NCBI GenBank assembly: GCA_036374815.1
Contig: DASUSZ010000232.1
Coordinates: 1-55,667, forward strand
DNA length: 55,667 bases
Origin: Vicinamibacterales bacterium
GTDB lineage: Bacteria > Acidobacteriota > Vicinamibacteria > Vicinamibacterales > UBA2999
Reading direction: 5' to 3'
The notes beneath the pieces are model-generated. The model saw nothing but the letters and a program-made list of their open reading frames with translations, was not told the origin of the DNA and did no database searches. The position numbers and the translations under genes are program-made. Of the stretch, positions 1 through 55,667 are shown one piece after another. Within the stretch, counting starts at the first letter, position 1, and each line of letters opens with the position of its first letter.

Positions 1-2
1 GC

Positions 3-659
3 GGATTGTCGTGGGAAGAGGCCGTCGGCGTTGCGCTCGAAGCGGGCAAGGTGACAAACGATCTGACGATCATCGTGCCGCGCATCAACGAGAACGTGCT
101 GACGGTAGTGGTGCCCCCCGCCGATGCGACGATCACCCAGATGGCGGTGTCGGTGCTGCGCGAAGCGCCGCTGGCGGTGCGCCAGCTCGATCTCGATGCG
201 GAAGGCATCGGCACGCTGAAGGGCGTGGTGCCGGGCCGCTACTTCGTCGCGGCACGCGCGGCCTCGCGCGACAAGCAGTGGGCCGGATTCGAAGTCGTCG
301 ACTTCATCGAAGACAGCTACGAGGCGCGGCTGCAGTTGCTGCCGACCGGCAGCATCGCCGGCAAGATCGTCGGTGAAAAAGGCGAGGTGCCGCCGTTCGA
401 AGGGGTGATCGCCGGGGCGTCGTGGATCTACGACGGCGCCGAGGTCAATCCTCTCAACGTCGACGAAGCGCCCGTCGCGGCGGATGGATCGTTCCGCATC
501 GACAATCTGTTCGGCACGCGCAGCCTGCGCCTGCGCGCGCTCGGGCTCGAGTGGGAGGTTGCGGCGGTACGGCAGGGCCGCACCGACGTCACCGCCGCCG
601 GCATCATCGTGGCGCCGGACGCGACCACCGAAGCCACCATCGTCGTGCGGCGGCGGTAG
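3..659 (+). CDS. hypothetical protein, C-terminal fragment (5' end lies outside window); carboxypeptidase-regulatory-like beta-sandwich segments
   Basis: ORF 6..659 stays open back to the window edge. Segments such as GSIAGKIVG and DGSFRIDNL resemble CarboxypepD_reg-type folds. Codon bias matches neighbouring genes. Confidence 0.5.
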   Translation, partial: GLSWEEAVGVALEAGKVTNDLTIIVPRINENVLTVVVPPADATITQMAVSVLREAPLAVRQLDLDAEGIGTLKGVVPGRYFVAARAASRDKQWAGFEVVDFIEDSYEARLQLLPTGSIAGKIVGEKGEVPPFEGVIAGASWIYDGAEVNPLNVDEAPVAADGSFRIDNLFGTRSLRLRALGLEWEVAAVRQGRTDVTAAGIIVAPDATTEATIVVRRR

Positions 660-682
660 GCAACGTATGATGAGAAGACCCG

Positions 683-1657
683 ATGCCTTCTCCGCTCCGC
701 ATCGCCTTTCTTGGCTGCGGCTTCATCACGCGCGTGCACAGCCGCAACCTGCGGCGCTTCCGCAGCCAGATTGTCTGCGGCTACGCCAGCCGCGATAAGG
801 CGAAGGCCGCGGCGTTCTGCGGCGAGTTCCGCGGCACCGGCAGTTACTCGGATTACGCGGACGCGATCGACGATCCCAATGTCGATGCGGTCGTGATCGC
901 GGTGCCGCCGAAGTTTCATCTCAACCTGACGCTGCAGGCGCTCTCGGCCGGCAAGCACGTGCTCGTCGAGAAGCCCGCCTTTCCAACCACCGGCGACTAC
1001 GAGACGGTGCGCGATGCCCGCGATCGCGCGAAACGCGTGGTGCTGGTCGGCGAGAACGATCATTACAAGCCGCTCGCCGTCAAGCTGCGGCAGCTGCTGG
1101 CCGCCGGCGTGATCGGCGAGATGGTGTTCGGCCATTTCAGCAGCATCGTCAGGCGATTGAAATCCGAAGAGGACTGGCGCAACGACGAAGCGATGGCCGG
1201 CGGTGACGCGTTTTTCGAGGAAGGGATCCACTGGCTGCATCTGGCCGCCAGCCTTGGTCCGAAGATCACCTCGATCAAGGGCTTCCGACCGGCGGCGTCG
1301 ACGGCAGGGCCCGACAAACGGGTCAAGAGCATGCTGGTGTCGTTCGGCTACGACAACGGCGCGGTCGGGTCGCTGTATTACTCGCGCGAGATCCCGTCGA
1401 TGCTGAAGGGGCTGCGGCTGTCGAAGCTGATGGGCCGCAAGGGCGTCATCACGTTCGAATCGAACGGCGTCGTCATGCTGGTGCGCGGCCAGGGCCTGCC
1501 GCGCATCATGTTTCCCGGCTTCCGTGACATTCGCGGTTACCAGGCGATGTACCAGGATTTCCGCGAATCGATCGCAACCGGCCGCGCTCCGGAAATGAGC
1601 CTCGAGCGCGCCATCGAAGATCAGTTGTTGATGGATCAGATCTACGCGTCGCTGTGA
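683..1657 (+). CDS. Gfo/Idh/MocA family NAD(P)-dependent oxidoreductase
   Basis: N-terminal Rossmann signature RIAFLGCGFITRVH and the EKP motif (VLVEKPAF). Its stop overlaps the GTG start of the next gene (GTGA at 1654-1657). Confidence 0.85.
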   Translation: MPSPLRIAFLGCGFITRVHSRNLRRFRSQIVCGYASRDKAKAAAFCGEFRGTGSYSDYADAIDDPNVDAVVIAVPPKFHLNLTLQALSAGKHVLVEKPAFPTTGDYETVRDARDRAKRVVLVGENDHYKPLAVKLRQLLAAGVIGEMVFGHFSSIVRRLKSEEDWRNDEAMAGGDAFFEEGIHWLHLAASLGPKITSIKGFRPAASTAGPDKRVKSMLVSFGYDNGAVGSLYYSREIPSMLKGLRLSKLMGRKGVITFESNGVVMLVRGQGLPRIMFPGFRDIRGYQAMYQDFRESIATGRAPEMSLERAIEDQLLMDQIYASL

Positions 1658-3186
1658 ACACCTTCGATATCGTAATTATTGGGAGCGGCGCGGGTGGCGG
1701 CACGATCGCGCGCGAGCTCGCTTCAACGGGCGCCAGGATCCTGATCGCCGAGCGCGGCGACTTCATTCCGCAGGAAGATCACAACTGGAACCCCGCGGCG
1801 GTCTGGAAGGAGCTTCGCTACCGCACCTCCGAGACGTGGCTCGACGAAGCGGGGCGATCGTTTCGTCCCTACACGCACTACTGCGTCGGCGGCAACACCA
1901 AGTTCTGGGGCACGGTGATGTACCGGCTGCGTCCGCGGGACTTCGAGGAGATGCAGCACGCCGACGGCGTGTCGCCGGCGTGGCCGATCGACTACGACAC
2001 GCTGGCGCCGTATTACGATCGCGCGGAAGCCATCTACGAAGTGCATGGCGAAGCCGGTGTCGATCCCACAGAGGGTCCCCGCAAGCCGTACCCGTTCCCG
2101 CCCGTGCCGCATTCGAGAGTGGTCGGCTCGATCGCCGAGCAGCTGAAAGCGCAGGGGCTGCACCCGTCCCCGCTGCCGCTTGGTCTTCGCGAGAATTGCG
2201 TCTTCTGCAATACCTGCAATTCCTTCCCGTGCAAGATTCACGCGAAGAGCGATGCGGATGTCTGCGCGGTGCGGCCAGCCACCGCAACCGGCAACGTCAC
2301 GTTGTGGGTGAACGCGACCGCGCGCAAGCTCGTGACCGACAGCAGCGGCTCGAAGATCGAAGCCGTTGAGATCGAACGCGGCGGCACCGTCGAGATAGTA
2401 TCTGCGCCGCTCGTGATCGTGTCCTGCGGCGCGGTGAATTCCGCCGCCCTGCTGCTGCGGTCCGCAAACAGCAAACACCCCAGGGGTCTCGCCAATTCAT
2501 CGGGCCTGGTCGGCAAGCGTTATATGGCGCACCTGGCGACGATGATGCAGGGGTTTCATCCCTTCAGGAAAAACGCGACGGTGTTTCAGAAGACCGTGGC
2601 GATCAACGACTTCTACTTCAAAGGCCGCCGCGTCAACTACCCGCTCGGCGCGATTCAATCACAAGGCCGCACGCACGGGGTGATGGCGCAGATCGCGCAG
2701 AAGGACTTCGTCGCGGCATACGGCCGCCATTTCGCGCGCATTCCCGACGTGCCGGTGTGGGCGTTCGACGCCTGGGTCGCGCGTGGTGTCGACTGGCTGG
2801 CGATGACCGAAGACCTGCCGGCTGTCGAGAACAAGGTTACGGTCGAATCAAACGGTCAGATTCGACTGCACTACAAACCCAATAACCTCGTCGCGCATCA
2901 GGAACTCGTCAACGAGACCAAGCGCATCCTCGGCGAGCTCGGCTTCTGGATCGTGATGACGCACTCGCACAAGGCGAAGAACACCACGCATCAGTGCGGC
3001 ACGCTGGTGTTCGGCACCGATCCGGCTGAATCGGTCCTCGACCCGTACTGCCGCGCCCACGACATCGACAACCTCTTCGTCGTCGATGCCTCGTTCTTTC
3101 CGTCTTCCGCGGCGGTGAATCCCGGGCTGACGATCGTCGCGCAGGCAATCCGCGTCGCCGATCACATCAAGCGCGCCCACGGATAG
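1654..3186 (+). CDS. GMC family FAD-dependent oxidoreductase
   Basis: FAD-binding motif DIVIIGSGAGGG at the N-terminus. C-terminal GMC signature HQCGT...DNLFVVDASFFPSSAAVNPGLTI. Translationally coupled to the upstream oxidoreductase. Confidence 0.85.
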   Translation: MNTFDIVIIGSGAGGGTIARELASTGARILIAERGDFIPQEDHNWNPAAVWKELRYRTSETWLDEAGRSFRPYTHYCVGGNTKFWGTVMYRLRPRDFEEMQHADGVSPAWPIDYDTLAPYYDRAEAIYEVHGEAGVDPTEGPRKPYPFPPVPHSRVVGSIAEQLKAQGLHPSPLPLGLRENCVFCNTCNSFPCKIHAKSDADVCAVRPATATGNVTLWVNATARKLVTDSSGSKIEAVEIERGGTVEIVSAPLVIVSCGAVNSAALLLRSANSKHPRGLANSSGLVGKRYMAHLATMMQGFHPFRKNATVFQKTVAINDFYFKGRRVNYPLGAIQSQGRTHGVMAQIAQKDFVAAYGRHFARIPDVPVWAFDAWVARGVDWLAMTEDLPAVENKVTVESNGQIRLHYKPNNLVAHQELVNETKRILGELGFWIVMTHSHKAKNTTHQCGTLVFGTDPAESVLDPYCRAHDIDNLFVVDASFFPSSAAVNPGLTIVAQAIRVADHIKRAHG

Positions 3187-3244
3187 AAGATCCACAGATT
3201 GAACACAGATTCACACAGACCGAACGACCCGCATCGGCCTTCGG

Positions 3245-4621
3245 CTACTTCTCGACGAGATCGATCGCGCAGCCGAGTTCGAGCGCGAAACGGCCGCGGC
3301 CGACGGGCACGAGCCGGATATCTTCCGCCTTCTCATCGAGCCGCCGCCGCAGCAGCAACAGTCGAGTCTCGAGGTTGTCCTTGAAATCGGGCAGGCCGAG
3401 CGACTTGTCGAGGCGCAGCTCGCGGTTGGTGAATTCGGCGCGGCCTTCGCGCTTGTGCGTCTGCAGCAGCTTCCACAGGATGCGCGCCGGCAGCGAGCGA
3501 ATCAGGTAGTCGCCGTCGAGCATCACGACCTCTTCGCGCGGGTAGTAGGCGATCTCGCGCCGGACCTTGCCGTTCTTCTTCATCGGCGCCGAGGCCGCCG
3601 CGGCTGGCGCGGGTTTGTGCGCCGGCTCCTCGCTGGCCTCTTTCAACTGCATGTTCTGGATCGCAATCGCGAGCGACGCGCCCAGCATCTCGATCGTGTT
3701 CTTGTCTTCCTCGTGAAATCGGTATGGCGTCTCGCTCTCGATGCACAGCACGCCGATCAATTCGCCGCGGACGACGAGCGGCACGCCAAGCTGGCTGGAC
3801 GGATTCTCGAGGCCGGGCAGCTTGACGCTCTCCTGCGGCCGCCAGCCGCGTTCGAACGCGCGCTTGCGCGCGGCCGCGGCGTAGAGCATGCCGCGGACGA
3901 GGCCCGAGATGCGGATCGGCTGCTGTGCCTCGGCGACAACCCCGATCACTCCTTCGCCGAACTGCACTTCGGATCCGACTCCGCGTTCGGGATAGCCGCG
4001 GCTCGCGATCGTAATCAACGTGTTCGGCTTCTCGCCCGCGATCGCGATCATCGAGTGGCTGAAGCCGAAAAATTCCTTGATGCCCGACAGGATCGACTCG
4101 AGCAGCTCGTCGAGGTTGTTCGCCGCGGTCATCCGCGTCGACAGCTCCTGCAGCGCCTTCATCGTGAACACCGGATCGAGATGGCGCCGGCCCTTCGGGC
4201 TCCAGCGCTCCTTGCGTCCCGGCTCCTCAGGCACGAGGTCCACCGACTCAACCTGGTAGATGTCCGCGGCCTTGAGCTTGAAGATGCCCTTCAGCCCAAC
4301 GTACGACGCGATCGCCTCGATGCGCAGGAACATGCGATCGAAGATCGGCCCCGACGTTTCCGATCGCTCGAACTTGAGCCGCATCATGTAGCCCTGGTTC
4401 GTGTCCGGATCGATCACGCGGATCATCGCGTACGGATTCTCGGCAACGTTGCGCCGGCTCTTGTTGAAGAACTGGAACGACAACGCGACGTGCGTCGGAT
4501 CGACGTAATCCACGTGGCTCAGGAACGCCGCGTTCGGGGTGCCGTCCTTCGAGCACGTGAAGAACATCGACGGCAGGATGCCCTGGAAGCACGCCGTCAT
4601 CTGCTCGAGGCCAAGGCTCAT
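3245..4621 (-). CDS. one-component regulator: PNPOx-like split-barrel + GAF + OmpR-type winged-helix domain
   Basis: The start at 4621 forms ATGA with the stop of the upstream gene. The N-terminal segment resembles a pyridoxamine-phosphate-oxidase fold. The central region is GAF-like (GEGVIGVVAEAQQPIRI, GELIGVLCIES). The C-terminus fits an OmpR/BTAD wHTH pattern (LPARILWKLL...LETRLLLLRRRLDE...VGRGRFAL). The longer upstream start at 4774 would overlap the neighbouring gene and was rejected. Confidence 0.7.
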   Translation of the reverse strand: MSLGLEQMTACFQGILPSMFFTCSKDGTPNAAFLSHVDYVDPTHVALSFQFFNKSRRNVAENPYAMIRVIDPDTNQGYMMRLKFERSETSGPIFDRMFLRIEAIASYVGLKGIFKLKAADIYQVESVDLVPEEPGRKERWSPKGRRHLDPVFTMKALQELSTRMTAANNLDELLESILSGIKEFFGFSHSMIAIAGEKPNTLITIASRGYPERGVGSEVQFGEGVIGVVAEAQQPIRISGLVRGMLYAAAARKRAFERGWRPQESVKLPGLENPSSQLGVPLVVRGELIGVLCIESETPYRFHEEDKNTIEMLGASLAIAIQNMQLKEASEEPAHKPAPAAAASAPMKKNGKVRREIAYYPREEVVMLDGDYLIRSLPARILWKLLQTHKREGRAEFTNRELRLDKSLGLPDFKDNLETRLLLLRRRLDEKAEDIRLVPVGRGRFALELGCAIDLVEK

Positions 4622-5079
4622 GCCAGCACCGCTCCGGCTTCCGGCCCCGGCGTCTGGCTGAAGACCGCGGTGACGCGGATCGTGACCGCCACGCACGGCC
4701 ACATCAGCCACGTGCTGGTCGACGTCAACGGCGCAAGGCCGATCAGATCGAGTTCCTTCAAGAGCGATTGCCATTGACCGAGCACGAACGATTCTTCCGA
4801 CGGATCGGCGTCGCGCATCGCGATGAACTCGCCCTTCACCTGCACGGCGCGATCGTCGGTGGGCCGGGTCAACGACACCGCGGCCTGGCCGTTGCTCCTC
4901 AGATCGTCAAAGACGTCCGCGTTGGCAGCCTTCGGAAGGTAGGCGACAAGATGCCGGCCCTGCTCCTCCACCCGAACGGCCGTGACGCGGCACCCGTTTG
5001 GCCGCATCGCCTCGTTCCGGGTTCCGATGTGGATGGCGAGGCCGCATTCCAGAAATTCTGTGAGCGATTGATCGAGCAT
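4618..5079 (-). CDS. pyridoxamine 5'-phosphate oxidase-like (FMN-binding split barrel) family protein
   Basis: 153-aa ORF with a split-barrel-like pattern (AIHIGTRNEAMRPNGCRV, AVSLTRPTDDRAVQVKGEF). Its stop overlaps the start of the downstream regulator gene. Confidence 0.6.
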   Translation of the reverse strand: MLDQSLTEFLECGLAIHIGTRNEAMRPNGCRVTAVRVEEQGRHLVAYLPKAANADVFDDLRSNGQAAVSLTRPTDDRAVQVKGEFIAMRDADPSEESFVLGQWQSLLKELDLIGLAPLTSTSTWLMWPCVAVTIRVTAVFSQTPGPEAGAVLA

Positions 5080-5114
5080 TTTTTCGAGGAAACAGGCCGA
5101 TTATAGCTGTTTAG

Positions 5115-5130
5115 GATTCTTTTAAGAATC
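5115..5130. promoter_or_regulatory. perfect 7-2-7 inverted repeat GATTCTT-TT-AAGAATC in an AT-rich divergent promoter region
   Basis: Read directly from the sequence. It lies between the divergent starts at 5079 (-) and 5187 (+), inside the only AT-rich stretch of this spacer. Confidence 0.5.
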
Positions 5131-5186
5131 GTTAGCAAACCTCCAGCAAAGGCTTAGGGTTCGGTAAGAAAGTCAATCGCGTCTCA

Positions 5187-5813
5187 TTGGGCGTGGAGAT
5201 GAGAACGATGAGATTGACGAACATTGTCTGGGGCGCCGCGGTCATCACCGCCGCCATCATCCTGACCGCAGTTCTTTCAACCGCCAGCGTGAAGGCCGAC
5301 GGTGTCGGTGACGCCGGGCCGCAAACCAAGGCGGGAAAGACTGCCCAAATCGCGCGTGGCAAGTACCTGGTCGACATCATGGGCTGCCACGATTGCCATA
5401 CCCCGATGAAGCTCGGGCCGAACGGGCCCGAGTGGGACATGACCCGCGCGTTGAGCGGGCATCCTGAAGATGCTCCGTCGCTGCCGCCCGCGAACCTGCC
5501 GGCCGGCTACATGGCGGCGATCGGCGGCACCTTCACCTCGTTCAGCGGGCCGTGGGGCACGAGCTTCACGAAGAACCTCACGCCCGACAAGGAAACCGGT
5601 CTCGGTGACTGGACGGTCGAGGAATTCATCGCGACCATGCAGACCGGGCGCGAGCGCGGCAAGGGCCGGCCGGTGCTGCCGCCGATGCCGGTGCAGAACC
5701 TCAAGGCGCTGAGCGACAGCGATATCCGCGCGCTGTTCGCCTACCTGCAGTCGCTGCCGGCGATCAAGAACCGCACGCCGCAGCCGGTGGAACCCGGCAA
5801 CAGTCAACAGTAA
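5187..5813 (+). CDS. c-type cytochrome (single CxxCH), secreted
   Basis: Heme-binding motif CHDCH plus a hydrophobic N-terminal signal-like segment. The start is uncertain: GTG 5187, ATG 5193, or ATG 5202. ATG 5202 has a GGAGA about 9 nt upstream. Confidence 0.7.
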   Translation: MGVEMRTMRLTNIVWGAAVITAAIILTAVLSTASVKADGVGDAGPQTKAGKTAQIARGKYLVDIMGCHDCHTPMKLGPNGPEWDMTRALSGHPEDAPSLPPANLPAGYMAAIGGTFTSFSGPWGTSFTKNLTPDKETGLGDWTVEEFIATMQTGRERGKGRPVLPPMPVQNLKALSDSDIRALFAYLQSLPAIKNRTPQPVEPGNSQQ

Positions 5814-5864
5814 TCAGTCGGCAGTCAACAGTCGCAGTCTGGCAGTCACGGGAGTCAGGCAGTC
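5801..5864. repeat. imperfect array of about 7 CAGTC / GGCAGTC units ending in GGCAGTCATG
   Basis: CAGTC cores at 5801, 5815, 5822, 5835, 5843 and 5860, with GAGTC at 5852. The array spans the last codons of the cytochrome gene and the whole spacer up to the ATG at 5865. Confidence 0.8.
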
Positions 5865-6938
5865 ATGAAATACCTCGCAACGACGATCGCGGTTGGGATG
5901 TTCGCGGCCATCGTCAGGGCTTCCGCGGCATCCGAGGCAGGAGGAGCGGCGCCGGTGGCGCCGCGCCTCCTGACGCAAACCGGCCTTTACGCCAACGCCG
6001 CGACGCTGAAGATCGATTCGCGCAACCGGACGTTCTCGCCGCAGTATCCGCTATGGAGCGACGGTGCGACGAAGCGGCGCTGGGTGCGCCTGCCGGAAGG
6101 ATCGATGATCAACGTCGCCGACCTGGCCAACTGGGAGCTGCCGGTCGGGACGAAGTTCTGGAAGGAGTTTTCGTTCAACGGCCGCAAGGTCGAGACGCGA
6201 TTCCTGTGGCAGGTGAAGAAGAATCACTGGGTGTTCGCGTCCTACGCGTGGAATGACGCGCAGACCGACGCGGTGCTCGCATCCGAAAGCGGCGTCTCGA
6301 ACATCGCTGAAGTCGAGAACGGCAAGCGTCACAGCATTCCGTCGGTGTCCGAATGCCGCGCGTGCCACGACTCGAAGCGTACGGAGATTCTCGGCTTCAC
6401 CGCGTTGCAGTTGTCCGACGATCGCGACCCGAACGCGCTGCACGCCGAGCCGCTGACGAGCGACATGGTGACGTTGAAGACGTTGATCGATGCGAACCTG
6501 CTGACGCCGGCCCGGCCGGAGCTGGTGAAGAACCCGCCGCGAATCGAGGCGGGCTCGCCGGTAACCCGGGCCGCGCTTGGTTACCTGTCGACCAACTGCG
6601 GCAACTGCCACAACAGCAACAGCACGATCGCGTCGCTCGGGCTCGACTTGAAGCACGACGTCACCCGCAACGGTGAATGCACGCCGGCGCTGGCAACGAC
6701 GGTTGGCAAGCGAGGGCACTGGATCGTGCCCGAGGCGCAGGACGCTTCGCGCATCATCAACCCGGGCCAGCCGGAGTCGAGCGCGCTGGTGCGCCGCATG
6801 AAATCACGCCGCCCGATCTCGCAGATGCCGCCGATCGGCACCGTCGTCACGGATCGTCAGGCCGTCGACTTGATTACGTCGTGGGTGCAGAGCAACCCGG
6901 AAGAATGGCAGCAGATGGTGGCGCGCTGCGCGGCATAG
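5865..6938 (+). CDS. secreted protein with two CxxCH heme-binding motifs (putative diheme c-type cytochrome-like protein)
   Basis: Signal-like N-terminus MKYLATTIAVGMFAAIV. Heme motifs CRACH and CGNCH. Same strand as, and adjacent to, the cytochrome c gene. Confidence 0.7.
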   Translation: MKYLATTIAVGMFAAIVRASAASEAGGAAPVAPRLLTQTGLYANAATLKIDSRNRTFSPQYPLWSDGATKRRWVRLPEGSMINVADLANWELPVGTKFWKEFSFNGRKVETRFLWQVKKNHWVFASYAWNDAQTDAVLASESGVSNIAEVENGKRHSIPSVSECRACHDSKRTEILGFTALQLSDDRDPNALHAEPLTSDMVTLKTLIDANLLTPARPELVKNPPRIEAGSPVTRAALGYLSTNCGNCHNSNSTIASLGLDLKHDVTRNGECTPALATTVGKRGHWIVPEAQDASRIINPGQPESSALVRRMKSRRPISQMPPIGTVVTDRQAVDLITSWVQSNPEEWQQMVARCAA

Positions 6939-6964
6939 CAATGACCGCGTGATAGGCAACGGCA

Positions 6965-7459
6965 ATGAGCGAAGACGACACAGTGTTTCGCATTTCAGTC
7001 GATATCGATGCGCCGCCCGAGCGCGTCTACGAAGTGATGACGGACACCGCGCGCTGGCATGAATGGACGCCGAGCGTGACCAGCATCACCCGGCTCGACT
7101 CCGGTCCGTTCGTGGTCGGCAGCCGTGCGATGATCCGCCAGCCGAAATTTCCACCGGCGCTGTGGACCGTCACGGCGATCGACGGCAAGCGCGGCTTCAC
7201 GTGGATGAATCGCGCGCCCGGCATCAAGGTGACGGCGCACCACTCGATTGCTACGGTTGGCAGAGTGACCCGCGCGACGTTGTCGTTGCGGTATGAGGGC
7301 CTGCTCGGCGGCCTGCTCGCCCGCATGACGCGGGCGATCACCAACCGCTATCTGCAGATGGAAGCTACCGGGCTCAAGAAGCGATCGGAGAATCCGTACT
7401 TCCGGCACGTACCCGGACACGGCGGCACAGACGCAGCAACAGTCCGCGCGCGCGCATAA
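6965..7459 (+). CDS. SRPBCC (polyketide cyclase/dehydrase-like) family protein
   Basis: The N-terminal pattern ISVDIDAPPERVYEVMTDTARWHEWTP is typical of SRPBCC/START-like proteins. Confidence 0.75.
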   Translation: MSEDDTVFRISVDIDAPPERVYEVMTDTARWHEWTPSVTSITRLDSGPFVVGSRAMIRQPKFPPALWTVTAIDGKRGFTWMNRAPGIKVTAHHSIATVGRVTRATLSLRYEGLLGGLLARMTRAITNRYLQMEATGLKKRSENPYFRHVPGHGGTDAATVRARA

Positions 7460-7497
7460 AGCCATCGGGTGTATGCTCCCGGCCGAGGAGCCGCACC

Positions 7498-9339
7498 ATG
7501 TTCCAGCTCAAGAGTGCTCGCGCACTAGTCCTCTTCTCCGCCGCCGTGATCTCCGGCGCCGCCGTCGTCGCGTCCCAACAACAACAACAACAAGCCGCTG
7601 AGGCACCGGCGTCGGCGCGCCCGTTTTATTCGCGTCCTGCCGTCGCGGCCCTCAATGGCGTGGTCACGTCCGGTCACCCCATCGCGTCTTCAGCCGGATT
7701 GCAGATCCTGCTGAAGGGCGGCAACGCCTTTGATGCGGCGGTTGCCGTCGGCGCGATGGCGGGACTCGGCGAGCCCGAGATGAACGGCATCGGCGGCAAC
7801 GGATTCATGACGATCTTCGACAAGAAGAGCGGAAAGGTGCATTCGGTGTCGATGGCCGGCGCCGCGCCACGCGCGCTGAAACCCGCCGAAATGACGCCTG
7901 AGACGTTGAACGCGGGCATGAAGGCCGGCATCGTCCCCGGCAATCTCGGCGGCTACCTCATGCTGCTCGATCGCCTTGGGACGATGAGCCTGGCGGAAGT
8001 ATTTGCTCCCGCGATCGAATACGCCGAGAAGGGGTACCCGATCGACATGATGCTGGCGCAGTCGATCGATCGCGGCAGGAACAACCTCGGCAAATACCCG
8101 ACGACTGCTGCGATTTTTCTGCCAAACGGGCAGCCGCTCAAGGCCGGCCAGCTGCTGAAGAATCCTGATTACGCCGCGACGCTCCGCAAGCTGGTCGAGG
8201 CCGAGCGAGAGGCGCTTGCGAGCAAGCGCACGCGATCGCAATCGATCACTGCAGCCTTCAACCGGTTCTACCAGGGCGACATCGCGCAGGAGTTCGAGCG
8301 CTTCTTCAAGGAGAACGGCGGTCTGCTCACGGCCGCGGATCTCGCGGCCTATCAGCCGCAGTGGACCGAGCCGCTGAAGACGACGTACCGAGGCTACGAG
8401 GTTTACAGCAATCCGTCGACATCGCGCGGCGGTTTCGAAGTGTTGATGCAGGCAAACCTCGTCGAGCGCTTCGACCTCACGTCATTCGGATCCGGATCAC
8501 CGCAAGCGACACACGCGATGATCGAAGCGATCAAGGTGGCAAAGACCGACATTTATCGCTACGTCGCCGATCCGAAGTTTCACGTGATTCCGACGGCCGG
8601 CATGCTGTCGAAGCAGTACGCCGCGGCTCGCAGCCGCATGATCGACATGTCGAAGGCGGGCCCGTATCCCGAACCCGGCGCCCCGGAAGGCCGGCCGAAC
8701 ACTTCGGCGCCACCGGGCGAAAAGGCATTCCCCGAAAGCTACGACGGCGAACAGCACACGACGAGCTTCTCGATCGTCGACAAGTTCGGCAACGCCATCG
8801 GTGTGACGCCGACGCTCGGCGGCCTCTTCGGTAACAACGTCGTCGTCGGGAACACGGGCTTGCTGCTGAACAACGGCATGCGTCTCGGCTCCACGTCGCC
8901 GTATCCCGATAACGTGAATTACGTCGGGGCCGGCAAGATCCCAATCCTCAACAACTCTCCGGTCGTGGTACTGAAAGACGGCAAGCTCGCTTTCGTCTTC
9001 GGTACACCGGGCGGCGAGACGATCGGTCAGACCGAGTTCCAGATGCTGGTCAACCTGCTCGACTTCAACCTGCCGGTGCAGCAGGCGATCGAAGCGCCGC
9101 GATTCTCGCTCGATGCGGAGCCGAATTTCTACAAACCCGGCGCGGAGATCCAGGTGTCGATCGAAAGCCGAATGCCGCAGACGACGATCGACGTGTTAAA
9201 GGCGATGGGACACAAGGTTCGCGTGCTGCCCGGGTGGGGAAGTATCGGCCACATGCAGACGATCAAGATCGACCTGGCGACCGGCGCGATCACCGCGGGC
9301 GGCGATCCCCGCCGCACCGGCTACGCCATGGGATACTGA
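7498..9339 (+). CDS. ggt: gamma-glutamyltransferase
   Basis: 613 aa with a signal peptide. It carries the autoprocessing/nucleophile region TTSFSIVD and conserved GGxxI and GTPGG blocks. Confidence 0.9.
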   Translation: MFQLKSARALVLFSAAVISGAAVVASQQQQQQAAEAPASARPFYSRPAVAALNGVVTSGHPIASSAGLQILLKGGNAFDAAVAVGAMAGLGEPEMNGIGGNGFMTIFDKKSGKVHSVSMAGAAPRALKPAEMTPETLNAGMKAGIVPGNLGGYLMLLDRLGTMSLAEVFAPAIEYAEKGYPIDMMLAQSIDRGRNNLGKYPTTAAIFLPNGQPLKAGQLLKNPDYAATLRKLVEAEREALASKRTRSQSITAAFNRFYQGDIAQEFERFFKENGGLLTAADLAAYQPQWTEPLKTTYRGYEVYSNPSTSRGGFEVLMQANLVERFDLTSFGSGSPQATHAMIEAIKVAKTDIYRYVADPKFHVIPTAGMLSKQYAAARSRMIDMSKAGPYPEPGAPEGRPNTSAPPGEKAFPESYDGEQHTTSFSIVDKFGNAIGVTPTLGGLFGNNVVVGNTGLLLNNGMRLGSTSPYPDNVNYVGAGKIPILNNSPVVVLKDGKLAFVFGTPGGETIGQTEFQMLVNLLDFNLPVQQAIEAPRFSLDAEPNFYKPGAEIQVSIESRMPQTTIDVLKAMGHKVRVLPGWGSIGHMQTIKIDLATGAITAGGDPRRTGYAMGY

Positions 9340-9346
9340 GCCGCCG

Positions 9347-9382
9347 CCACAGAGACATGGAGACGCCTCTGTGTCTCTGTGG
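9347..9382. terminator. perfect 11-bp stem hairpin (CCACAGAGACA / TGTCTCTGTGG, 14-nt loop) between convergent genes
   Basis: Read directly from the sequence. It lies 8 nt after the ggt stop and 7 nt from the stop of the convergent NHL gene. There is no T-run, so intrinsic-terminator function is only a guess. Confidence 0.4.
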
Positions 9383-9388
9383 CAACGT

Positions 9389-10537
9389 TCACTTCACTCC
9401 GGTAAGAACGAACTTCTGCGCCCGGAAACCCGCTTCTCGTTTTTGACCCGTGGCCGGGTCGACCACCTCGGGGCCCTGCGCTTCGCCGACGTAGATATTT
9501 CCTGACGGATCGACCGACAGGTTATGCGGCCGCCCGAGTTGGCCGACGCCGACGCCAGGACCGCCGAACTCACTCACCACTTCGAGATCGCTGCGCCTCA
9601 GCACGTTGATCACGTGCGAGCCGCCATCGGCGCTGTAGATGTAGGTCTGCGGCGCGTCGTGCGAGAAGCCGAGCGAGAAGGTTGCTTCGTTGCCGCACGG
9701 CCGCTTCGGCGTCCACGACGCCTTCTCCTGCACCCCGCATCGTGGCCGCAGGATCTTCTCGCGCACGAACTCGCCGTTCTGGCGGAACACCTGGATGCGG
9801 TTGTTGGCGCGGTCGGCCACGTAGATAAATCCGTCGCGCGAGCCGATGATGCCGTGCGGCACGCGCAGTTGCTGCGGCGGCTCGGCCGGCACTTGTTCGG
9901 ACCCTGTGGAACCCGTAGACCCTGTGGAACCCGTGGAACCCATGGAACCGGACGGCGGATCGACAGGTGGCCGCCCGTACGCTCCCCAATGCCGCAGGTA
10001 CTTCCCCGTCGCGCCGTCGAAGACGATGACGCGGCGATTGCCGTAGCCGTCGGCAACGAACACCTCATTGTCGGCGGGATCGACCCAGACCTCCGACGGC
10101 CGCCCCATCAACGAAGTGTCGTTGCTGCCGCCAGTCTTGTCGAACTGGCCGATCACGAGCGCCACCTGGCCGGTGCGCGTGAACTTGACGGTCAGGTTGC
10201 TCTCGCGCGCGTTGGTCCACACAAAGCCGTTGTGATCCACGAACAGCCCGTGAATCGTGTTCCACTTGCCGTCCGGCCCGCGCGCGTCCCACGACTGCAC
10301 CATCTTCCCTTGCGCGTCCCATTCCGAAATGCGCCCGCGGCTCGAGGTCCAGACATGGCCCTTCGAGTCGGCGAAGATGCCGATCACCTGTCCCCACGTG
10401 AACCCGTCGGGCAGCACCGGCCACTTCGGATCCGCGGTGAACTGCGGCACACCCTTCAACGCCGCTGCCTGCTCACTGCCGTCGTAAGTGGAAGGAAGAA
10501 CAAGCAGCACACTAAGCGCGAAAATGGTGAGTCTCAT
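9389..10537 (-). CDS. NHL-repeat beta-propeller protein (peptidyl-alpha-hydroxyglycine lyase-like), secreted
   Basis: Signal peptide followed by repeated motifs of the type FVADGYGNRRVIVFD and IYVADRANNRIQVF. It contains a GSMGSTGSTGSTGSTGS insert. Confidence 0.8.
   Translation of the reverse strand: MRLTIFALSVLLVLPSTYDGSEQAAALKGVPQFTADPKWPVLPDGFTWGQVIGIFADSKGHVWTSSRGRISEWDAQGKMVQSWDARGPDGKWNTIHGLFVDHNGFVWTNARESNLTVKFTRTGQVALVIGQFDKTGGSNDTSLMGRPSEVWVDPADNEVFVADGYGNRRVIVFDGATGKYLRHWGAYGRPPVDPPSGSMGSTGSTGSTGSTGSEQVPAEPPQQLRVPHGIIGSRDGFIYVADRANNRIQVFRQNGEFVREKILRPRCGVQEKASWTPKRPCGNEATFSLGFSHDAPQTYIYSADGGSHVINVLRRSDLEVVSEFGGPGVGVGQLGRPHNLSVDPSGNIYVGEAQGPEVVDPATGQKREAGFRAQKFVLTGVK
9899..9952. repeat. 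6 x 9-bp tandem repeat inside the NHL gene (sense-strand unit GGTTCCACR), encoding (GST)n
   Basis: Plus-strand units are ggaccctgt, ggaacccgt, agaccctgt, ggaacccgt, ggaacccat and ggaaccgga. Confidence 0.85.
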
Positions 10538-10539
10538 GA

Positions 10540-10959
10540 ATGATCTCTAGTAAAAAGATTTTCTCTGTGCCTCTGTGTCTCTGTGGCGGTTTATCCAGCG
10601 AAAGGTATCATGCAACCGTGACTTCGGAATCGCGCCGCCCCGCCGTAACGATACTGGTTATCGGCGGCATCGCCGGCGCGGCCTTGATTCTCGCCTTGCA
10701 GGCCTTTCGCGAGCCGCTGCGAGAATGGCTGATCGAGAACCCCGCGCAAACCGCCTCGCGCGCCACGCTGCTGATCGCAGCGGCCGGGTCGCTGCTGGTC
10801 ATTCCGCTGCTCGCGTTCGCGGCGTATGCATTCAGAAAAGCGGCGCAGCTGGAAGCGCGGCAGGCGCGCGGGCTCAGGACCCTGGCCGCAATGCTGGCGA
10901 TTGGCGCGTTACTCCTCACGGGCATTTTGTGGCGGCTCACCATCGTGCTGACGCGATGA
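10540..10959 (+). CDS. hypothetical membrane protein (about 3 TM segments); start uncertain
   Basis: Hydrophobic segments (VTILVIGGIAGAALILAL, LLIAAAGSLLVIPLLAFAAYAF, LAAMLAIGALLLTGILW). The stop overlaps the start of the VOC gene (ATGA). The ATG at 10540 lies only 3 nt from the divergent gene start, so an internal GTG near 10618 is possible. Confidence 0.4.
   Translation: MISSKKIFSVPLCLCGGLSSERYHATVTSESRRPAVTILVIGGIAGAALILALQAFREPLREWLIENPAQTASRATLLIAAAGSLLVIPLLAFAAYAFRKAAQLEARQARGLRTLAAMLAIGALLLTGILWRLTIVLTR
10563..10586. repeat. 3 x 8-bp tandem repeat CTCTGTGN; shares an exact 18-mer with 9366-9383
   Basis: Units are ctctgtgc, ctctgtgt and ctctgtgg. CCTCTGTGTCTCTGTGGC occurs at both 9366-9383 and 10570-10587. 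Confidence 0.85.
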
Positions 10960-11540
10960 GTCGAAAATTATTTCGAGTACCTATGAAAGCACGATCGTTC
11001 AGCCACGTCGGCATTACCGTCAGGAACTTCAACGAGTTCGTGCGCTTCTACTGGGACGTATTCGGCTGCCCGCTCGTCGGCGTGTCCGATTCACCGACCG
11101 AGCGCGTGCGCGGCTTCTTTGGCGTCGATGCTCCCGCACCCGCTTGCAAGATCGGTTGGATTCGCGTCCCCGGCGGCGCGGTGCTCGAGATCTTCGAGTT
11201 CCAGCCGCAGCAGCCGTTCGTGCAGGGGCCGTGGAACCGCGTCGGCATGACGCACTTCAGCCTCAACGTCAAAGGCATTCACAAGTGGCACGCCTACTTG
11301 AAGGGCAAGGGCGTGACGATCGTGTCCGATCCGATGCAGTCGCCGAACGGCGGCCAGTGGTTCTTCTTCATCAGGGACTGCGACGGCAACCTGATCGAGA
11401 TCATGGATCTCGGAAAGTTGTATTACGTCTTGAAGTGGCTTGGTCCGCTCGGCGGATGGCTGGCTCGCCGCGGCTACGTGCAGGACTATCGCAAGTACTA
11501 CGTTCCGCCTGACGGCGGAGCGGCGCCGGACAAATCTTAG
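10956..11540 (+). CDS. VOC (glyoxalase/bleomycin resistance/dioxygenase) family protein
   Basis: FSHVGITVRNFNEFVRFYWDVFG ... HFSLNV ... FFFIRDCDGNLIEI is a typical VOC pattern. The ATG at 10956 overlaps the upstream stop. Confidence 0.8.
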   Translation: MSRKLFRVPMKARSFSHVGITVRNFNEFVRFYWDVFGCPLVGVSDSPTERVRGFFGVDAPAPACKIGWIRVPGGAVLEIFEFQPQQPFVQGPWNRVGMTHFSLNVKGIHKWHAYLKGKGVTIVSDPMQSPNGGQWFFFIRDCDGNLIEIMDLGKLYYVLKWLGPLGGWLARRGYVQDYRKYYVPPDGGAAPDKS

Positions 11541-12052
11541 ACGGAGGGCATTCTCGACGTCGGCGCTTGATCCGGAGGCGGCACGTAGAGGAACTGGAAC
11601 GAGAGATTCGAGATCAGGCAATAAGCGATGAACCAGTAGAAGCCGGGATGCAGTTTGGCATCCAGGTTGTCGATCGCATTGCCGGCCATGAATGCGATGA
11701 AGATGCCGACCGCGAACACATCGGCCATCGCCCATTTGCTGACCGAGCGCACGAACAAATACAACCGGTGCTTCGTCACCGGATTTTTCACCCACAGGAT
11801 CACGCCGAGCAGCGCCGCCTTGATGAACGGCACGATCACGCTGAACAGCAGCACCAGTCCGGCGACGAAGTAGTTCTTCGATTCATACAGCCGCTGGATC
11901 GCGCGCAGAATGCTCTGCGTTTCCTCGTAGAGCGGCTTCTTCAGCAGCGGGATGGACGCCGTGATCGTCAGCGCATCGCTGCGCAGGCCGGGAACGATGA
12001 GGACCATCGAGACGATGGTCAGGCCGACCGCGATCCAGTTGCGCGTGCTCAT
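11537..12052 (-). CDS. paraquat-inducible protein A (PqiA)-like membrane protein
   Basis: 171-aa polytopic protein. The segment SKWAMADVFAVGIFIAF is characteristic of PqiA-family repeats. Confidence 0.7.
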   Translation of the reverse strand: MSTRNWIAVGLTIVSMVLIVPGLRSDALTITASIPLLKKPLYEETQSILRAIQRLYESKNYFVAGLVLLFSVIVPFIKAALLGVILWVKNPVTKHRLYLFVRSVSKWAMADVFAVGIFIAFMAGNAIDNLDAKLHPGFYWFIAYCLISNLSFQFLYVPPPDQAPTSRMPSV

Positions 12053-12103
12053 CGGCGCAATCTAGCAGGCAAGCAGGCCAACAGGCAAACAGGCGGACCG
12101 CCG

Positions 12104-13300
12104 TTATCGCCGCGATCGATACGCCTTCGACTGCGCCTCGACCAGGTCCAGCAGGTTGCCCATCGCCAGGTTGACGTCGATCAGGTGCAGGCCCCACATC
12201 GCGATCGGCTTTGCCAGGCCGAGATCGCCGGTGATGTCGTCGACGCGCGGATCTGCCGGATCGCCGTGCACGGTGATCTCGAGATAGGTCGAGAACTCGT
12301 TGCTCTTGCACTCCGCGGTCAGCAGGCCGGGCACGCTCACGAACGGCGTGTCGATGGCCTTGTCGGCGGCCCACGGCTTCGGCTGGCCGCCCCCCATCGC
12401 GATCAAACGCCCGCCGGTCGACAAATAAGCTTTGATCGGTGCGCTGCCGGCGCCGAGCGTTGCGGGATTGGTGCACGAACCGGTCTTCGCGGGATCGGTG
12501 CTGCGGCCGAACAGCGTGTTGGCGGGCGGCGGCACGGTCGAACGAAATGCCGAGTAATTCACCACGCACCCGAGCTGCCCGGCCTTGCGGCAAAGCGGGA
12601 TCTGCCTGAACTGCGCGCCGGCGTCCTGCCCTTTCGGCGTCAGGAACGTAGCGCCGAGGATGTACGCGCCCACCAGTTGTTTCTGCGCCGGCTTGCCGTC
12701 GATCTCGCTGGCAATCAGCCCCTGCAGGATGAAGGCGCCCTGCGAGTGGCCGATCAGCACCACGCCGCGGCCCTGGTTGTCGTTCTTCAAATAGTGATGC
12801 CACGCGTCACGCACATCGTCGTACTGGACGCCGCTGGTGAAGAGCGTGAGCGGATCGGCCCCGCTGGCGAGCGCCGCCTGCAGGCCGCGCAGCGTGATCT
12901 GGCGGTAGATCGGCGCAAACACCCGGCACTTCGATGCGAAGCGGGCGAACTGCTGGAGGATGACGTTCTTCTCTGCCGGATCGGCGGTCATGTCGCTGTT
13001 GGGCGCCGCGTCGGTGGAGACGGTTGGATAGACGTAGAAGCAATCGATCGGCGCCTTCGGGTCGGCAGTGAACGCTTCTCGAGTCAGCGTCCCATCCGCG
13101 GCAACAATCGTCGTCGTCAGATCGACGTCGCAGGCATCGCCTTTGCGGCCGGGCCGGCACAGCCACGACGCTTCATCGTTGTAGTCGTTTGGTTTGACTT
13201 CGACGGCAGCGGGCTGCGGCGGCGCGGGCGCCTGCGCGGCCAGATCGATCGTTCCCGCGATGAAGCCCGCCGCAATTACACAGAACAGCAACCGTTTCAT
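12104..13300 (-). CDS. DUF3089-like alpha/beta hydrolase, secreted
   Basis: The start at 13300 gives the signal peptide MKRLLFCVIAAGFIAG. Nucleophile-elbow motif VVLIGHSQGAF. The longer start at 13462 has no support. Confidence 0.7.
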   Translation of the reverse strand: MKRLLFCVIAAGFIAGTIDLAAQAPAPPQPAAVEVKPNDYNDEASWLCRPGRKGDACDVDLTTTIVAADGTLTREAFTADPKAPIDCFYVYPTVSTDAAPNSDMTADPAEKNVILQQFARFASKCRVFAPIYRQITLRGLQAALASGADPLTLFTSGVQYDDVRDAWHHYLKNDNQGRGVVLIGHSQGAFILQGLIASEIDGKPAQKQLVGAYILGATFLTPKGQDAGAQFRQIPLCRKAGQLGCVVNYSAFRSTVPPPANTLFGRSTDPAKTGSCTNPATLGAGSAPIKAYLSTGGRLIAMGGGQPKPWAADKAIDTPFVSVPGLLTAECKSNEFSTYLEITVHGDPADPRVDDITGDLGLAKPIAMWGLHLIDVNLAMGNLLDLVEAQSKAYRSRR

Positions 13301-13346
13301 GGCGCCTCCGGCGCGCATCTTACCCCGTAATGCTAGACTCCGCGGT

Positions 13347-13784
13347 ATGAAGGCTGTTGCGTTGTCGATTGCGCTGGCTGCCTCGTTGACGCAGGCGGCA
13401 TCGACCGATCGGCCGCCGACGCGGAACGTCGGGTCGATGAGTGATTTGATGGTGAAGATCATCTATCCGGCATCGGACGCGCTCTTCTACATCGAATCGC
13501 GCACGCCGAAGACGGACGCCGAATGGACCGCGCTCGAAGGCCAGGCGTTGATGCTCGCCGAATCCGCCAACCTGTTGATGCTGCCGGGACGCGCCCGCGA
13601 TCAAAAGCAGTGGATGGCCGATTCCAAGTTGATGCTCGACGCCGGCGCCGCCGCGGTGAAGGCTGCCAAGGCAAAGAACGTCGAGGCGATCGTGGCGTTG
13701 AGCGATCAGTTGTACGAATCCTGCACGACGTGCCATAAGCATTACAGGCCGGGATATGGGCAGAAGCCTCAGCCGCTTCGGTAG
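13347..13784 (+). CDS. cytochrome c' / class II four-helix c-type cytochrome
   Basis: The start at 13347 gives the signal peptide MKAVALSIALAASL. A single C-terminal CTTCH heme motif is typical of class II cytochromes c. Confidence 0.7.
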   Translation: MKAVALSIALAASLTQAASTDRPPTRNVGSMSDLMVKIIYPASDALFYIESRTPKTDAEWTALEGQALMLAESANLLMLPGRARDQKQWMADSKLMLDAGAAAVKAAKAKNVEAIVALSDQLYESCTTCHKHYRPGYGQKPQPLR

Positions 13785-14268
13785 CGCGATCGCCGCCGCG
13801 GTGCTTGCGCTGCTGACGCTCGGCCTGCCGGCGGCCTTCGCGCAACAGCAGCCGATCGTGCTGTTCACCTCGAAAGAGCAGATCCCGCTGAAGGCATACG
13901 CCGAGTTCATGCGCTCCGGGGTGCTGCAGATCGTGTCCGGTTCGATCCGCGACATTCCAACCGTCAGCGATTTCAGTCATTTCCGTTGCGGCCTGACGGG
14001 ATGGGCGCCAAAGGGCGTGATGGTCGCGTCGGAGGAGCTCTTCAAATCGGAAACCGCCGAACGGCGATTGTTGCCGGTGTTCCTGAAACCGGTTGCGGTT
14101 TCGACGGTCAGCGTGCGCGTTGCGGATCTGGAAACACCTGAGCGCATCGCGGAGCTGCTGCGCGCGGTGAAGGCGCCCGAGGGCGGCGAGCGCGCGTACT
14201 TCTTCCTGATCCTGTCGTCGGGCGACATGACCCGCTACTACCCGTTCAGGATCGCCGTGCCACGTTGA
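13756..14268 (+). CDS. hypothetical secreted protein
   Basis: 170-aa ORF with the signal peptide AAVLALLTLGLPAAFAQQ. Codon bias is consistent with the neighbours. I recognise no motif. Confidence 0.45.
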   Translation: MGRSLSRFGSAIAAAVLALLTLGLPAAFAQQQPIVLFTSKEQIPLKAYAEFMRSGVLQIVSGSIRDIPTVSDFSHFRCGLTGWAPKGVMVASEELFKSETAERRLLPVFLKPVAVSTVSVRVADLETPERIAELLRAVKAPEGGERAYFFLILSSGDMTRYYPFRIAVPR

Positions 14269-15712
14269 CCGCGCGCCTGACCCGCCGCCACGACGCGGTC
14301 AGCGTTGTCGCGCTCAACACCATGCCGCCGATGCTGAGCACGATCACCACGGCGTCCCACAGCGGCCGTTGGTAATAGAGGAATGGAAAGTCGAGGCTGT
14401 GGAAGCCGTGATACAGCCAGCGATTGATCCGCGTGAGCCGCTCCTCCTTGCGAGCGATTGAACCGCGTCGCGGATCGAAATACAGCCACGTCTTCTGCGC
14501 ATCGGCGTAGCGCACGCGCAACACCGGCAGGCTCAAATTGCGATCGCGGTCGTAATAGTAGGCGTCGTAGTCATCGAGCCAGCTGACACCGTCGATCGGC
14601 ACACCGTCCATCGCCGCGGTCGCCGCGCCGACGATCAGGTCCGGGGCCAGCTGATCGCGCGCGCCGAATTGCGGCTCGTCGAACGACACGATGCCGTTTC
14701 GCGCCGTGGCGTAGTAGCGGCCGCGAAAGCGCACGATGTCGACTTCGTTCGGCAGCGCCGGCGCGAACGCGCCGACCACGCGGCGCAGCTGCTCGACCGG
14801 CAAGTCGGTGATCGCGATGCGGCCGCCGGCCACCCGGTCGCGCTGCTCGCGTGTCGGCGCCGTGCCGGGATGCCAGTCCCACGGATCCATCGACAACAAC
14901 CCGCTGAAGATCCACGTCGCCGCGAAAATGCCGAAGATCAGGCCGGCGTAATGATGCCAGCGCATCCAGCCGGCGTAAGGCGACCATTGACGATGATCGC
15001 GAAGGCGATAGCCGCGGATCGGTGCGATTCGCCACAGGCCCCAGGCGATGCCGACGAGGCACATCACCGTGCCCGCGACCGATAGCCAGACAACCGTCTG
15101 GCTCCACAAGGCGGCGTTGCGCCTGAACGGCGTGAAGTACAGCCAGTGCAGCACGGCGCCGGCCCATCCCCAGAATCGGCCCGACGCCGTGGTCTTCAAC
15201 ACCACTTCGCCGCCGTTCTCGGTTACGTACAGGCGCGTGCCGGCCGGATCCTCGACGGCGATGCGATGCATCGGCATGCGTCCGCGCACGCCGAACGACC
15301 ATTGATCGGCATCCTCCAGCCTGGCGTCGTAACGAACGTCGTGGAGGTTGCCGGAAAAATGTCTGGCGATTCTCAGGGCCTGATGGTCGTCGACGACCGG
15401 GACTGGATCACCGGTATCGGCGAACGAGTAATCGATCCGCCCCTGCGACGTGATTCTGTAGATCGGACGGCCTTCGAGCGTGCTGATGGCCAGCCTGTTG
15501 ATGTCGCCGTCTGCCGGCGGTGGCAGCGCGCGGATCGATGCGGGATTGATCGCCGCGAGCCGCGACAGCCGCTCGCCTTCGCCCAGCGCCGGCATGCGCG
15601 CGTACATCATCACGATGCCCGACACGAACCAGAGGACGAACAGCGCGCCGCCCAGGATGCCGAGCCAGCGATGCGTGTAGACGAGAACGCGCGCGGTGCG
15701 ATGTCCGCTCAC
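14246..15712 (-). CDS. PepSY-associated TM helix domain protein
   Basis: N-terminus HRWLGILGGALFVLWFVSGIVMMY plus repeated HRWxxxxG-type TM segments (WHHYAGLIFGIFAATWIFSGL, INRWLYHGFHSLDF). Confidence 0.8.
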   Translation of the reverse strand: MSGHRTARVLVYTHRWLGILGGALFVLWFVSGIVMMYARMPALGEGERLSRLAAINPASIRALPPPADGDINRLAISTLEGRPIYRITSQGRIDYSFADTGDPVPVVDDHQALRIARHFSGNLHDVRYDARLEDADQWSFGVRGRMPMHRIAVEDPAGTRLYVTENGGEVVLKTTASGRFWGWAGAVLHWLYFTPFRRNAALWSQTVVWLSVAGTVMCLVGIAWGLWRIAPIRGYRLRDHRQWSPYAGWMRWHHYAGLIFGIFAATWIFSGLLSMDPWDWHPGTAPTREQRDRVAGGRIAITDLPVEQLRRVVGAFAPALPNEVDIVRFRGRYYATARNGIVSFDEPQFGARDQLAPDLIVGAATAAMDGVPIDGVSWLDDYDAYYYDRDRNLSLPVLRVRYADAQKTWLYFDPRRGSIARKEERLTRINRWLYHGFHSLDFPFLYYQRPLWDAVVIVLSIGGMVLSATTLTASWRRVRRAVNVARRS

Positions 15713-15742
15713 TTACTCGGCGCTCTTGTACCACAAGTATTT

Positions 15743-15770
15743 CTTTAAACTTTAAACTTTAAACTTTAAA
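15743..15770. repeat. perfect 4 x 7-bp tandem repeat CTTTAAA in a divergent promoter spacer
   Basis: Read directly from the sequence. It is an AT-rich island between the PepSY gene start (15712, -) and the FHA gene start (15783, +). Confidence 0.9.
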
Positions 15771-15782
15771 CTGCCGAAGGCC

Positions 15783-16118
15783 ATGTGGACGCTGCAGTCC
15801 GTTGATCCCGCCGATGCGGGCCTGACATTTCGATTACTACCCGGCAGCTTGAAGACCATGGGGCGCGCGCCGCGCGCCGATTTCGTAGTCGATGCGGCGC
15901 TGGTGTCGCGCGTGCATTGCCGGTTCACGCTGAACGCCACCAACGAGCTCGAGATCGAGGATCTCGGCAGCACCAACGGCACTTTCCTGAACGGCAGGAA
16001 GGTGATGAAGGCGACGCTCAACGACGGCGACAAGCTCACCATCGGCCGCGTTCAGTTCGTCGTCAATTCCGAGATGAACGATCCCGGCGGCAACCCGCGC
16101 ACAACGTGGTCGGTGTAG
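15783..16118 (+). CDS. FHA domain-containing protein (stand-alone, 111 aa)
   Basis: GRAPRADFVVDAALVSRVHCRF ... DLGSTNGTFLNGRKV ... GDKLTIG is the canonical FHA pattern. Confidence 0.85.
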   Translation: MWTLQSVDPADAGLTFRLLPGSLKTMGRAPRADFVVDAALVSRVHCRFTLNATNELEIEDLGSTNGTFLNGRKVMKATLNDGDKLTIGRVQFVVNSEMNDPGGNPRTTWSV

Positions 16119-16128
16119 ACGGCGGTCT

Positions 16129-16794
16129 TTAGACCCCCCTACCAGCCAGATATTCGAGGACGAACGGATTGCTCCTCTTCTCGCGCCCGATCGTCGTCTC
16201 GGGTCCGTGGCCTGAATACACAATCGAGTCGTCCGGGAACGCGAACAGCGTTTGCGTGATCGCGCGCAGCAGCGTGTCGTAATTGCCGCCGGGCAAGTCC
16301 GTCCTCCCGATCGATCCCGCGAACAGCGTGTCGCCGACGAACAAGCGCGGCGCCGACGGGTCGCCGTTCCTGGCAATGGCGAGGCACACGCCGCCGGGAC
16401 AATGCCCCGGCGTGTGGACCACGCGCACCCGGTAATTGCCGAACGCAATGGGACCTTCGCCCTCGTAAAACACGTCGACGGGCGGCGGCTGTTCGACGGT
16501 CAAGCCGAACATCATGCCGGTCCGCACCGCGTTGTCATAGAGAAACAGATCATCACGATGCAAATAGATCGGCGAGCCGAGCGCGCGCTTGGCTTCGGCG
16601 ACGCCGCTCACGTGATCGACGTGCGCATGCGTCAACAGAATGTGGGTCACATCCAGCTGCTCGGAGTTGATGAACGCCAGCAGCTGCTCGACCTCGTCGC
16701 CGGGATCGATGAACACCGCCTTGCGCGTGTCTTCGCAGCCGACGACGTAGCCATTCTTGAAGAACGGCCCGACGGCCGCAGTTTCCAGGATCAT
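16129..16794 (-). CDS. MBL-fold metallo-hydrolase (glyoxalase II-like)
   Basis: Metal-binding motif THAHVDHVSG and a downstream HTPGH motif. Confidence 0.85.
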   Translation of the reverse strand: MILETAAVGPFFKNGYVVGCEDTRKAVFIDPGDEVEQLLAFINSEQLDVTHILLTHAHVDHVSGVAEAKRALGSPIYLHRDDLFLYDNAVRTGMMFGLTVEQPPPVDVFYEGEGPIAFGNYRVRVVHTPGHCPGGVCLAIARNGDPSAPRLFVGDTLFAGSIGRTDLPGGNYDTLLRAITQTLFAFPDDSIVYSGHGPETTIGREKRSNPFVLEYLAGRGV

Positions 16795-16822
16795 TCGCGC
16801 CTCGCTCTACTAAGATACCCGC

Positions 16823-17785
16823 ATGCCGCCGACGGTGCTTGACGTCTATGAGGCGCGCCGCCGGCTCGGCGAGCGCCTGCCGAAGACGCCGCTGCTGCCG
16901 TCGCCGTGGTTGTCGTCGATCGCCGACGGGCACGTGTTCCTGAAGATCGAATCCGTCAACCTGACCGGCTCGTTCAAGGTGCGCGGCGCCCTCAACGCGG
17001 CGCTGCGGCTGAGCGAGGGCATCGACACTGCGTTGCCGACGATTGTCACCGCCTCCGCCGGCAACCACGGCCGCGCGTTGGCGCTGGCCGCTGAAGAGCT
17101 GGGCCTGACCTGCGTGGTGTTCACGCCGGTCAACGCTCCCGAGGCCAAGACGAACGCGATTCGCCGCCACGGCGCCATCCTGCATGCGGATTGCGCGGAT
17201 TACGACGTCGCGGAACGGGAAGCGCGCGAATTCGCCGAGCAAGAAGGCGCCATCTACATTTCGCCGTACAACCACGAGGACGTCATCGCCGGCGCCGGCA
17301 CGATCGGACTCGAGCTGGTTGAAGCGATGTCGAATCTCGACGCCGTGGTCATCCCGCTCGGCGGCGGCGGGCTTGCCAGCGGCATGGGCCTCGCGATCAA
17401 GGCGGCGTCGCCGCAAACCACGATCATCGGCGTCGAGGTCGAAGCGTCTTCGCCATTCACGTTGAGCCTCGAAGCCGGCCGCATCACGACCATCACGCCA
17501 CGCCCTTCCCTCGCCGACGGATTGGTCGGCAATCTCGAGCCCGACTCGATGACGTTCCCGCTGGTCAAGCAGGTCGTCGACTACGTCGTTACGGTGAGCG
17601 AAGACGATCTGGCGCGCGCGATGAAGGGACTCGCGACCGAGGAGCGGCTGATCGTCGAAGGCGCCGGCGCCGCCGCGACCGCCGCGATCCTTGCCGGCAA
17701 GGCCTCCGCCTCGGGCCAGCGCGTGGCCGCGATGGTCACCGGTGGTAACGTCGATCTGCCGAAGTGGCTATTTACGATCAGCTGA
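16823..17785 (+). CDS. PLP-dependent threonine/serine dehydratase family protein
   Basis: PLP-lysine motif SFKVRGA, glycine-rich loop GGGGL and overall fold-type II length. Confidence 0.85.
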   Translation: MPPTVLDVYEARRRLGERLPKTPLLPSPWLSSIADGHVFLKIESVNLTGSFKVRGALNAALRLSEGIDTALPTIVTASAGNHGRALALAAEELGLTCVVFTPVNAPEAKTNAIRRHGAILHADCADYDVAEREAREFAEQEGAIYISPYNHEDVIAGAGTIGLELVEAMSNLDAVVIPLGGGGLASGMGLAIKAASPQTTIIGVEVEASSPFTLSLEAGRITTITPRPSLADGLVGNLEPDSMTFPLVKQVVDYVVTVSEDDLARAMKGLATEERLIVEGAGAAATAAILAGKASASGQRVAAMVTGGNVDLPKWLFTIS

Positions 17786-17815
17786 ACGCGTCCGGATTCT
17801 TGTGAGCGGCCGGCT

Positions 17816-18523
17816 TCAGCCGGACCGCTTCGGCTTCGCCGGCCGTATCTCGATGCGGCTCGGCAAGCTACGTGGCGGATGATTGAGCAGATCGACAATC
17901 GCGTGCGCCACGTCTTCCGGCAGCAGCTTCCAGTCCGCTCCCGCGCCCGGCTGGCGATTGTTGAAGCCCGTCGCCACCGATCCCGGCAGCACCGTCGTGA
18001 CGCGAATGTTGTCTTCGCGCAGCTCCTGCATCAACGCGTCGCTGAACGCATTCACGCCGGCCTTCGATGCAACGTAGGCAGCGCCGCCCGGGAAAGGTCC
18101 GGTCGATGACAGGCTGGAGATGTTGACGATCCAGCCGGCGCCGCGAGCGCGGAGATGCGGAATCACTGCCTTGCTGCAGTTGAAGACGCCGGTGAGGTTG
18201 ATGCCGATGATCCGGTCCCATTCGTCGTTCGACATTTCCGCAACCGGCGCGCCCACCCCCACGCCGGCGCTGTTGATCAGCACGTCGATGCCTCCGAACC
18301 GTTGAACGACCGTCTCAACGGCGCGCTGCACCGAGGAGGCGTCGCGCACATCGCAGACGATGCCGACGGCGGTCCCGCTTGCGGCGAGCGAATGCTCCGC
18401 CTTGACGATGCCGTCCGACGTGGTGCCGGTGAAGGCCACCTTGTCGCCAGCGGCCATCAGTGCCTTCGCAATGGCAAAACCAATTCCGCGGGTGCCACCG
18501 GTAATCAAAACTACGCGCGACAT
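17816..18523 (-). CDS. SDR family oxidoreductase
   Basis: The start at 18523 gives MSRVVLITGGTRGIG (TGxxxGIG). NSAG and YxxxK (YVASK) motifs are present. Confidence 0.85.
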   Translation of the reverse strand: MSRVVLITGGTRGIGFAIAKALMAAGDKVAFTGTTSDGIVKAEHSLAASGTAVGIVCDVRDASSVQRAVETVVQRFGGIDVLINSAGVGVGAPVAEMSNDEWDRIIGINLTGVFNCSKAVIPHLRARGAGWIVNISSLSSTGPFPGGAAYVASKAGVNAFSDALMQELREDNIRVTTVLPGSVATGFNNRQPGAGADWKLLPEDVAHAIVDLLNHPPRSLPSRIEIRPAKPKRSG

Positions 18524-18578
18524 ACGTTTTCCCCAAGGTCCCAAGCCACGAGCGGCGAGTCCCTAATAGAATAGTCGC

Positions 18579-19427
18579 GTGTCCACGGCAGTTATCGTCG
18601 GCGCGGGCGATATCGGCGGCGCGCTGGCGCGCCAGCTCGCGGCGGCCGACGTCGTCAATCGCATCGTCATCGTTGACGATCTCGCGAACGTTGCCGCCGG
18701 GAAAGCGCTCGATGTGGCGCAGTCGGCGCCGGTGGATGGTTATCACACCGCGATGTCGGGCACTGCCGATCTCGCCGCGGTGGTTGGCGCCGTGGCCGTG
18801 ATCGTGGCCGACGTGGCTGCGAATCCGGTCACCGAGTGGAAAGACGAACCCGGGCTGGCGCTGATCAAACGTATTGCGGGCCTCAACCAGCGCGCGCCGA
18901 TCATCTGCGCCGGCGCCGCGCAATCGAGCCTGGTGGAACGCGGCGTCAACGAAGCGGGCATCCCGCGCGTGCGCCTGTTCGGCTCCGCGCCGGAAGCGCT
19001 ACGCGCCGCGGTGACCGCAATCGTCGCCCTCGAGGCAAACGCCGCGCCGGGGGATATTTCGCTGTCGGTGCTCGGACGCGCGCCGCAGCAGATCATCGTG
19101 CCGTGGGACGAGACGGCCATTGCCGGCCGGCGCGCCACCGAAGTCCTGAGCGCCGCGCAACTGGCGCGGCTCGACGCGCGCATTGCGCGATTGTGGCCGC
19201 CCGGACCCTACGCGCTCGCCAGTGCCGCAACACGCGTCATCCGGACGGCGCTGACGCGCGCGCCGCGCGTCCACGCGGCAATGGTCGCCGTCAATCGCGA
19301 GGAAGGATCGCCGGGCCGTTCGGCGATGATGCCGGTCACCCTGGCGCCCACGGGCATTGCCGCGCTGGTGGCGCCGTCACTGTCGGCGCGCGATCGGGTT
19401 CGCTTCGAAACGACTATGCGGGCCTAG
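18579..19427 (+). CDS. lactate/malate dehydrogenase-like NAD-binding protein, apparently lacking the catalytic His
   Basis: GTG start. N-terminus VIVGAGDIGGALA...IVIVDD is Ldh_1_N-like. The positions equivalent to GEHG read GRAPQQ, and the PRKPG substrate loop is absent. Confidence 0.55.
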   Translation: MSTAVIVGAGDIGGALARQLAAADVVNRIVIVDDLANVAAGKALDVAQSAPVDGYHTAMSGTADLAAVVGAVAVIVADVAANPVTEWKDEPGLALIKRIAGLNQRAPIICAGAAQSSLVERGVNEAGIPRVRLFGSAPEALRAAVTAIVALEANAAPGDISLSVLGRAPQQIIVPWDETAIAGRRATEVLSAAQLARLDARIARLWPPGPYALASAATRVIRTALTRAPRVHAAMVAVNREEGSPGRSAMMPVTLAPTGIAALVAPSLSARDRVRFETTMRA

Positions 19428-19428
19428 T

Positions 19429-19456
19429 CCGGGAGCCGGGAACCGGGAACCGGGGG
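19429..19456. repeat. 4 x 7-bp tandem repeat CCGGGAR between convergent genes
   Basis: Units are ccgggag, ccgggaa, ccgggaa and ccggggg. Together they fill the 31-bp spacer. Confidence 0.85.
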
Positions 19457-19458
19457 CG

Positions 19459-20127
19459 TTAAATTGCAGCCGGAGCTGCTGCGTCTGGTACGCGCTCGAA
19501 CACGCGCGCGAAATGCCCGACGAAACGATCTTCTACTTCTTCCATCGCGACCGCGCGGCCAAGCTTCGATTGCAGCGACGTCACGCCCTTGTCGGCGATG
19601 CCGCACGGCACGATCAGGTTGAAGAAATCGACGTCGGTGGTGACGTTGAACGCGAAGCCGTGGCTCGTGATCCAGCGCGAGATTCGCACGCCGATCGCCC
19701 CGATCTTCTCATCGCCAAGCCAGGCGCCGCTGAATCCCTTGACGCGATCGGCCGCGAGGCCGTAGTCCGCGCACACGCGAATCATCACCTCTTCCAGATC
19801 GCGCACGTACTTGTGCACGTCGCGCCGATCCGGATTGAGGTCGAGGATGGGATAACCAACCAGCTGGCCGGGACCGTGGTACGTCACGTCGCCGCCGCGC
19901 CCCGTTTCGAACACGTCGACGCCCAGCGACGCCAACCGCTCCGGCGATGCGAGGATGTGCGAACGGCCGTCTTTCTTGACGCCCACCGTCAGCACGTGCG
20001 GGTGTTGCAGCAGCAGGAGGGTGTCGGGAATGCGATCGGCCTTGCGCTCCTCGACGAGTCGGCGCTGCAGCTCGAGTCCGTCCGCGTAGGGAACGAGCCC
20101 GAGCCGCCGCACGTGGAGAGAGGTCAT
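19459..20127 (-). CDS. lipB: lipoyl(octanoyl) transferase
   Basis: LLLLQHPHVLTVG, RGGDVTYHGPGQLVGYPI and the C-terminal PCG motif. It lies immediately downstream of the E2 gene. Confidence 0.9.
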   Translation of the reverse strand: MTSLHVRRLGLVPYADGLELQRRLVEERKADRIPDTLLLLQHPHVLTVGVKKDGRSHILASPERLASLGVDVFETGRGGDVTYHGPGQLVGYPILDLNPDRRDVHKYVRDLEEVMIRVCADYGLAADRVKGFSGAWLGDEKIGAIGVRISRWITSHGFAFNVTTDVDFFNLIVPCGIADKGVTSLQSKLGRAVAMEEVEDRFVGHFARVFERVPDAAAPAAI

Positions 20128-21512
20128 TACACCTGCGATGGATCGAAGCTCTCGATGCCCTTCTTCACATCGGCCATGAACTGATCGGCGACCGCGCCGT
20201 CGACCAGGCGGTGGTCGTAGCCGAGCGTCAGGTAGCCCATCGTCCGAATCGCGATGGCATCGTCAATCACGACCGCGCGCTTCTCGATCGTGCCGACGCC
20301 GAGAATCGCGACCTGCGGCTGGTTGATGATCGGAAGGCCGAACTGCGCGCCGAAGTTGCCGGGGTTGGTGATCGTGAACGTGCCGCCGTGCACTTCATCC
20401 GGATTCAGCTTCTTGGCACGCGCGCGATCGGCCACGTCCTGGATTGCCTTTGACAATCCGAGCGTGTTCTTTTCGCCGGCGCCCTTCACGACCGGCACGA
20501 TCAGCCCGTTGTCGAGCGCCACCGCGATGCCGAGATTGATGTCGTGGTGATAGACCACGTTGTCGCCGTCGATCGAGGCGTTGATCGTCTTGTGGCGGCG
20601 CAGCGCGTCGACGATGACCTTGGCGATGAACGAGGTGTAGGTCAGCTTCGCGCCGAGGCGCTCGTATTCGTCCTTCTTCGCCTTGCGAATCTGATCGGCC
20701 TTCGAATAGTTGACTTCGAAAACCGAATAGACGTGCGCGGAGGTGCGCTTGCTGAGCACCATGTGCTCGGCGATCTTCTTGCGCATGACCGACATTGGGA
20801 CGGTCTCCGCGCCGGCGCCCTTGACCACAGGCACGGGCGTGGACCGCGTCAGCGCCCCATCCTGAGCGAGCGATCCGCCCGCAGCGCGGCCGGATGGCGA
20901 CTCGGAGGACGGCGACTCGATGAAGCCGAGGATGTCCTGCTTCGTCACCCGCCCGCCGATGCCCGATCCCTGGATCTGCGCGATGTCGACGTTGTGTTCC
21001 TTCGCAATCCTTCTGACGAGCGGCGAGCTCTTGTGCCGCTCGGACGCAGTTGCATCAGGGGCATCCTGTGCGGCGGCTGCGCGCGGTGCGACGGGTGCAG
21101 CTTTCGCCGTGGGCCCGGGATTCGTCGTCGAGGGCGATGCCGGCGAATCAACGGTCGCGCCGGGGGTGCCGTCAGCCTGGGCCGATTGCTTCCCGTTGCC
21201 ACTCGCAGCACGCGATGCACTCGCCGCACCCGATGCGCTCGACGCACCGGACGCCGCCGCACTCGGTTTCTCTCCCGCCGCGCCGATCGTGGCGACGACG
21301 CTGTTGACCGGAACGGTTTCGCCTTCCTTGACCGAGATGGCCGTCAACACGCCGGCCGCGGGCGATGGAATTTCAGCGTCGACTTTGTCGGTGGAAATTT
21401 CGAACAGCGGCTCGTCACGATCGACCGTGTCGCCGACCTTCTTGATCCATCGGACGATCGTGCCCTCGGCAATCGACTCGCCCATCTGCGGCATCACTAC
21501 GGGAGTAGACAT
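20127..21512 (-). CDS. 2-oxoacid dehydrogenase E2 dihydrolipoamide acyltransferase (pyruvate or branched-chain type)
   Basis: Lipoyl domain (EISTDKVDAEIPSP), Ala/Ser/Pro linkers, E3-binding domain (SPLVRRIAKEHNVDI) and catalytic DHRLVDG. Confidence 0.9.
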   Translation of the reverse strand: MSTPVVMPQMGESIAEGTIVRWIKKVGDTVDRDEPLFEISTDKVDAEIPSPAAGVLTAISVKEGETVPVNSVVATIGAAGEKPSAAASGASSASGAASASRAASGNGKQSAQADGTPGATVDSPASPSTTNPGPTAKAAPVAPRAAAAQDAPDATASERHKSSPLVRRIAKEHNVDIAQIQGSGIGGRVTKQDILGFIESPSSESPSGRAAGGSLAQDGALTRSTPVPVVKGAGAETVPMSVMRKKIAEHMVLSKRTSAHVYSVFEVNYSKADQIRKAKKDEYERLGAKLTYTSFIAKVIVDALRRHKTINASIDGDNVVYHHDINLGIAVALDNGLIVPVVKGAGEKNTLGLSKAIQDVADRARAKKLNPDEVHGGTFTITNPGNFGAQFGLPIINQPQVAILGVGTIEKRAVVIDDAIAIRTMGYLTLGYDHRLVDGAVADQFMADVKKGIESFDPSQV

Positions 21513-21580
21513 AACAACCTTCGCTTCATCGGGCTCGCGGGCTACGGGCTGGCGGGAAAAACTTTATTGACTGATTTGTT

Positions 21581-21612
21581 CCCGTAAGCCCGTAGACCGT
21601 CAAGCCCGTAAG
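21581..21612. repeat. 4 x 8-bp tandem repeat CCCGTAAG in the lpdA-E2 spacer; inverse-complementary GGGCT units lie at 21531-21556
   Basis: Units are cccgtaag, cccgtaga, ccgtcaag and cccgtaag. gctacgggctggcggg (21541-21556) can pair with cccgtaagcccgtag (21581-21595). Confidence 0.8.
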
Positions 21613-21615
21613 ACC

Positions 21616-23040
21616 TCACATGTGAATCGCGGCCCCATGCGCAGCATGGGCGGCTTCACCCACGGCTTCCGACATCGTCGGGTGAGCGTGGATCGTCTTG
21701 AGCAACTCTTCGACCGTCACTTCCATCCGCAGCGCCATCACCGCTTCGGCGATCAGCTCCGTCGCGCGCGGGCCGATGATGTGCACGCCGAGAATCTCGT
21801 CGTATTTCTTCTCCGCGACGATCCTGACGAAGCCGTCGACCTCGCCCGCCATGCGGGCGCGGGCCAGCGCGCGGAACGGAAAGCTGCCGACCCGCACGTC
21901 ATGACCTTGCGCCTTGGCCTGCGCTTCCGTCAAGCCGACACTGCCGATCTCCGGCTCGGTGTAGGTGCAGCGCGGCACGTGGTCGTAGTTGATCGGCTGC
22001 ACGTGGTGACCGGCAATGCGCTCGGCGAGCACGATGCCTTCCATCGACGACACGTGGGCGAGCTGATAGTGCGGGCCGCCCATCGTGATCACGTCGCCGA
22101 TCGCGGAAATGCCCGGCACGCTGGTCCTGAACATCTGATCGACCACGATGTAACCGCGATCCATCTTGATGCCAAGCTTCTCGGCGCCAAGTCCTTCGGT
22201 GACCGGACCGCGGCCGGTGGCCACCAGCAGCAGCTCGAAATTCAGCTGCTGCGATTTCTGATCGCCGCCTTGCACCTCGATGTCGACGCCCTTGGCGCCG
22301 GCCTTCGCGGAGGTGACCTTCGATCCGGTCATGACCTTGATGCCGCGCTTCTTGAACGTCCGCTCGAGCTCCGCCGACACCGCTTCGTCTTCGCCCGGCA
22401 CCAGGCGCGGCAGCAGCTCGATGACCGTGACCTCGCTGCCGTAGCTCTTGAAGATCGACGCGAACTCGACGCCGACGGCGCCGCTGCCCATGATCGCGAT
22501 CGACTTCGGCACGGCGGGCAGATGAATCGCCTCGTCGCTGAAGATGATCTTCTTGCGATCGACGTCGATGCCGGGCACGCTGCGCGGCGCCGATCCGGTT
22601 GCGACGATGATCTCTTTCTTCGCGGTCAGCGACTGTTTGCCGCCGTCGTTGAGCGTGACCTCGGCGTTCAGCCCGCCGGTTAGTTGCGCGGTGCCCTTGA
22701 TCCAGTCGATCTTGTTCTTCTTGAACAGCATCTCGATGCCGCCGGTCAGCCCGGCGATCATCTTGTCCTTGCGCGCGTGCACCGCCGGCATGTCGATCGA
22801 GACGCTGGCGCCGTCGATGCCGGTCAGCCCCCACTCCTTCGCCGACTGCGCAACCTTGAGCGCGTGCGCGTGCTCGAGCAGCGCCTTGGTGGGAATGCAG
22901 CCCCAGATCAGGCAGGTGCCGCCGAGCGCTTTCTGTTTCTCGACCACCGCGACCTTGAGGCCCAGCTGCGCGGCGCGAATCGCCGCGACATACCCGCCCG
23001 TGCCCGCACCGATAACTATGACGTCGTACTCGTTAGCCAC
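21616..23040 (-). CDS. lpdA: dihydrolipoyl dehydrogenase (E3)
   Basis: GAGTGGY FAD motif, redox-active CLIWGCIPTK, NAD motif GSGAVG and C-terminal HAHPT. Confidence 0.95.
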   Translation of the reverse strand: MANEYDVIVIGAGTGGYVAAIRAAQLGLKVAVVEKQKALGGTCLIWGCIPTKALLEHAHALKVAQSAKEWGLTGIDGASVSIDMPAVHARKDKMIAGLTGGIEMLFKKNKIDWIKGTAQLTGGLNAEVTLNDGGKQSLTAKKEIIVATGSAPRSVPGIDVDRKKIIFSDEAIHLPAVPKSIAIMGSGAVGVEFASIFKSYGSEVTVIELLPRLVPGEDEAVSAELERTFKKRGIKVMTGSKVTSAKAGAKGVDIEVQGGDQKSQQLNFELLLVATGRGPVTEGLGAEKLGIKMDRGYIVVDQMFRTSVPGISAIGDVITMGGPHYQLAHVSSMEGIVLAERIAGHHVQPINYDHVPRCTYTEPEIGSVGLTEAQAKAQGHDVRVGSFPFRALARARMAGEVDGFVRIVAEKKYDEILGVHIIGPRATELIAEAVMALRMEVTVEELLKTIHAHPTMSEAVGEAAHAAHGAAIHM

Positions 23041-23054
23041 AATCTCTCACTCTG

Positions 23055-23276
23055 TCACGTTTTCTTAATCGACGACAAGGGGACGAAGGTCTGCTGGGGC
23101 GCGGCGGCCCTGGGCGCGGGCGGATCGACCTTCGCCTTTAGCTCGCCGTACTCGGACTTGAGCTGCCAGTACATGTGCGTGACTTCGGCAAGACGGCGCG
23201 CCGTGTGCCTCGCGATCGCAAGGGCCATCAGGGCGAAGACCAGCGCCGCAATCGCGATAATCCAGAGGACGGTCAT
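23055..23276 (-). CDS. small single-pass membrane protein, hypothetical
   Basis: The start at 23276 gives MTVLWIIAIAALVFALMALAIA. It lies 14 nt upstream of lpdA on the same strand. Confidence 0.4.
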   Translation of the reverse strand: MTVLWIIAIAALVFALMALAIARHTARRLAEVTHMYWQLKSEYGELKAKVDPPAPRAAAPQQTFVPLSSIKKT

Positions 23277-23327
23277 ATTCCGAGAACCCAAATCCGAGAT
23301 CCGAAATCGAATCTATACTGCTCCCCA

Positions 23328-24710
<1,383 letters not shown>

Positions 24711-24713
24711 GAA

Positions 24714-25022
24714 TTACGCGGTCGTCTTCTTCGGCAGCACCGCGTCCTTCAGCTGCTTGACGATGCGCGCCTTGACCACCGTCTTGGCGGCGATCGGAAT
24801 CGGCTGCCCGGTGGCGGGGTTGCGTCCGGTGCGCGCGTTGGTCTTCTTCAACACCAGCTTGACCATGCCGGGAATCACGAACTCTCCCGTGCGCTTCAGT
24901 TCCTTCTCACAGAGCGCGGCGAGCTCGTCGAAGAATTCGCGAGACTGCGTGCGCTTCATGTCGAAGCGCTCCGCGAAGTGCGAAAACAATTCCGACTTGC
25001 CCATCTTCCGGGCGTCTTCCAT
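24714..25022 (-). CDS. HU family DNA-binding protein
   Basis: KSELFSHFAE ... RTGRNPATGQPIPIAAK is the HU/IHF arm signature. The start is ambiguous (25034, 25022 or 25004). I chose 25022 because a GGGGGA lies 5 nt upstream. Confidence 0.8.
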   Translation of the reverse strand: MEDARKMGKSELFSHFAERFDMKRTQSREFFDELAALCEKELKRTGEFVIPGMVKLVLKKTNARTGRNPATGQPIPIAAKTVVKARIVKQLKDAVLPKKTTA

Positions 25023-25194
25023 CGTGTCCCCCAAGTGCCCGCCGAGCGGGCAGAAGCGACGCTGCTGAGCGGCGCGAAGTCTTCGCTGAGTAAAGCGGAG
25101 CGTATGCTAACCCCGGCCTATGGGGCTGTCAATCGCGCCTGAAAACAGTGTTCCTCAATAAGCACTGCATGGTTTTGCCATAGACTGATCAACC

Positions 25195-25560
25195 ATGGCC
25201 ACCACGACGATCGAGACCTTCCCGAACCCGCGTCCCGAACGCGAGTTCGAGATCGCGATCGACTGTCCCGAGTTCACCTCGATGTGCCCGAAGACCGGCC
25301 TCCCCGACTTCGGCGTCATCCGCATCCGCTACGTGCCGGACGCGCGCTGCATCGAGCTCAAGTCCCTCAAATACTATCTGCTCGAGTTCCGGAACAAGGG
25401 GATTTTCTACGAGTCGGTCACCAACCAGATCCTGGACGACCTGGTGGCGGCGTGCGCGCCGCGCCGCATGACCGTGGTCGGCGATTTCACCGCCCGCGGC
25501 GGCATAACGACGAAGGTGACAGCCGAATACGGTCAACCGTCCGGAGTCCGCAGTCAATAG
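25195..25560 (+). CDS. queF: NADPH-dependent 7-cyano-7-deazaguanine (preQ0) reductase, unimodular type
   Basis: [15 protein letters not shown] and the LKSLKYYL...F motif are diagnostic of QueF. Confidence 0.9.
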
Positions 25561-25592
25561 TCGGAGTCGGGCAGTCGGGCAGTCCGGCAGTC
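25543..25592. repeat. array of GGAGTC / GGCAGTC units (last three perfect: GGGCAGTC GGGCAGTC CGGCAGTC) ending in GGCAGTCATG
   Basis: Read directly from the sequence. It spans the last codons of queF and the spacer up to the ATG at 25593. The unit and junction match those at 5801-5864. Confidence 0.85.
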
Positions 25593-25877
25593 ATGGACGA
25601 GAACGAGGATCCCATAGTCGTTCCGATCGAGGATTCGATCGACCTGCACAGCTTCGCGCCGCGCGATGTGATCTCGGTCGTGGACGAGTATCTGCGCGCG
25701 GCGCGCGAGGCGGGGTTCGCCGACGTCAGGCTGATTCACGGACGCGGCAAGGGCGTGCAGCGCGCCGACATCCAGCGGCTGCTCCGCGATCATCCGCTGG
25801 TCGAGCGCTACTGGGACGCGCCCGAGTCGCACCTCGGCGCGACGCTAGTCCGCCTGCGCCGTGACGCGGACGCCTGA
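25593..25877 (+). CDS. Smr/MutS2-C domain protein (94 aa)
   Basis: IDLHSF ... VRLIHGRGKGVQR is the Smr domain signature. Confidence 0.8.
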   Translation: MDENEDPIVVPIEDSIDLHSFAPRDVISVVDEYLRAAREAGFADVRLIHGRGKGVQRADIQRLLRDHPLVERYWDAPESHLGATLVRLRRDADA

Positions 25878-26615
25878 ACGATACCGGCTCAATTCGGGGA
25901 ACCCGGCGATCGATCGCGCGATCGCCTCGAGCTGGCCGTTGATCTCGGAGGCGCGCAGCGCCGATACCGGCACGCCGGAATTCACCGCCGACGCCACCGT
26001 GCGGTAATCGCTGTTGACGCTGAACGAGATGTTGAAGCCGAGCACGCGCTCGATCTGGCCGGTCGACAGCACGCCGAATTCGGACGCGCGGTTCAAGATG
26101 ATTTGCAGCCGCTCGCGCGGCACGCCGGCGGTCTTGACCGCGTCGATCAGCCGCTGCAGGTTGCGCAGGCACGGCACGTCGGGGTTGGCCACCATCAGGA
26201 TCGCGTCCGACAACTGCAGCGCGCCGGCCGCCGGCATGGTCAGCGCGGTGCCGACGTCGAGGATGACGTAGTCGTAAATCGCGTTGAGCGCGCGGATGGT
26301 GTGCTCGACCGCGTCGGCCTCGCGCGGCGCCGGCCGGCCAAAGTCGTCGCCGGCCGCCAGCACGTGCAGGCCGCACTCGTGCTCGACGGCGTAGCGCGAC
26401 AGCATCATCGGATCGATCCACGCCAGCTTGTCGAGCGCGGTCAGCAGCGAGTGGCGCGGCCGCAAGCCGAGAAACAGCGCCACGTCGCCAGGTCCGTTTT
26501 TCAAGTCAACGATCACCGTCGAACGTCCGGTGATCCGCCGAAGGTCCGCGGCGCCATTCACGGCCATCGTGGTCGTGCCGGTGCCGCCTTTGGTTCCAAG
26601 GTAAGAAACGATCAT
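25845..26615 (-). CDS. ParA/MinD-superfamily ATPase, CpaE/TadZ-like, with deviant Walker A (KGGTGTTT)
   Basis: N-terminus MIVSYLGTKGGTGTTTMAVN and Walker B-like YDYVILDVG. No other tad/cpa genes are adjacent. Confidence 0.7.
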   Translation of the reverse strand: MIVSYLGTKGGTGTTTMAVNGAADLRRITGRSTVIVDLKNGPGDVALFLGLRPRHSLLTALDKLAWIDPMMLSRYAVEHECGLHVLAAGDDFGRPAPREADAVEHTIRALNAIYDYVILDVGTALTMPAAGALQLSDAILMVANPDVPCLRNLQRLIDAVKTAGVPRERLQIILNRASEFGVLSTGQIERVLGFNISFSVNSDYRTVASAVNSGVPVSALRASEINGQLEAIARSIAGFPELSRYRSGVRVTAQAD

Positions 26616-26890
26616 GCGGACGGCGAAGGCAACCCGTGTGCCATTGCGGGAAACGCGTCGTGCCTAGGAGAAACGCGCAACACGGCGCACCTCCAATCGT
26701 CCCGGCTTTCAGATCCGTAACGGACCTGACACGGATTGTCGGTTGACTGGACCTCGGCGCCAGCGCCAATTTTTGGCAGTGTCCAGCTAACTCGATGCAA
26801 CAGGCCCAGTTGCCGCTGGCCCGGACGGGTGACAATTCGCGGCACGTCGCTTGCTCTATCCAGGGTGCTCCGTGCTCCTGGGGAAAGCTT

Positions 26891-27115
26891 ATGGCCACAT
26901 CGAATAACCGATCGCTCGCACGTCCGGCCAAGGACGAGTGGGGTGTGTATGACCCGCAGCAGGCGGGACTCGCCGCGCTCTTCCAGCGACTCGACACGAC
27001 GAAGGACCCGCATGTCACGACGCCGGCCAGCCGGTTGTCAATGCGTCCGGCCGCGGCGCCGGCCGCGCCGGCCTCGATCCCGACCCGGCCGCCGCTGCGC
27101 GATTCGAACAAGTAG
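26891..27115 (+). CDS. possible small protein (74 aa), hypothetical
   Basis: The ATG at 26891 is preceded by GGGGAAAG. The ORF ends 29 nt before a strong intrinsic terminator. I see no recognisable motif, and the C-terminal half is Pro/Ala-rich. Confidence 0.3.
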   Translation: MATSNNRSLARPAKDEWGVYDPQQAGLAALFQRLDTTKDPHVTTPASRLSMRPAAAPAAPASIPTRPPLRDSNK

Positions 27116-27143
27116 ATCTCCTCGTTCCTCAACGTCCCTGCTC

Positions 27144-27176
27144 GGGCGCCCTCACCAGGGGGCGCCCATTTTTTTT
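27144..27176 (+). terminator. rho-independent terminator: GGGCGCCC stem, 8-nt loop, GGGCGCCC, then A + T8
   Basis: Read directly from the sequence. The T-run is on the plus strand only. Confidence 0.8.
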
Positions 27177-27239
27177 GCGCCGCGCCGCCGCCAACGCTTT
27201 TTGACAGGTCTCCGTCATATAGATATGTTTCATACCTAT

Positions 27240-27587
27240 ATGGCACCAACGGACATCTCGACGAAGTCCCTGCAGAAAGGCAGCGCGGAATTCCTGCTGC
27301 TGTCGATCCTCGACGGTCCCGATCGGCATGGGTATGAGCTGGCGCAGATTATCGAGACGCGGTCGGGCGGCCGATTGAGCTTCAAGGCCGCAACGCTCTA
27401 TCCGCTTTTGTACAAGCTCGAAAAACAGGGTTGGGTGTCGGGACGGTGGGTTGAAAAGGCCGGCGAGCGGCGGCGGCGCTTCTACCGCTTGACGGCGAGC
27501 GGCCGCAAGGTGCTTGGCGCGCGGCGCCGGGTGTGGCGCGAGTTCGTCGACGCGCTCGAACAGGTGGCGAAGATCCGGCACGCCTGA
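27240..27587 (+). CDS. PadR family transcriptional regulator
   Basis: LLLLSILDGPDRHGYELAQ ... LYPLLYKLEKQGWV ... RRFYRLT is the canonical PadR wHTH. An alternative ATG is at 27225. Confidence 0.9.
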   Translation: MAPTDISTKSLQKGSAEFLLLSILDGPDRHGYELAQIIETRSGGRLSFKAATLYPLLYKLEKQGWVSGRWVEKAGERRRRFYRLTASGRKVLGARRRVWREFVDALEQVAKIRHA

Positions 27588-27604
27588 AATTTCCAGGGCC
27601 GCAG

Positions 27605-30310
27605 ATGACGCAGAAGCACTCGATCGATTGGCGGCAACACGTTCGGACGAAGCTGCCGGCGCTGGCAACGGCGGCCGAGCGCGAAATCGAGATCGTCGAT
27701 GAGCTCGCGCTTCAGCTCGAGGCCACCTACGAACGCGAGCGCCGTCGCGGCGCCTCGCACCTGGAGGCGATGGCCGCGGCCGACGCCGAAGTGCCGGACT
27801 GGCCGGCCTTCGCGCGAACCGTCCGCACCATCGAGCGGCCCTACGTTCCACCACCGGTGGCAGGCGCCGGCCCGGGAGGCTTCATGACCGGTTTCATGCA
27901 GGACATTCGCTACGCGGTGCGCGCGCTTGGCCGCGCCCCCGGCTTCGCCGCCGTGTCGATCGTCACGCTGGCGCTCGGCATTGCCGCGACCACGATCGTC
28001 TATGCCATCGTCGACGGCATCCTGCTGCGGCCGCTGCCGATCGCGGAGCCCGAGCGCGTGATGCTCGCGCGTGAGACGTCGCCGGCCGGCACCGAGTTCG
28101 GTCTGTCGTGGCCGAACTTCCTCGACTGGTCGGCGCGGCAGACGTCGTTCGAAACGTTCGCCGGCTGGCGCGGCCTGACCGCGAACCTGACGGGGATCGA
28201 GCGGCCCCGCCGCCTCAACGTGCGACAGGTCACGTGGAATCTGCTGTCAGCGCTGGGGGTGAACGTTGCCGTGGGCCGCGACTTCACGGCCGGCGACGAC
28301 AAGTGGGGCGTGGAGCGGACGGCGATCGTCAGCCACGCGTTCTGGCAGCGCGAGCTTGGCGGAACCCCGGATGCGATCGGCCGCCGCATCATGCTCGACG
28401 AAGCGCCGGTCACCGTGATTGGCGTGCTTCCGGCCGGCTTCACCGTCGCCCGCGAAGAAGACATCTTCCTGCCGCTTGGAACTTATCTCGATCCAAACAA
28501 TCCCGCGATCATGCTGCGCGGCAATCACTCGAACCTGGCCGCCATCGCTCGTCTCCGCAACGGGGTCTCTGTCGAAGCGGCGACCGCGGAAATGAAGAGC
28601 ATTGCCCGGCAACTCGAGCAGGAGCATCCCGAAACCAACAGCGGCAACGGCGCGACCGTGAAGCCGCTGTTCGAAACGCTCGTCAGCACCGCGCGGCCCA
28701 TGCTCTACGTCTTGCTCGGCGCCGTTGCGACGATGCTGCTGATCGCCTGCGTCAACCTGGCCAACCTGATGCTGGCACGCGCCGCCGGCCGCACACAGGA
28801 AATGGCCGTGCGCCGCTCGCTCGGCGCCGCGCGATGGCGCATCGCGAGGCAGATGCTGACAGAAAGCCTGATGCTGGCGATCGCCGGCGGCATTGCCGGC
28901 GTCGGGCTCGCGTACACCGGCTTCGGCGCGATCGTCGCGCTGCTGCCGGCCAATCAACCACGCATCCACCTCATTTCGGTCGACTGGCGCGTGCTCGTCG
29001 CCGCAGCAACCGTATCGATCGCCACCGGCGTCCTGTTTGGATTGGTGCCGGCCATCCAGGCCGCGACCGGGCGATCGATGACGCTGCTGCGGAGCGCCCG
29101 CGTCACCGGCACGGGGCACGGCGGCGTCGGCACGCGGCGCACGCTGATGCTGGCCGAGGTCGCGCTGGCGCTGGTGCTCGTGACCGGCGCCGGATTGATG
29201 CTCCGGACGATGGGCCATCTTGCGGCGATCGACACCGGCGTCACGCGCGAACAGCTCGTCACCGCGCAATTCAATCTTCCGGCCCGTTACGACCAGACCA
29301 GGCGGCTGGTGTTCCTCGATCAATCGCTGGAACGGCTCCGCGCGATTCCAGGCGTCAGCAATGCGGCGTTCACTCTCTCGATCCCCGTCGCGGGGTCGAA
29401 TTGGAATTCGATCTTCATCATCGAAGGCCAGCCGGTCCCTGAACGCAGCAAGCTGCCGAGCTCGGCGTGGATCCCGGTCAGCCCCGAGTATTTCGACACG
29501 ATGGGCATGCGGCTGCTCGAGGGCAGGCTGTTCGACAGCCGCGACCGGACCGGCGCGCATAACGTGGTGATCGTGAATGAAACTTTCGCGCGGCGGTTTT
29601 TCGGCAGCAACAGTCCGATCGGCACGCGCGTCAAGCAGGGATGGCCGGAGGACTCGGGGCCGTATACGCCCTGGCGCGAGATCGTCGGCGTCGTCAACGA
29701 CGTGCGCATGAACAGCCTGCAAGGCGATCCCACGCTGCAGGCGTATCTGCCGGTCCGTCAAATGGGCCAGCGCTCCGGGGCCTTCGTCGTGCGCGCGTCA
29801 ACAGCGGCCGCGATGCTCGGGCGATCGATTGAAGGCGCGGTGCAGGAGATCGATCCGAACCTGCCCTTGTTCAACGTGCAGACGATGGATCAAATCATCG
29901 AGGCGGCCATCGGCAACGAGCGATTGACGATGGTCCTGTTGATGGGCTTTGCGTCGCTGGCGTTGTTGATGGCGGCGATCGGCGTGTTCGGCGTCACCGC
30001 CTACTCGGTGTCGCAGCGCACGCACGAGCTCGGCATCCGCATGGCGCTCGGCGCCAATCGCGGCAGCGTGCTGGCGCTGGTGCTGCGGCAGGAAATGGGC
30101 GCCTGCCTGGCCGGCATCGCGATCGGCGTGGTTGGCGCGTTCTTCCTGTCCTCGCTGCTCGAATCGCTCCTTTACGGGGTCACCGCGCGCGACGCGGCCA
30201 CGCTGTCGATCGCCGCGGTGGTGCTGCTGATGGTCACCATCTTTGCGTGCGTGATTCCGGCGCATCGCGCGACGCGGGTCGATCCGGTGACGGCCCTGCG
30301 GCTCGAATAG
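27605..30310 (+). CDS. ADOP family duplicated ABC-transporter permease (MacB/FtsX-like)
   Basis: A cytosolic N-terminal extension is followed by two MacB_PCD + FtsX units (LGAARWRIARQML and LGANRGSVLALVL). It lies immediately downstream of padR. The start at 27605 was chosen over 27533 to avoid overlapping padR. Confidence 0.9.
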   Translation: MTQKHSIDWRQHVRTKLPALATAAEREIEIVDELALQLEATYERERRRGASHLEAMAAADAEVPDWPAFARTVRTIERPYVPPPVAGAGPGGFMTGFMQDIRYAVRALGRAPGFAAVSIVTLALGIAATTIVYAIVDGILLRPLPIAEPERVMLARETSPAGTEFGLSWPNFLDWSARQTSFETFAGWRGLTANLTGIERPRRLNVRQVTWNLLSALGVNVAVGRDFTAGDDKWGVERTAIVSHAFWQRELGGTPDAIGRRIMLDEAPVTVIGVLPAGFTVAREEDIFLPLGTYLDPNNPAIMLRGNHSNLAAIARLRNGVSVEAATAEMKSIARQLEQEHPETNSGNGATVKPLFETLVSTARPMLYVLLGAVATMLLIACVNLANLMLARAAGRTQEMAVRRSLGAARWRIARQMLTESLMLAIAGGIAGVGLAYTGFGAIVALLPANQPRIHLISVDWRVLVAAATVSIATGVLFGLVPAIQAATGRSMTLLRSARVTGTGHGGVGTRRTLMLAEVALALVLVTGAGLMLRTMGHLAAIDTGVTREQLVTAQFNLPARYDQTRRLVFLDQSLERLRAIPGVSNAAFTLSIPVAGSNWNSIFIIEGQPVPERSKLPSSAWIPVSPEYFDTMGMRLLEGRLFDSRDRTGAHNVVIVNETFARRFFGSNSPIGTRVKQGWPEDSGPYTPWREIVGVVNDVRMNSLQGDPTLQAYLPVRQMGQRSGAFVVRASTAAAMLGRSIEGAVQEIDPNLPLFNVQTMDQIIEAAIGNERLTMVLLMGFASLALLMAAIGVFGVTAYSVSQRTHELGIRMALGANRGSVLALVLRQEMGACLAGIAIGVVGAFFLSSLLESLLYGVTARDAATLSIAAVVLLMVTIFACVIPAHRATRVDPVTALRLE

Positions 30311-30437
30311 CGCAGAAAATGCCACGAGGATGGCCGCACCGCATCGCGATATCTGCGTCGTCCAACGCGGCTCGATCGCCGAACGCGCCTGATTCTCGTC
30401 GTCTTCGAGCGGCGGCCGCCTTGCTTCAAGTGCGGCC

Positions 30438-32720
30438 ATGCCAACTCCGTACGATCATGGCGCGCTACTCGACGTGCGCGACGAGCAGTGGCGGCTCGCG
30501 CGCGCGCAACGGTTCGATCGCTGCACGATCCTGACGCTCGACGGCCGCGATCGATCGAACAGCGGCGCCCGGCTCCGCGTCATCGATCCCTTTGATCGTC
30601 CCCGGCCCGTTACCGGCCCCAAGCTTCGCAAACGCTCACGTCGCGCCATGATCGCCTGCGCAGTGGCGGCCATCGCCGCAGCGCGTCCCGCATTGGGGCT
30701 GTGGACGGCGGCCGCGGCTTCGATCGATCTGCTTCCCTATCAACTCGAGCCGGCGCTCGCAGTCATCCGCGGCGCCACGAGGCTGCTGCTCGCCGATGCC
30801 GTTGGTCTCGGCAAGACGATTCAAGCCGGGTTGATCCTGTCGGAGCTGCGCGAGCGCGGCTGGGTCGACCACGCCTTGATTGTTTGCCCCGCGGGCGTGC
30901 GTCACGTCTGGGCCCGTGAGCTGTCACAGCGGTTCCAGATTCCGGCGCGCGTGCTCGATCAAGGCGCGATTGCCGAACGCGTCGCCGAGCTTCCTCCGGG
31001 CGTGAGCCCGTGGTCGGGCCACGGCGTTGCGATCGCGTCGATCGATTTCGTGAAGCGACCCGAAGTGCTCTCGGCGATCGAACGCGAGCCAATCGATCTG
31101 CTGATCGCCGATGAAGCGCATCATCTCTCGCCCGGCACCGATCGCGGCGCCGCGGTGTCGCGGCTCGCGTCGCGGTCGCCGTGGTGCGTGTTCGTCTCGG
31201 CGACGCCGCACTCCGGCGATCGAGCCGCGTTCGACTACCTGACCGCGATGGGCGCGGCGACCGATCCGATTGCGATCTTCCGCCGCCGCCGCACCGACGC
31301 CGGCCTCGACGAAGCGAGACGCACTCACCTGCTGGCCGTGCGGCCGTCGGCCGCCGAAGGCGCGCTGCTGAGCGCGATCGATCGATACGCAAAGGCAGTC
31401 TGGGCGGCCCGGGGAAAGGAGAATCCGGCGGTCCGCCTCGTCGCGATGACGATGGCGCGGAGGGCGGCGTCTTCGCCGGCCGCGATCCTGCGCACGCTGA
31501 CAAGGCGGCGGGCGCTGCTGTCGGCCGAAGCTGTCGATGCGGTGCAGCCCGCGCTGCCGTGGGAAGAAACCGACGCCGCCGACGATCTCGATACCGATGA
31601 CACGCTTGGCGTTGCAGGCCTCGCCGATGCTCGCGAGGAACAAGGGGCGCTCGACGGCCTGATCGCGTTGGCCCGGCAGTGCGCGGCCAGCACGAAGATC
31701 GCTCGTCTCTGCCGTCTGCTCGACCGCGCCGGTGAGCCGGCGGTGGTGTTTACCGAATACCGCGACACGCTCGAATCGCTGGCGCCGGCCCTGTCGCCTT
31801 CGTGCCGCGTGTCGTCGATCCACGGCGGCCTCCCCACCGACGCCAGGCGCGCGATCGTCGATGCGTTCAACGCCGGCGGCGCCGATGTGCTGATTGCGAC
31901 CGACGCCGCTGGTGAGGGGCTGAACCTGCACCATCGCTGCCGGCTGGTGATCGATGTCGAGCTGCCGTGGAATCCGCTGCGGCTGGAGCAGCGTGTCGGC
32001 CGCGTCGATCGAATTGGCCAGCAGCGGACGGTCCATGCGATTCGCCTGTTCCACCCCGGCACGATCGAGAGCGAAGTGCTCGAGCACCTGCGCTTGAGGC
32101 GCCAGCGCGCCGAAGATGCGCTCGATCGTCCGCTGAACGATTCCGCGGTAGCGAGAGCGATCTTCGAAGGCGCGGCTGTCGATGCAACACCGGCCCTCGT
32201 TCGCTGTCATTCGATCGATGCACGCGAAGAGGCACGAAGATGCGAAGCGCAGCGGCGGTTCCTGCCGGTGGATGCCGTCCGCAGCTGGTCCGCGCCTCGT
32301 CGCGGCGCGCCGCCGTTGACGGCGCTATACCGGCGCGCGCGGTTCAACGAAGACGGCGGCTGCATCGGCGAACAGCTTCACGCCTTGCGCGTCGCAATCG
32401 GCAGGCGTCCGACCAGCCGCAAGGAGTGGCGCTGTCTGATCGACCGCATCGAATCACTCGATGGCGGGTGGAGCGACGATCCGCCGGCCGCTCGTGAAGT
32501 GCTCGCCGGCCGCATCGAATCAATCCGGCAGCAACTGCGACGAGCGAACCCGGTTCGGTATCAGCGCTCGCTGTTCGATCGCCGGCCCGACGCGGGTGCA
32601 ATCGAACGACAGGCGGTCGTCGAACGCCTCGATCAGGCGCTGGCGCGGATCGTGGTGCGTGTGAACGGCGATCGCACGCGCACCGAGCTGGTCGCGTTGT
32701 GGCCGGAGCGGCGCCGGTGA
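30438..32720 (+). CDS. SNF2-family SF2 helicase/translocase with uncharacterised N- and C-terminal extensions
   Basis: Motif I LLADAVGLGKT, motif II LLIADEAHHL, motif III VFVSATPHSG, motif V LIATDAAGEGLNL, motif VI QRVGRVDRIGQ. Confidence 0.85.
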   Translation: MPTPYDHGALLDVRDEQWRLARAQRFDRCTILTLDGRDRSNSGARLRVIDPFDRPRPVTGPKLRKRSRRAMIACAVAAIAAARPALGLWTAAAASIDLLPYQLEPALAVIRGATRLLLADAVGLGKTIQAGLILSELRERGWVDHALIVCPAGVRHVWARELSQRFQIPARVLDQGAIAERVAELPPGVSPWSGHGVAIASIDFVKRPEVLSAIEREPIDLLIADEAHHLSPGTDRGAAVSRLASRSPWCVFVSATPHSGDRAAFDYLTAMGAATDPIAIFRRRRTDAGLDEARRTHLLAVRPSAAEGALLSAIDRYAKAVWAARGKENPAVRLVAMTMARRAASSPAAILRTLTRRRALLSAEAVDAVQPALPWEETDAADDLDTDDTLGVAGLADAREEQGALDGLIALARQCAASTKIARLCRLLDRAGEPAVVFTEYRDTLESLAPALSPSCRVSSIHGGLPTDARRAIVDAFNAGGADVLIATDAAGEGLNLHHRCRLVIDVELPWNPLRLEQRVGRVDRIGQQRTVHAIRLFHPGTIESEVLEHLRLRRQRAEDALDRPLNDSAVARAIFEGAAVDATPALVRCHSIDAREEARRCEAQRRFLPVDAVRSWSAPRRGAPPLTALYRRARFNEDGGCIGEQLHALRVAIGRRPTSRKEWRCLIDRIESLDGGWSDDPPAAREVLAGRIESIRQQLRRANPVRYQRSLFDRRPDAGAIERQAVVERLDQALARIVVRVNGDRTRTELVALWPERRR

Positions 32721-35700
32721 TCGCCGGGTTCGGCGGCGGTCTGATCTCGCACACCTATCTCGAGGAGGAGGCGCTGCCCGCGCTCGAACGCGCGCGGATC
32801 GCGGTGTTCGAGCGCCGGTTTGCGCGGTGGTGGGAGCGTGCCTCTGCTTCACTCGGTCCGGCATCGAGCGTCCGCGCCATCGCGGACGTCGCGGTGCTGC
32901 CGCTGCTGGAGGTGCTCGAGATCGGACGGCCTGCCTTGTCGGCGCTCGACGGCGCGCTGATCGCGCCAATGCCCGCGATACGCAGCATCTTGTTGATCAA
33001 TTCGTGGGCAGATACGCCGGATTCGATCTGGCGGCAGGCGGTTCGCGCCGGCGTGGCCGAGCGGCACTCGTGGGCGATCGTCTGCAACGGACGATCGCTG
33101 CGCATCATCGATTGCACGCGATCGTGGTCGAGAGCAGCAATCCACTTCGACTTCGAGCAGCTGGTCCTCAGTCCGAAAGGCGTGACGGTGTTGTGGATGC
33201 TGGCGCGGGCGCTCGCGGGGTCGGCCGCCTCATTGCGACAGCACGTCGATGCATCCGACGCGCGCGCATCGCGCGTCTGCCGCTCGCTCGGTGACGGCGT
33301 GCTGGCGGCGCTGCCGGCCTTGGCGACCGCTCTGGCGATCGCGCCGCGGCAGCACGTGTACCGCTCGGCGGCCTTCGATCAGTCACTCATGCTCGTGTAT
33401 CGCATCTTGTTCCTGCTCTTCGCCGAAGCGCGCGCTCTCGTGCCGGTCTGGAACGATGTGTATCGCGACGCCTATACGGTGGAGGCGCTGCTGCGAGCAT
33501 CGCAGCGATCGCCGGCACGCGCGGACTCGGCACGATTGTGGAAGTCATTCCAGGCCATTTCCCGTCTCGCTCACGCAGGTTGCCGCGCGGGCGATCTGGA
33601 TGTGACCGCCTTCAACGGCCGGTTGTTCTCTCCCCGCCACGCGCCGCTGGTCGAGCAGCGCAAGGTATCCGACGCCGTCATGCGCGAGGTGCTACAGGCG
33701 CTGGCGACCGAACAGACAGCGCAGGGCCGGCGGCGCATTTCGTATCACGATCTTGGCGTCGAGCAGCTTGGTTCTGTCTACGAACGCGTGCTCGAGCACG
33801 AACCCTCTTGGTCCGGTGCGGCCGTTGTCTTGACTCGAACGTCGCAGCAACGCAAGAGCACCGGCAGCTTCTACACGCCGCAGGCACTTACGGAATTTCT
33901 GGTGCGGCGAACGCTCGCGCCGGTCGTCGACGGACGAAGCGCCGACCAGATTCTGCGGCTGCGCGTCGTCGATCCCGCGATGGGCAGCGGCGCCTTTCTC
34001 GTGGCCGCGTGCGTGTACCTGGCCGAGTGCTGTGAGCACGCGCTGATTCGCGACGGCCGGTTAACGGCGGCGGAGGTCACCACTTCGGATCGCGCCTCGT
34101 TGCGACGGCAGGTGGCCGAGCGCTGTTTATACGGCGTCGATCTGAATCCAACCGCCGTGCAGTTGTCGCGCCTGTCGCTCTGGTTGACAACGCTCGCCGC
34201 CGATCGGCCGCTGACGTTTCTCGATCACCACCTCGCCGCCGGCAACAGCCTGATCGGCGCGCGGCTCGGCGATCTGTCGCGGCCGCCGGGATCCCGCACC
34301 GGCAGCTCGCCTGTCAGGCTGCCGTTGTTCGACGATCAGAACGCGGAAGAGGTCTCCGCGCGCGTTCTGCCGGTTCGTCTGCGTCTGTCGACCGCTTCCG
34401 ACTCGATCGCGATCGTCAAGGACAAGGAGCGGGCGATGCAATTGCTCGCGTCGCAAAACGGTCCGCTCGCCAAATGGTCGGCCGCCGCCGACGCGTGGTG
34501 CGCGGCGACGTTGTGGCCGGGACCGCCGCCATCCGCCGGTGTGGTCGGCGAATGGATAGCCGCCGCAACTGGCAGCCAGACGACGCTGCCGGCCGGTCAA
34601 TTGAGCGCTTCGCTTCAGCGCGCGCGTGAAATCGCCGCATCGCATTCCGCCTTCCATTGGGAGCTCGCGTTCCCCGAAGTGTTCTTCGACGCCGGCGGAC
34701 ATCCAGCCGCGGACGGCGGCTTCGACGCGGTCATCGGCAACCCGCCGTGGTCGATCGTGCAGGCTTCGAAAGGCTATCGCAGCCGCACGACCGGGCATCC
34801 GAACAGCTATCAGCTGTTTCTCGATCGCGCGCTGCAGCTGGCACGACGCGGCGGCCGCATCGGATTGATCCTGCCGTCAGGCATCGCCACGGATCATGGC
34901 AGCGCAGCGCTGCGGCGCCGGCTGCTCGAACGAACGACGATCGATACGTGGATCGGCTTCGACAATCGCAGCCGGATCTTTCCGATCCACCGCAGCGTGC
35001 GGTTTGTGGTGCTGGCAACGAGCAACGCGGGCTCGACCGAGGCCTTGCGGTTTCGCTGCGGCCTCACCGACGTTGCGGATCTCGATCGCGACGGCGAACC
35101 GCTCTCCGTGTCGCGATCGCGAATCGCCGCGTGGAGTCCTCGGCATTTGACGATCCCGGAGGTCACCAACCGAACGGCGCTCGGCATTCTCGCCGGCATC
35201 TCCGATCGCGTGCCGGCGCTCGGCGACCGCAGTGGATGGAACGTGCACTTCGGCCGCGAGCTGAACGCGACCGATGACCGGCACAGCTTCGTGCCGCTCG
35301 GCTCCCGCCGCGGCTTGCTGCCGATCGTCGAGGGCAAGCAGTTGTCGCCGTTCCGGATCGACGTCAATCGCTCGACGCACGGCGTCGCGGGCAAGACGGC
35401 GCGGGAGCGAATTGCCTACCGCGAAGTGGCGAGCGCCACCAACAAGCTGACGCTGATCGCGGCGATGCTGCCCGCGAACGTCATCTCGACGCATACGGTT
35501 TTCTGTCTGAAAACCAATCTCGACCGGGACTCGCAGTGGTGTCTGCTTGCTCTGCTCAACAGCCTGGCTGCGAACTACCTGGTGCGCCTGAACGTGACCA
35601 CTCACGTGACGGCGGCCGCGATGTCGCGCCTGCGCGTGCCGCGTCCCGTGCAAGGCTCCCGTGACTTCGCGCGCCTCGTCTCTCTCGCGCGCTCGCTGGC

Positions 35701-35869
35701 ATCAACCGGCGTCGACGCCAACGTAACCGCCTACGCCGCCCTCAACGCCCTCGCCGCGCGCCTCTACGGTCTCACGCGCGACGAATACGCATTCATCCTC
35801 GACACCTTCCCGCTGATCCCGAAGTTGCAGCGTGAGTGCTGCTTAGCAGCTTTGGCTCCCGCTACCTGA
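32699..35869 (+). CDS. Eco57I/TaqI-type N6-adenine DNA methyltransferase with large N-terminal domain and C-terminal TRD-like domain
   Basis: FYTPQALTEFL, VVDPAMGSGAFL, YGVDLNPTAVQLSRLSLWL, FDAVIGNPPW and GGRIGLILPSG. Candidate GTG starts at 32699 or 32717 overlap the helicase stop codon (32718-32720). Confidence 0.85.
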   Translation: MAGAAPVIAGFGGGLISHTYLEEEALPALERARIAVFERRFARWWERASASLGPASSVRAIADVAVLPLLEVLEIGRPALSALDGALIAPMPAIRSILLINSWADTPDSIWRQAVRAGVAERHSWAIVCNGRSLRIIDCTRSWSRAAIHFDFEQLVLSPKGVTVLWMLARALAGSAASLRQHVDASDARASRVCRSLGDGVLAALPALATALAIAPRQHVYRSAAFDQSLMLVYRILFLLFAEARALVPVWNDVYRDAYTVEALLRASQRSPARADSARLWKSFQAISRLAHAGCRAGDLDVTAFNGRLFSPRHAPLVEQRKVSDAVMREVLQALATEQTAQGRRRISYHDLGVEQLGSVYERVLEHEPSWSGAAVVLTRTSQQRKSTGSFYTPQALTEFLVRRTLAPVVDGRSADQILRLRVVDPAMGSGAFLVAACVYLAECCEHALIRDGRLTAAEVTTSDRASLRRQVAERCLYGVDLNPTAVQLSRLSLWLTTLAADRPLTFLDHHLAAGNSLIGARLGDLSRPPGSRTGSSPVRLPLFDDQNAEEVSARVLPVRLRLSTASDSIAIVKDKERAMQLLASQNGPLAKWSAAADAWCAATLWPGPPPSAGVVGEWIAAATGSQTTLPAGQLSASLQRAREIAASHSAFHWELAFPEVFFDAGGHPAADGGFDAVIGNPPWSIVQASKGYRSRTTGHPNSYQLFLDRALQLARRGGRIGLILPSGIATDHGSAALRRRLLERTTIDTWIGFDNRSRIFPIHRSVRFVVLATSNAGSTEALRFRCGLTDVADLDRDGEPLSVSRSRIAAWSPRHLTIPEVTNRTALGILAGISDRVPALGDRSGWNVHFGRELNATDDRHSFVPLGSRRGLLPIVEGKQLSPFRIDVNRSTHGVAGKTARERIAYREVASATNKLTLIAAMLPANVISTHTVFCLKTNLDRDSQWCLLALLNSLAANYLVRLNVTTHVTAAAMSRLRVPRPVQGSRDFARLVSLARSLASTGVDANVTAYAALNALAARLYGLTRDEYAFILDTFPLIPKLQRECCLAALAPAT

Positions 35870-36159
35870 ACATTCGTATCAAGCAGCGTTAGCACTCGAG
35901 TTCGATGCGAACGGCATCAGCTACGTCGACGACCGCACGATTGAAGTTCGTTATCGCGACGTCGTGGTCGGCTCGCACCGACCCGGCTTCATCGTCGAAG
36001 ACAAGGTCGTCGTCGAGCTCAAGGCGGCGACGAACATCGACCCCGTGCATGCCAAGCAGGGTACTGACTTACCTGAAGCTAACGGGTTTGCGCGTCGGGC
36101 TCTTATTGAACTTCAACGCGGCAACGATGACCCACGGTATCAAGCGTTATCAGCTGTAA
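35847..36159 (+). pseudogene. GxxExxY protein (PD-(D/E)XK superfamily) remnant: 5'-truncated and frameshifted
   Basis: Frame A reads PLPEHSYQAALALEFDANGISY...GFIVEDKVVVELKAATNIDPVHAKQ. After a 1-nt shift in the G-run at about 36058-36060, frame B reads VLTYLKLTGLRVGLLLNFN...IKRYQL. The N-terminal 25-30 residues are missing, and the remnant overlaps the methyltransferase 3' end. Confidence 0.7.
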
Positions 36160-36166
36160 ATAAAGT

Positions 36167-36198
36167 TTCCGTGCTTCTGTGCTTCCGTACTTCCGTGT
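36167..36198. repeat. 4 x 8-bp tandem repeat TTCCGTGC-like
   Basis: Units are ttccgtgc, ttctgtgc, ttccgtac and ttccgtgt, lying between the pseudogene stop and the panE stop. Confidence 0.85.
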
Positions 36199-36206
36199 AT
36201 GTTTGT

Positions 36207-37139
36207 TCACTTCAGCGATCCGTCGGCATGCGGCTTCAACAGCGCGTACAACGTCGCGGTGATCGGGACGGGTACTCCATGCCTGGCAGCTCGTCGCACG
36301 GCGGCGCCTTGCAATGCTTCGACCTCGATTCTCTTTCCCTGCTCGAGATCGATCAGCAGCGACGACCTCGTCGTCGGCGGCAGATTCGTCATGTATTCCT
36401 CGAGCGTCTCGAAGCGGTTCGCGGAGATCTCGACGCCTTCCGCGCTGGCGATCGCGGCGATTTCCCGCGAGCAGGCGTAGAACATCTCCCGCACGTGCGG
36501 GTACTTCCAGATGTGGCCGATTGCCAGGCGCGACGCGCCGGTGAAGCCGGAAAACGCGGCCAGGTAGACGTACTTGTCCCAGATCGGAATGCGCGCGTCG
36601 GGGACCGCCGTTGTCACGATGTCGGCGTCCGCCATGACGTCGGCGATCGCCTGCACGCGCGGCGTGATGCGGCCGCGCTGACCGAACACTTCGCCGAAGA
36701 TGATCGATCGGTGCACGCCGGTCTGCACGATCAGCCCCGGCCCTTCGAGCGCGGTGGCGACGTAGGTGGTGCCGCCGAGCACGTGCTGCTCGCCGACGAT
36801 CGCCGCAACATCATCGGCGCTGTCGACGCCATTCTGCAGCGTGAGCACAACGGTGTCGCGCCCGATCAGCGGCTTCAACATCGGCAGCGCCGTCGCGTTG
36901 TCGTAGGCCTTCACCGACACCATCGCGACGTCGACCGGGCCGATCCTTGCCGTGTCGTTCTCCGCCGGCGCTCGCACCACGAAATCGCCGAGCTTGTCGC
37001 TCTTGATCTCCAAACCCTTGTTGCGAATGGCGTCGAGGTGCGCGCCGCGCGCGATAAAAGTGACGTCCTGGCCGGCGCGAGCGAGTTTCGCGCCGAAATA
37101 CCCGCCCACCGCACCCGAACCGAGAATCGCGAATCGCAT
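36207..37139 (-). CDS. panE: 2-dehydropantoate 2-reductase
   Basis: The start at 37139 gives MRFAILGSGAVGGYFGAKLA. The ApbA/PanE pattern includes SSLLIDLEQGKRIEVE. The 1114-aa extension listed in the ORF track is an antisense artefact. Confidence 0.85.
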   Translation of the reverse strand: MRFAILGSGAVGGYFGAKLARAGQDVTFIARGAHLDAIRNKGLEIKSDKLGDFVVRAPAENDTARIGPVDVAMVSVKAYDNATALPMLKPLIGRDTVVLTLQNGVDSADDVAAIVGEQHVLGGTTYVATALEGPGLIVQTGVHRSIIFGEVFGQRGRITPRVQAIADVMADADIVTTAVPDARIPIWDKYVYLAAFSGFTGASRLAIGHIWKYPHVREMFYACSREIAAIASAEGVEISANRFETLEEYMTNLPPTTRSSLLIDLEQGKRIEVEALQGAAVRRAARHGVPVPITATLYALLKPHADGSLK

Positions 37140-37187
37140 CCGCAAACTCTGACACGAAAGCGCCGAATGACCGAAACACGCTAGAAT

Positions 37188-38936
37188 TTGGCAATGGCGG
37201 CCCGCCTCACGGCATACGCCGTGGCTTTCATTGTCGGGGTCACGTTCATCGCCGGGCTGATCGTCGGCGCGCAGCGCGAAGACGACGGCGCGGTCGATTT
37301 GATCGTGATCAACGGCAAGGTCTATCCGGCTGATGGCGCCGCCGAGCTCGCCGAAGCGGTGGCCGTGCGCGGCAACAAGGTCATCCGCGTCGGATCGAAC
37401 CGCGAGATTCAGCGCCTCAAGCGCGCGCAGACGATCGTCATCGACGCCGAGGGCGGCGCGGTGATGCCCGGCTTCAACGACGCGCACGCCCATCTCATCA
37501 ACGGCGGCCTCTCGCTCGATCAGGTCAGCCTCGGCGACGCGACCACCATCGACGAGATCAAGGACACGATTCGTGTCTGGGCCGAAGCACACCCGGAGCG
37601 CGACTGGATCACCGGCCGCGGGTGGTACTACCAGCCGTTCAACGGCGCGATGCCGACGCGGCAGATGCTCGATGCGCTGGTGCCCGATCGCCCCGCGTAT
37701 CTCGTCGCCTACGACGGCCACACCGGCTGGGCCAATACGAAGGCGCTCAAGGCGGCCGGCATCACGCGGCGCACGCCGTCGCCCGCCAACGGCGTGATCG
37801 TCAAGGATCCGCGCACCGGCGAGCCGACCGGCGCGCTCAAGGAAGCGGCGATGGCGTTGATGAGCGCGGCCGCGCCGAAGCCGACCGAAGAAGATCGTCT
37901 CGCCGCCGCCCGCGCGGCGATCGACGAAGCGCATCGCTTCGGCATCACCAGCGTGCAGGATGCGGGCGCCGGCGCGGAGAATCTCGATCTTTACGATCGT
38001 CTTCGCAAACGCAAGGAGCTGACGCTGCGCGTCTACCAGGCGCTGCGCGCCGACGCCACGCTGACCGAGGCCACCCTCGAAGAGCTCGAGCAGGTCCGCA
38101 AGCGTTTCGCCGACGATCCCGTGCTGAAGACCGGAGCGGTGAAGCTGATCGCCGACGGCGTGATCGAATCGCACACCGCGGCGATGCTCGAACCGTACGC
38201 CAATCGCCCGGCCGTCAAGGGCGACGCGCGATTCACGCCCGAGCAGTTGAACAAGGTCGTCACGATGCTCGACCAGCGCGGCTGGCAGGTGATGACGCAC
38301 GCGATTGGCGACGCCGCCGTGCGCATGACGCTCGACGCGTACCAGGCTGCGGCGAAGGCGAATCCCGCGCCGGAGCGCGGACGCCGCCACCGCATCGAGC
38401 ACATCGAGACGATCGATCCGGCCGACATTCCGCGCTTCGGCAAGCTCGGCGTGATTGCGGCGATGCAGCCGGTGCACGGCACCCCGAGTCCGACGCCGGG
38501 CGACGTGTGGAGCGTCAACATCGGTGAAGAGCGCGCCGCCCGCGGCTGGGTGTGGAACAGCATTTCGAGGAGCGGCGGACGGCTCGCCTTCGGCAGCGAC
38601 TGGCCGGTAATGACGATCGACCCGCTGAAGGGCCTGCACGTCGCCGTTACGCGAACGACGCAGGAAGGTTTGCCGTCCGGAGGCTGGGTGCCCGCCGAGC
38701 GGCTGCCGATTCGCAAGGCGGTCGACGCCTACACGCGCGACGCCGCGTTCGCGTCCTTCGACGAGCTTCGCAAGGGCATGCTCGCCCGCGACATGCTCGC
38801 CGACATCGTCGTCCTCACCGAGGACATCTTTTCGGGGCCAGCCAGCCGCCTGACGGCCACGGAAGTGGCCGTTACGATCGCCGACGGGAAGGTCGTCTAC
38901 CGCCGCGATCCGCCTGAGAACACGACCGCGCAGTAA
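37188..38936 (+). CDS. amidohydrolase family (Amidohydro_3-type) metal-dependent hydrolase, membrane-anchored or secreted
   Basis: PGFNDAHAHL metal motif, HAIGD, HRIEHIE and the FGSDWPV C-terminal motif. The N-terminus is hydrophobic. The start is TTG 37188 or ATG 37194. Confidence 0.85.
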   Translation: MAMAARLTAYAVAFIVGVTFIAGLIVGAQREDDGAVDLIVINGKVYPADGAAELAEAVAVRGNKVIRVGSNREIQRLKRAQTIVIDAEGGAVMPGFNDAHAHLINGGLSLDQVSLGDATTIDEIKDTIRVWAEAHPERDWITGRGWYYQPFNGAMPTRQMLDALVPDRPAYLVAYDGHTGWANTKALKAAGITRRTPSPANGVIVKDPRTGEPTGALKEAAMALMSAAAPKPTEEDRLAAARAAIDEAHRFGITSVQDAGAGAENLDLYDRLRKRKELTLRVYQALRADATLTEATLEELEQVRKRFADDPVLKTGAVKLIADGVIESHTAAMLEPYANRPAVKGDARFTPEQLNKVVTMLDQRGWQVMTHAIGDAAVRMTLDAYQAAAKANPAPERGRRHRIEHIETIDPADIPRFGKLGVIAAMQPVHGTPSPTPGDVWSVNIGEERAARGWVWNSISRSGGRLAFGSDWPVMTIDPLKGLHVAVTRTTQEGLPSGGWVPAERLPIRKAVDAYTRDAAFASFDELRKGMLARDMLADIVVLTEDIFSGPASRLTATEVAVTIADGKVVYRRDPPENTTAQ

Positions 38937-38981
38937 CCACGAACCGTTCTTCACAACCGTTCGTCCAATTGCAGGGATCCC

Positions 38982-39980
38982 ATGCTGACTAGACCTCTGC
39001 TTGCTCTCCTCTGCCTTGGCGTTCTGACGGCGGCCGCGCCCGCGCCCCTCACGGCGCAGTCGGACCTCGACGCGTTCATGGAGAAGGTGCTCGCGCGCCG
39101 CGACGACAACTGGAAAAAGCTGCAGCAGTACGTGCTCGAGGAGAAGGAGGCGTTCGACCTGACCGGTCCCGGCCGCTTCCCGCTCTGGGGCATGCGCCGC
39201 GAATACACGTGGTTCATCCGCGACGGCATTTTCGTTCGCAGCCCGGTGACGGCGGACGGCGTCAAGCTGTCGGAGGCGGACAGGCGCAAGGCCGAGGATC
39301 GCTGGCTGCGCCGGCAGAAGAATCGCGACGAGCGCGAGAAGCGCAACGCCGAGCGCGAGGCAAAGGGGCTGCCGCCCGAGCGCGAGAGCCGCGAAGTGAC
39401 CATCGGTCCGTCCGGCGTGAAGACGTCGAGCTCCGACGATCAGGACACCGGCGCCACGATCACCAACACCGAGGACATGTTGAAGCAGGTCCGCGAGCCG
39501 CAGTTCGTGTCGTCCGCGTACTTCCTCAAGTTCAAGTTCGAGAAGGGCCACTACGCGCTCGCCGGCCGCGAGAAGGTCGGCGACAGCGACACGCTCAAGA
39601 TCGAGTACTACCCGCAGCAGGGCCTCTTCAAGGATGGCCGCAGCAAGCCGGACCGGCGCGTCAAGGAAGATGACGACAAGGTCGAAGACAAGATGAACAA
39701 GGCGTCGATGGTGACGCTATGGATCGAGCCGAACAACCACCAGATCCTTCAATACACCTTCGAGAACATGGACTGGGATTTCTTCCCCGGCCGCGCGCTC
39801 GTGCGCGTCGGCGACGTGCGCGCCAGCATGCAGATGGGCCAGGCGTTCCCGAACGTGTGGCTGCCGCGCCGCCTGCAGATGGATTTCGAGATGATGCTCG
39901 CGGTCGGCGCCGTCGATGCGAGATACCGGGTCGACTATCTGAATTACAAAGAAGCCGCGGTCACCTACAAGATCAAATGA
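38982..39980 (+). CDS. hypothetical secreted protein with a charged Arg/Glu/Lys-rich insert
   Basis: Signal peptide MLTRPLLALLCLGVLTAAAPA. The stop overlaps the start of the downstream Omp85-like gene (ATGA). Confidence 0.6.
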   Translation: MLTRPLLALLCLGVLTAAAPAPLTAQSDLDAFMEKVLARRDDNWKKLQQYVLEEKEAFDLTGPGRFPLWGMRREYTWFIRDGIFVRSPVTADGVKLSEADRRKAEDRWLRRQKNRDEREKRNAEREAKGLPPERESREVTIGPSGVKTSSSDDQDTGATITNTEDMLKQVREPQFVSSAYFLKFKFEKGHYALAGREKVGDSDTLKIEYYPQQGLFKDGRSKPDRRVKEDDDKVEDKMNKASMVTLWIEPNNHQILQYTFENMDWDFFPGRALVRVGDVRASMQMGQAFPNVWLPRRLQMDFEMMLAVGAVDARYRVDYLNYKEAAVTYKIK

Positions 39981-41293
39981 CCCGCGCGATCGTCATTGCT
40001 TTGTTCTGTGCCGCGACCTGCGGTCCGGCTGACGCCGGACCCTCACAAGAATCCTGTGGGGGTCCGCCTTCAGGCGGACCATTCATGTCCGCGCAACAAT
40101 CGTCGGGTGTCGTCGGCGAAGTGCGCATCCATGGCAACCACACCACGCCCGATGCCGACATCCTTGCCATCATCGGCGATGCCGTCGGCAAGCCCGCGAC
40201 CGATCAGCTGATCGCCGAGATCGGCATCCGGCTCGAACGCAGCGGCCGCTTCGACGCCGTGGAGGTGCGCAAACGCTTTCGATCGATCGACAACCCCGAC
40301 GACATTCTGCTGATGGTGATCGTCGACGAATTTCCCGGCGTCGACGAGCTCGACATCACGCGCGGCACGGTGCCGGGGCCGATGCGCCGCTTCTGGAGCA
40401 GCGGCATGTTCATGCCGATCCTGCATTCCGAAGACGGCTATGGCTTCACGTACGGCCTGCGCGCCAGCTTCGTGGATCGTCTCGGACCCCGCAGCCGTAT
40501 CTCGGTGCCGGTGACCTGGGGCGGCGAGCGCCAGGCGCGGGTGCAGCTCGAGCGGTCGTTCCAGTCCGGACCGATCGAGCGCGCGGCCGGAGAGTTTGGC
40601 ATCATTCGCCGCGAAAACCCGCACTACGAAATCAGCGATCGCCGCATCAGCGCGGGCGCGCGCATCGAATCGGCGCCGGCCCGATGGCTGCGCCTCGGTG
40701 CAGGCGGCAAGCGCGACGAAGTGTTGTTCGGTGGCTTCGAAGATCGCGTCGTCAGAGTGGGCGGCGATGTGACCGTCGACACGCGGGTCGACCCGGCGTT
40801 TCCGCGCAACGCCATTCACGCGACGATTGGCCTCGATCGCGTCGCGTACGACGGCGGCCGCGCCAATCAGAAGAAAGCAGACGTCCGCGGTTATGTCGGC
40901 CTGTTCCGGCAGACCGTGCTCGCGGTACGGGGATTGAGCGTCACGACCACCGAACCCCTGCCGCTCTACGAACACAACCTGCTCGGTGGCGCCGCCAACC
41001 TTCGCGGTTACGATGCCGGCTACAAGGCGGGCGACAATCTCGCGGCCGCATCGGCCGAGCTCCGCATCCCGCTCACCTCGCCGATGAACGTCGGCCGCTT
41101 CGGCGTCAAAGCGTTCGTCGACTGGGGCACGGTCTACGCCGTGGGCGACAAGCTGTCCGGTCAGACATTCGATCGCGGCATCGGCGGCGGCGCATACCTG
41201 CACCTGACCGTCGTCAGCCTGTCGCTGGACGTCGCGCGATCCCAGGCCGGCAACACCAGGTTTCACTTCGGGATGGGCGTAACGTTCAAGTAG
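39977..41293 (+). CDS. BamA/TamA (Omp85, surface antigen D15) family outer-membrane protein
   Basis: Signal peptide MTRAIVIALFCAATCGPADA. POTRA-like segment VGEVRIHGNHTTPD. The C-terminal beta-barrel ends in FHFGMGVTFK. An alternative in-frame ATG is at 40085. Confidence 0.75.
   Translation: MTRAIVIALFCAATCGPADAGPSQESCGGPPSGGPFMSAQQSSGVVGEVRIHGNHTTPDADILAIIGDAVGKPATDQLIAEIGIRLERSGRFDAVEVRKRFRSIDNPDDILLMVIVDEFPGVDELDITRGTVPGPMRRFWSSGMFMPILHSEDGYGFTYGLRASFVDRLGPRSRISVPVTWGGERQARVQLERSFQSGPIERAAGEFGIIRRENPHYEISDRRISAGARIESAPARWLRLGAGGKRDEVLFGGFEDRVVRVGGDVTVDTRVDPAFPRNAIHATIGLDRVAYDGGRANQKKADVRGYVGLFRQTVLAVRGLSVTTTEPLPLYEHNLLGGAANLRGYDAGYKAGDNLAAASAELRIPLTSPMNVGRFGVKAFVDWGTVYAVGDKLSGQTFDRGIGGGAYLHLTVVSLSLDVARSQAGNTRFHFGMGVTFK
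40022..40080. repeat. two near-identical perfect hairpins (GGTCCGGC-TGAC-GCCGGACC and GGTCCGCC-TTCA-GGCGGACC)
   Basis: Read directly from the sequence at 40022-40041 and 40061-40080, inside codons 16-35 of the Omp85-like ORF. Confidence 0.8.
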
Positions 41294-41294
41294 C

Positions 41295-41339
41295 GTGCAC
41301 ATGGTGCACAATGTGCACACCGTGCACCCCGTGCACGCT
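41295..41339. repeat. 5 x 9-bp tandem repeat with the palindromic core GTGCAC
   Basis: GTGCAC occurs at 41295, 41304, 41313, 41322 and 41331, an exact 9-bp phase. The array lies in the spacer between the Omp85-like stop and the DUF3500 start. Confidence 0.9.
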
Positions 41340-41348
41340 GGAGGTTTT

Positions 41349-42401
41349 ATGAGCCGTCTTACCGCGCTCAGGCTTGCCGTCGCCGCCGCGCTAATCACCG
41401 CCTTCACCGGCGCCGCCATCATCGCGTCGCAGAAGTCCGCGGCCAACATGCAGAAAGCGGCGACGCTGTTTCTCGACAGCCTCTCGCCTGATCAAAAAGC
41501 CAGGGCGACGTTTCCGTTCGACAGCGAGGAGCGCCTCCGCTGGCACTTCATCCCCAACGAGACGTTCCCGCGCAAGGGGCTGATGATCAAGGAGATGAAC
41601 GAGTCGCAGCGGCGGCTGGCGCACGACCTGCTGCGCAGCGGCCTCAGCGCGCGCGGCTACTTGAAGGTCACCTCGATCATCGAGCTCGAAGACGTGCTCA
41701 AGGCGATCGAGGCCGGCGGCCGCATTGCGCGCGACAAGGAAGCGTATTTGTTCTCGGTGTTCGGCACGCCGGCGGCCAAGGGCGCGTGGGGCTGGCGGCT
41801 CGAAGGCCATCACATCTCGCTGCGTTTCGCCGTCGTCGACAACGCCATGCGCGCCGACATCTCAACGTCGCCGATGTTCCTTGGATCGAATCCGGCGGAA
41901 GTGCGCGACGGCGACAAGAAGGGCACCCGCGTGCTTGCCGACGAAGAGGATGCCGCCCGCGCGCTGTTGATGTCGCTGCCCGGCGAGCTGCAGGCCAGGG
42001 CGGTGGTCAATCCGGTCGCGCCAACCGACATCCTGACGATGAACAAGAACGAGATTACGCCGCTGCCGCAGCAGGGCGTCACGTTCGGATCGATGGGCGC
42101 GCCGCAGCAGGCGCTGTTCACGAAGCTGATCGAGGTCTACACCTCGAACATGGACGCCGACATCGCGGCCCAGCGCATGGCGCGCATCAAGGCGCAGGGC
42201 ATGAACAACGTGCGCTTCGCCTGGCTCGGGGAGATCGACAAGGGCAAGAAGCACTACTACATGGTGCAGGGGCCGACGTTCCTGATCGAGTACGACAACA
42301 CCCAGAACAACGGCAATCACATCCACTCGGTCTGGCGGGATTTCAACGGCGACTTCGGGCGGGACATCCTGCGCGACCATCTCAAACAGGTCGCGCACTA
42401 A
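41349..42401 (+). CDS. DUF3500 domain-containing protein, secreted
   Basis: The start at 41349 gives the signal peptide MSRLTALRLAVAAALITAF. The motifs ERLRWHFIPN and WGWRLEGHHISL are characteristic of DUF3500. Confidence 0.8.
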   Translation: MSRLTALRLAVAAALITAFTGAAIIASQKSAANMQKAATLFLDSLSPDQKARATFPFDSEERLRWHFIPNETFPRKGLMIKEMNESQRRLAHDLLRSGLSARGYLKVTSIIELEDVLKAIEAGGRIARDKEAYLFSVFGTPAAKGAWGWRLEGHHISLRFAVVDNAMRADISTSPMFLGSNPAEVRDGDKKGTRVLADEEDAARALLMSLPGELQARAVVNPVAPTDILTMNKNEITPLPQQGVTFGSMGAPQQALFTKLIEVYTSNMDADIAAQRMARIKAQGMNNVRFAWLGEIDKGKKHYYMVQGPTFLIEYDNTQNNGNHIHSVWRDFNGDFGRDILRDHLKQVAH

Positions 42402-43241
42402 CTACCAGCGAAGGACCCGCCGGCCGCGCCAGATGGGTCCTTCCTCGACATATCTCCACTCCGGATTCAGGTGAGGATCGCGCAGCGAGTTCAGCACCTG
42501 ATCGAAAATCGGCAGCCCCTCATCGTCACACTCGAAGTAGGTGACGAAATCAAACTCGCCTTCGCGCTCGTAGCCGTCGGGGTTGTGGTAGACCCGGCGG
42601 AACAGCGCCGGGATTCCCTTCTCCGCCGCTTGCGCATGTCCTTTCACCGGCGTCGCGCTGGCGTGATCGACGTGCGGATAGAAATACGAGTGCCGCTCGA
42701 GCGTGCTCTTCTGCCACCACTCCGGCGTCTTCCTGATCGGCACGACGATGGCGTTCTTGCTCAGGCGGCCGGATTTGCGCGGCGGCGAGCCCTTGGTCGA
42801 GTAGCTGACCATCTCGGGGCTGGAGTAGCGCGGGTTGCGGAAGGCGCCGTCGAGCGCGAGGATTTCCGCCGAGTCGCCGATGCGGCGGCGCAGCTCTTCG
42901 TCAATCTCCTGGAGCCGCGGCCGGTACTTGCTCGATACCTGGACCATGTGCCGGGCCTTCTGGAAGCACGGCGCCGGGCACGTTTCCGGATCCGGCGCAT
43001 CGCCTTCGCGCACGTAGAACTGGATGGTCTCGAAGCGCTGCGCCTGCATTTCGCGCGCGTCGTCGATGTCGAAGTCGTTGAAGAAGCCGCGCGCGATGTT
43101 GCCGCCGGCGCTGCGCAGCCGCGCGCCGTGGGCATCGTCGTCCGCCCGCGCGATCACGAACAGGAACTTGGTGAATGCCAGGTTGGCGGCCGCCGTCGCG
43201 CCGTTGGCGTTCCCGTTACCCTGGCCGCAGCCGCTTCCCAT
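42402..43241 (-). CDS. chlorite dismutase (Cld/HemQ-like) family protein
   Basis: The C-terminal half (PEWWQKSTLERHSYFYPH ... FRRVYHNPDG ... FDFVTYFECDD ... LRD) fits the Cld-family pattern. The N-terminus is a Gly/Asn-rich low-complexity stretch. Confidence 0.6.
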   Translation of the reverse strand: MGSGCGQGNGNANGATAAANLAFTKFLFVIARADDDAHGARLRSAGGNIARGFFNDFDIDDAREMQAQRFETIQFYVREGDAPDPETCPAPCFQKARHMVQVSSKYRPRLQEIDEELRRRIGDSAEILALDGAFRNPRYSSPEMVSYSTKGSPPRKSGRLSKNAIVVPIRKTPEWWQKSTLERHSYFYPHVDHASATPVKGHAQAAEKGIPALFRRVYHNPDGYEREGEFDFVTYFECDDEGLPIFDQVLNSLRDPHLNPEWRYVEEGPIWRGRRVLRW

Positions 43242-43339
43242 ACCTGCCCGGCTATCGGATTCAGTTGAGGCGGACTGTATGAGTTTGTGCAGGAGCGTGC
43301 AGAATCGCTACCTGCCCAACCTGATAAAGTAGAAAGGTT

Positions 43340-46159
43340 ATGAACCCGTGGGACCAGTTTTCCGGGGCCAACGCGGGGTATGTCTACGAGTTGTTCGAGC
43401 GTTATCAGCGCGATCCCTCCTCCGTCGACGAGGCCACGCGCCGGGCGTTTGCTACCTGGACTCCCTCGGAACCCGATTCACCGCAGGCACTCCAGGCACC
43501 GAGCGCGCCGCAGGCGCCTGTCGAAGCCGGCATTGCCGCGTTCAACCTTGCTGAGTCGATTCGACGATTCGGCCACCTCGCCGCGCGGCTCGATCCGCTG
43601 GGCTTCCACGATCCGATCGGCGATCCGTCGCTCGCTCCGCAGTCGCACGGCCTGACCACCGACACGCTGAAGCAGCTGCCCGCATCGATCGTGTCGGGCC
43701 CCGCCGCCAAGGGATCGGCGAACGCGTTCGAGGCGATCGCGAAACTGCGGCAGATCTATTGCTCGACCACCGGACACGACTACAACCACGTGTTCGTGCC
43801 CGATGAGCGCGTGTGGCTGCGCCAGGCCGTCGAGTCCGGCCAGTTCCGTCCGCCCAACGATCCGATCGACAGCAACGAGCTGCTCGATCGCATCACCGAG
43901 GTCGAGACGTTCGAGCGGTTCCTGCACCGCACGTTCCCGGGCAAGACGCGTTTCTCGATCGAGGGCCTCGACCTGATGGTGCCGATCCTCGACGAGATCG
44001 TGCACGACGCGGCCGACAGCGGCGTGCAGCACGTGATGATCGCGATGGCGCATCGCGGGCGGCTCAACGTGCTCGCGCACATCCTGCAGAAGCCGTATGC
44101 GCAGATCCTCGCGGAGTTCAAGGATCCGATCCTGAAGGATCGCCTGCGCGTCGACCTCGGCTGGATGGGCGACGTGAAGTACCACGCCGGCGCCCGCATC
44201 GAAGCGCAACCCGATGGCTTGCCGAAGCAGGTGGTCATCTCGATGCCGCCCAACCCGAGCCACCTCGAAGCGGTCGACCCGGTGCTGAACGGCATGGCGC
44301 GCGCCGCGGCGACGACGGCGGATCGGCCGGGCGCGCCGATCGTCGACAAGGGCAAGGTGCTGGCGATCCTGATTCACGGCGACGCCGCCTTCCCCGGCCA
44401 GGGCATCGTCGCGGAAACGCTGAACCTGTCGCGGCTCGACGGCTACGACGTTGGCGGCATCATCCACATCATCGCCAACAACCAGCTCGGATTCACCACC
44501 GACCCCGACGAGTCGTACAGCACCAGTTACGCAAGCGGCCTGGCGCGCGGCTTCAAGATTCCCATCACGCACGTCAACGCCGACGATCCCGAGGCGTGCA
44601 TCGAAGCCGCTCGCCTGGCAATCGCCTACCGGCAGCGGTTCAAGCTCGATTACCTGATCGATCTGGTGGGCTACCGGAAGTACGGCCACAACGAAGGCGA
44701 TGAGCCCGCGTTCACACAGCCGCAGGTGTATCAGATCGTTGCCGCCCACCCCAGCGTGCGCGAGAAGTACGCGAAGAGGCTGATCGAGTCGGGTGCGATC
44801 ACGCAGGAGAAGGCCGACGCCCTGGTACAGTCGAAGATGGCGGAGCTCGAGTCCGCCTATGCGGCCGTCAAACCGGAACAGGATTACATTCCGCCGGTTC
44901 CCGAAGTGCCGCCGAGCGGCGCCGCCAAGAAGGCGCGCACCGCCGTCGCGCTGGACCAGCTGACCGCCATCAACAACGACCTGATGTCGGTGCCCGAAGG
45001 CTTCACGATCCATCGCAAGCTCGAACGCGGCCGCGAGCGCCGCAAGGCGATGTTCAACTCGCCGTCCGAGCGATCGATCGACTGGGCTGCGGCCGAGGAG
45101 CTGGCGCTGGCGACGATTCTCGCCGACGGCGTGCCGATCCGCTTCACCGGCGAGGACGTCGAGCGGGGCACGTTCAGCCATCGCCACGCGGTGTATCACG
45201 ACGCGGTCAGCGGCGAGGAACACGTCCCGCTGCAGACACTGCGGCAGGCAAGGGCGTCGTTCGAGATCCGCAACAGCCCGCTGTCGGAATACGCGTGCGT
45301 CGGCTTCGAGCTCGGTTACAACCTGCAGGAGCCCGCGCGCCTCGTGCTCTGGGAAGCGCAGTACGGCGACTTCATCAACGGCGCGCAGATCATCCTCGAC
45401 GAGTACCTGACGTCGGGCCGCGCCAAATGGGGCATGGCGCCGTCGCTGGTGTTGCTGTTGCCGCACGGCTACGAAGGCCAGGGGCCGGATCATTCGAGCG
45501 CGCGGCTCGAGCGGTTCCTGAACGCCGCCGCCGACACCAACATCCGCATCGCCAACTGCACGACGGCCGCGCAGTACTTCCACCTGTTGCGGCGCCAGGC
45601 GATGTTGCTGACGACGGATCCCCTGCCGCTGGTCGTGATGACGCCGAAGAGCCTGCTGCGGCATCCATTCACCGCATCGACTCCGGCGGAGCTCGCCGAG
45701 GGATCGTTCCAGCCGGTCATCGACGACGAAACCGCAGCGGCGCAGGCGTCAAAGGTCCGCCGGATCGCGTTCTGCAGCGGCAAGGTCGCCGTCGATCTAC
45801 TGACCAGCGAGCGCCGCAAGGAAAATCCCAACGTCGCGATCGTGCGCGTCGAGCAGCTTTATCCGTTCCCGGAGGAGGCGATCCGCGCGACCATCGAGCG
45901 CTACTCGAACGTGCGCGAGGTCTGCTGGGTGCAGGAAGAGCCGGAGAACATGGGCGCGTGGGAATTCGCGCGGCCGCTGCTCGAATCGATCGTCGACGGC
46001 AAGCAGCCGCTGCGCTACATCGGCCGCTCGCGCAACTCGAGCCCGTCGGAAGGCTCATCGAGCTGGCACGCGGCCAACCAGCGCGCCATCGTCGATCAGG
46101 TATTTGAAGCGAAGACAGAAACGCGCGAGCTCGATCGCGTCCTGTCCAAACAAATCTAA
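43340..46159 (+). CDS. sucA: 2-oxoglutarate dehydrogenase E1 component
   Basis: 939 aa. Characteristic blocks include GHLAARLDPLG, RFSIEGLD, MAHRGRLNVL, HGDAAFPGQG, GYRKYGHNEGDEP and LLPHGYEGQGPDHSS. Confidence 0.95.
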   Translation: MNPWDQFSGANAGYVYELFERYQRDPSSVDEATRRAFATWTPSEPDSPQALQAPSAPQAPVEAGIAAFNLAESIRRFGHLAARLDPLGFHDPIGDPSLAPQSHGLTTDTLKQLPASIVSGPAAKGSANAFEAIAKLRQIYCSTTGHDYNHVFVPDERVWLRQAVESGQFRPPNDPIDSNELLDRITEVETFERFLHRTFPGKTRFSIEGLDLMVPILDEIVHDAADSGVQHVMIAMAHRGRLNVLAHILQKPYAQILAEFKDPILKDRLRVDLGWMGDVKYHAGARIEAQPDGLPKQVVISMPPNPSHLEAVDPVLNGMARAAATTADRPGAPIVDKGKVLAILIHGDAAFPGQGIVAETLNLSRLDGYDVGGIIHIIANNQLGFTTDPDESYSTSYASGLARGFKIPITHVNADDPEACIEAARLAIAYRQRFKLDYLIDLVGYRKYGHNEGDEPAFTQPQVYQIVAAHPSVREKYAKRLIESGAITQEKADALVQSKMAELESAYAAVKPEQDYIPPVPEVPPSGAAKKARTAVALDQLTAINNDLMSVPEGFTIHRKLERGRERRKAMFNSPSERSIDWAAAEELALATILADGVPIRFTGEDVERGTFSHRHAVYHDAVSGEEHVPLQTLRQARASFEIRNSPLSEYACVGFELGYNLQEPARLVLWEAQYGDFINGAQIILDEYLTSGRAKWGMAPSLVLLLPHGYEGQGPDHSSARLERFLNAAADTNIRIANCTTAAQYFHLLRRQAMLLTTDPLPLVVMTPKSLLRHPFTASTPAELAEGSFQPVIDDETAAAQASKVRRIAFCSGKVAVDLLTSERRKENPNVAIVRVEQLYPFPEEAIRATIERYSNVREVCWVQEEPENMGAWEFARPLLESIVDGKQPLRYIGRSRNSSPSEGSSSWHAANQRAIVDQVFEAKTETRELDRVLSKQI

Positions 46160-46222
46160 TGACGGCACGGCCGCTTGCGTTGTCGCGGCCTCCGGAGAGC
46201 GTGGTAGAGGCAGTTAGCTGAT

Positions 46223-47485
46223 ATGTCGACCAACATCGTCGTCCCCGAACTTGGTGAGTCCGTCGTCGAAGCGCGCGTCGCGAAGTGGTTGAAGAAGCAG
46301 GGCGACAGCGTCACCGCCGGCGAGGCGCTGGTCGAGCTCGAGACCGAAAAGATCGATCTCGAAGTCAGCGCCGATCGCGCCGGCGTGCTCGCGAACATCA
46401 AGCACCAGGAAGGCGCGGACGTGAAGGTCGGAGAGGTGCTCGCCGTTCTGGAAGAGAGCACAAACGGCGCCACGCCGGCTGCGCCGGCGGTTCCAGAGGT
46501 TCCAAAGGTTCCAGAGGTTCCAAGGGTTCCAGCGGTTGCAAAAGGTCACGTTCAAGGTTCGGCGGAGAAGAAAGCGACGCCGACTGCGAAGAACGTTGCT
46601 AAAGCTCACGACGTGAGCCTGGATTCGGTCGAGACGTCGGGCAACCGGGTGACCAAGGGTGACGTGCTCAAGGCCGCTTCGCCCCAAGCGCCAAGCCCCA
46701 AGCCCGATGCGCCGGCGCCAGCCGCAAGCCCGCAAGCCCGTAGCCCGCAAGCCCGTCCCGTGAGCCCGCACGCCCGATCCGGCGAGCGCAGCGAGCGCCG
46801 CGAGCGCATGACCAAGCGCCGCGCGACGATCGCGCGACGATTGGTCGAAGCGCAGCAAACCGCGGCGATGCTGACCACCTTCAACGAGGTGGACATGTCG
46901 TCGGTGATGCAGCTGCGCGAACGGCGCAAGGAAGCCTTCACCAAGAAGTTCGGCGTCAGCGTCGGCATCGCGTCGTTCTTCGTGAAGGCCGCGATTGGCG
47001 CGCTGAAGGCATTCCCGCAGATCAACGCCGAAATTCAGGGCGACGAGATCGTCTACAAGGACTACTACGACATCGGCATGGCGGTCGGCGCCGAGGGCGG
47101 CCTGGTCGTGCCGGTGATTCGCGATGCCGATCGCATGGGCTTCGCCGACATCGAGCTGTCGATCCGCGACTTCGCGAAGCGCGCGCAGGACGGCACGTTG
47201 ACGCTCGAGGATCTGAAGGGCGGCACGTTCACGATCACCAACGGCGGCGTGTTCGGGTCGTTGATGAGCACGCCGATCCTCAACCCGCCGCAGGTCGGCA
47301 TTCTGGGTCTTCACAAGATCGCCGAGCGTCCGGTCGCGATCAACGGCCAGGTGGTGATCCGGCCGATGATGTATCTCGCGCTCAGCTACGATCACCGCAT
47401 CGTCGATGGCCGCGAGGCGGTGCAGTTCCTCGTCAAGATCAAGGACTACATCGAGGATCCGGCCTGGATGCTGCTCGAAGGCTGA
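46223..47485 (+). CDS. sucB: 2-oxoglutarate dehydrogenase E2 dihydrolipoyllysine-residue succinyltransferase
   Basis: Lipoyl domain ([13 protein letters not shown]), repeat-built linkers and catalytic [10 protein letters not shown]. It lies directly downstream of sucA. Confidence 0.95.
46489..46542. repeat. 6 x 9-bp tandem repeat GGTTCCARR inside the first sucB linker (encodes [16 protein letters not shown])
   Basis: GGTTCCA cores at 46489, 46498, 46507, 46516 and 46525, with a degenerate copy at 46534. Confidence 0.85.
46721..46760. repeat. about 5 units of the 8-bp repeat CCCGCAAG / CCCGTAG inside the second sucB linker (encodes [14 protein letters not shown])
   Basis: Units are gccgcaag, cccgcaag, cccgtag, cccgcaag and cccgtccc. 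The unit is nearly identical to the intergenic array at 21581-21612. Confidence 0.75.
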
Positions 47486-48183
47486 GCAAGCGCGCGGAAT
47501 ACGATCAGGTGCCCGGCCCACGCGGCCAGCACCATCACCGCCGGCAGCAGCGTGTACGGCATCCAGGTGACCCAGACGTTGAGACGATCGGGCCCGAAGT
47601 AGGCGAACACCGGCGTGGACAGAATCGCCACGCCGACGATGTTCGCCAGCAGGATCGTGCCGATCACGTTCCACGCCATCACGATCCATCGCGGCACTCG
47701 CGTCGCCATCATCGTCACGCCCAGCGCGAGCGCGGTCGCGCCCGTGAAGATGTCGAAGTTCATGCCTGAGTAGCTCATTTGCACCGGCATCAACCCTTCT
47801 TCATGGGCGCGGTGCATGGCAAGCTCCAGCGGCAGCCGGAACGACTGAAACAGCACCAGCGATGCGAGCGTCGCGCCGCGCGCCAGCCGGTCGCCGACGC
47901 GCGAGCGCGCGATCGTCACACCGAGCACGACGATCGCCACCACCATGATCGCGAACGGCAGCGGCGGACCATCGCGCGGCAGCAGCAGGCCGGCAAAGGC
48001 AGCGGCGCTGACGATCGCGATCCAAGTCAGCGCGCCGGCCAGGAATCGCCGCTGGAGCGAGGCGGTTTGGCGGGGCGAGTCGCCCACCGACGCCGATGCG
48101 CGCCGCACCAACATCGCCGCGCCGGCAACAATGGCGAGGGCGAGCACGTAAAAGCACGCCTGCAGGAAGGTCGAGCCCGGCAT
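47446..48183 (-). CDS. hypothetical polytopic membrane protein
   Basis: The start at 48183 gives [26 protein letters not shown], followed by 6-7 hydrophobic segments. Its 3' end overlaps sucB by 40 nt (convergent). Confidence 0.5.
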
Positions 48184-48218
48184 GATGCGAATGTCCACGG
48201 TGGTATCGTATCCAGCGG

Positions 48219-48980
48219 ATGCCCCGCACTCCATCTCCGCGACAGCTCAAGGACATGATCGCGGAGCGCGAAGCGTCGCGCGGCCTGCTGATCGCGTTCG
48301 AAGGCCCCGACGGATCCGGCAAGACGACGCAACGCAAGCTGTTGAAGCGGTGGCTCGAAAGCCGCAATCACCAGGTCGTCTCGACACGGTGGGCGTCGTC
48401 CACGCTGGTCAAGCCGATGCTCAAGGTGCGGAAGAAGATCCGCACGCTCTCGGTCGAGGAATATTCGCTGCTGCACGCGGTCGATTTCCGGCACCGCGTC
48501 GAGACGTCGATCCTGCCGGCGCTCTGGGCCGGCAAGACCGTGCTCGCCGATCGCTACCTGTTCACCGCGCTGGCGCGCGACGCGGCGCGAGGGCTCGACC
48601 TCGACTGGCTGCTGCACGCCTACTCGCCGCTGCTGTGGCCAGATCTCGTCATTTATTTTTCAATGACGCCCGAGGATTCACGGCGGCGCATCGCCTCGAC
48701 GCGCGCGCCGCGGTTTTACGAGGCCGGGCAGGACGTCACCGGCATCGAGGATCCGCTGGCGAGCTACGGCCGCTTCATCGATCGCGTCGTCACGGAGTAC
48801 GACAATTTGTCGGTGGTGTTCCAGTTCGTCACCGTCGATGCCGGCGATGCGGTCTACCGGCAGCACACCCGCGTGCGCGAGCTCGTCGAGAAGGCCGGCA
48901 GGCGCCCGTGGACCGAGTTCAGCAAGGACGCCGTCGCAGAATGGCTGACCAAGTCAAAAGCAAATATCCCGGACGCCTGA
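48219..48980 (+). CDS. thymidylate kinase-like P-loop kinase (divergent)
   Basis: LLIAFEGPDGSGKTT P-loop, ADRYLFT (DRY/F-like) and the PDLVIYF lid-proximal block. The usual EPGGT and AYQ blocks are not recognisable. The start may be the internal ATG at 48255. Confidence 0.65.
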   Translation: MPRTPSPRQLKDMIAEREASRGLLIAFEGPDGSGKTTQRKLLKRWLESRNHQVVSTRWASSTLVKPMLKVRKKIRTLSVEEYSLLHAVDFRHRVETSILPALWAGKTVLADRYLFTALARDAARGLDLDWLLHAYSPLLWPDLVIYFSMTPEDSRRRIASTRAPRFYEAGQDVTGIEDPLASYGRFIDRVVTEYDNLSVVFQFVTVDAGDAVYRQHTRVRELVEKAGRRPWTEFSKDAVAEWLTKSKANIPDA

Positions 48981-49615
48981 TCGCGATCGACGGCACGCGC
49001 GGCAAGGACGTCGCGCTCGCCGCGAGCGACATCGTCGCGAAGCTGAAGGAGCACGGCGTCGAGTGCGCGGTCAGCCGGTGGGATGCATCAGGCCTGTTCA
49101 CCGATCTTGCCGCGGGCGCGAGGACCGCGCGCGACGTGTCGATTCGATCGTTGTCGCTCGTCTACGCAGCGGATCTGGCGTTCCGGATGCGATGGGAAAT
49201 CCGGCCCGTGCTCGAGGCCGGCGGCGTCGTCGTCGCCGCGCCGTACGTCGACACCGCAGCCGCGTTCGGCGCGATCTGCGGGCTCGACGAGGACTGGCTG
49301 CGCGAGCTGATGCGATTCGCGCCGCCGCCGAATTACCGCGGCGTGGTCGACGAACGGAAGATCAACCGGCCCTGGAAGCGGCGCTTCGATCGCGGCTATG
49401 CGGAATACGGCGCGATGATGCTCGGGGACGCGGCGCCGAAGCGCGCCTCGAAGGCGGCGCGGCGAAAGATGATGGCGATGCTCGAGCGCGCGCGCGGCCG
49501 CACGGTCTTTCACCTCACCAACAAGGGCATCGGCGCATTGGCGAAAGCGCTTACTGACAGCCGGACGGCCGCGGCGCGCCGGTCTGTTTCGCGACCTCGC
49601 AGCGGACGTAAGTAA
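48941..49615 (+). CDS. thymidylate kinase-like paralogue with degenerate P-loop (IAIDGTRGKDV)
   Basis: The ATG at 48941 overlaps the upstream Tmk-like gene by 40 nt. RLIAIDGTRGKDV sits where FEGxDGxGK[ST]T is expected, and the spacing of AAPYVD matches ADRY. Its 3' end overlaps the convergent CotH gene by 65 nt. Confidence 0.45.
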   Translation: MADQVKSKYPGRLIAIDGTRGKDVALAASDIVAKLKEHGVECAVSRWDASGLFTDLAAGARTARDVSIRSLSLVYAADLAFRMRWEIRPVLEAGGVVVAAPYVDTAAAFGAICGLDEDWLRELMRFAPPPNYRGVVDERKINRPWKRRFDRGYAEYGAMMLGDAAPKRASKAARRKMMAMLERARGRTVFHLTNKGIGALAKALTDSRTAAARRSVSRPRSGRK

Positions 49616-50780
49616 TGCGCGCCTGCGGAAACGCCAGCAGCGTTTCGCGCGCCGCCGTGTAGTCGGCGTTCGAATACGGCTTCAGCGCATCGGCCAGCAT
49701 CGCGTCGTTGATCATGTCGAGCTGACGCTGCATTTCCTGGCGCAGCCAGTCGGACGCTGAATCGGCCGCCTCCGAGAGGAAACTGAAATACTGCGATTGG
49801 TAGGCGGGCAGCTCCAGCGTCTTGCGCGTCAGCACGTTCTCTTCGTTCCGCGTCGTGATGCCGTAGTCCGGCTGCAGGAACGCGTTGTCCTCGTCCCAGG
49901 CGATGAACACGTGGCTCTGGCTGTTCTCGAGCCGGTAGAAGTAGAAGTTGTTCATCCCGTCGTAGCCATTGAAGCCGTCGTTCTGCGCCACGAAGTTCTG
50001 CGCCGCGATGTAGCGCACGAACGCGCCCAGGTCGAGCCGCGGTCCAACGGTTGCTTCGAACGAAGATGACGGCGTGTCGTTGACCAGCCGCACCAGTTCT
50101 TCGATCGGCCCCCAGATCACCGATTCGGCGTGGCTTTCGTTGGTCTTGATGTCGAAGCGCGCCTTGTACGGCGTCAGCGCCGCGCCTTCATAGCCGAACC
50201 GCCACGGGCTGCCGAGCACGTAGTTGTATTCGAACAGGTAGCCGTCGTTCTGGATGTCGTCGCCGATGCTGCCGAACACCCGGCCCATCATGGTCTTGTC
50301 GACCGACTCGACGAGGCCGTAAAGACCCGCGTACTCGCCGTTGATGTAGAGCCGCGCGTGCGTCTCGCGCGGCGCCGGAATGCCGAGGCGCGCGAAGAAC
50401 CGCATCGTGACCGTTTCCTTGACGCCGGTCTGGTCCTGCGTCAGGTTGTCGAGCACGAACGACTTGAGGCCGAGGAACTGCTGGCCGCTCGAATAGCGAT
50501 CGAAATCGACACGCAGGCCCGGCTTGGTACTGCTGCGCGAGCCCAGCCCGCGTGAGCGGATGCCGACGTTGCGAACGGTGATGCCGTTCCAGGTGACGTC
50601 GGCCGGGTAATAGGTGTTCTCCTGGAACGCCGCCTTCAGCTTGGCCCAGTCGGACGAGTTCAACCACAGGTCGATTCGCTGCAGCACGTCGGGATTGAAG
50701 AAGTCATCCGACGTCTGCGCGAATGCGGAGCCGGCAATCCCGATCGCGACGACGGCGGCGACGAGCGTTCGCGGCACCAT
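49551..50780 (-). CDS. CotH kinase family protein, secreted
   Basis: Signal peptide followed by the typical CotH N-terminal pattern (DLWLNSSDWAKL ... YYPADVTWNG ... NVGIRSRG ... KPGLRVDFDRY). Confidence 0.85.
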   Translation of the reverse strand: MVPRTLVAAVVAIGIAGSAFAQTSDDFFNPDVLQRIDLWLNSSDWAKLKAAFQENTYYPADVTWNGITVRNVGIRSRGLGSRSSTKPGLRVDFDRYSSGQQFLGLKSFVLDNLTQDQTGVKETVTMRFFARLGIPAPRETHARLYINGEYAGLYGLVESVDKTMMGRVFGSIGDDIQNDGYLFEYNYVLGSPWRFGYEGAALTPYKARFDIKTNESHAESVIWGPIEELVRLVNDTPSSSFEATVGPRLDLGAFVRYIAAQNFVAQNDGFNGYDGMNNFYFYRLENSQSHVFIAWDEDNAFLQPDYGITTRNEENVLTRKTLELPAYQSQYFSFLSEAADSASDWLRQEMQRQLDMINDAMLADALKPYSNADYTAARETLLAFPQARITYVRCEVAKQTGAPRPSGCQ

Positions 50781-50788
50781 GGATTCAA

Positions 50789-52069
50789 TCAGAACACAAT
50801 ATTCAGCCGAACCAAGCCCGACCAGTACGAGGTGGTGCCGACGATCGGCGTGCGCGCGGGATCTTCGATGTCCTCGTGGATCGCGTTGAGGATCACGCGC
50901 GTCCAGCGGCTGGTCATCCAGTTGACGCCGGCGGTGAACACGGTGTTGCTGTTCGGCGTCAGGAACTCAGAACGCGGATTGGTGAACGACGTGCCTTCCT
51001 TGCTGACGCTTTCGAAGCCAAGCCGTTCGTAGCGAACCGCGAGTTCGATCGCGCCGGGCCCGCCCTTGTGCAGCGGCCGGCGCGGGTTGACGTTGTTGTC
51101 TTTATCCTCTCCCGTCAGGAACCAGGTGCCGGCCACGTACCATGCGGTGCCGACGAAGTCGGAGAGATCGGCGTCGCGGTTGCTCTGTTCCTTGCGCTGC
51201 TCGCGCGACTGCAGCCATTCCGCCTTGAGCGACGCCGGACCCGGCGTCCATTCGAACTGCGCGCCGAAGCGTTGACGCCGGCCCTTCACGTAGACGCGCT
51301 CGAAGAAGTCCTCGGTCCCCCAGAACGATTCGCCGCGCAGGCTGTTGAGGCCCTCGGGTATCTGCGAATTCGTGTACGCGACGCCGATGTTGGCGCTCTG
51401 CAGGCGGCCGACCCCGGGCACGAGCCGGAGCAGATCGCCCGTCACGCGGAAGGCGATCGACGGCCCGACACCTTCGAGGTCCTCGCCTTCGCGGGCGAAC
51501 TGCGGCTCGTTCGACTCGCCGTTGTCACCGTCGTCATCGAACATGCCGGCTTCGTAGGTAAGGCGGCCGATTTCACCAAACGCCATCACGCCGCGATCGC
51601 GGCCCGGCGCGATCGCCGTCGACCCGAGCGCGCGATACGCGAAATCCAGGTCGCTGACGCCGGTCGTCTGCTCGAGGCCAAACGGCATCTTGAAGCGGCC
51701 GCCGATGACGCGCACCCTGTCGAACGTGCGCCATTCCAGGTAGACGTCCTTCCACTGGCCGAACTGCACCTTGCCGCTGCCGTCTTCCTGCTCGACCTCT
51801 TCGATCTCGCGCTCGATCTCCCAATCGAAATGGCGGGTCAGCTCACCCTGCAATCCGATGCGCGCCGTGCGCAGGTTGAACATGTCCTCGCCAATCTCGG
51901 GGTCGAACGTGCGCCATTCGGTCAAGACGCGGCCTTTGATGTCGACGGTGAGGTCGTCGCCGAAGACAATCCGCGGCCGGTCGTTCCACACGATGCCCTT
52001 TTCGTCCTGCGCGGCCGCGGGCGCGGCGGCGAAGGCGATCAGGAGTGCCACGATCAGGGGTCGATTCAT
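50789..52069 (-). CDS. phosphate-selective porin O/P (OprO/OprP)-like outer-membrane porin
   Basis: Signal peptide MNRPLIVALLIAFAAAPAAAQ, alternating beta-strand pattern, an RIGLQGEL-type block and a C-terminal aromatic residue (LNIVF). Confidence 0.65.
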   Translation of the reverse strand: MNRPLIVALLIAFAAAPAAAQDEKGIVWNDRPRIVFGDDLTVDIKGRVLTEWRTFDPEIGEDMFNLRTARIGLQGELTRHFDWEIEREIEEVEQEDGSGKVQFGQWKDVYLEWRTFDRVRVIGGRFKMPFGLEQTTGVSDLDFAYRALGSTAIAPGRDRGVMAFGEIGRLTYEAGMFDDDGDNGESNEPQFAREGEDLEGVGPSIAFRVTGDLLRLVPGVGRLQSANIGVAYTNSQIPEGLNSLRGESFWGTEDFFERVYVKGRRQRFGAQFEWTPGPASLKAEWLQSREQRKEQSNRDADLSDFVGTAWYVAGTWFLTGEDKDNNVNPRRPLHKGGPGAIELAVRYERLGFESVSKEGTSFTNPRSEFLTPNSNTVFTAGVNWMTSRWTRVILNAIHEDIEDPARTPIVGTTSYWSGLVRLNIVF

Positions 52070-52980
52070 GCGGTTCGGTCTCCGGGCAGGCGTGTCGCCG
52101 CGGCGCCGGCCTTCACGCTCAATTCTTGATACGACATATTCAGCTGTTTGACCAGCGCGGGCTCGTGAATGACGACCGAGACCTCGCGGCGGAAATCGAG
52201 GCTCAACGTCGACAGCGCCGTGCTGCCCAGCACCGCGCGCGACTCGTCGATGATCATCATCTTGCCGTGCGGCAGCAGGCCGCCCATCGGCTGCTTCCCC
52301 AGCACGGAGACGGTGATGCCCTCGGCGCGGCGATCGCGCAGCAGCGCGACGACGTCGGGGTCTGAAAGCTTGTGATCGAGGATGCGGATGCTGTGCTTCG
52401 CGCTCTCGATCAGCGCGCGGATGTCGCGGCGCGATCGCTCGGGCCCGACGATCAGCCGCCGGCCGACCGGCCGGCGCGGCGGCAGCGGCACGCCTGCCGC
52501 GTCGGCCTTGAACAGCGTCAACAGCCCTTTCACCACCGACGGATCAGGAGTGATCAGCACCGCGTCCCACGTCCGCGTGAAGCACTTGCGCGTCGGGTTG
52601 AGCGTCGTGATGATCGCCGTCGCGTCGTCGGCGACGAGATACTTGGCGTGATACTTCACGACCGGATCGGCGTAGCGCGTCACGACCGCGCCCATTTCCT
52701 CGAGCGCGCCCCACAACTTCTTGAGCCGCTTCTTGCCGCCTTTGGCGCGCTTGGTCAGGATCGCTTCGACTTCGCAGCCGCGTTCGAGCGCGGCGGCCAG
52801 CGCATCGAGCACCGAAAAATCATCGCAGCGGAACAACGACAGGATCAGCCGCTTCTTCGCGGCCCCGATCACGCCGAGGAGGGCCGCTTTACGTTCCGCC
52901 GGATCGAGGACGAGGCGCTCGCCGGCTTTCCCGGCGCGCGCACCTTTGCTAACTCCTTTTCGGCGGCGACCAGGAGACAT
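52066..52980 (-). CDS. phospholipase D superfamily protein with two HKD motifs
   Basis: HxK motifs YHAKYLVADD and PHGKMMIIDE, each followed by a G(S/T)xN-like segment. A 4-nt overlap links it to the downstream porin gene. Confidence 0.85.
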   Translation of the reverse strand: MSPGRRRKGVSKGARAGKAGERLVLDPAERKAALLGVIGAAKKRLILSLFRCDDFSVLDALAAALERGCEVEAILTKRAKGGKKRLKKLWGALEEMGAVVTRYADPVVKYHAKYLVADDATAIITTLNPTRKCFTRTWDAVLITPDPSVVKGLLTLFKADAAGVPLPPRRPVGRRLIVGPERSRRDIRALIESAKHSIRILDHKLSDPDVVALLRDRRAEGITVSVLGKQPMGGLLPHGKMMIIDESRAVLGSTALSTLSLDFRREVSVVIHEPALVKQLNMSYQELSVKAGAAATRLPGDRTA

Positions 52981-54073
52981 TCTTGATGCCCTTCTTGCCT
53001 TCGCCCATCAGCTGCGCGCTCAAGTCTTCGAGCGAATCGGTCGGCTTGAGCGTCGTCAGGTATTTCGCAGTGGCTTCATCGCCCTGCGAAACTTCGCGCG
53101 GCTCGAACAGGATGCCGTTCACCGCGAACACGTGATGGACGTGGGCCATCGGAAAGTCGCGCTCTTCGGCCACGATCTCGACCATCATCTGGCGCGGACG
53201 CTCGGAGCTGAACACGTTCAGGATCGGGATCATCGCGCACAGGAACAACGTGCCGAGCCCGGCGACCGCGAGTGCGCCCAGGCCCGCCGCCATGCCAAGG
53301 CCCATCAGGATGAAGAGAATCGTGATGTCGCGCGCGTCTTCGACCGGCGTGCGAAAGCGGATGATGCTGGCGGCGCCGGCAATGCCGAAGGCGCGCGCCA
53401 CCGAGTTGCCGATGATGATCATCATGATCGCGCCCGAGATGCACAGCAGCACCTGCGCCTGATCGAGCGCCGGGTTGTAGGTGCGCTCGTGGCGATACTG
53501 GCGATGCACGATGGTGACGAGCATGCCGATCACCGCCGAGGCAACCAGCTTGGCGAGCTCGAACAACGGGTTCGACAGAATCAGCGGGCTTGACGGCGCG
53601 TCGGTCACGCCGGGGATCACTCCGGGCGCGGCCGATTCCGGCAGGCCGAGGCCGGGCCAGTTGACGCCAACGCCCACCAGCGCGCCGCCGACGATCGCGA
53701 CGGCGATGCCGGTCCACACCCGATCCCACGCGATCGTCTTCGTCTTCGCCTCGACCAGCGTGTCGACAACTTCGAGCACGCGCGTCAGCAGCGACAGCTC
53801 GAGCAGCTCCCTGACCCGGGGATTCGGCGACACCAGCGTGAAGCGGCGATTCAGGCGCTGCGCCGAGGTGTGGCCGCGCACCAGCGCGCGGATACCGGCG
53901 CTGTCCGCGGTCGGCACCCCGCGCAGGTCGATGACGACGTGCGCATACCCCGACTTGAAGACCTCCTGGATCCGGCGCTCGAGCTCCTCGGCGGGACCAC
54001 CGGCCACCAGCGCTTCCTGGGGCGAGAGAAGAAAACGATCGGCCTTGCTGCCCTTCTCGGACGCGGTCGGCAT
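52949..54073 (-). CDS. STAS domain fused to a DUF4956-type membrane domain
   Basis: The N-terminus (HVVIDLRGVPTADSAGIRALV ... FTLVSPNPRVRELLELS) is STAS-like. The C-terminal membrane region (GIAGAASIIRFRTPVEDARDITILFILMGLGMAAG) matches the DUF4956 signature as I recall it. Confidence 0.65.
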   Translation of the reverse strand: MPTASEKGSKADRFLLSPQEALVAGGPAEELERRIQEVFKSGYAHVVIDLRGVPTADSAGIRALVRGHTSAQRLNRRFTLVSPNPRVRELLELSLLTRVLEVVDTLVEAKTKTIAWDRVWTGIAVAIVGGALVGVGVNWPGLGLPESAAPGVIPGVTDAPSSPLILSNPLFELAKLVASAVIGMLVTIVHRQYRHERTYNPALDQAQVLLCISGAIMMIIIGNSVARAFGIAGAASIIRFRTPVEDARDITILFILMGLGMAAGLGALAVAGLGTLFLCAMIPILNVFSSERPRQMMVEIVAEERDFPMAHVHHVFAVNGILFEPREVSQGDEATAKYLTTLKPTDSLEDLSAQLMGEGKKGIKNVSWSPPKRS

Positions 54074-54123
54074 TGGACGAGTGGCGAAACGGTACCACGT
54101 ATGCTAAAGCTGGGCAAAGGTTG

Positions 54124-55032
54124 ATGCGATTCACTCGCCCCGGGCGCGCGGTCATGCCCCTCGTCATCTTTCTCGCGGCGGTGTCGTCGTGTTCCAGTCC
54201 CTCGGGTCCAACCGGGGGCGGGGGTGGGGGCGGGGGCGGCGGTCCGACCGGCCAAACCGTGACGATGATTGCGGTCGGCGACATCGGGCTGTGCGGAAGC
54301 CCCGCCGTCGCGCAGACCGCCAAACTCGTCGCCGGCCTCGAGGGCGAGCTGTTGCTCGCCGGTGACATCGCGTACTTCCAGGGGACCGCGGCAAATTTCC
54401 GGGACTGCTTCGATCCGTTCTGGGGTCAGTTTCGATCGCGCTGGCACCCCGTGCCGGGCAATCACGAGTACGAGAGCCCTGGCGCCGCTCCGTACTTCGC
54501 GTATTTCGGCGACGCCGCGGGTCCTCCAAACGTCGGGTATTACTCGATCACCGCCGGTGACTGGTTGATCCTGATGCTCAACTCGAACCTGCCCGCGACC
54601 CAGGGATCGCCGCAGTACGAATTCGCGCGCGTCGCGCTCGATCGCCAGCTGACGCCGTGCACGATGGCGGTGTGGCATCACCCGCGCTTCTCATCGGGAC
54701 CGAATGGCAACACGCCGGCGATGCGCGACATGTGGGCGCTGCTCGAGAGCAAGCGCGCCGAGATCGTGTTCAGCGGCCACGATCATTTGTACGAGCGATT
54801 CGCGCGGCAGTTGTCCGATGGCACCGCCGATCCCGTCAACGGCGTGCGGCAGTTCATCGCCGGCACCGGCGGTGCCGAGCTCTATAACTTCGTCCGCGCC
54901 TCGGCGAACTCCGAGGAGCGCATCATGAAGTTCGGCGTCGTGAAATTTACGCTTCGCCCCGCGCAGGTCGACTGGGAATTCCTCGGCATCGACGGCTCGG
55001 TCAACGATCGCGGCCTCGATACGTGCCGCTAG
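54124..55032 (+). CDS. calcineurin-like metallophosphoesterase, secreted or lipoprotein-like
   Basis: AVGDIG, LLAGDIAY, PGNHEY, WHHP and SGHDHLYER metallophosphoesterase motifs. The N-terminus LAAVSSCSS is followed by a Gly9 linker. Confidence 0.8.
   Translation: MRFTRPGRAVMPLVIFLAAVSSCSSPSGPTGGGGGGGGGGPTGQTVTMIAVGDIGLCGSPAVAQTAKLVAGLEGELLLAGDIAYFQGTAANFRDCFDPFWGQFRSRWHPVPGNHEYESPGAAPYFAYFGDAAGPPNVGYYSITAGDWLILMLNSNLPATQGSPQYEFARVALDRQLTPCTMAVWHHPRFSSGPNGNTPAMRDMWALLESKRAEIVFSGHDHLYERFARQLSDGTADPVNGVRQFIAGTGGAELYNFVRASANSEERIMKFGVVKFTLRPAQVDWEFLGIDGSVNDRGLDTCR
54214..54236 (+). other. canonical G-quadruplex motif G5-C-G5-T-G5-C-G5 on the coding strand
   Basis: Read directly from the sequence. 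It encodes the Gly-run of the metallophosphoesterase linker. Confidence 0.7.
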
Positions 55033-55075
55033 CGAGCGCTAGGCCTCGCTCCAGCCGGCGAAACATAATAGGCGG

Positions 55076-55667
55076 ATGAAATTACTGTCCGCCCTCGCCG
55101 CCATCATCACGTTAAGCGCTACCGTACTGGCGCAACAGAAACCACCGGCGTTCGCGCCGATTCCAGCGCCGCCCAATGTCGCCAAGCCGCCCGCAGACGC
55201 CGCGAAGACTGCTTCGGGCCTTGCATCGATCGTGCTCCAGGCGGGCACCGGCAAGACCAGGCCCGGCGCGACCGACATGGTCACCGTCAATTACACCGGC
55301 TGGACCACGGACGGAAAAATGTTCGACAGCTCGTTTGCGCGCAGCGCGCCCAGCACGTTCCCGCTCGATCGCGTCATCAAGGGTTGGGGCGAAGGCGTGC
55401 AGTTGATGGTCGTCGGCGAGAAGCGGCGCTTCTGGATTCCGCAGGAGATCGCCTACAACGGCATGGCCGGACGCCCGGCGGGCATGCTGGTGTTCGACAT
55501 CGAGCTGCTCGATTTTTCGCCGTCGCCAAGCACGCCGCCACCAGACGTCGCGGCACCGCCCAAGGACGCCAAGCGCACGGCATCCGGTCTCGCCTACAAG
55601 TCGCTTCGCGAAGGCAAAGGCGGCCCGCACCCCACCGAACGCAGCATGGTCACCGTGCACTACACCG
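55076..55667 (+). CDS. FKBP-type peptidyl-prolyl cis-trans isomerase, secreted, tandem FKBP domains (3' end outside window)
   Basis: This gene is not in the ORF track because no stop lies within the window. My translation from the ATG at 55076 gives the signal peptide MKLLSALAAIITLSATVLA. It continues with VTVNYTGWTTDGKMFDSS...VIKGWGEGVQLMVVGEKRRFWIP...LVFDIELL. A second TVHYT marks the start of another FKBP domain. Confidence 0.85.
   Translation, partial: MKLLSALAAIITLSATVLAQQKPPAFAPIPAPPNVAKPPADAAKTASGLASIVLQAGTGKTRPGATDMVTVNYTGWTTDGKMFDSSFARSAPSTFPLDRVIKGWGEGVQLMVVGEKRRFWIPQEIAYNGMAGRPAGMLVFDIELLDFSPSPSTPPPDVAAPPKDAKRTASGLAYKSLREGKGGPHPTERSMVTVHYT

Follow-up and report, generated by a model that had tools for sequence, protein, structure and literature searches.

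A STAS-DUF4956/porin/CotH gene module conserved in Acidobacteriota that may handle condensed or esterified phosphate

The window analysed here, i.e. the whole stretch of 55,667 nt, derives from a soil bacterium of the Vicinamibacterales (Acidobacteriota). It carries four minus-strand genes, a divergent metallophosphoesterase gene and two thymidylate-kinase-like genes (Table 1). The ORFs of the four minus-strand genes lie exactly where the original prediction had placed them. The junctions also hold, with an overlap of 32 nt between the anchor gene (STAS-DUF4956) and the PLD gene, an overlap of 4 nt (ATGA) between the PLD and porin genes and a gap of 8 nt before CotH, and the operon-like packing is real. 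A start-codon artefact was ruled out as the source of the 32-nt overlap, since homologues have an identical MSPGRR N-terminus and their shorter length is due to an internal indel. The TTG at position 54073, listed as the start of the phosphoesterase ORF, is too early; a conserved ATG is found at 54124 instead, and with this start the proposed 50-bp intergenic region was borne out.

Table 1. Genes, protein regions and intergenic region of the locus.
Feature	Position	Strand	Remarks
STAS-DUF4956 anchor gene	54073-52949	-	374 aa
STAS domain, cytoplasmic	aa 13-111, nt 53741-54037	-	Pfam STAS
Anchor, extra TM helix	aa 116-138		
Anchor, disordered periplasmic loop	aa 139-168		
DUF4956/MgtC-like helical membrane core	aa 169-288		Pfam DUF4956
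Anchor, C-terminal ACT-like domain	aa 294-369, nt 52967-53194		beta-alpha-beta-beta-alpha-beta
PLD gene	52980-52066	-	304 aa; two HKD motifs
Porin gene	52069-50789	-	Porin_O_P family, outer membrane
CotH gene	50780-49551	-	exported CotH kinase-fold protein
Metallophosphoesterase gene	54124..55032	+	divergent from operon; purple-acid-phosphatase type
Divergent promoter region	54074..54123	.	50 bp
TMK1	48219..48980	+	dTMP-kinase-family P-loop kinase
TMK2	48941..49615	+	degenerate TMK1 paralogue

Profile searches agreed with all domains assigned previously, each Pfam score being above its curated cut-off: STAS (53.3 bits), DUF4956 (38.2 bits, cut-off 30.6), PLDc_2 (97 bits, in two stretches), Porin_O_P (111.8 bits, E=6e-32, model positions 24-350 of 370), CotH (138.4 bits, E=5e-40) and Metallophos (40.2 bits, E=6e-10). 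The "DUF4956" protein is MgtC-like, consisting of a transmembrane core and a cytoplasmic ACT-like domain, which the original prediction had missed. Pfam MgtC gave a weak match (E=2e-3). In Foldseek searches with the AF2 model (mean pLDDT 77.5), the N-terminal domain resembled anti-sigma antagonists (3F43, 1VC1, SpoIIAA); 2LQJ, the C-domain of MgtC, and ACT domains were matched as well, apparently through the modelled C-terminal domain. The same MgtC-like architecture has been reported for the canonical DUF4956 protein in a study that also summarises how MgtC of Salmonella has been linked with phosphate metabolism and PhoR (10.1101/2024.04.20.589940). Invariant residues in an alignment of 83 sequences were R239-F240-R241-T242-P243 and D249, and a DS[AST]G motif (DSAG, aa 57-60 in this protein) was present in 69 of 88 loci scanned. 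Fusion to STAS was seen only in Vicinamibacteria, and one unfused relative has, in two contexts (L084, L085), a separate STAS gene adjoining the module, in agreement with the claim that the STAS domain had been acquired.

The PLD protein is soluble, having neither a signal peptide nor a TM helix. Both claimed HKD motifs are present (H111xK113x4D118 and H238xK240x4D245), as they are in 59 of 63 homologues. Scores against the NCBIfam models for cardiolipin synthases, NucT and DrmC were far below the cut-offs. With the AF2 model (pTM 0.80), Foldseek ranked the phospholipase D 7E0M highest (1e-16), followed by the C-domains of PPK1 (~5e-14) and then by F13, PLD3/4 and PssA. The proposed fold kinship with PPK1 was not upheld, as an ordinary bacterial PLD is matched at least as well as PPK1; PPK1 is not known to have canonical HKD motifs, unlike the PLD of this locus.

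Three of the proteins carry predicted export signals. The porin has a Sec signal ending before Q (MNRPLIVALLIAFAAAPAAA); by sequence it matched no PDB chain, OprP and OprO included, and not all members of its family are phosphate channels (PMC13490349). CotH likewise has a Sec signal ending before Q (MVPRTLVAAVVAIGIAGSAFA) and could be aligned with B. cereus CotH 5JD9 (6e-14). Both of its catalytic aspartates are kept, D268 (DGF) and D296 (WDED), corresponding to D228 and D251 of B. subtilis CotH, mutation of which inactivates the kinase (PMC7821199). Of 67 homologues, several being truncated, 47 have the Asp motif pair. The phosphoesterase has a predicted lipoprotein signal ending before C (MRFTRPGRAVMPLVIFLAAVSS), followed by a Gly-rich linker. 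Its best PDB sequence matches were purple acid phosphatases and phytases (6GIT, 3e-10; 1KBP) and its translation contains all five metal-ligand motifs of the former (GDIG, GDIAY, GNHE, VWHH and GHDH); it is predicted to be a lipoprotein of the purple-acid-phosphatase (PAP) type. Unfused relatives have in its slot either longer Pur_ac_phosph_N+Metallophos proteins or, in L090, a Phosphodiest protein of the NPP type.

A pair of dTMP-kinase-like genes (48219-49615), also missed previously, travels with the module. TMK1 contains the P-loop GPDGSGKTT and the DRY motif and is of an archaeal-like subtype; it matched Pfam Thymidylate_kin (2e-21), scored 81.8 bits with TIGR00041 (cut-off 83.25) and had 2PLR as its best PDB match (6e-37, compared with ~1e-16 for bacterial Tmks). 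Its gene lies between the PLD and phosphoesterase genes in L030, L034, L063 and L064, directly follows the PLD gene in L054, L065 and L067, and adjoins it in the unfused loci L087, L089 and L091. TMK2 is 32% identical to TMK1 over 118 aa (BLASTP, E=3e-13) and matched Thymidylate_kin weakly (E=9e-3); its P-loop reads GTRGKD, the DRY motif is lost and the protein is likely a pseudokinase. The TMK2 gene converges on the 3′ end of CotH with an overlap of 65 nt and is always paired with TMK1 in relatives. Alternatively, TMK1 could just be the housekeeping dTMP kinase, which would count against the preferred reading given below.

In the divergent region, an intergenic core of ~40 bp is conserved among relatives whose proteins are 69-88% identical, whereas the flanking coding DNA drifts. 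Distant and unfused relatives, too, repeatedly have an element TGnTAnnnT 10-20 nt before the ATG of the anchor gene. Because a generic sigma-70 scan of the divergent region found nothing, we infer from this footprinting that the conserved element is an extended -10 promoter. The putative operon promoter on the minus strand comprises a -35 box TTGCCC (54112-54117), a 17-nt spacer and the extended -10 element TGGTACCGT (54089-54097), which would leave a 5′ leader of ~8 nt; a putative phosphoesterase promoter lies on the plus strand (TGCTAAAGC, 54102-54110). Pho-box-like sites, which had been envisaged for 54074-54123, were not seen there.

Conservation of the module was surveyed in 81 fused loci (44-88% identity), 59 of which were species-level relatives with enough flanking DNA, and six partners were probed. 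Among these 59 well-flanked loci, the anchor was accompanied by the porin in 52, by CotH in 47, by the metallophosphoesterase, at several positions, in 44 and by PLD in 42, and 19 different gene orders were observed. Of the 28 loci with less than 55% identity, 22 still had both porin and CotH and 19 had the phosphoesterase. In unfused relatives from other acidobacterial lineages the same partner set occurred in eight contexts, the porin in seven of them (missing from L089). Across the module as a whole, most lineages have the cytoplasmic sub-module of PLD and TMK pair. The gene association thus recurs in 81 related loci and eight unfused contexts, in many gene orders, and the module is widely conserved in Acidobacteriota and so far undescribed. 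The PLD gene was directly downstream of the anchor in all 57 loci that have it, and the overlap of its start with the last 32 nt of the anchor gene suggests translational coupling. It was, however, missing from 17 of the 59 well-flanked loci, most of which keep porin and CotH. The PLD is an optional accessory enzyme and therefore does not substitute for the VTC polymerase, although it had been placed in VTC's position as a polymerase-equivalent core.

The original prediction had correctly invoked the CotH/VTC/DUF4956 gene set (PMC7112168; 10.1101/2024.04.20.589940). The present locus differs from this uncharacterised set in having CotH and DUF4956 but no VTC: as predicted, no VTC gene was found in the window, nor were pst, phoU, phoBR or ppk genes, and VTC was not seen in any locus examined. 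The proposed phosphate or polyphosphate theme gained independent support from the PAP-type phosphoesterase and from one PLD-less sister subclade, in which an exopolyphosphatase (Ppx/GppA) and a protein with CHAD, a polyP-binding module (PMC6537752), join the gene set. In L040, L043, L045 and L052 the Ppx gene comes after CotH and is co-directional with it, and in L047 it directly follows the anchor; the gene in the divergent slot encodes CHAD in three of these loci (L040, L043, L052).

Our preferred reading, held tentatively and at somewhat below an even chance, is a module spanning inner membrane, periplasm and outer membrane that handles condensed or esterified phosphate. The porin, of the OprO/OprP family, would admit phosphate-type anions (Pi, PPi, short polyP, phosphoesters) to the periplasm, where the lipoprotein phosphatase and CotH would act on these anions or on envelope targets. 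The MgtC-like protein may sense phosphate status or relay it via its cytoplasmic STAS and ACT-like domains to cytoplasmic phosphoryl-transfer enzymes, either PLD and the TMK pair or Ppx and CHAD, whose task would be to process the phosphate pool or to buffer it. Physiologically, the module would most likely serve to acquire phosphorus and to maintain its homeostasis in soil poor in this element. Every functional step was drawn from domain families and gene neighbourhood. A pure scavenging model does not account for a periplasmic kinase with no obvious ATP supply. The phosphate reading is also weakened by the missing Pho-box-like site and by the missing pst, phoU, phoBR, ppk and VTC genes in the window, and the porin has diverged too far from OprP and OprO to be matched by sequence.

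A phospho-polymer (polyP or another phosphodiester-linked polymer) might instead be exported, following the logic proposed for VTC/DUF4956/CotH sets. Its synthesis in the cytoplasm would fall to a housekeeping PPK or to the PLD-fold enzyme together with the TMK-like pair, and DUF4956 would help it across the inner membrane; it would then serve as phosphoryl donor for periplasmic CotH, or leave via the anion porin and modify the surface of the cell or the matrix, being trimmed by the PAP-type lipoprotein. We regard this as rather unlikely. CotH is exported with both catalytic aspartates kept and a donor is therefore needed outside the cytoplasm, Ppx and CHAD in sister loci point to polyP chemistry, and the suggested translational coupling of PLD to a membrane protein would also fit. 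The C1-C2 domains of PPK1 are among the closest folds of the PLD model (E ~5e-14, TMq 0.65-0.69), and HKD enzymes, like PPK1, use a phosphohistidine intermediate; the top match is nevertheless an ordinary PLD, and compact PLD folds in general resemble PPK1. In Gram-positive genomes the genes for CotH and DUF4956 are linked to that for a VTC-type polyP polymerase (PMC7112168; 10.1101/2024.04.20.589940), but no VTC was seen in the loci examined here, 17 of the 59 well-flanked ones are without PLD, and deletion of the canonical trio in S. intermedius gave no clear phenotype (10.1101/2024.04.20.589940). Furthermore, DUF4956/MgtC-like proteins are not known to form a channel, MgtC being known as a regulator, and a conserved extracytoplasmic phosphatase is not obviously needed for export.

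Distinctly less probable is that the PLD is a lipid enzyme of the cardiolipin-synthase or phospholipase type acting at the membrane with the MgtC-like protein, e.g. turning over or remodelling phospholipids when phosphorus is short, with the other genes as loosely associated phosphate-scavenging neighbours. Phospholipids are known to be broken down under phosphorus starvation, the best fold match is a bacterial phospholipase D, with PssA also matched, and homologues are labelled cardiolipin synthase in source annotations. The NCBIfam matches to ClsB and Cls are, however, weak (28 bits, about ten times below the cut-offs of 281-290), and lipid enzymes match no better than nuclease relatives of the NucT, DrmC and PLD3/4 types. 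The PLD is also small (297-304 aa), its model is without TM helix or amphipathic anchor, and its gene repeatedly adjoins the nucleotide-kinase-like pair, not lipid genes. Fortuitous adjacency, or inherited synteny without common function, is very improbable. The closest relatives do share unrelated flanking genes (sucAB, FKBP, S8 peptidase), and within the flanking DNA available the anchor was without any of the six partners in 7 of the 81 loci (4 of the 59 well-flanked), yet in one of these, L047, Ppx directly follows it. Below ~60% identity the housekeeping flanks are gone but the module is kept, through 19 gene orders and in other acidobacterial lineages, and the genes overlap by 32 and 4 nt; the cluster is not a chance adjacency. 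Least credible of all is that the PLD is DrmC of a DISARM-type anti-phage system. It matches PADLOC DrmC models (best E=1e-17), and DrmD-like (3e-74) and DrmMI-like (2e-105) proteins are encoded at 30438-35869. This pair is 16 kb away, however, the NCBIfam DrmC score of 55 bits is far below the cut-off of 133, no DrmA or DrmB follows the methylase, and the other module proteins matched no defence family. The PLD gene is also linked to the anchor in 57 of 57 loci. The DISARM assignment is already contradicted, as fortuitous adjacency is by the survey of relatives.

An adjacent two-component system was seen in one relative only, a further point against the preferred phosphate reading. In its favour, TonB-dependent receptors or related outer-membrane barrels adjoin the module in several lineages.

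The four minus-strand ORFs of the original prediction, encoding the STAS-DUF4956 protein (hereafter the anchor), a PLD protein, a porin and a CotH protein, were confirmed with exact coordinates, as were the 32-nt overlap, the 4-nt overlap and the 8-nt gap at their junctions. All of the proposed domains, i.e. STAS and DUF4956, two stretches of PLDc_2, Porin_O_P, CotH and Metallophos, were detected by Pfam above the curated cut-offs. To judge by the sequences of PLD homologues, the 32-nt overlap between the anchor and PLD genes is genuine, because these homologues begin with the same MSPGRR peptide; their 7-aa shorter length is due to an internal indel. The divergent phosphoesterase gene most likely starts at ATG 54124, in agreement with the 50 bp that had been assigned to the intergenic region. 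N-terminal sequences predicted Sec signals for the porin and CotH, a lipobox (VSS|C) for the phosphoesterase and no export signal for the PLD. These five genes and a dTMP-kinase-like pair (TMK1 and TMK2), which had been missed in the original prediction, are referred to here as the module.

Positions of the genes, promoter elements and anchor domains discussed in the text (nt, positions in the window; aa, residues of the anchor)
Feature	Position	Strand	Remarks
Anchor (STAS-DUF4956)	54073-52949	minus	374 aa
PLD	52980-52066	minus	304 aa
Porin	52069-50789	minus	
CotH	50780-49551	minus	
Phosphoesterase	54124-55032	plus	
TMK1	48219-48980	plus	
TMK2	48941-49615	plus	
Intergenic region	54074-54123		50 bp
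Extended -10, TGGTACCGT	54089-54097	minus	predicted, footprinting
-35, TTGCCC	54112-54117	minus	predicted
Back-to-back phosphoesterase promoter element, TGCTAAAGC			putative
STAS domain	aa 13-111		AlphaFold2 model
TM helix	aa 116-138		AlphaFold2 model
Disordered loop	aa 139-168		AlphaFold2 model
Five helices	aa 169-288		AlphaFold2 model
Beta-alpha-beta-beta-alpha-beta domain	aa 294-369		AlphaFold2 model
262-aa membrane protein	47446-48234	minus	
sucA/sucB	43340-47485	plus	
E2 and E3 (lipoamide dehydrogenase)	20127-23040	minus	
Sigma-54 response-regulator activator	23175-24710		
DrmD/DrmMI-like pair	30438-35869	plus	
FKBP-type isomerase	55076-55666	plus	runs off window end

At least 461 relatives of the anchor were found in a scan in which each GTDB species was represented by one genome, and the best 80 of the relatives' loci all carried full-length STAS fusions of 44-88% identity, all from Vicinamibacteria or Acidobacteriota. 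Close homologues (83-93% identity) came from Vicinamibacterales MAGs of soil and freshwater, and the locus was also found in soil-metagenome DNA runs. The gene neighbourhoods were investigated by tblastn with the window's proteins as probes, by which very divergent partners may be undercounted, and counts refer to those 59 of 81 fused loci that had enough flanking DNA. The porin was found near the anchor in 52 of these, CotH in 47, the phosphoesterase in 44, the PLD in 42 and the dTMP-kinase-like pair in 32, while four of the 59 loci showed none of these partners. In the most distant class (less than 55% identity, 28 loci), porin and CotH were present in 22 loci, the phosphoesterase in 19 and the PLD in 15. 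The association is thus conserved, although gene order varies; species-level genomes that keep the module number at least 80 in Vicinamibacteria, and further acidobacterial lineages have it too. Many of the 141 unlabelled neighbour ORFs were spurious high-GC frames. A few record titles among the best 80 loci name other phyla and look like mislabelled bins. Of the public MAG records, L002, L005, L008 and L010 are titled Acidimicrobiia, L019 and L081 Bifidobacteriaceae, and P0122 is named Cyanobacteria. All of these carry the Vicinamibacterales locus at 75-93% protein identity, some with full synteny, and are probably mis-binned or mislabelled assemblies.

An AlphaFold2 model of the anchor was built from 83 sequences (mean pLDDT 77.5). 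Both the STAS domain and the C-terminal domain should be cytoplasmic, because the chain would cross the membrane six times, with the positively charged RQYRHER loop on the inside. The DUF4956 match (PF16316; 38.2 bits against a gathering threshold of 30.6) covered only model positions 7-113 of 169, and a precomputed PF16316 match was present in all close and distant relatives. A match to MgtC (PF02308) stayed below threshold (18.7 bits against 31.4, E=2e-3) and spanned the whole TM domain of the anchor (model positions 1-117 of 121); PF02308 is also precomputed in many relatives, with weak matches in the contexts looked up. Foldseek returned ACT domains and, at rank 20 amid generic ferredoxin-like/ACT folds, the C-terminal domain of Mycobacterium tuberculosis MgtC (2LQJ; E=8e-3, TMt 0.59, 19% identity). 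These matches, for which aligned ranges were not printed, appear to come from the C-terminal domain of the anchor and are weaker than those of the STAS domain. A profile of the unfused membrane family gave no MgtC match in the PDB, and 2LQJ was not reached by sequence. Model and fold matches together fit a SIR_1592-type architecture, i.e. a multi-TM core followed by a C-terminal ACT-type domain. An MgtC-family TM domain and an ACT domain have independently been assigned to the DUF4956 protein of the streptococcal pel locus (10.1101/2024.04.20.589940, a 2024 preprint), and the anchor is therefore the same kind of protein as the canonical DUF4956 protein, with an added TM helix and a STAS domain. 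The STAS domain itself (PF01740; 53.3 bits against 22.6) resembled the anti-sigma antagonists 3F43, 1VC1, SpoIIAA and RsbV in fold (Foldseek; TMt 0.75-0.84), while its score for TIGR00377 was below the cut-off (43.3 against 53.45). Its DSAG motif (aa 57-60) lies at the start of a modelled helix (aa 58-73), which we take to be the usual phosphoserine site of SpoIIAA/RsbV-type STAS proteins; a DS[AST]G motif was present in 69 of the 88 loci scanned, and no RsbW-type kinase was found in the cluster. The most conserved feature of the anchor was the loop ARAFGIAGAAxIIRFRTPVxDxxD, with R239, F240, R241, T242, P243 and D249 invariant.

In an exhaustive search of 1.84 billion representatives, the full STAS fusion was confined to a handful of 50%-identity clusters, and unfused proteins of 255-290 aa, matching anchor residues ~115-374, were far commoner. 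The sample of unfused contexts was small (eight, from sources named Terriglobia and Solibacter); their partners were DUF4956, PLD, Porin_O_P, CotH, Pur_ac_phosph_N with Metallophos, and Thymidylate_kin followed by an ORF of ~200 aa with no Pfam match. Some of these contexts were incomplete: L086 had only the porin and phosphoesterase, L089 lacked the porin, and L087 and L090 lacked the purple acid phosphatase (PAP), in place of which L090 had an NPP-type phosphodiesterase. A separate gene for a STAS protein of 115 aa adjoined the module partners in L084 and L085. The fusion seen in Vicinamibacteria, which the original prediction had inferred as an acquired STAS domain, is therefore a "Rosetta stone" joining two proteins encoded as separate neighbours in these two loci, which speaks for an action of STAS on, or together with, the membrane protein. 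In one unfused relative (L082/L083, 2234-7939), a second Porin_O_P and CotH pair adjoins the module on its upstream side. Before this pair come YceI and a two-component system, made up of a HisKA sensor kinase and an OmpR/PhoB-type response regulator; no other such system was seen beside the module.

The PLD showed two HKD motifs (H111/K113/D118 and H238/K240/D245), with PLDc_2 (PF13091) matched in two stretches, and was modelled by AlphaFold2 as a compact bilobed HKD fold (pTM 0.80) with some low-confidence loops, due to an alignment of shallow diversity (83-92% identity). Its nearest folds in Foldseek were, in order, the bacterial PLD 7E0M (1e-16), PPK1 C1-C2 (~5e-14), poxvirus F13, PLD3/4 exonucleases and PssA, and its sequence came nowhere near the cut-offs of the cardiolipin synthase, NucT and DrmC models, so that neither fold nor sequence reveals its substrate. 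Where present, the PLD gene was located immediately downstream of the anchor gene on the same strand (57/57 loci). It had been suggested to take the place of VTC; however, 17 of the 59 well-flanked loci lack it and for the most part still have the porin and CotH, and it is an accessory part of the module. The dTMP-kinase-like pair also accompanies the module where the locus is rearranged or the anchor unfused, frequently right beside the PLD (L030, L034, L054, L063-L065 and L067; unfused L087, L089 and L091), and L091 carries a second PLD copy beside the pair. In the window the pair converges on CotH, with an overlap of 65 nt at the CotH 3' end. In TMK1 both the P-loop and the DRY motif are intact; it narrowly missed the cut-off of TIGR00041 (81.8 against 83.25 bits) and was far closer to the archaeal-type 2PLR, its best PDB match, than to bacterial Tmks. 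TMK2, a TMK1 paralogue (E=3e-13), has lost both motifs and falls clearly short of the dTMP kinase family. We read the PLD and this kinase/pseudokinase pair as a cytoplasmic sub-module, although TMK1 might still be the housekeeping tmk. Also kept beside the module, in L015, L023-L025 and L058, is a multi-pass membrane protein of 262 aa for which Pfam and NCBIfam gave no match; its gene overlaps the 3' end of sucB and the start of TMK1.

The CotH match (PF08757; 138.4 bits against 23.8) extended over model positions 1-311 of 322. Residues D268 (DGF) and D296 (WDED) aligned to the motifs of Bacillus cereus CotH (5JD9) and are equivalent to D228 and D251 of B. subtilis, mutation of which inactivates the kinase (PMC7821199). 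CotH is predicted to be an exported, periplasmic kinase-fold protein with intact catalytic residues. All five PAP metal-ligand motifs (DxG, GDxxY, GNH(D/E), VxxH and GHxH) could be read from the translation of the phosphoesterase as GDIG, GDIAY, GNHE, VWHH and GHDH, and its PDB matches were PAP and PAP-phytase structures only. The porin is a clear member of Porin_O_P (PF07396; 111.8 bits against 20.9). Pseudomonas OprP and OprO are phosphate- and pyrophosphate-selective porins of the Pho regulon, which owe this selectivity to an arginine ladder and a lysine cluster; the module's porin shares with them the Pfam family and a setting with phosphate-releasing enzymes, but its sequence was too divergent for a PDB match, and neither a Pho box nor pst genes were found at the module. 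Links to other anions exist for Porin_O_P members of other bacteria (PMC13490349).

In a PLD-less subclade (L040, L043, L045, L047 and L052), a Ppx/GppA exopolyphosphatase gene was located after CotH on the same strand or, in L047, directly after the anchor gene, and a CHAD-domain protein was encoded in the divergent slot of L040, L043 and L052. The order (divergent CHAD) STAS-DUF4956, porin, CotH, Ppx/GppA was found at ~6.8-16.5 kb in each locus. The CHAD domain is a module that binds polyphosphate (PMC6537752), and Ppx together with CHAD in this subclade is an independent link to polyphosphate. Downstream follow a conserved 111-aa ORF and, ~1 kb away, an FHA-GAF-SpoIIE (PP2C) phosphatase, which was seen near the module only in this subclade and for which the STAS serine is a possible substrate. 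Three of these loci also have a GlgC gene upstream. In several lineages the module is bordered by TonB-dependent receptors or related outer-membrane barrels. VTC, PPK, Pst and PhoU were found neither among the window proteins scanned nor in ten Pfam-annotated contexts or the recurrent neighbour families, and Pel-type genes neither in the window nor in the annotated contexts; for VTC this agrees with the earlier statement that it is missing here.

The intergenic region was footprinted with 18 close relatives, and more than 60 distant ones were inspected. Its core, conserved among relatives at 69-88% identity, is a putative extended -10 promoter (TGnTAnnnT) 10-20 nt upstream of the ATG; a generic promoter scan of the region gave no match. 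A search for Pho-box-like sites in this region had been proposed, but no direct-repeat element of this type was found beyond the close relatives. An extended -10 at 10-20 nt before the start codon was observed in nearly all relatives (L001-L088). Because of this short distance, the sequences would imply near-leaderless mRNAs without a Shine-Dalgarno sequence for the operon across Acidobacteriota. Pyrimidine-rich simple repeats replace the compact promoter in L041 (~7890-8000) and L009, where they are CCTTTT-like, and CCCGCCTA/CCCACCTG-like repeats of the same kind were observed upstream of the anchor in L064.

The nearest described system is the accessory set of CotH, VTC and DUF4956 genes in Gram-positive pel operons (Whitfield et al. 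2020, PMC7112168), represented in Streptococcus intermedius by SIR_1592-1594 (10.1101/2024.04.20.589940). In that study, the only experimental one found on the Gram-positive trio, its deletion gave no clear phenotype, and in the preprint's own gene-cluster search the trio occurred only inside pel operons. The module shares with this set an exported CotH with intact catalytic residues, an MgtC-like DUF4956 protein with a cytoplasmic ACT-type domain and a polyphosphate link, but neither VTC nor pel genes were found in the ~90 contexts examined. It further differs in its diderm host, in the addition of the Porin_O_P porin, the PAP-type phosphoesterase, the two-HKD PLD and the dTMP-kinase-like pair, in an extra N-terminal TM helix, in the fused STAS domain (Vicinamibacteria) and in the Ppx and CHAD of some lineages. 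Two defining features of the set, VTC and the pel context, are thus absent and six other conserved components are added; no description of the module was found in the searchable literature. Like the MgtC/SapB proteins (Salmonella MgtC; 2LQJ), the anchor is predicted to have a multi-helix membrane domain followed by a cytoplasmic ACT-like beta-alpha-beta-beta-alpha-beta domain, but it has no mgtB-type ATPase partner, carries the STAS domain and the extra TM helix, and matches Pfam MgtC only below threshold. MgtC has been tied to phosphate homeostasis and PhoR (summarised in 10.1101/2024.04.20.589940). The module's STAS domain has the fold of SpoIIAA and RsbV and a conserved DSxG serine at what is probably their phosphoserine position, but the cluster holds no RsbW/SpoIIAB-type kinase; with SulP/SLC26 it shares the tether to a membrane protein, although it lies N-terminal to the membrane domain and that of SulP C-terminal.

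Taken together, the protein families, models and gene neighbourhoods are best accounted for by a conserved envelope-spanning set for phosphate or polyphosphate handling. Its core would consist of the MgtC-like membrane protein, the porin, CotH and the exported phosphoesterase, with the PLD and the TMK pair as an accessory cytoplasmic arm and with Ppx and CHAD in one PLD-less subclade. Natural variation suggests which parts are core and which accessory: the PLD may be present or absent, one subclade that lacks it carries Ppx and CHAD, and STAS is either fused or separate. A role in phosphorus acquisition and homeostasis is tentatively favoured, at somewhat under an even chance, because scavenging is typically associated with an exported phosphatase, an uptake-type porin and TonB receptors, and because the role known for MgtC is that of a regulator, not of a channel. 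The same traits speak against export of polyphosphate or another phospho-polymer that feeds an extracytoplasmic kinase, to which we give a rather small chance; this reading is kept alive because scavenging leaves the periplasmic CotH unexplained. Very improbable is a VTC- and PPK-independent supply of phosphoryl groups outside the cytoplasm, in which the PLD and TMK pair would make or transfer a condensed-phosphate or phosphodiester species on the cytoplasmic side of the MgtC-like protein, the latter, gated by STAS and ACT, would pass it to the periplasm, and CotH would use it as donor instead of ATP. If true, this would be the first fuelling mechanism for exported CotH-family kinases and the first function for DUF4956.

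Other readings of the locus are unlikely. The PLD might have been an ordinary lipid enzyme, as the original prediction conceded, but it reached only 27.9 of 290 bits for TIGR04265 and 28.2 of 281 bits for NF008427 (ClsA/ClsB). As the DrmC of a DISARM system it scored 55 against 133 bits, the window holds no DrmA or DrmB, and the PLD lies beside the DUF4956 gene in every locus that has it. The PLD shares with PPK1 a bilobed fold (Foldseek E 1e-16 to 7e-13 for 7E0M and PPK1 C1-C2) and chemistry through a histidine-phosphate intermediate, but an assignment to PPK1 was not supported: the likeness is to the C1-C2 fold only, N and H domains are missing from the 304 aa, and no PP_kinase match was obtained in Pfam or NCBIfam. 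To our knowledge, the canonical HKD motifs kept in the module's PLD are absent from PPK1. Chance adjacency is ruled out, since the housekeeping flanks sucAB and FKBP are lost below ~60% identity and the module persists, in 19 different orders or orientations.

Acidobacteriota belong to the most abundant bacteria of soils, and their phosphorus acquisition and storage are poorly known. The envelope-spanning module represents a diderm CotH/DUF4956 partnership without pel genes and links two widespread unexplained families, the exported CotH kinases and the DUF4956/MgtC-like proteins, to phosphate chemistry through an OprO/P-type porin, PAP, Ppx and CHAD. Phosphorus scavenging or envelope polyphosphate handling by this set would bear on soil phosphorus cycling, and a non-ATP donor for CotH on secreted kinases generally.

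Further features were observed in the window. The secreted FKBP-type peptidyl-prolyl isomerase beyond the phosphoesterase (271 aa in its L001 homologue) appears to enter a second FKBP repeat that the window end cuts off; only relatives of more than ~60% identity have it beside the module. In the window's highest-GC stretch (0.67-0.69), an SNF2 helicase similar to DISARM DrmD (E=3e-74) overlaps an Eco57I/MmeI-type methyltransferase similar to DrmMI (E=2e-105); the pair is followed by a possible PD-(D/E)XK fragment, panE on the opposite strand and an amidohydrolase, not by DrmA, DrmB or DrmC, and possibly represents a defence pair of a reduced DISARM-like or a type IIG-like kind. Two 2-oxoacid dehydrogenase sets are also encoded, E2 with E3 and sucA/sucB, together with a sigma-54 response-regulator activator.
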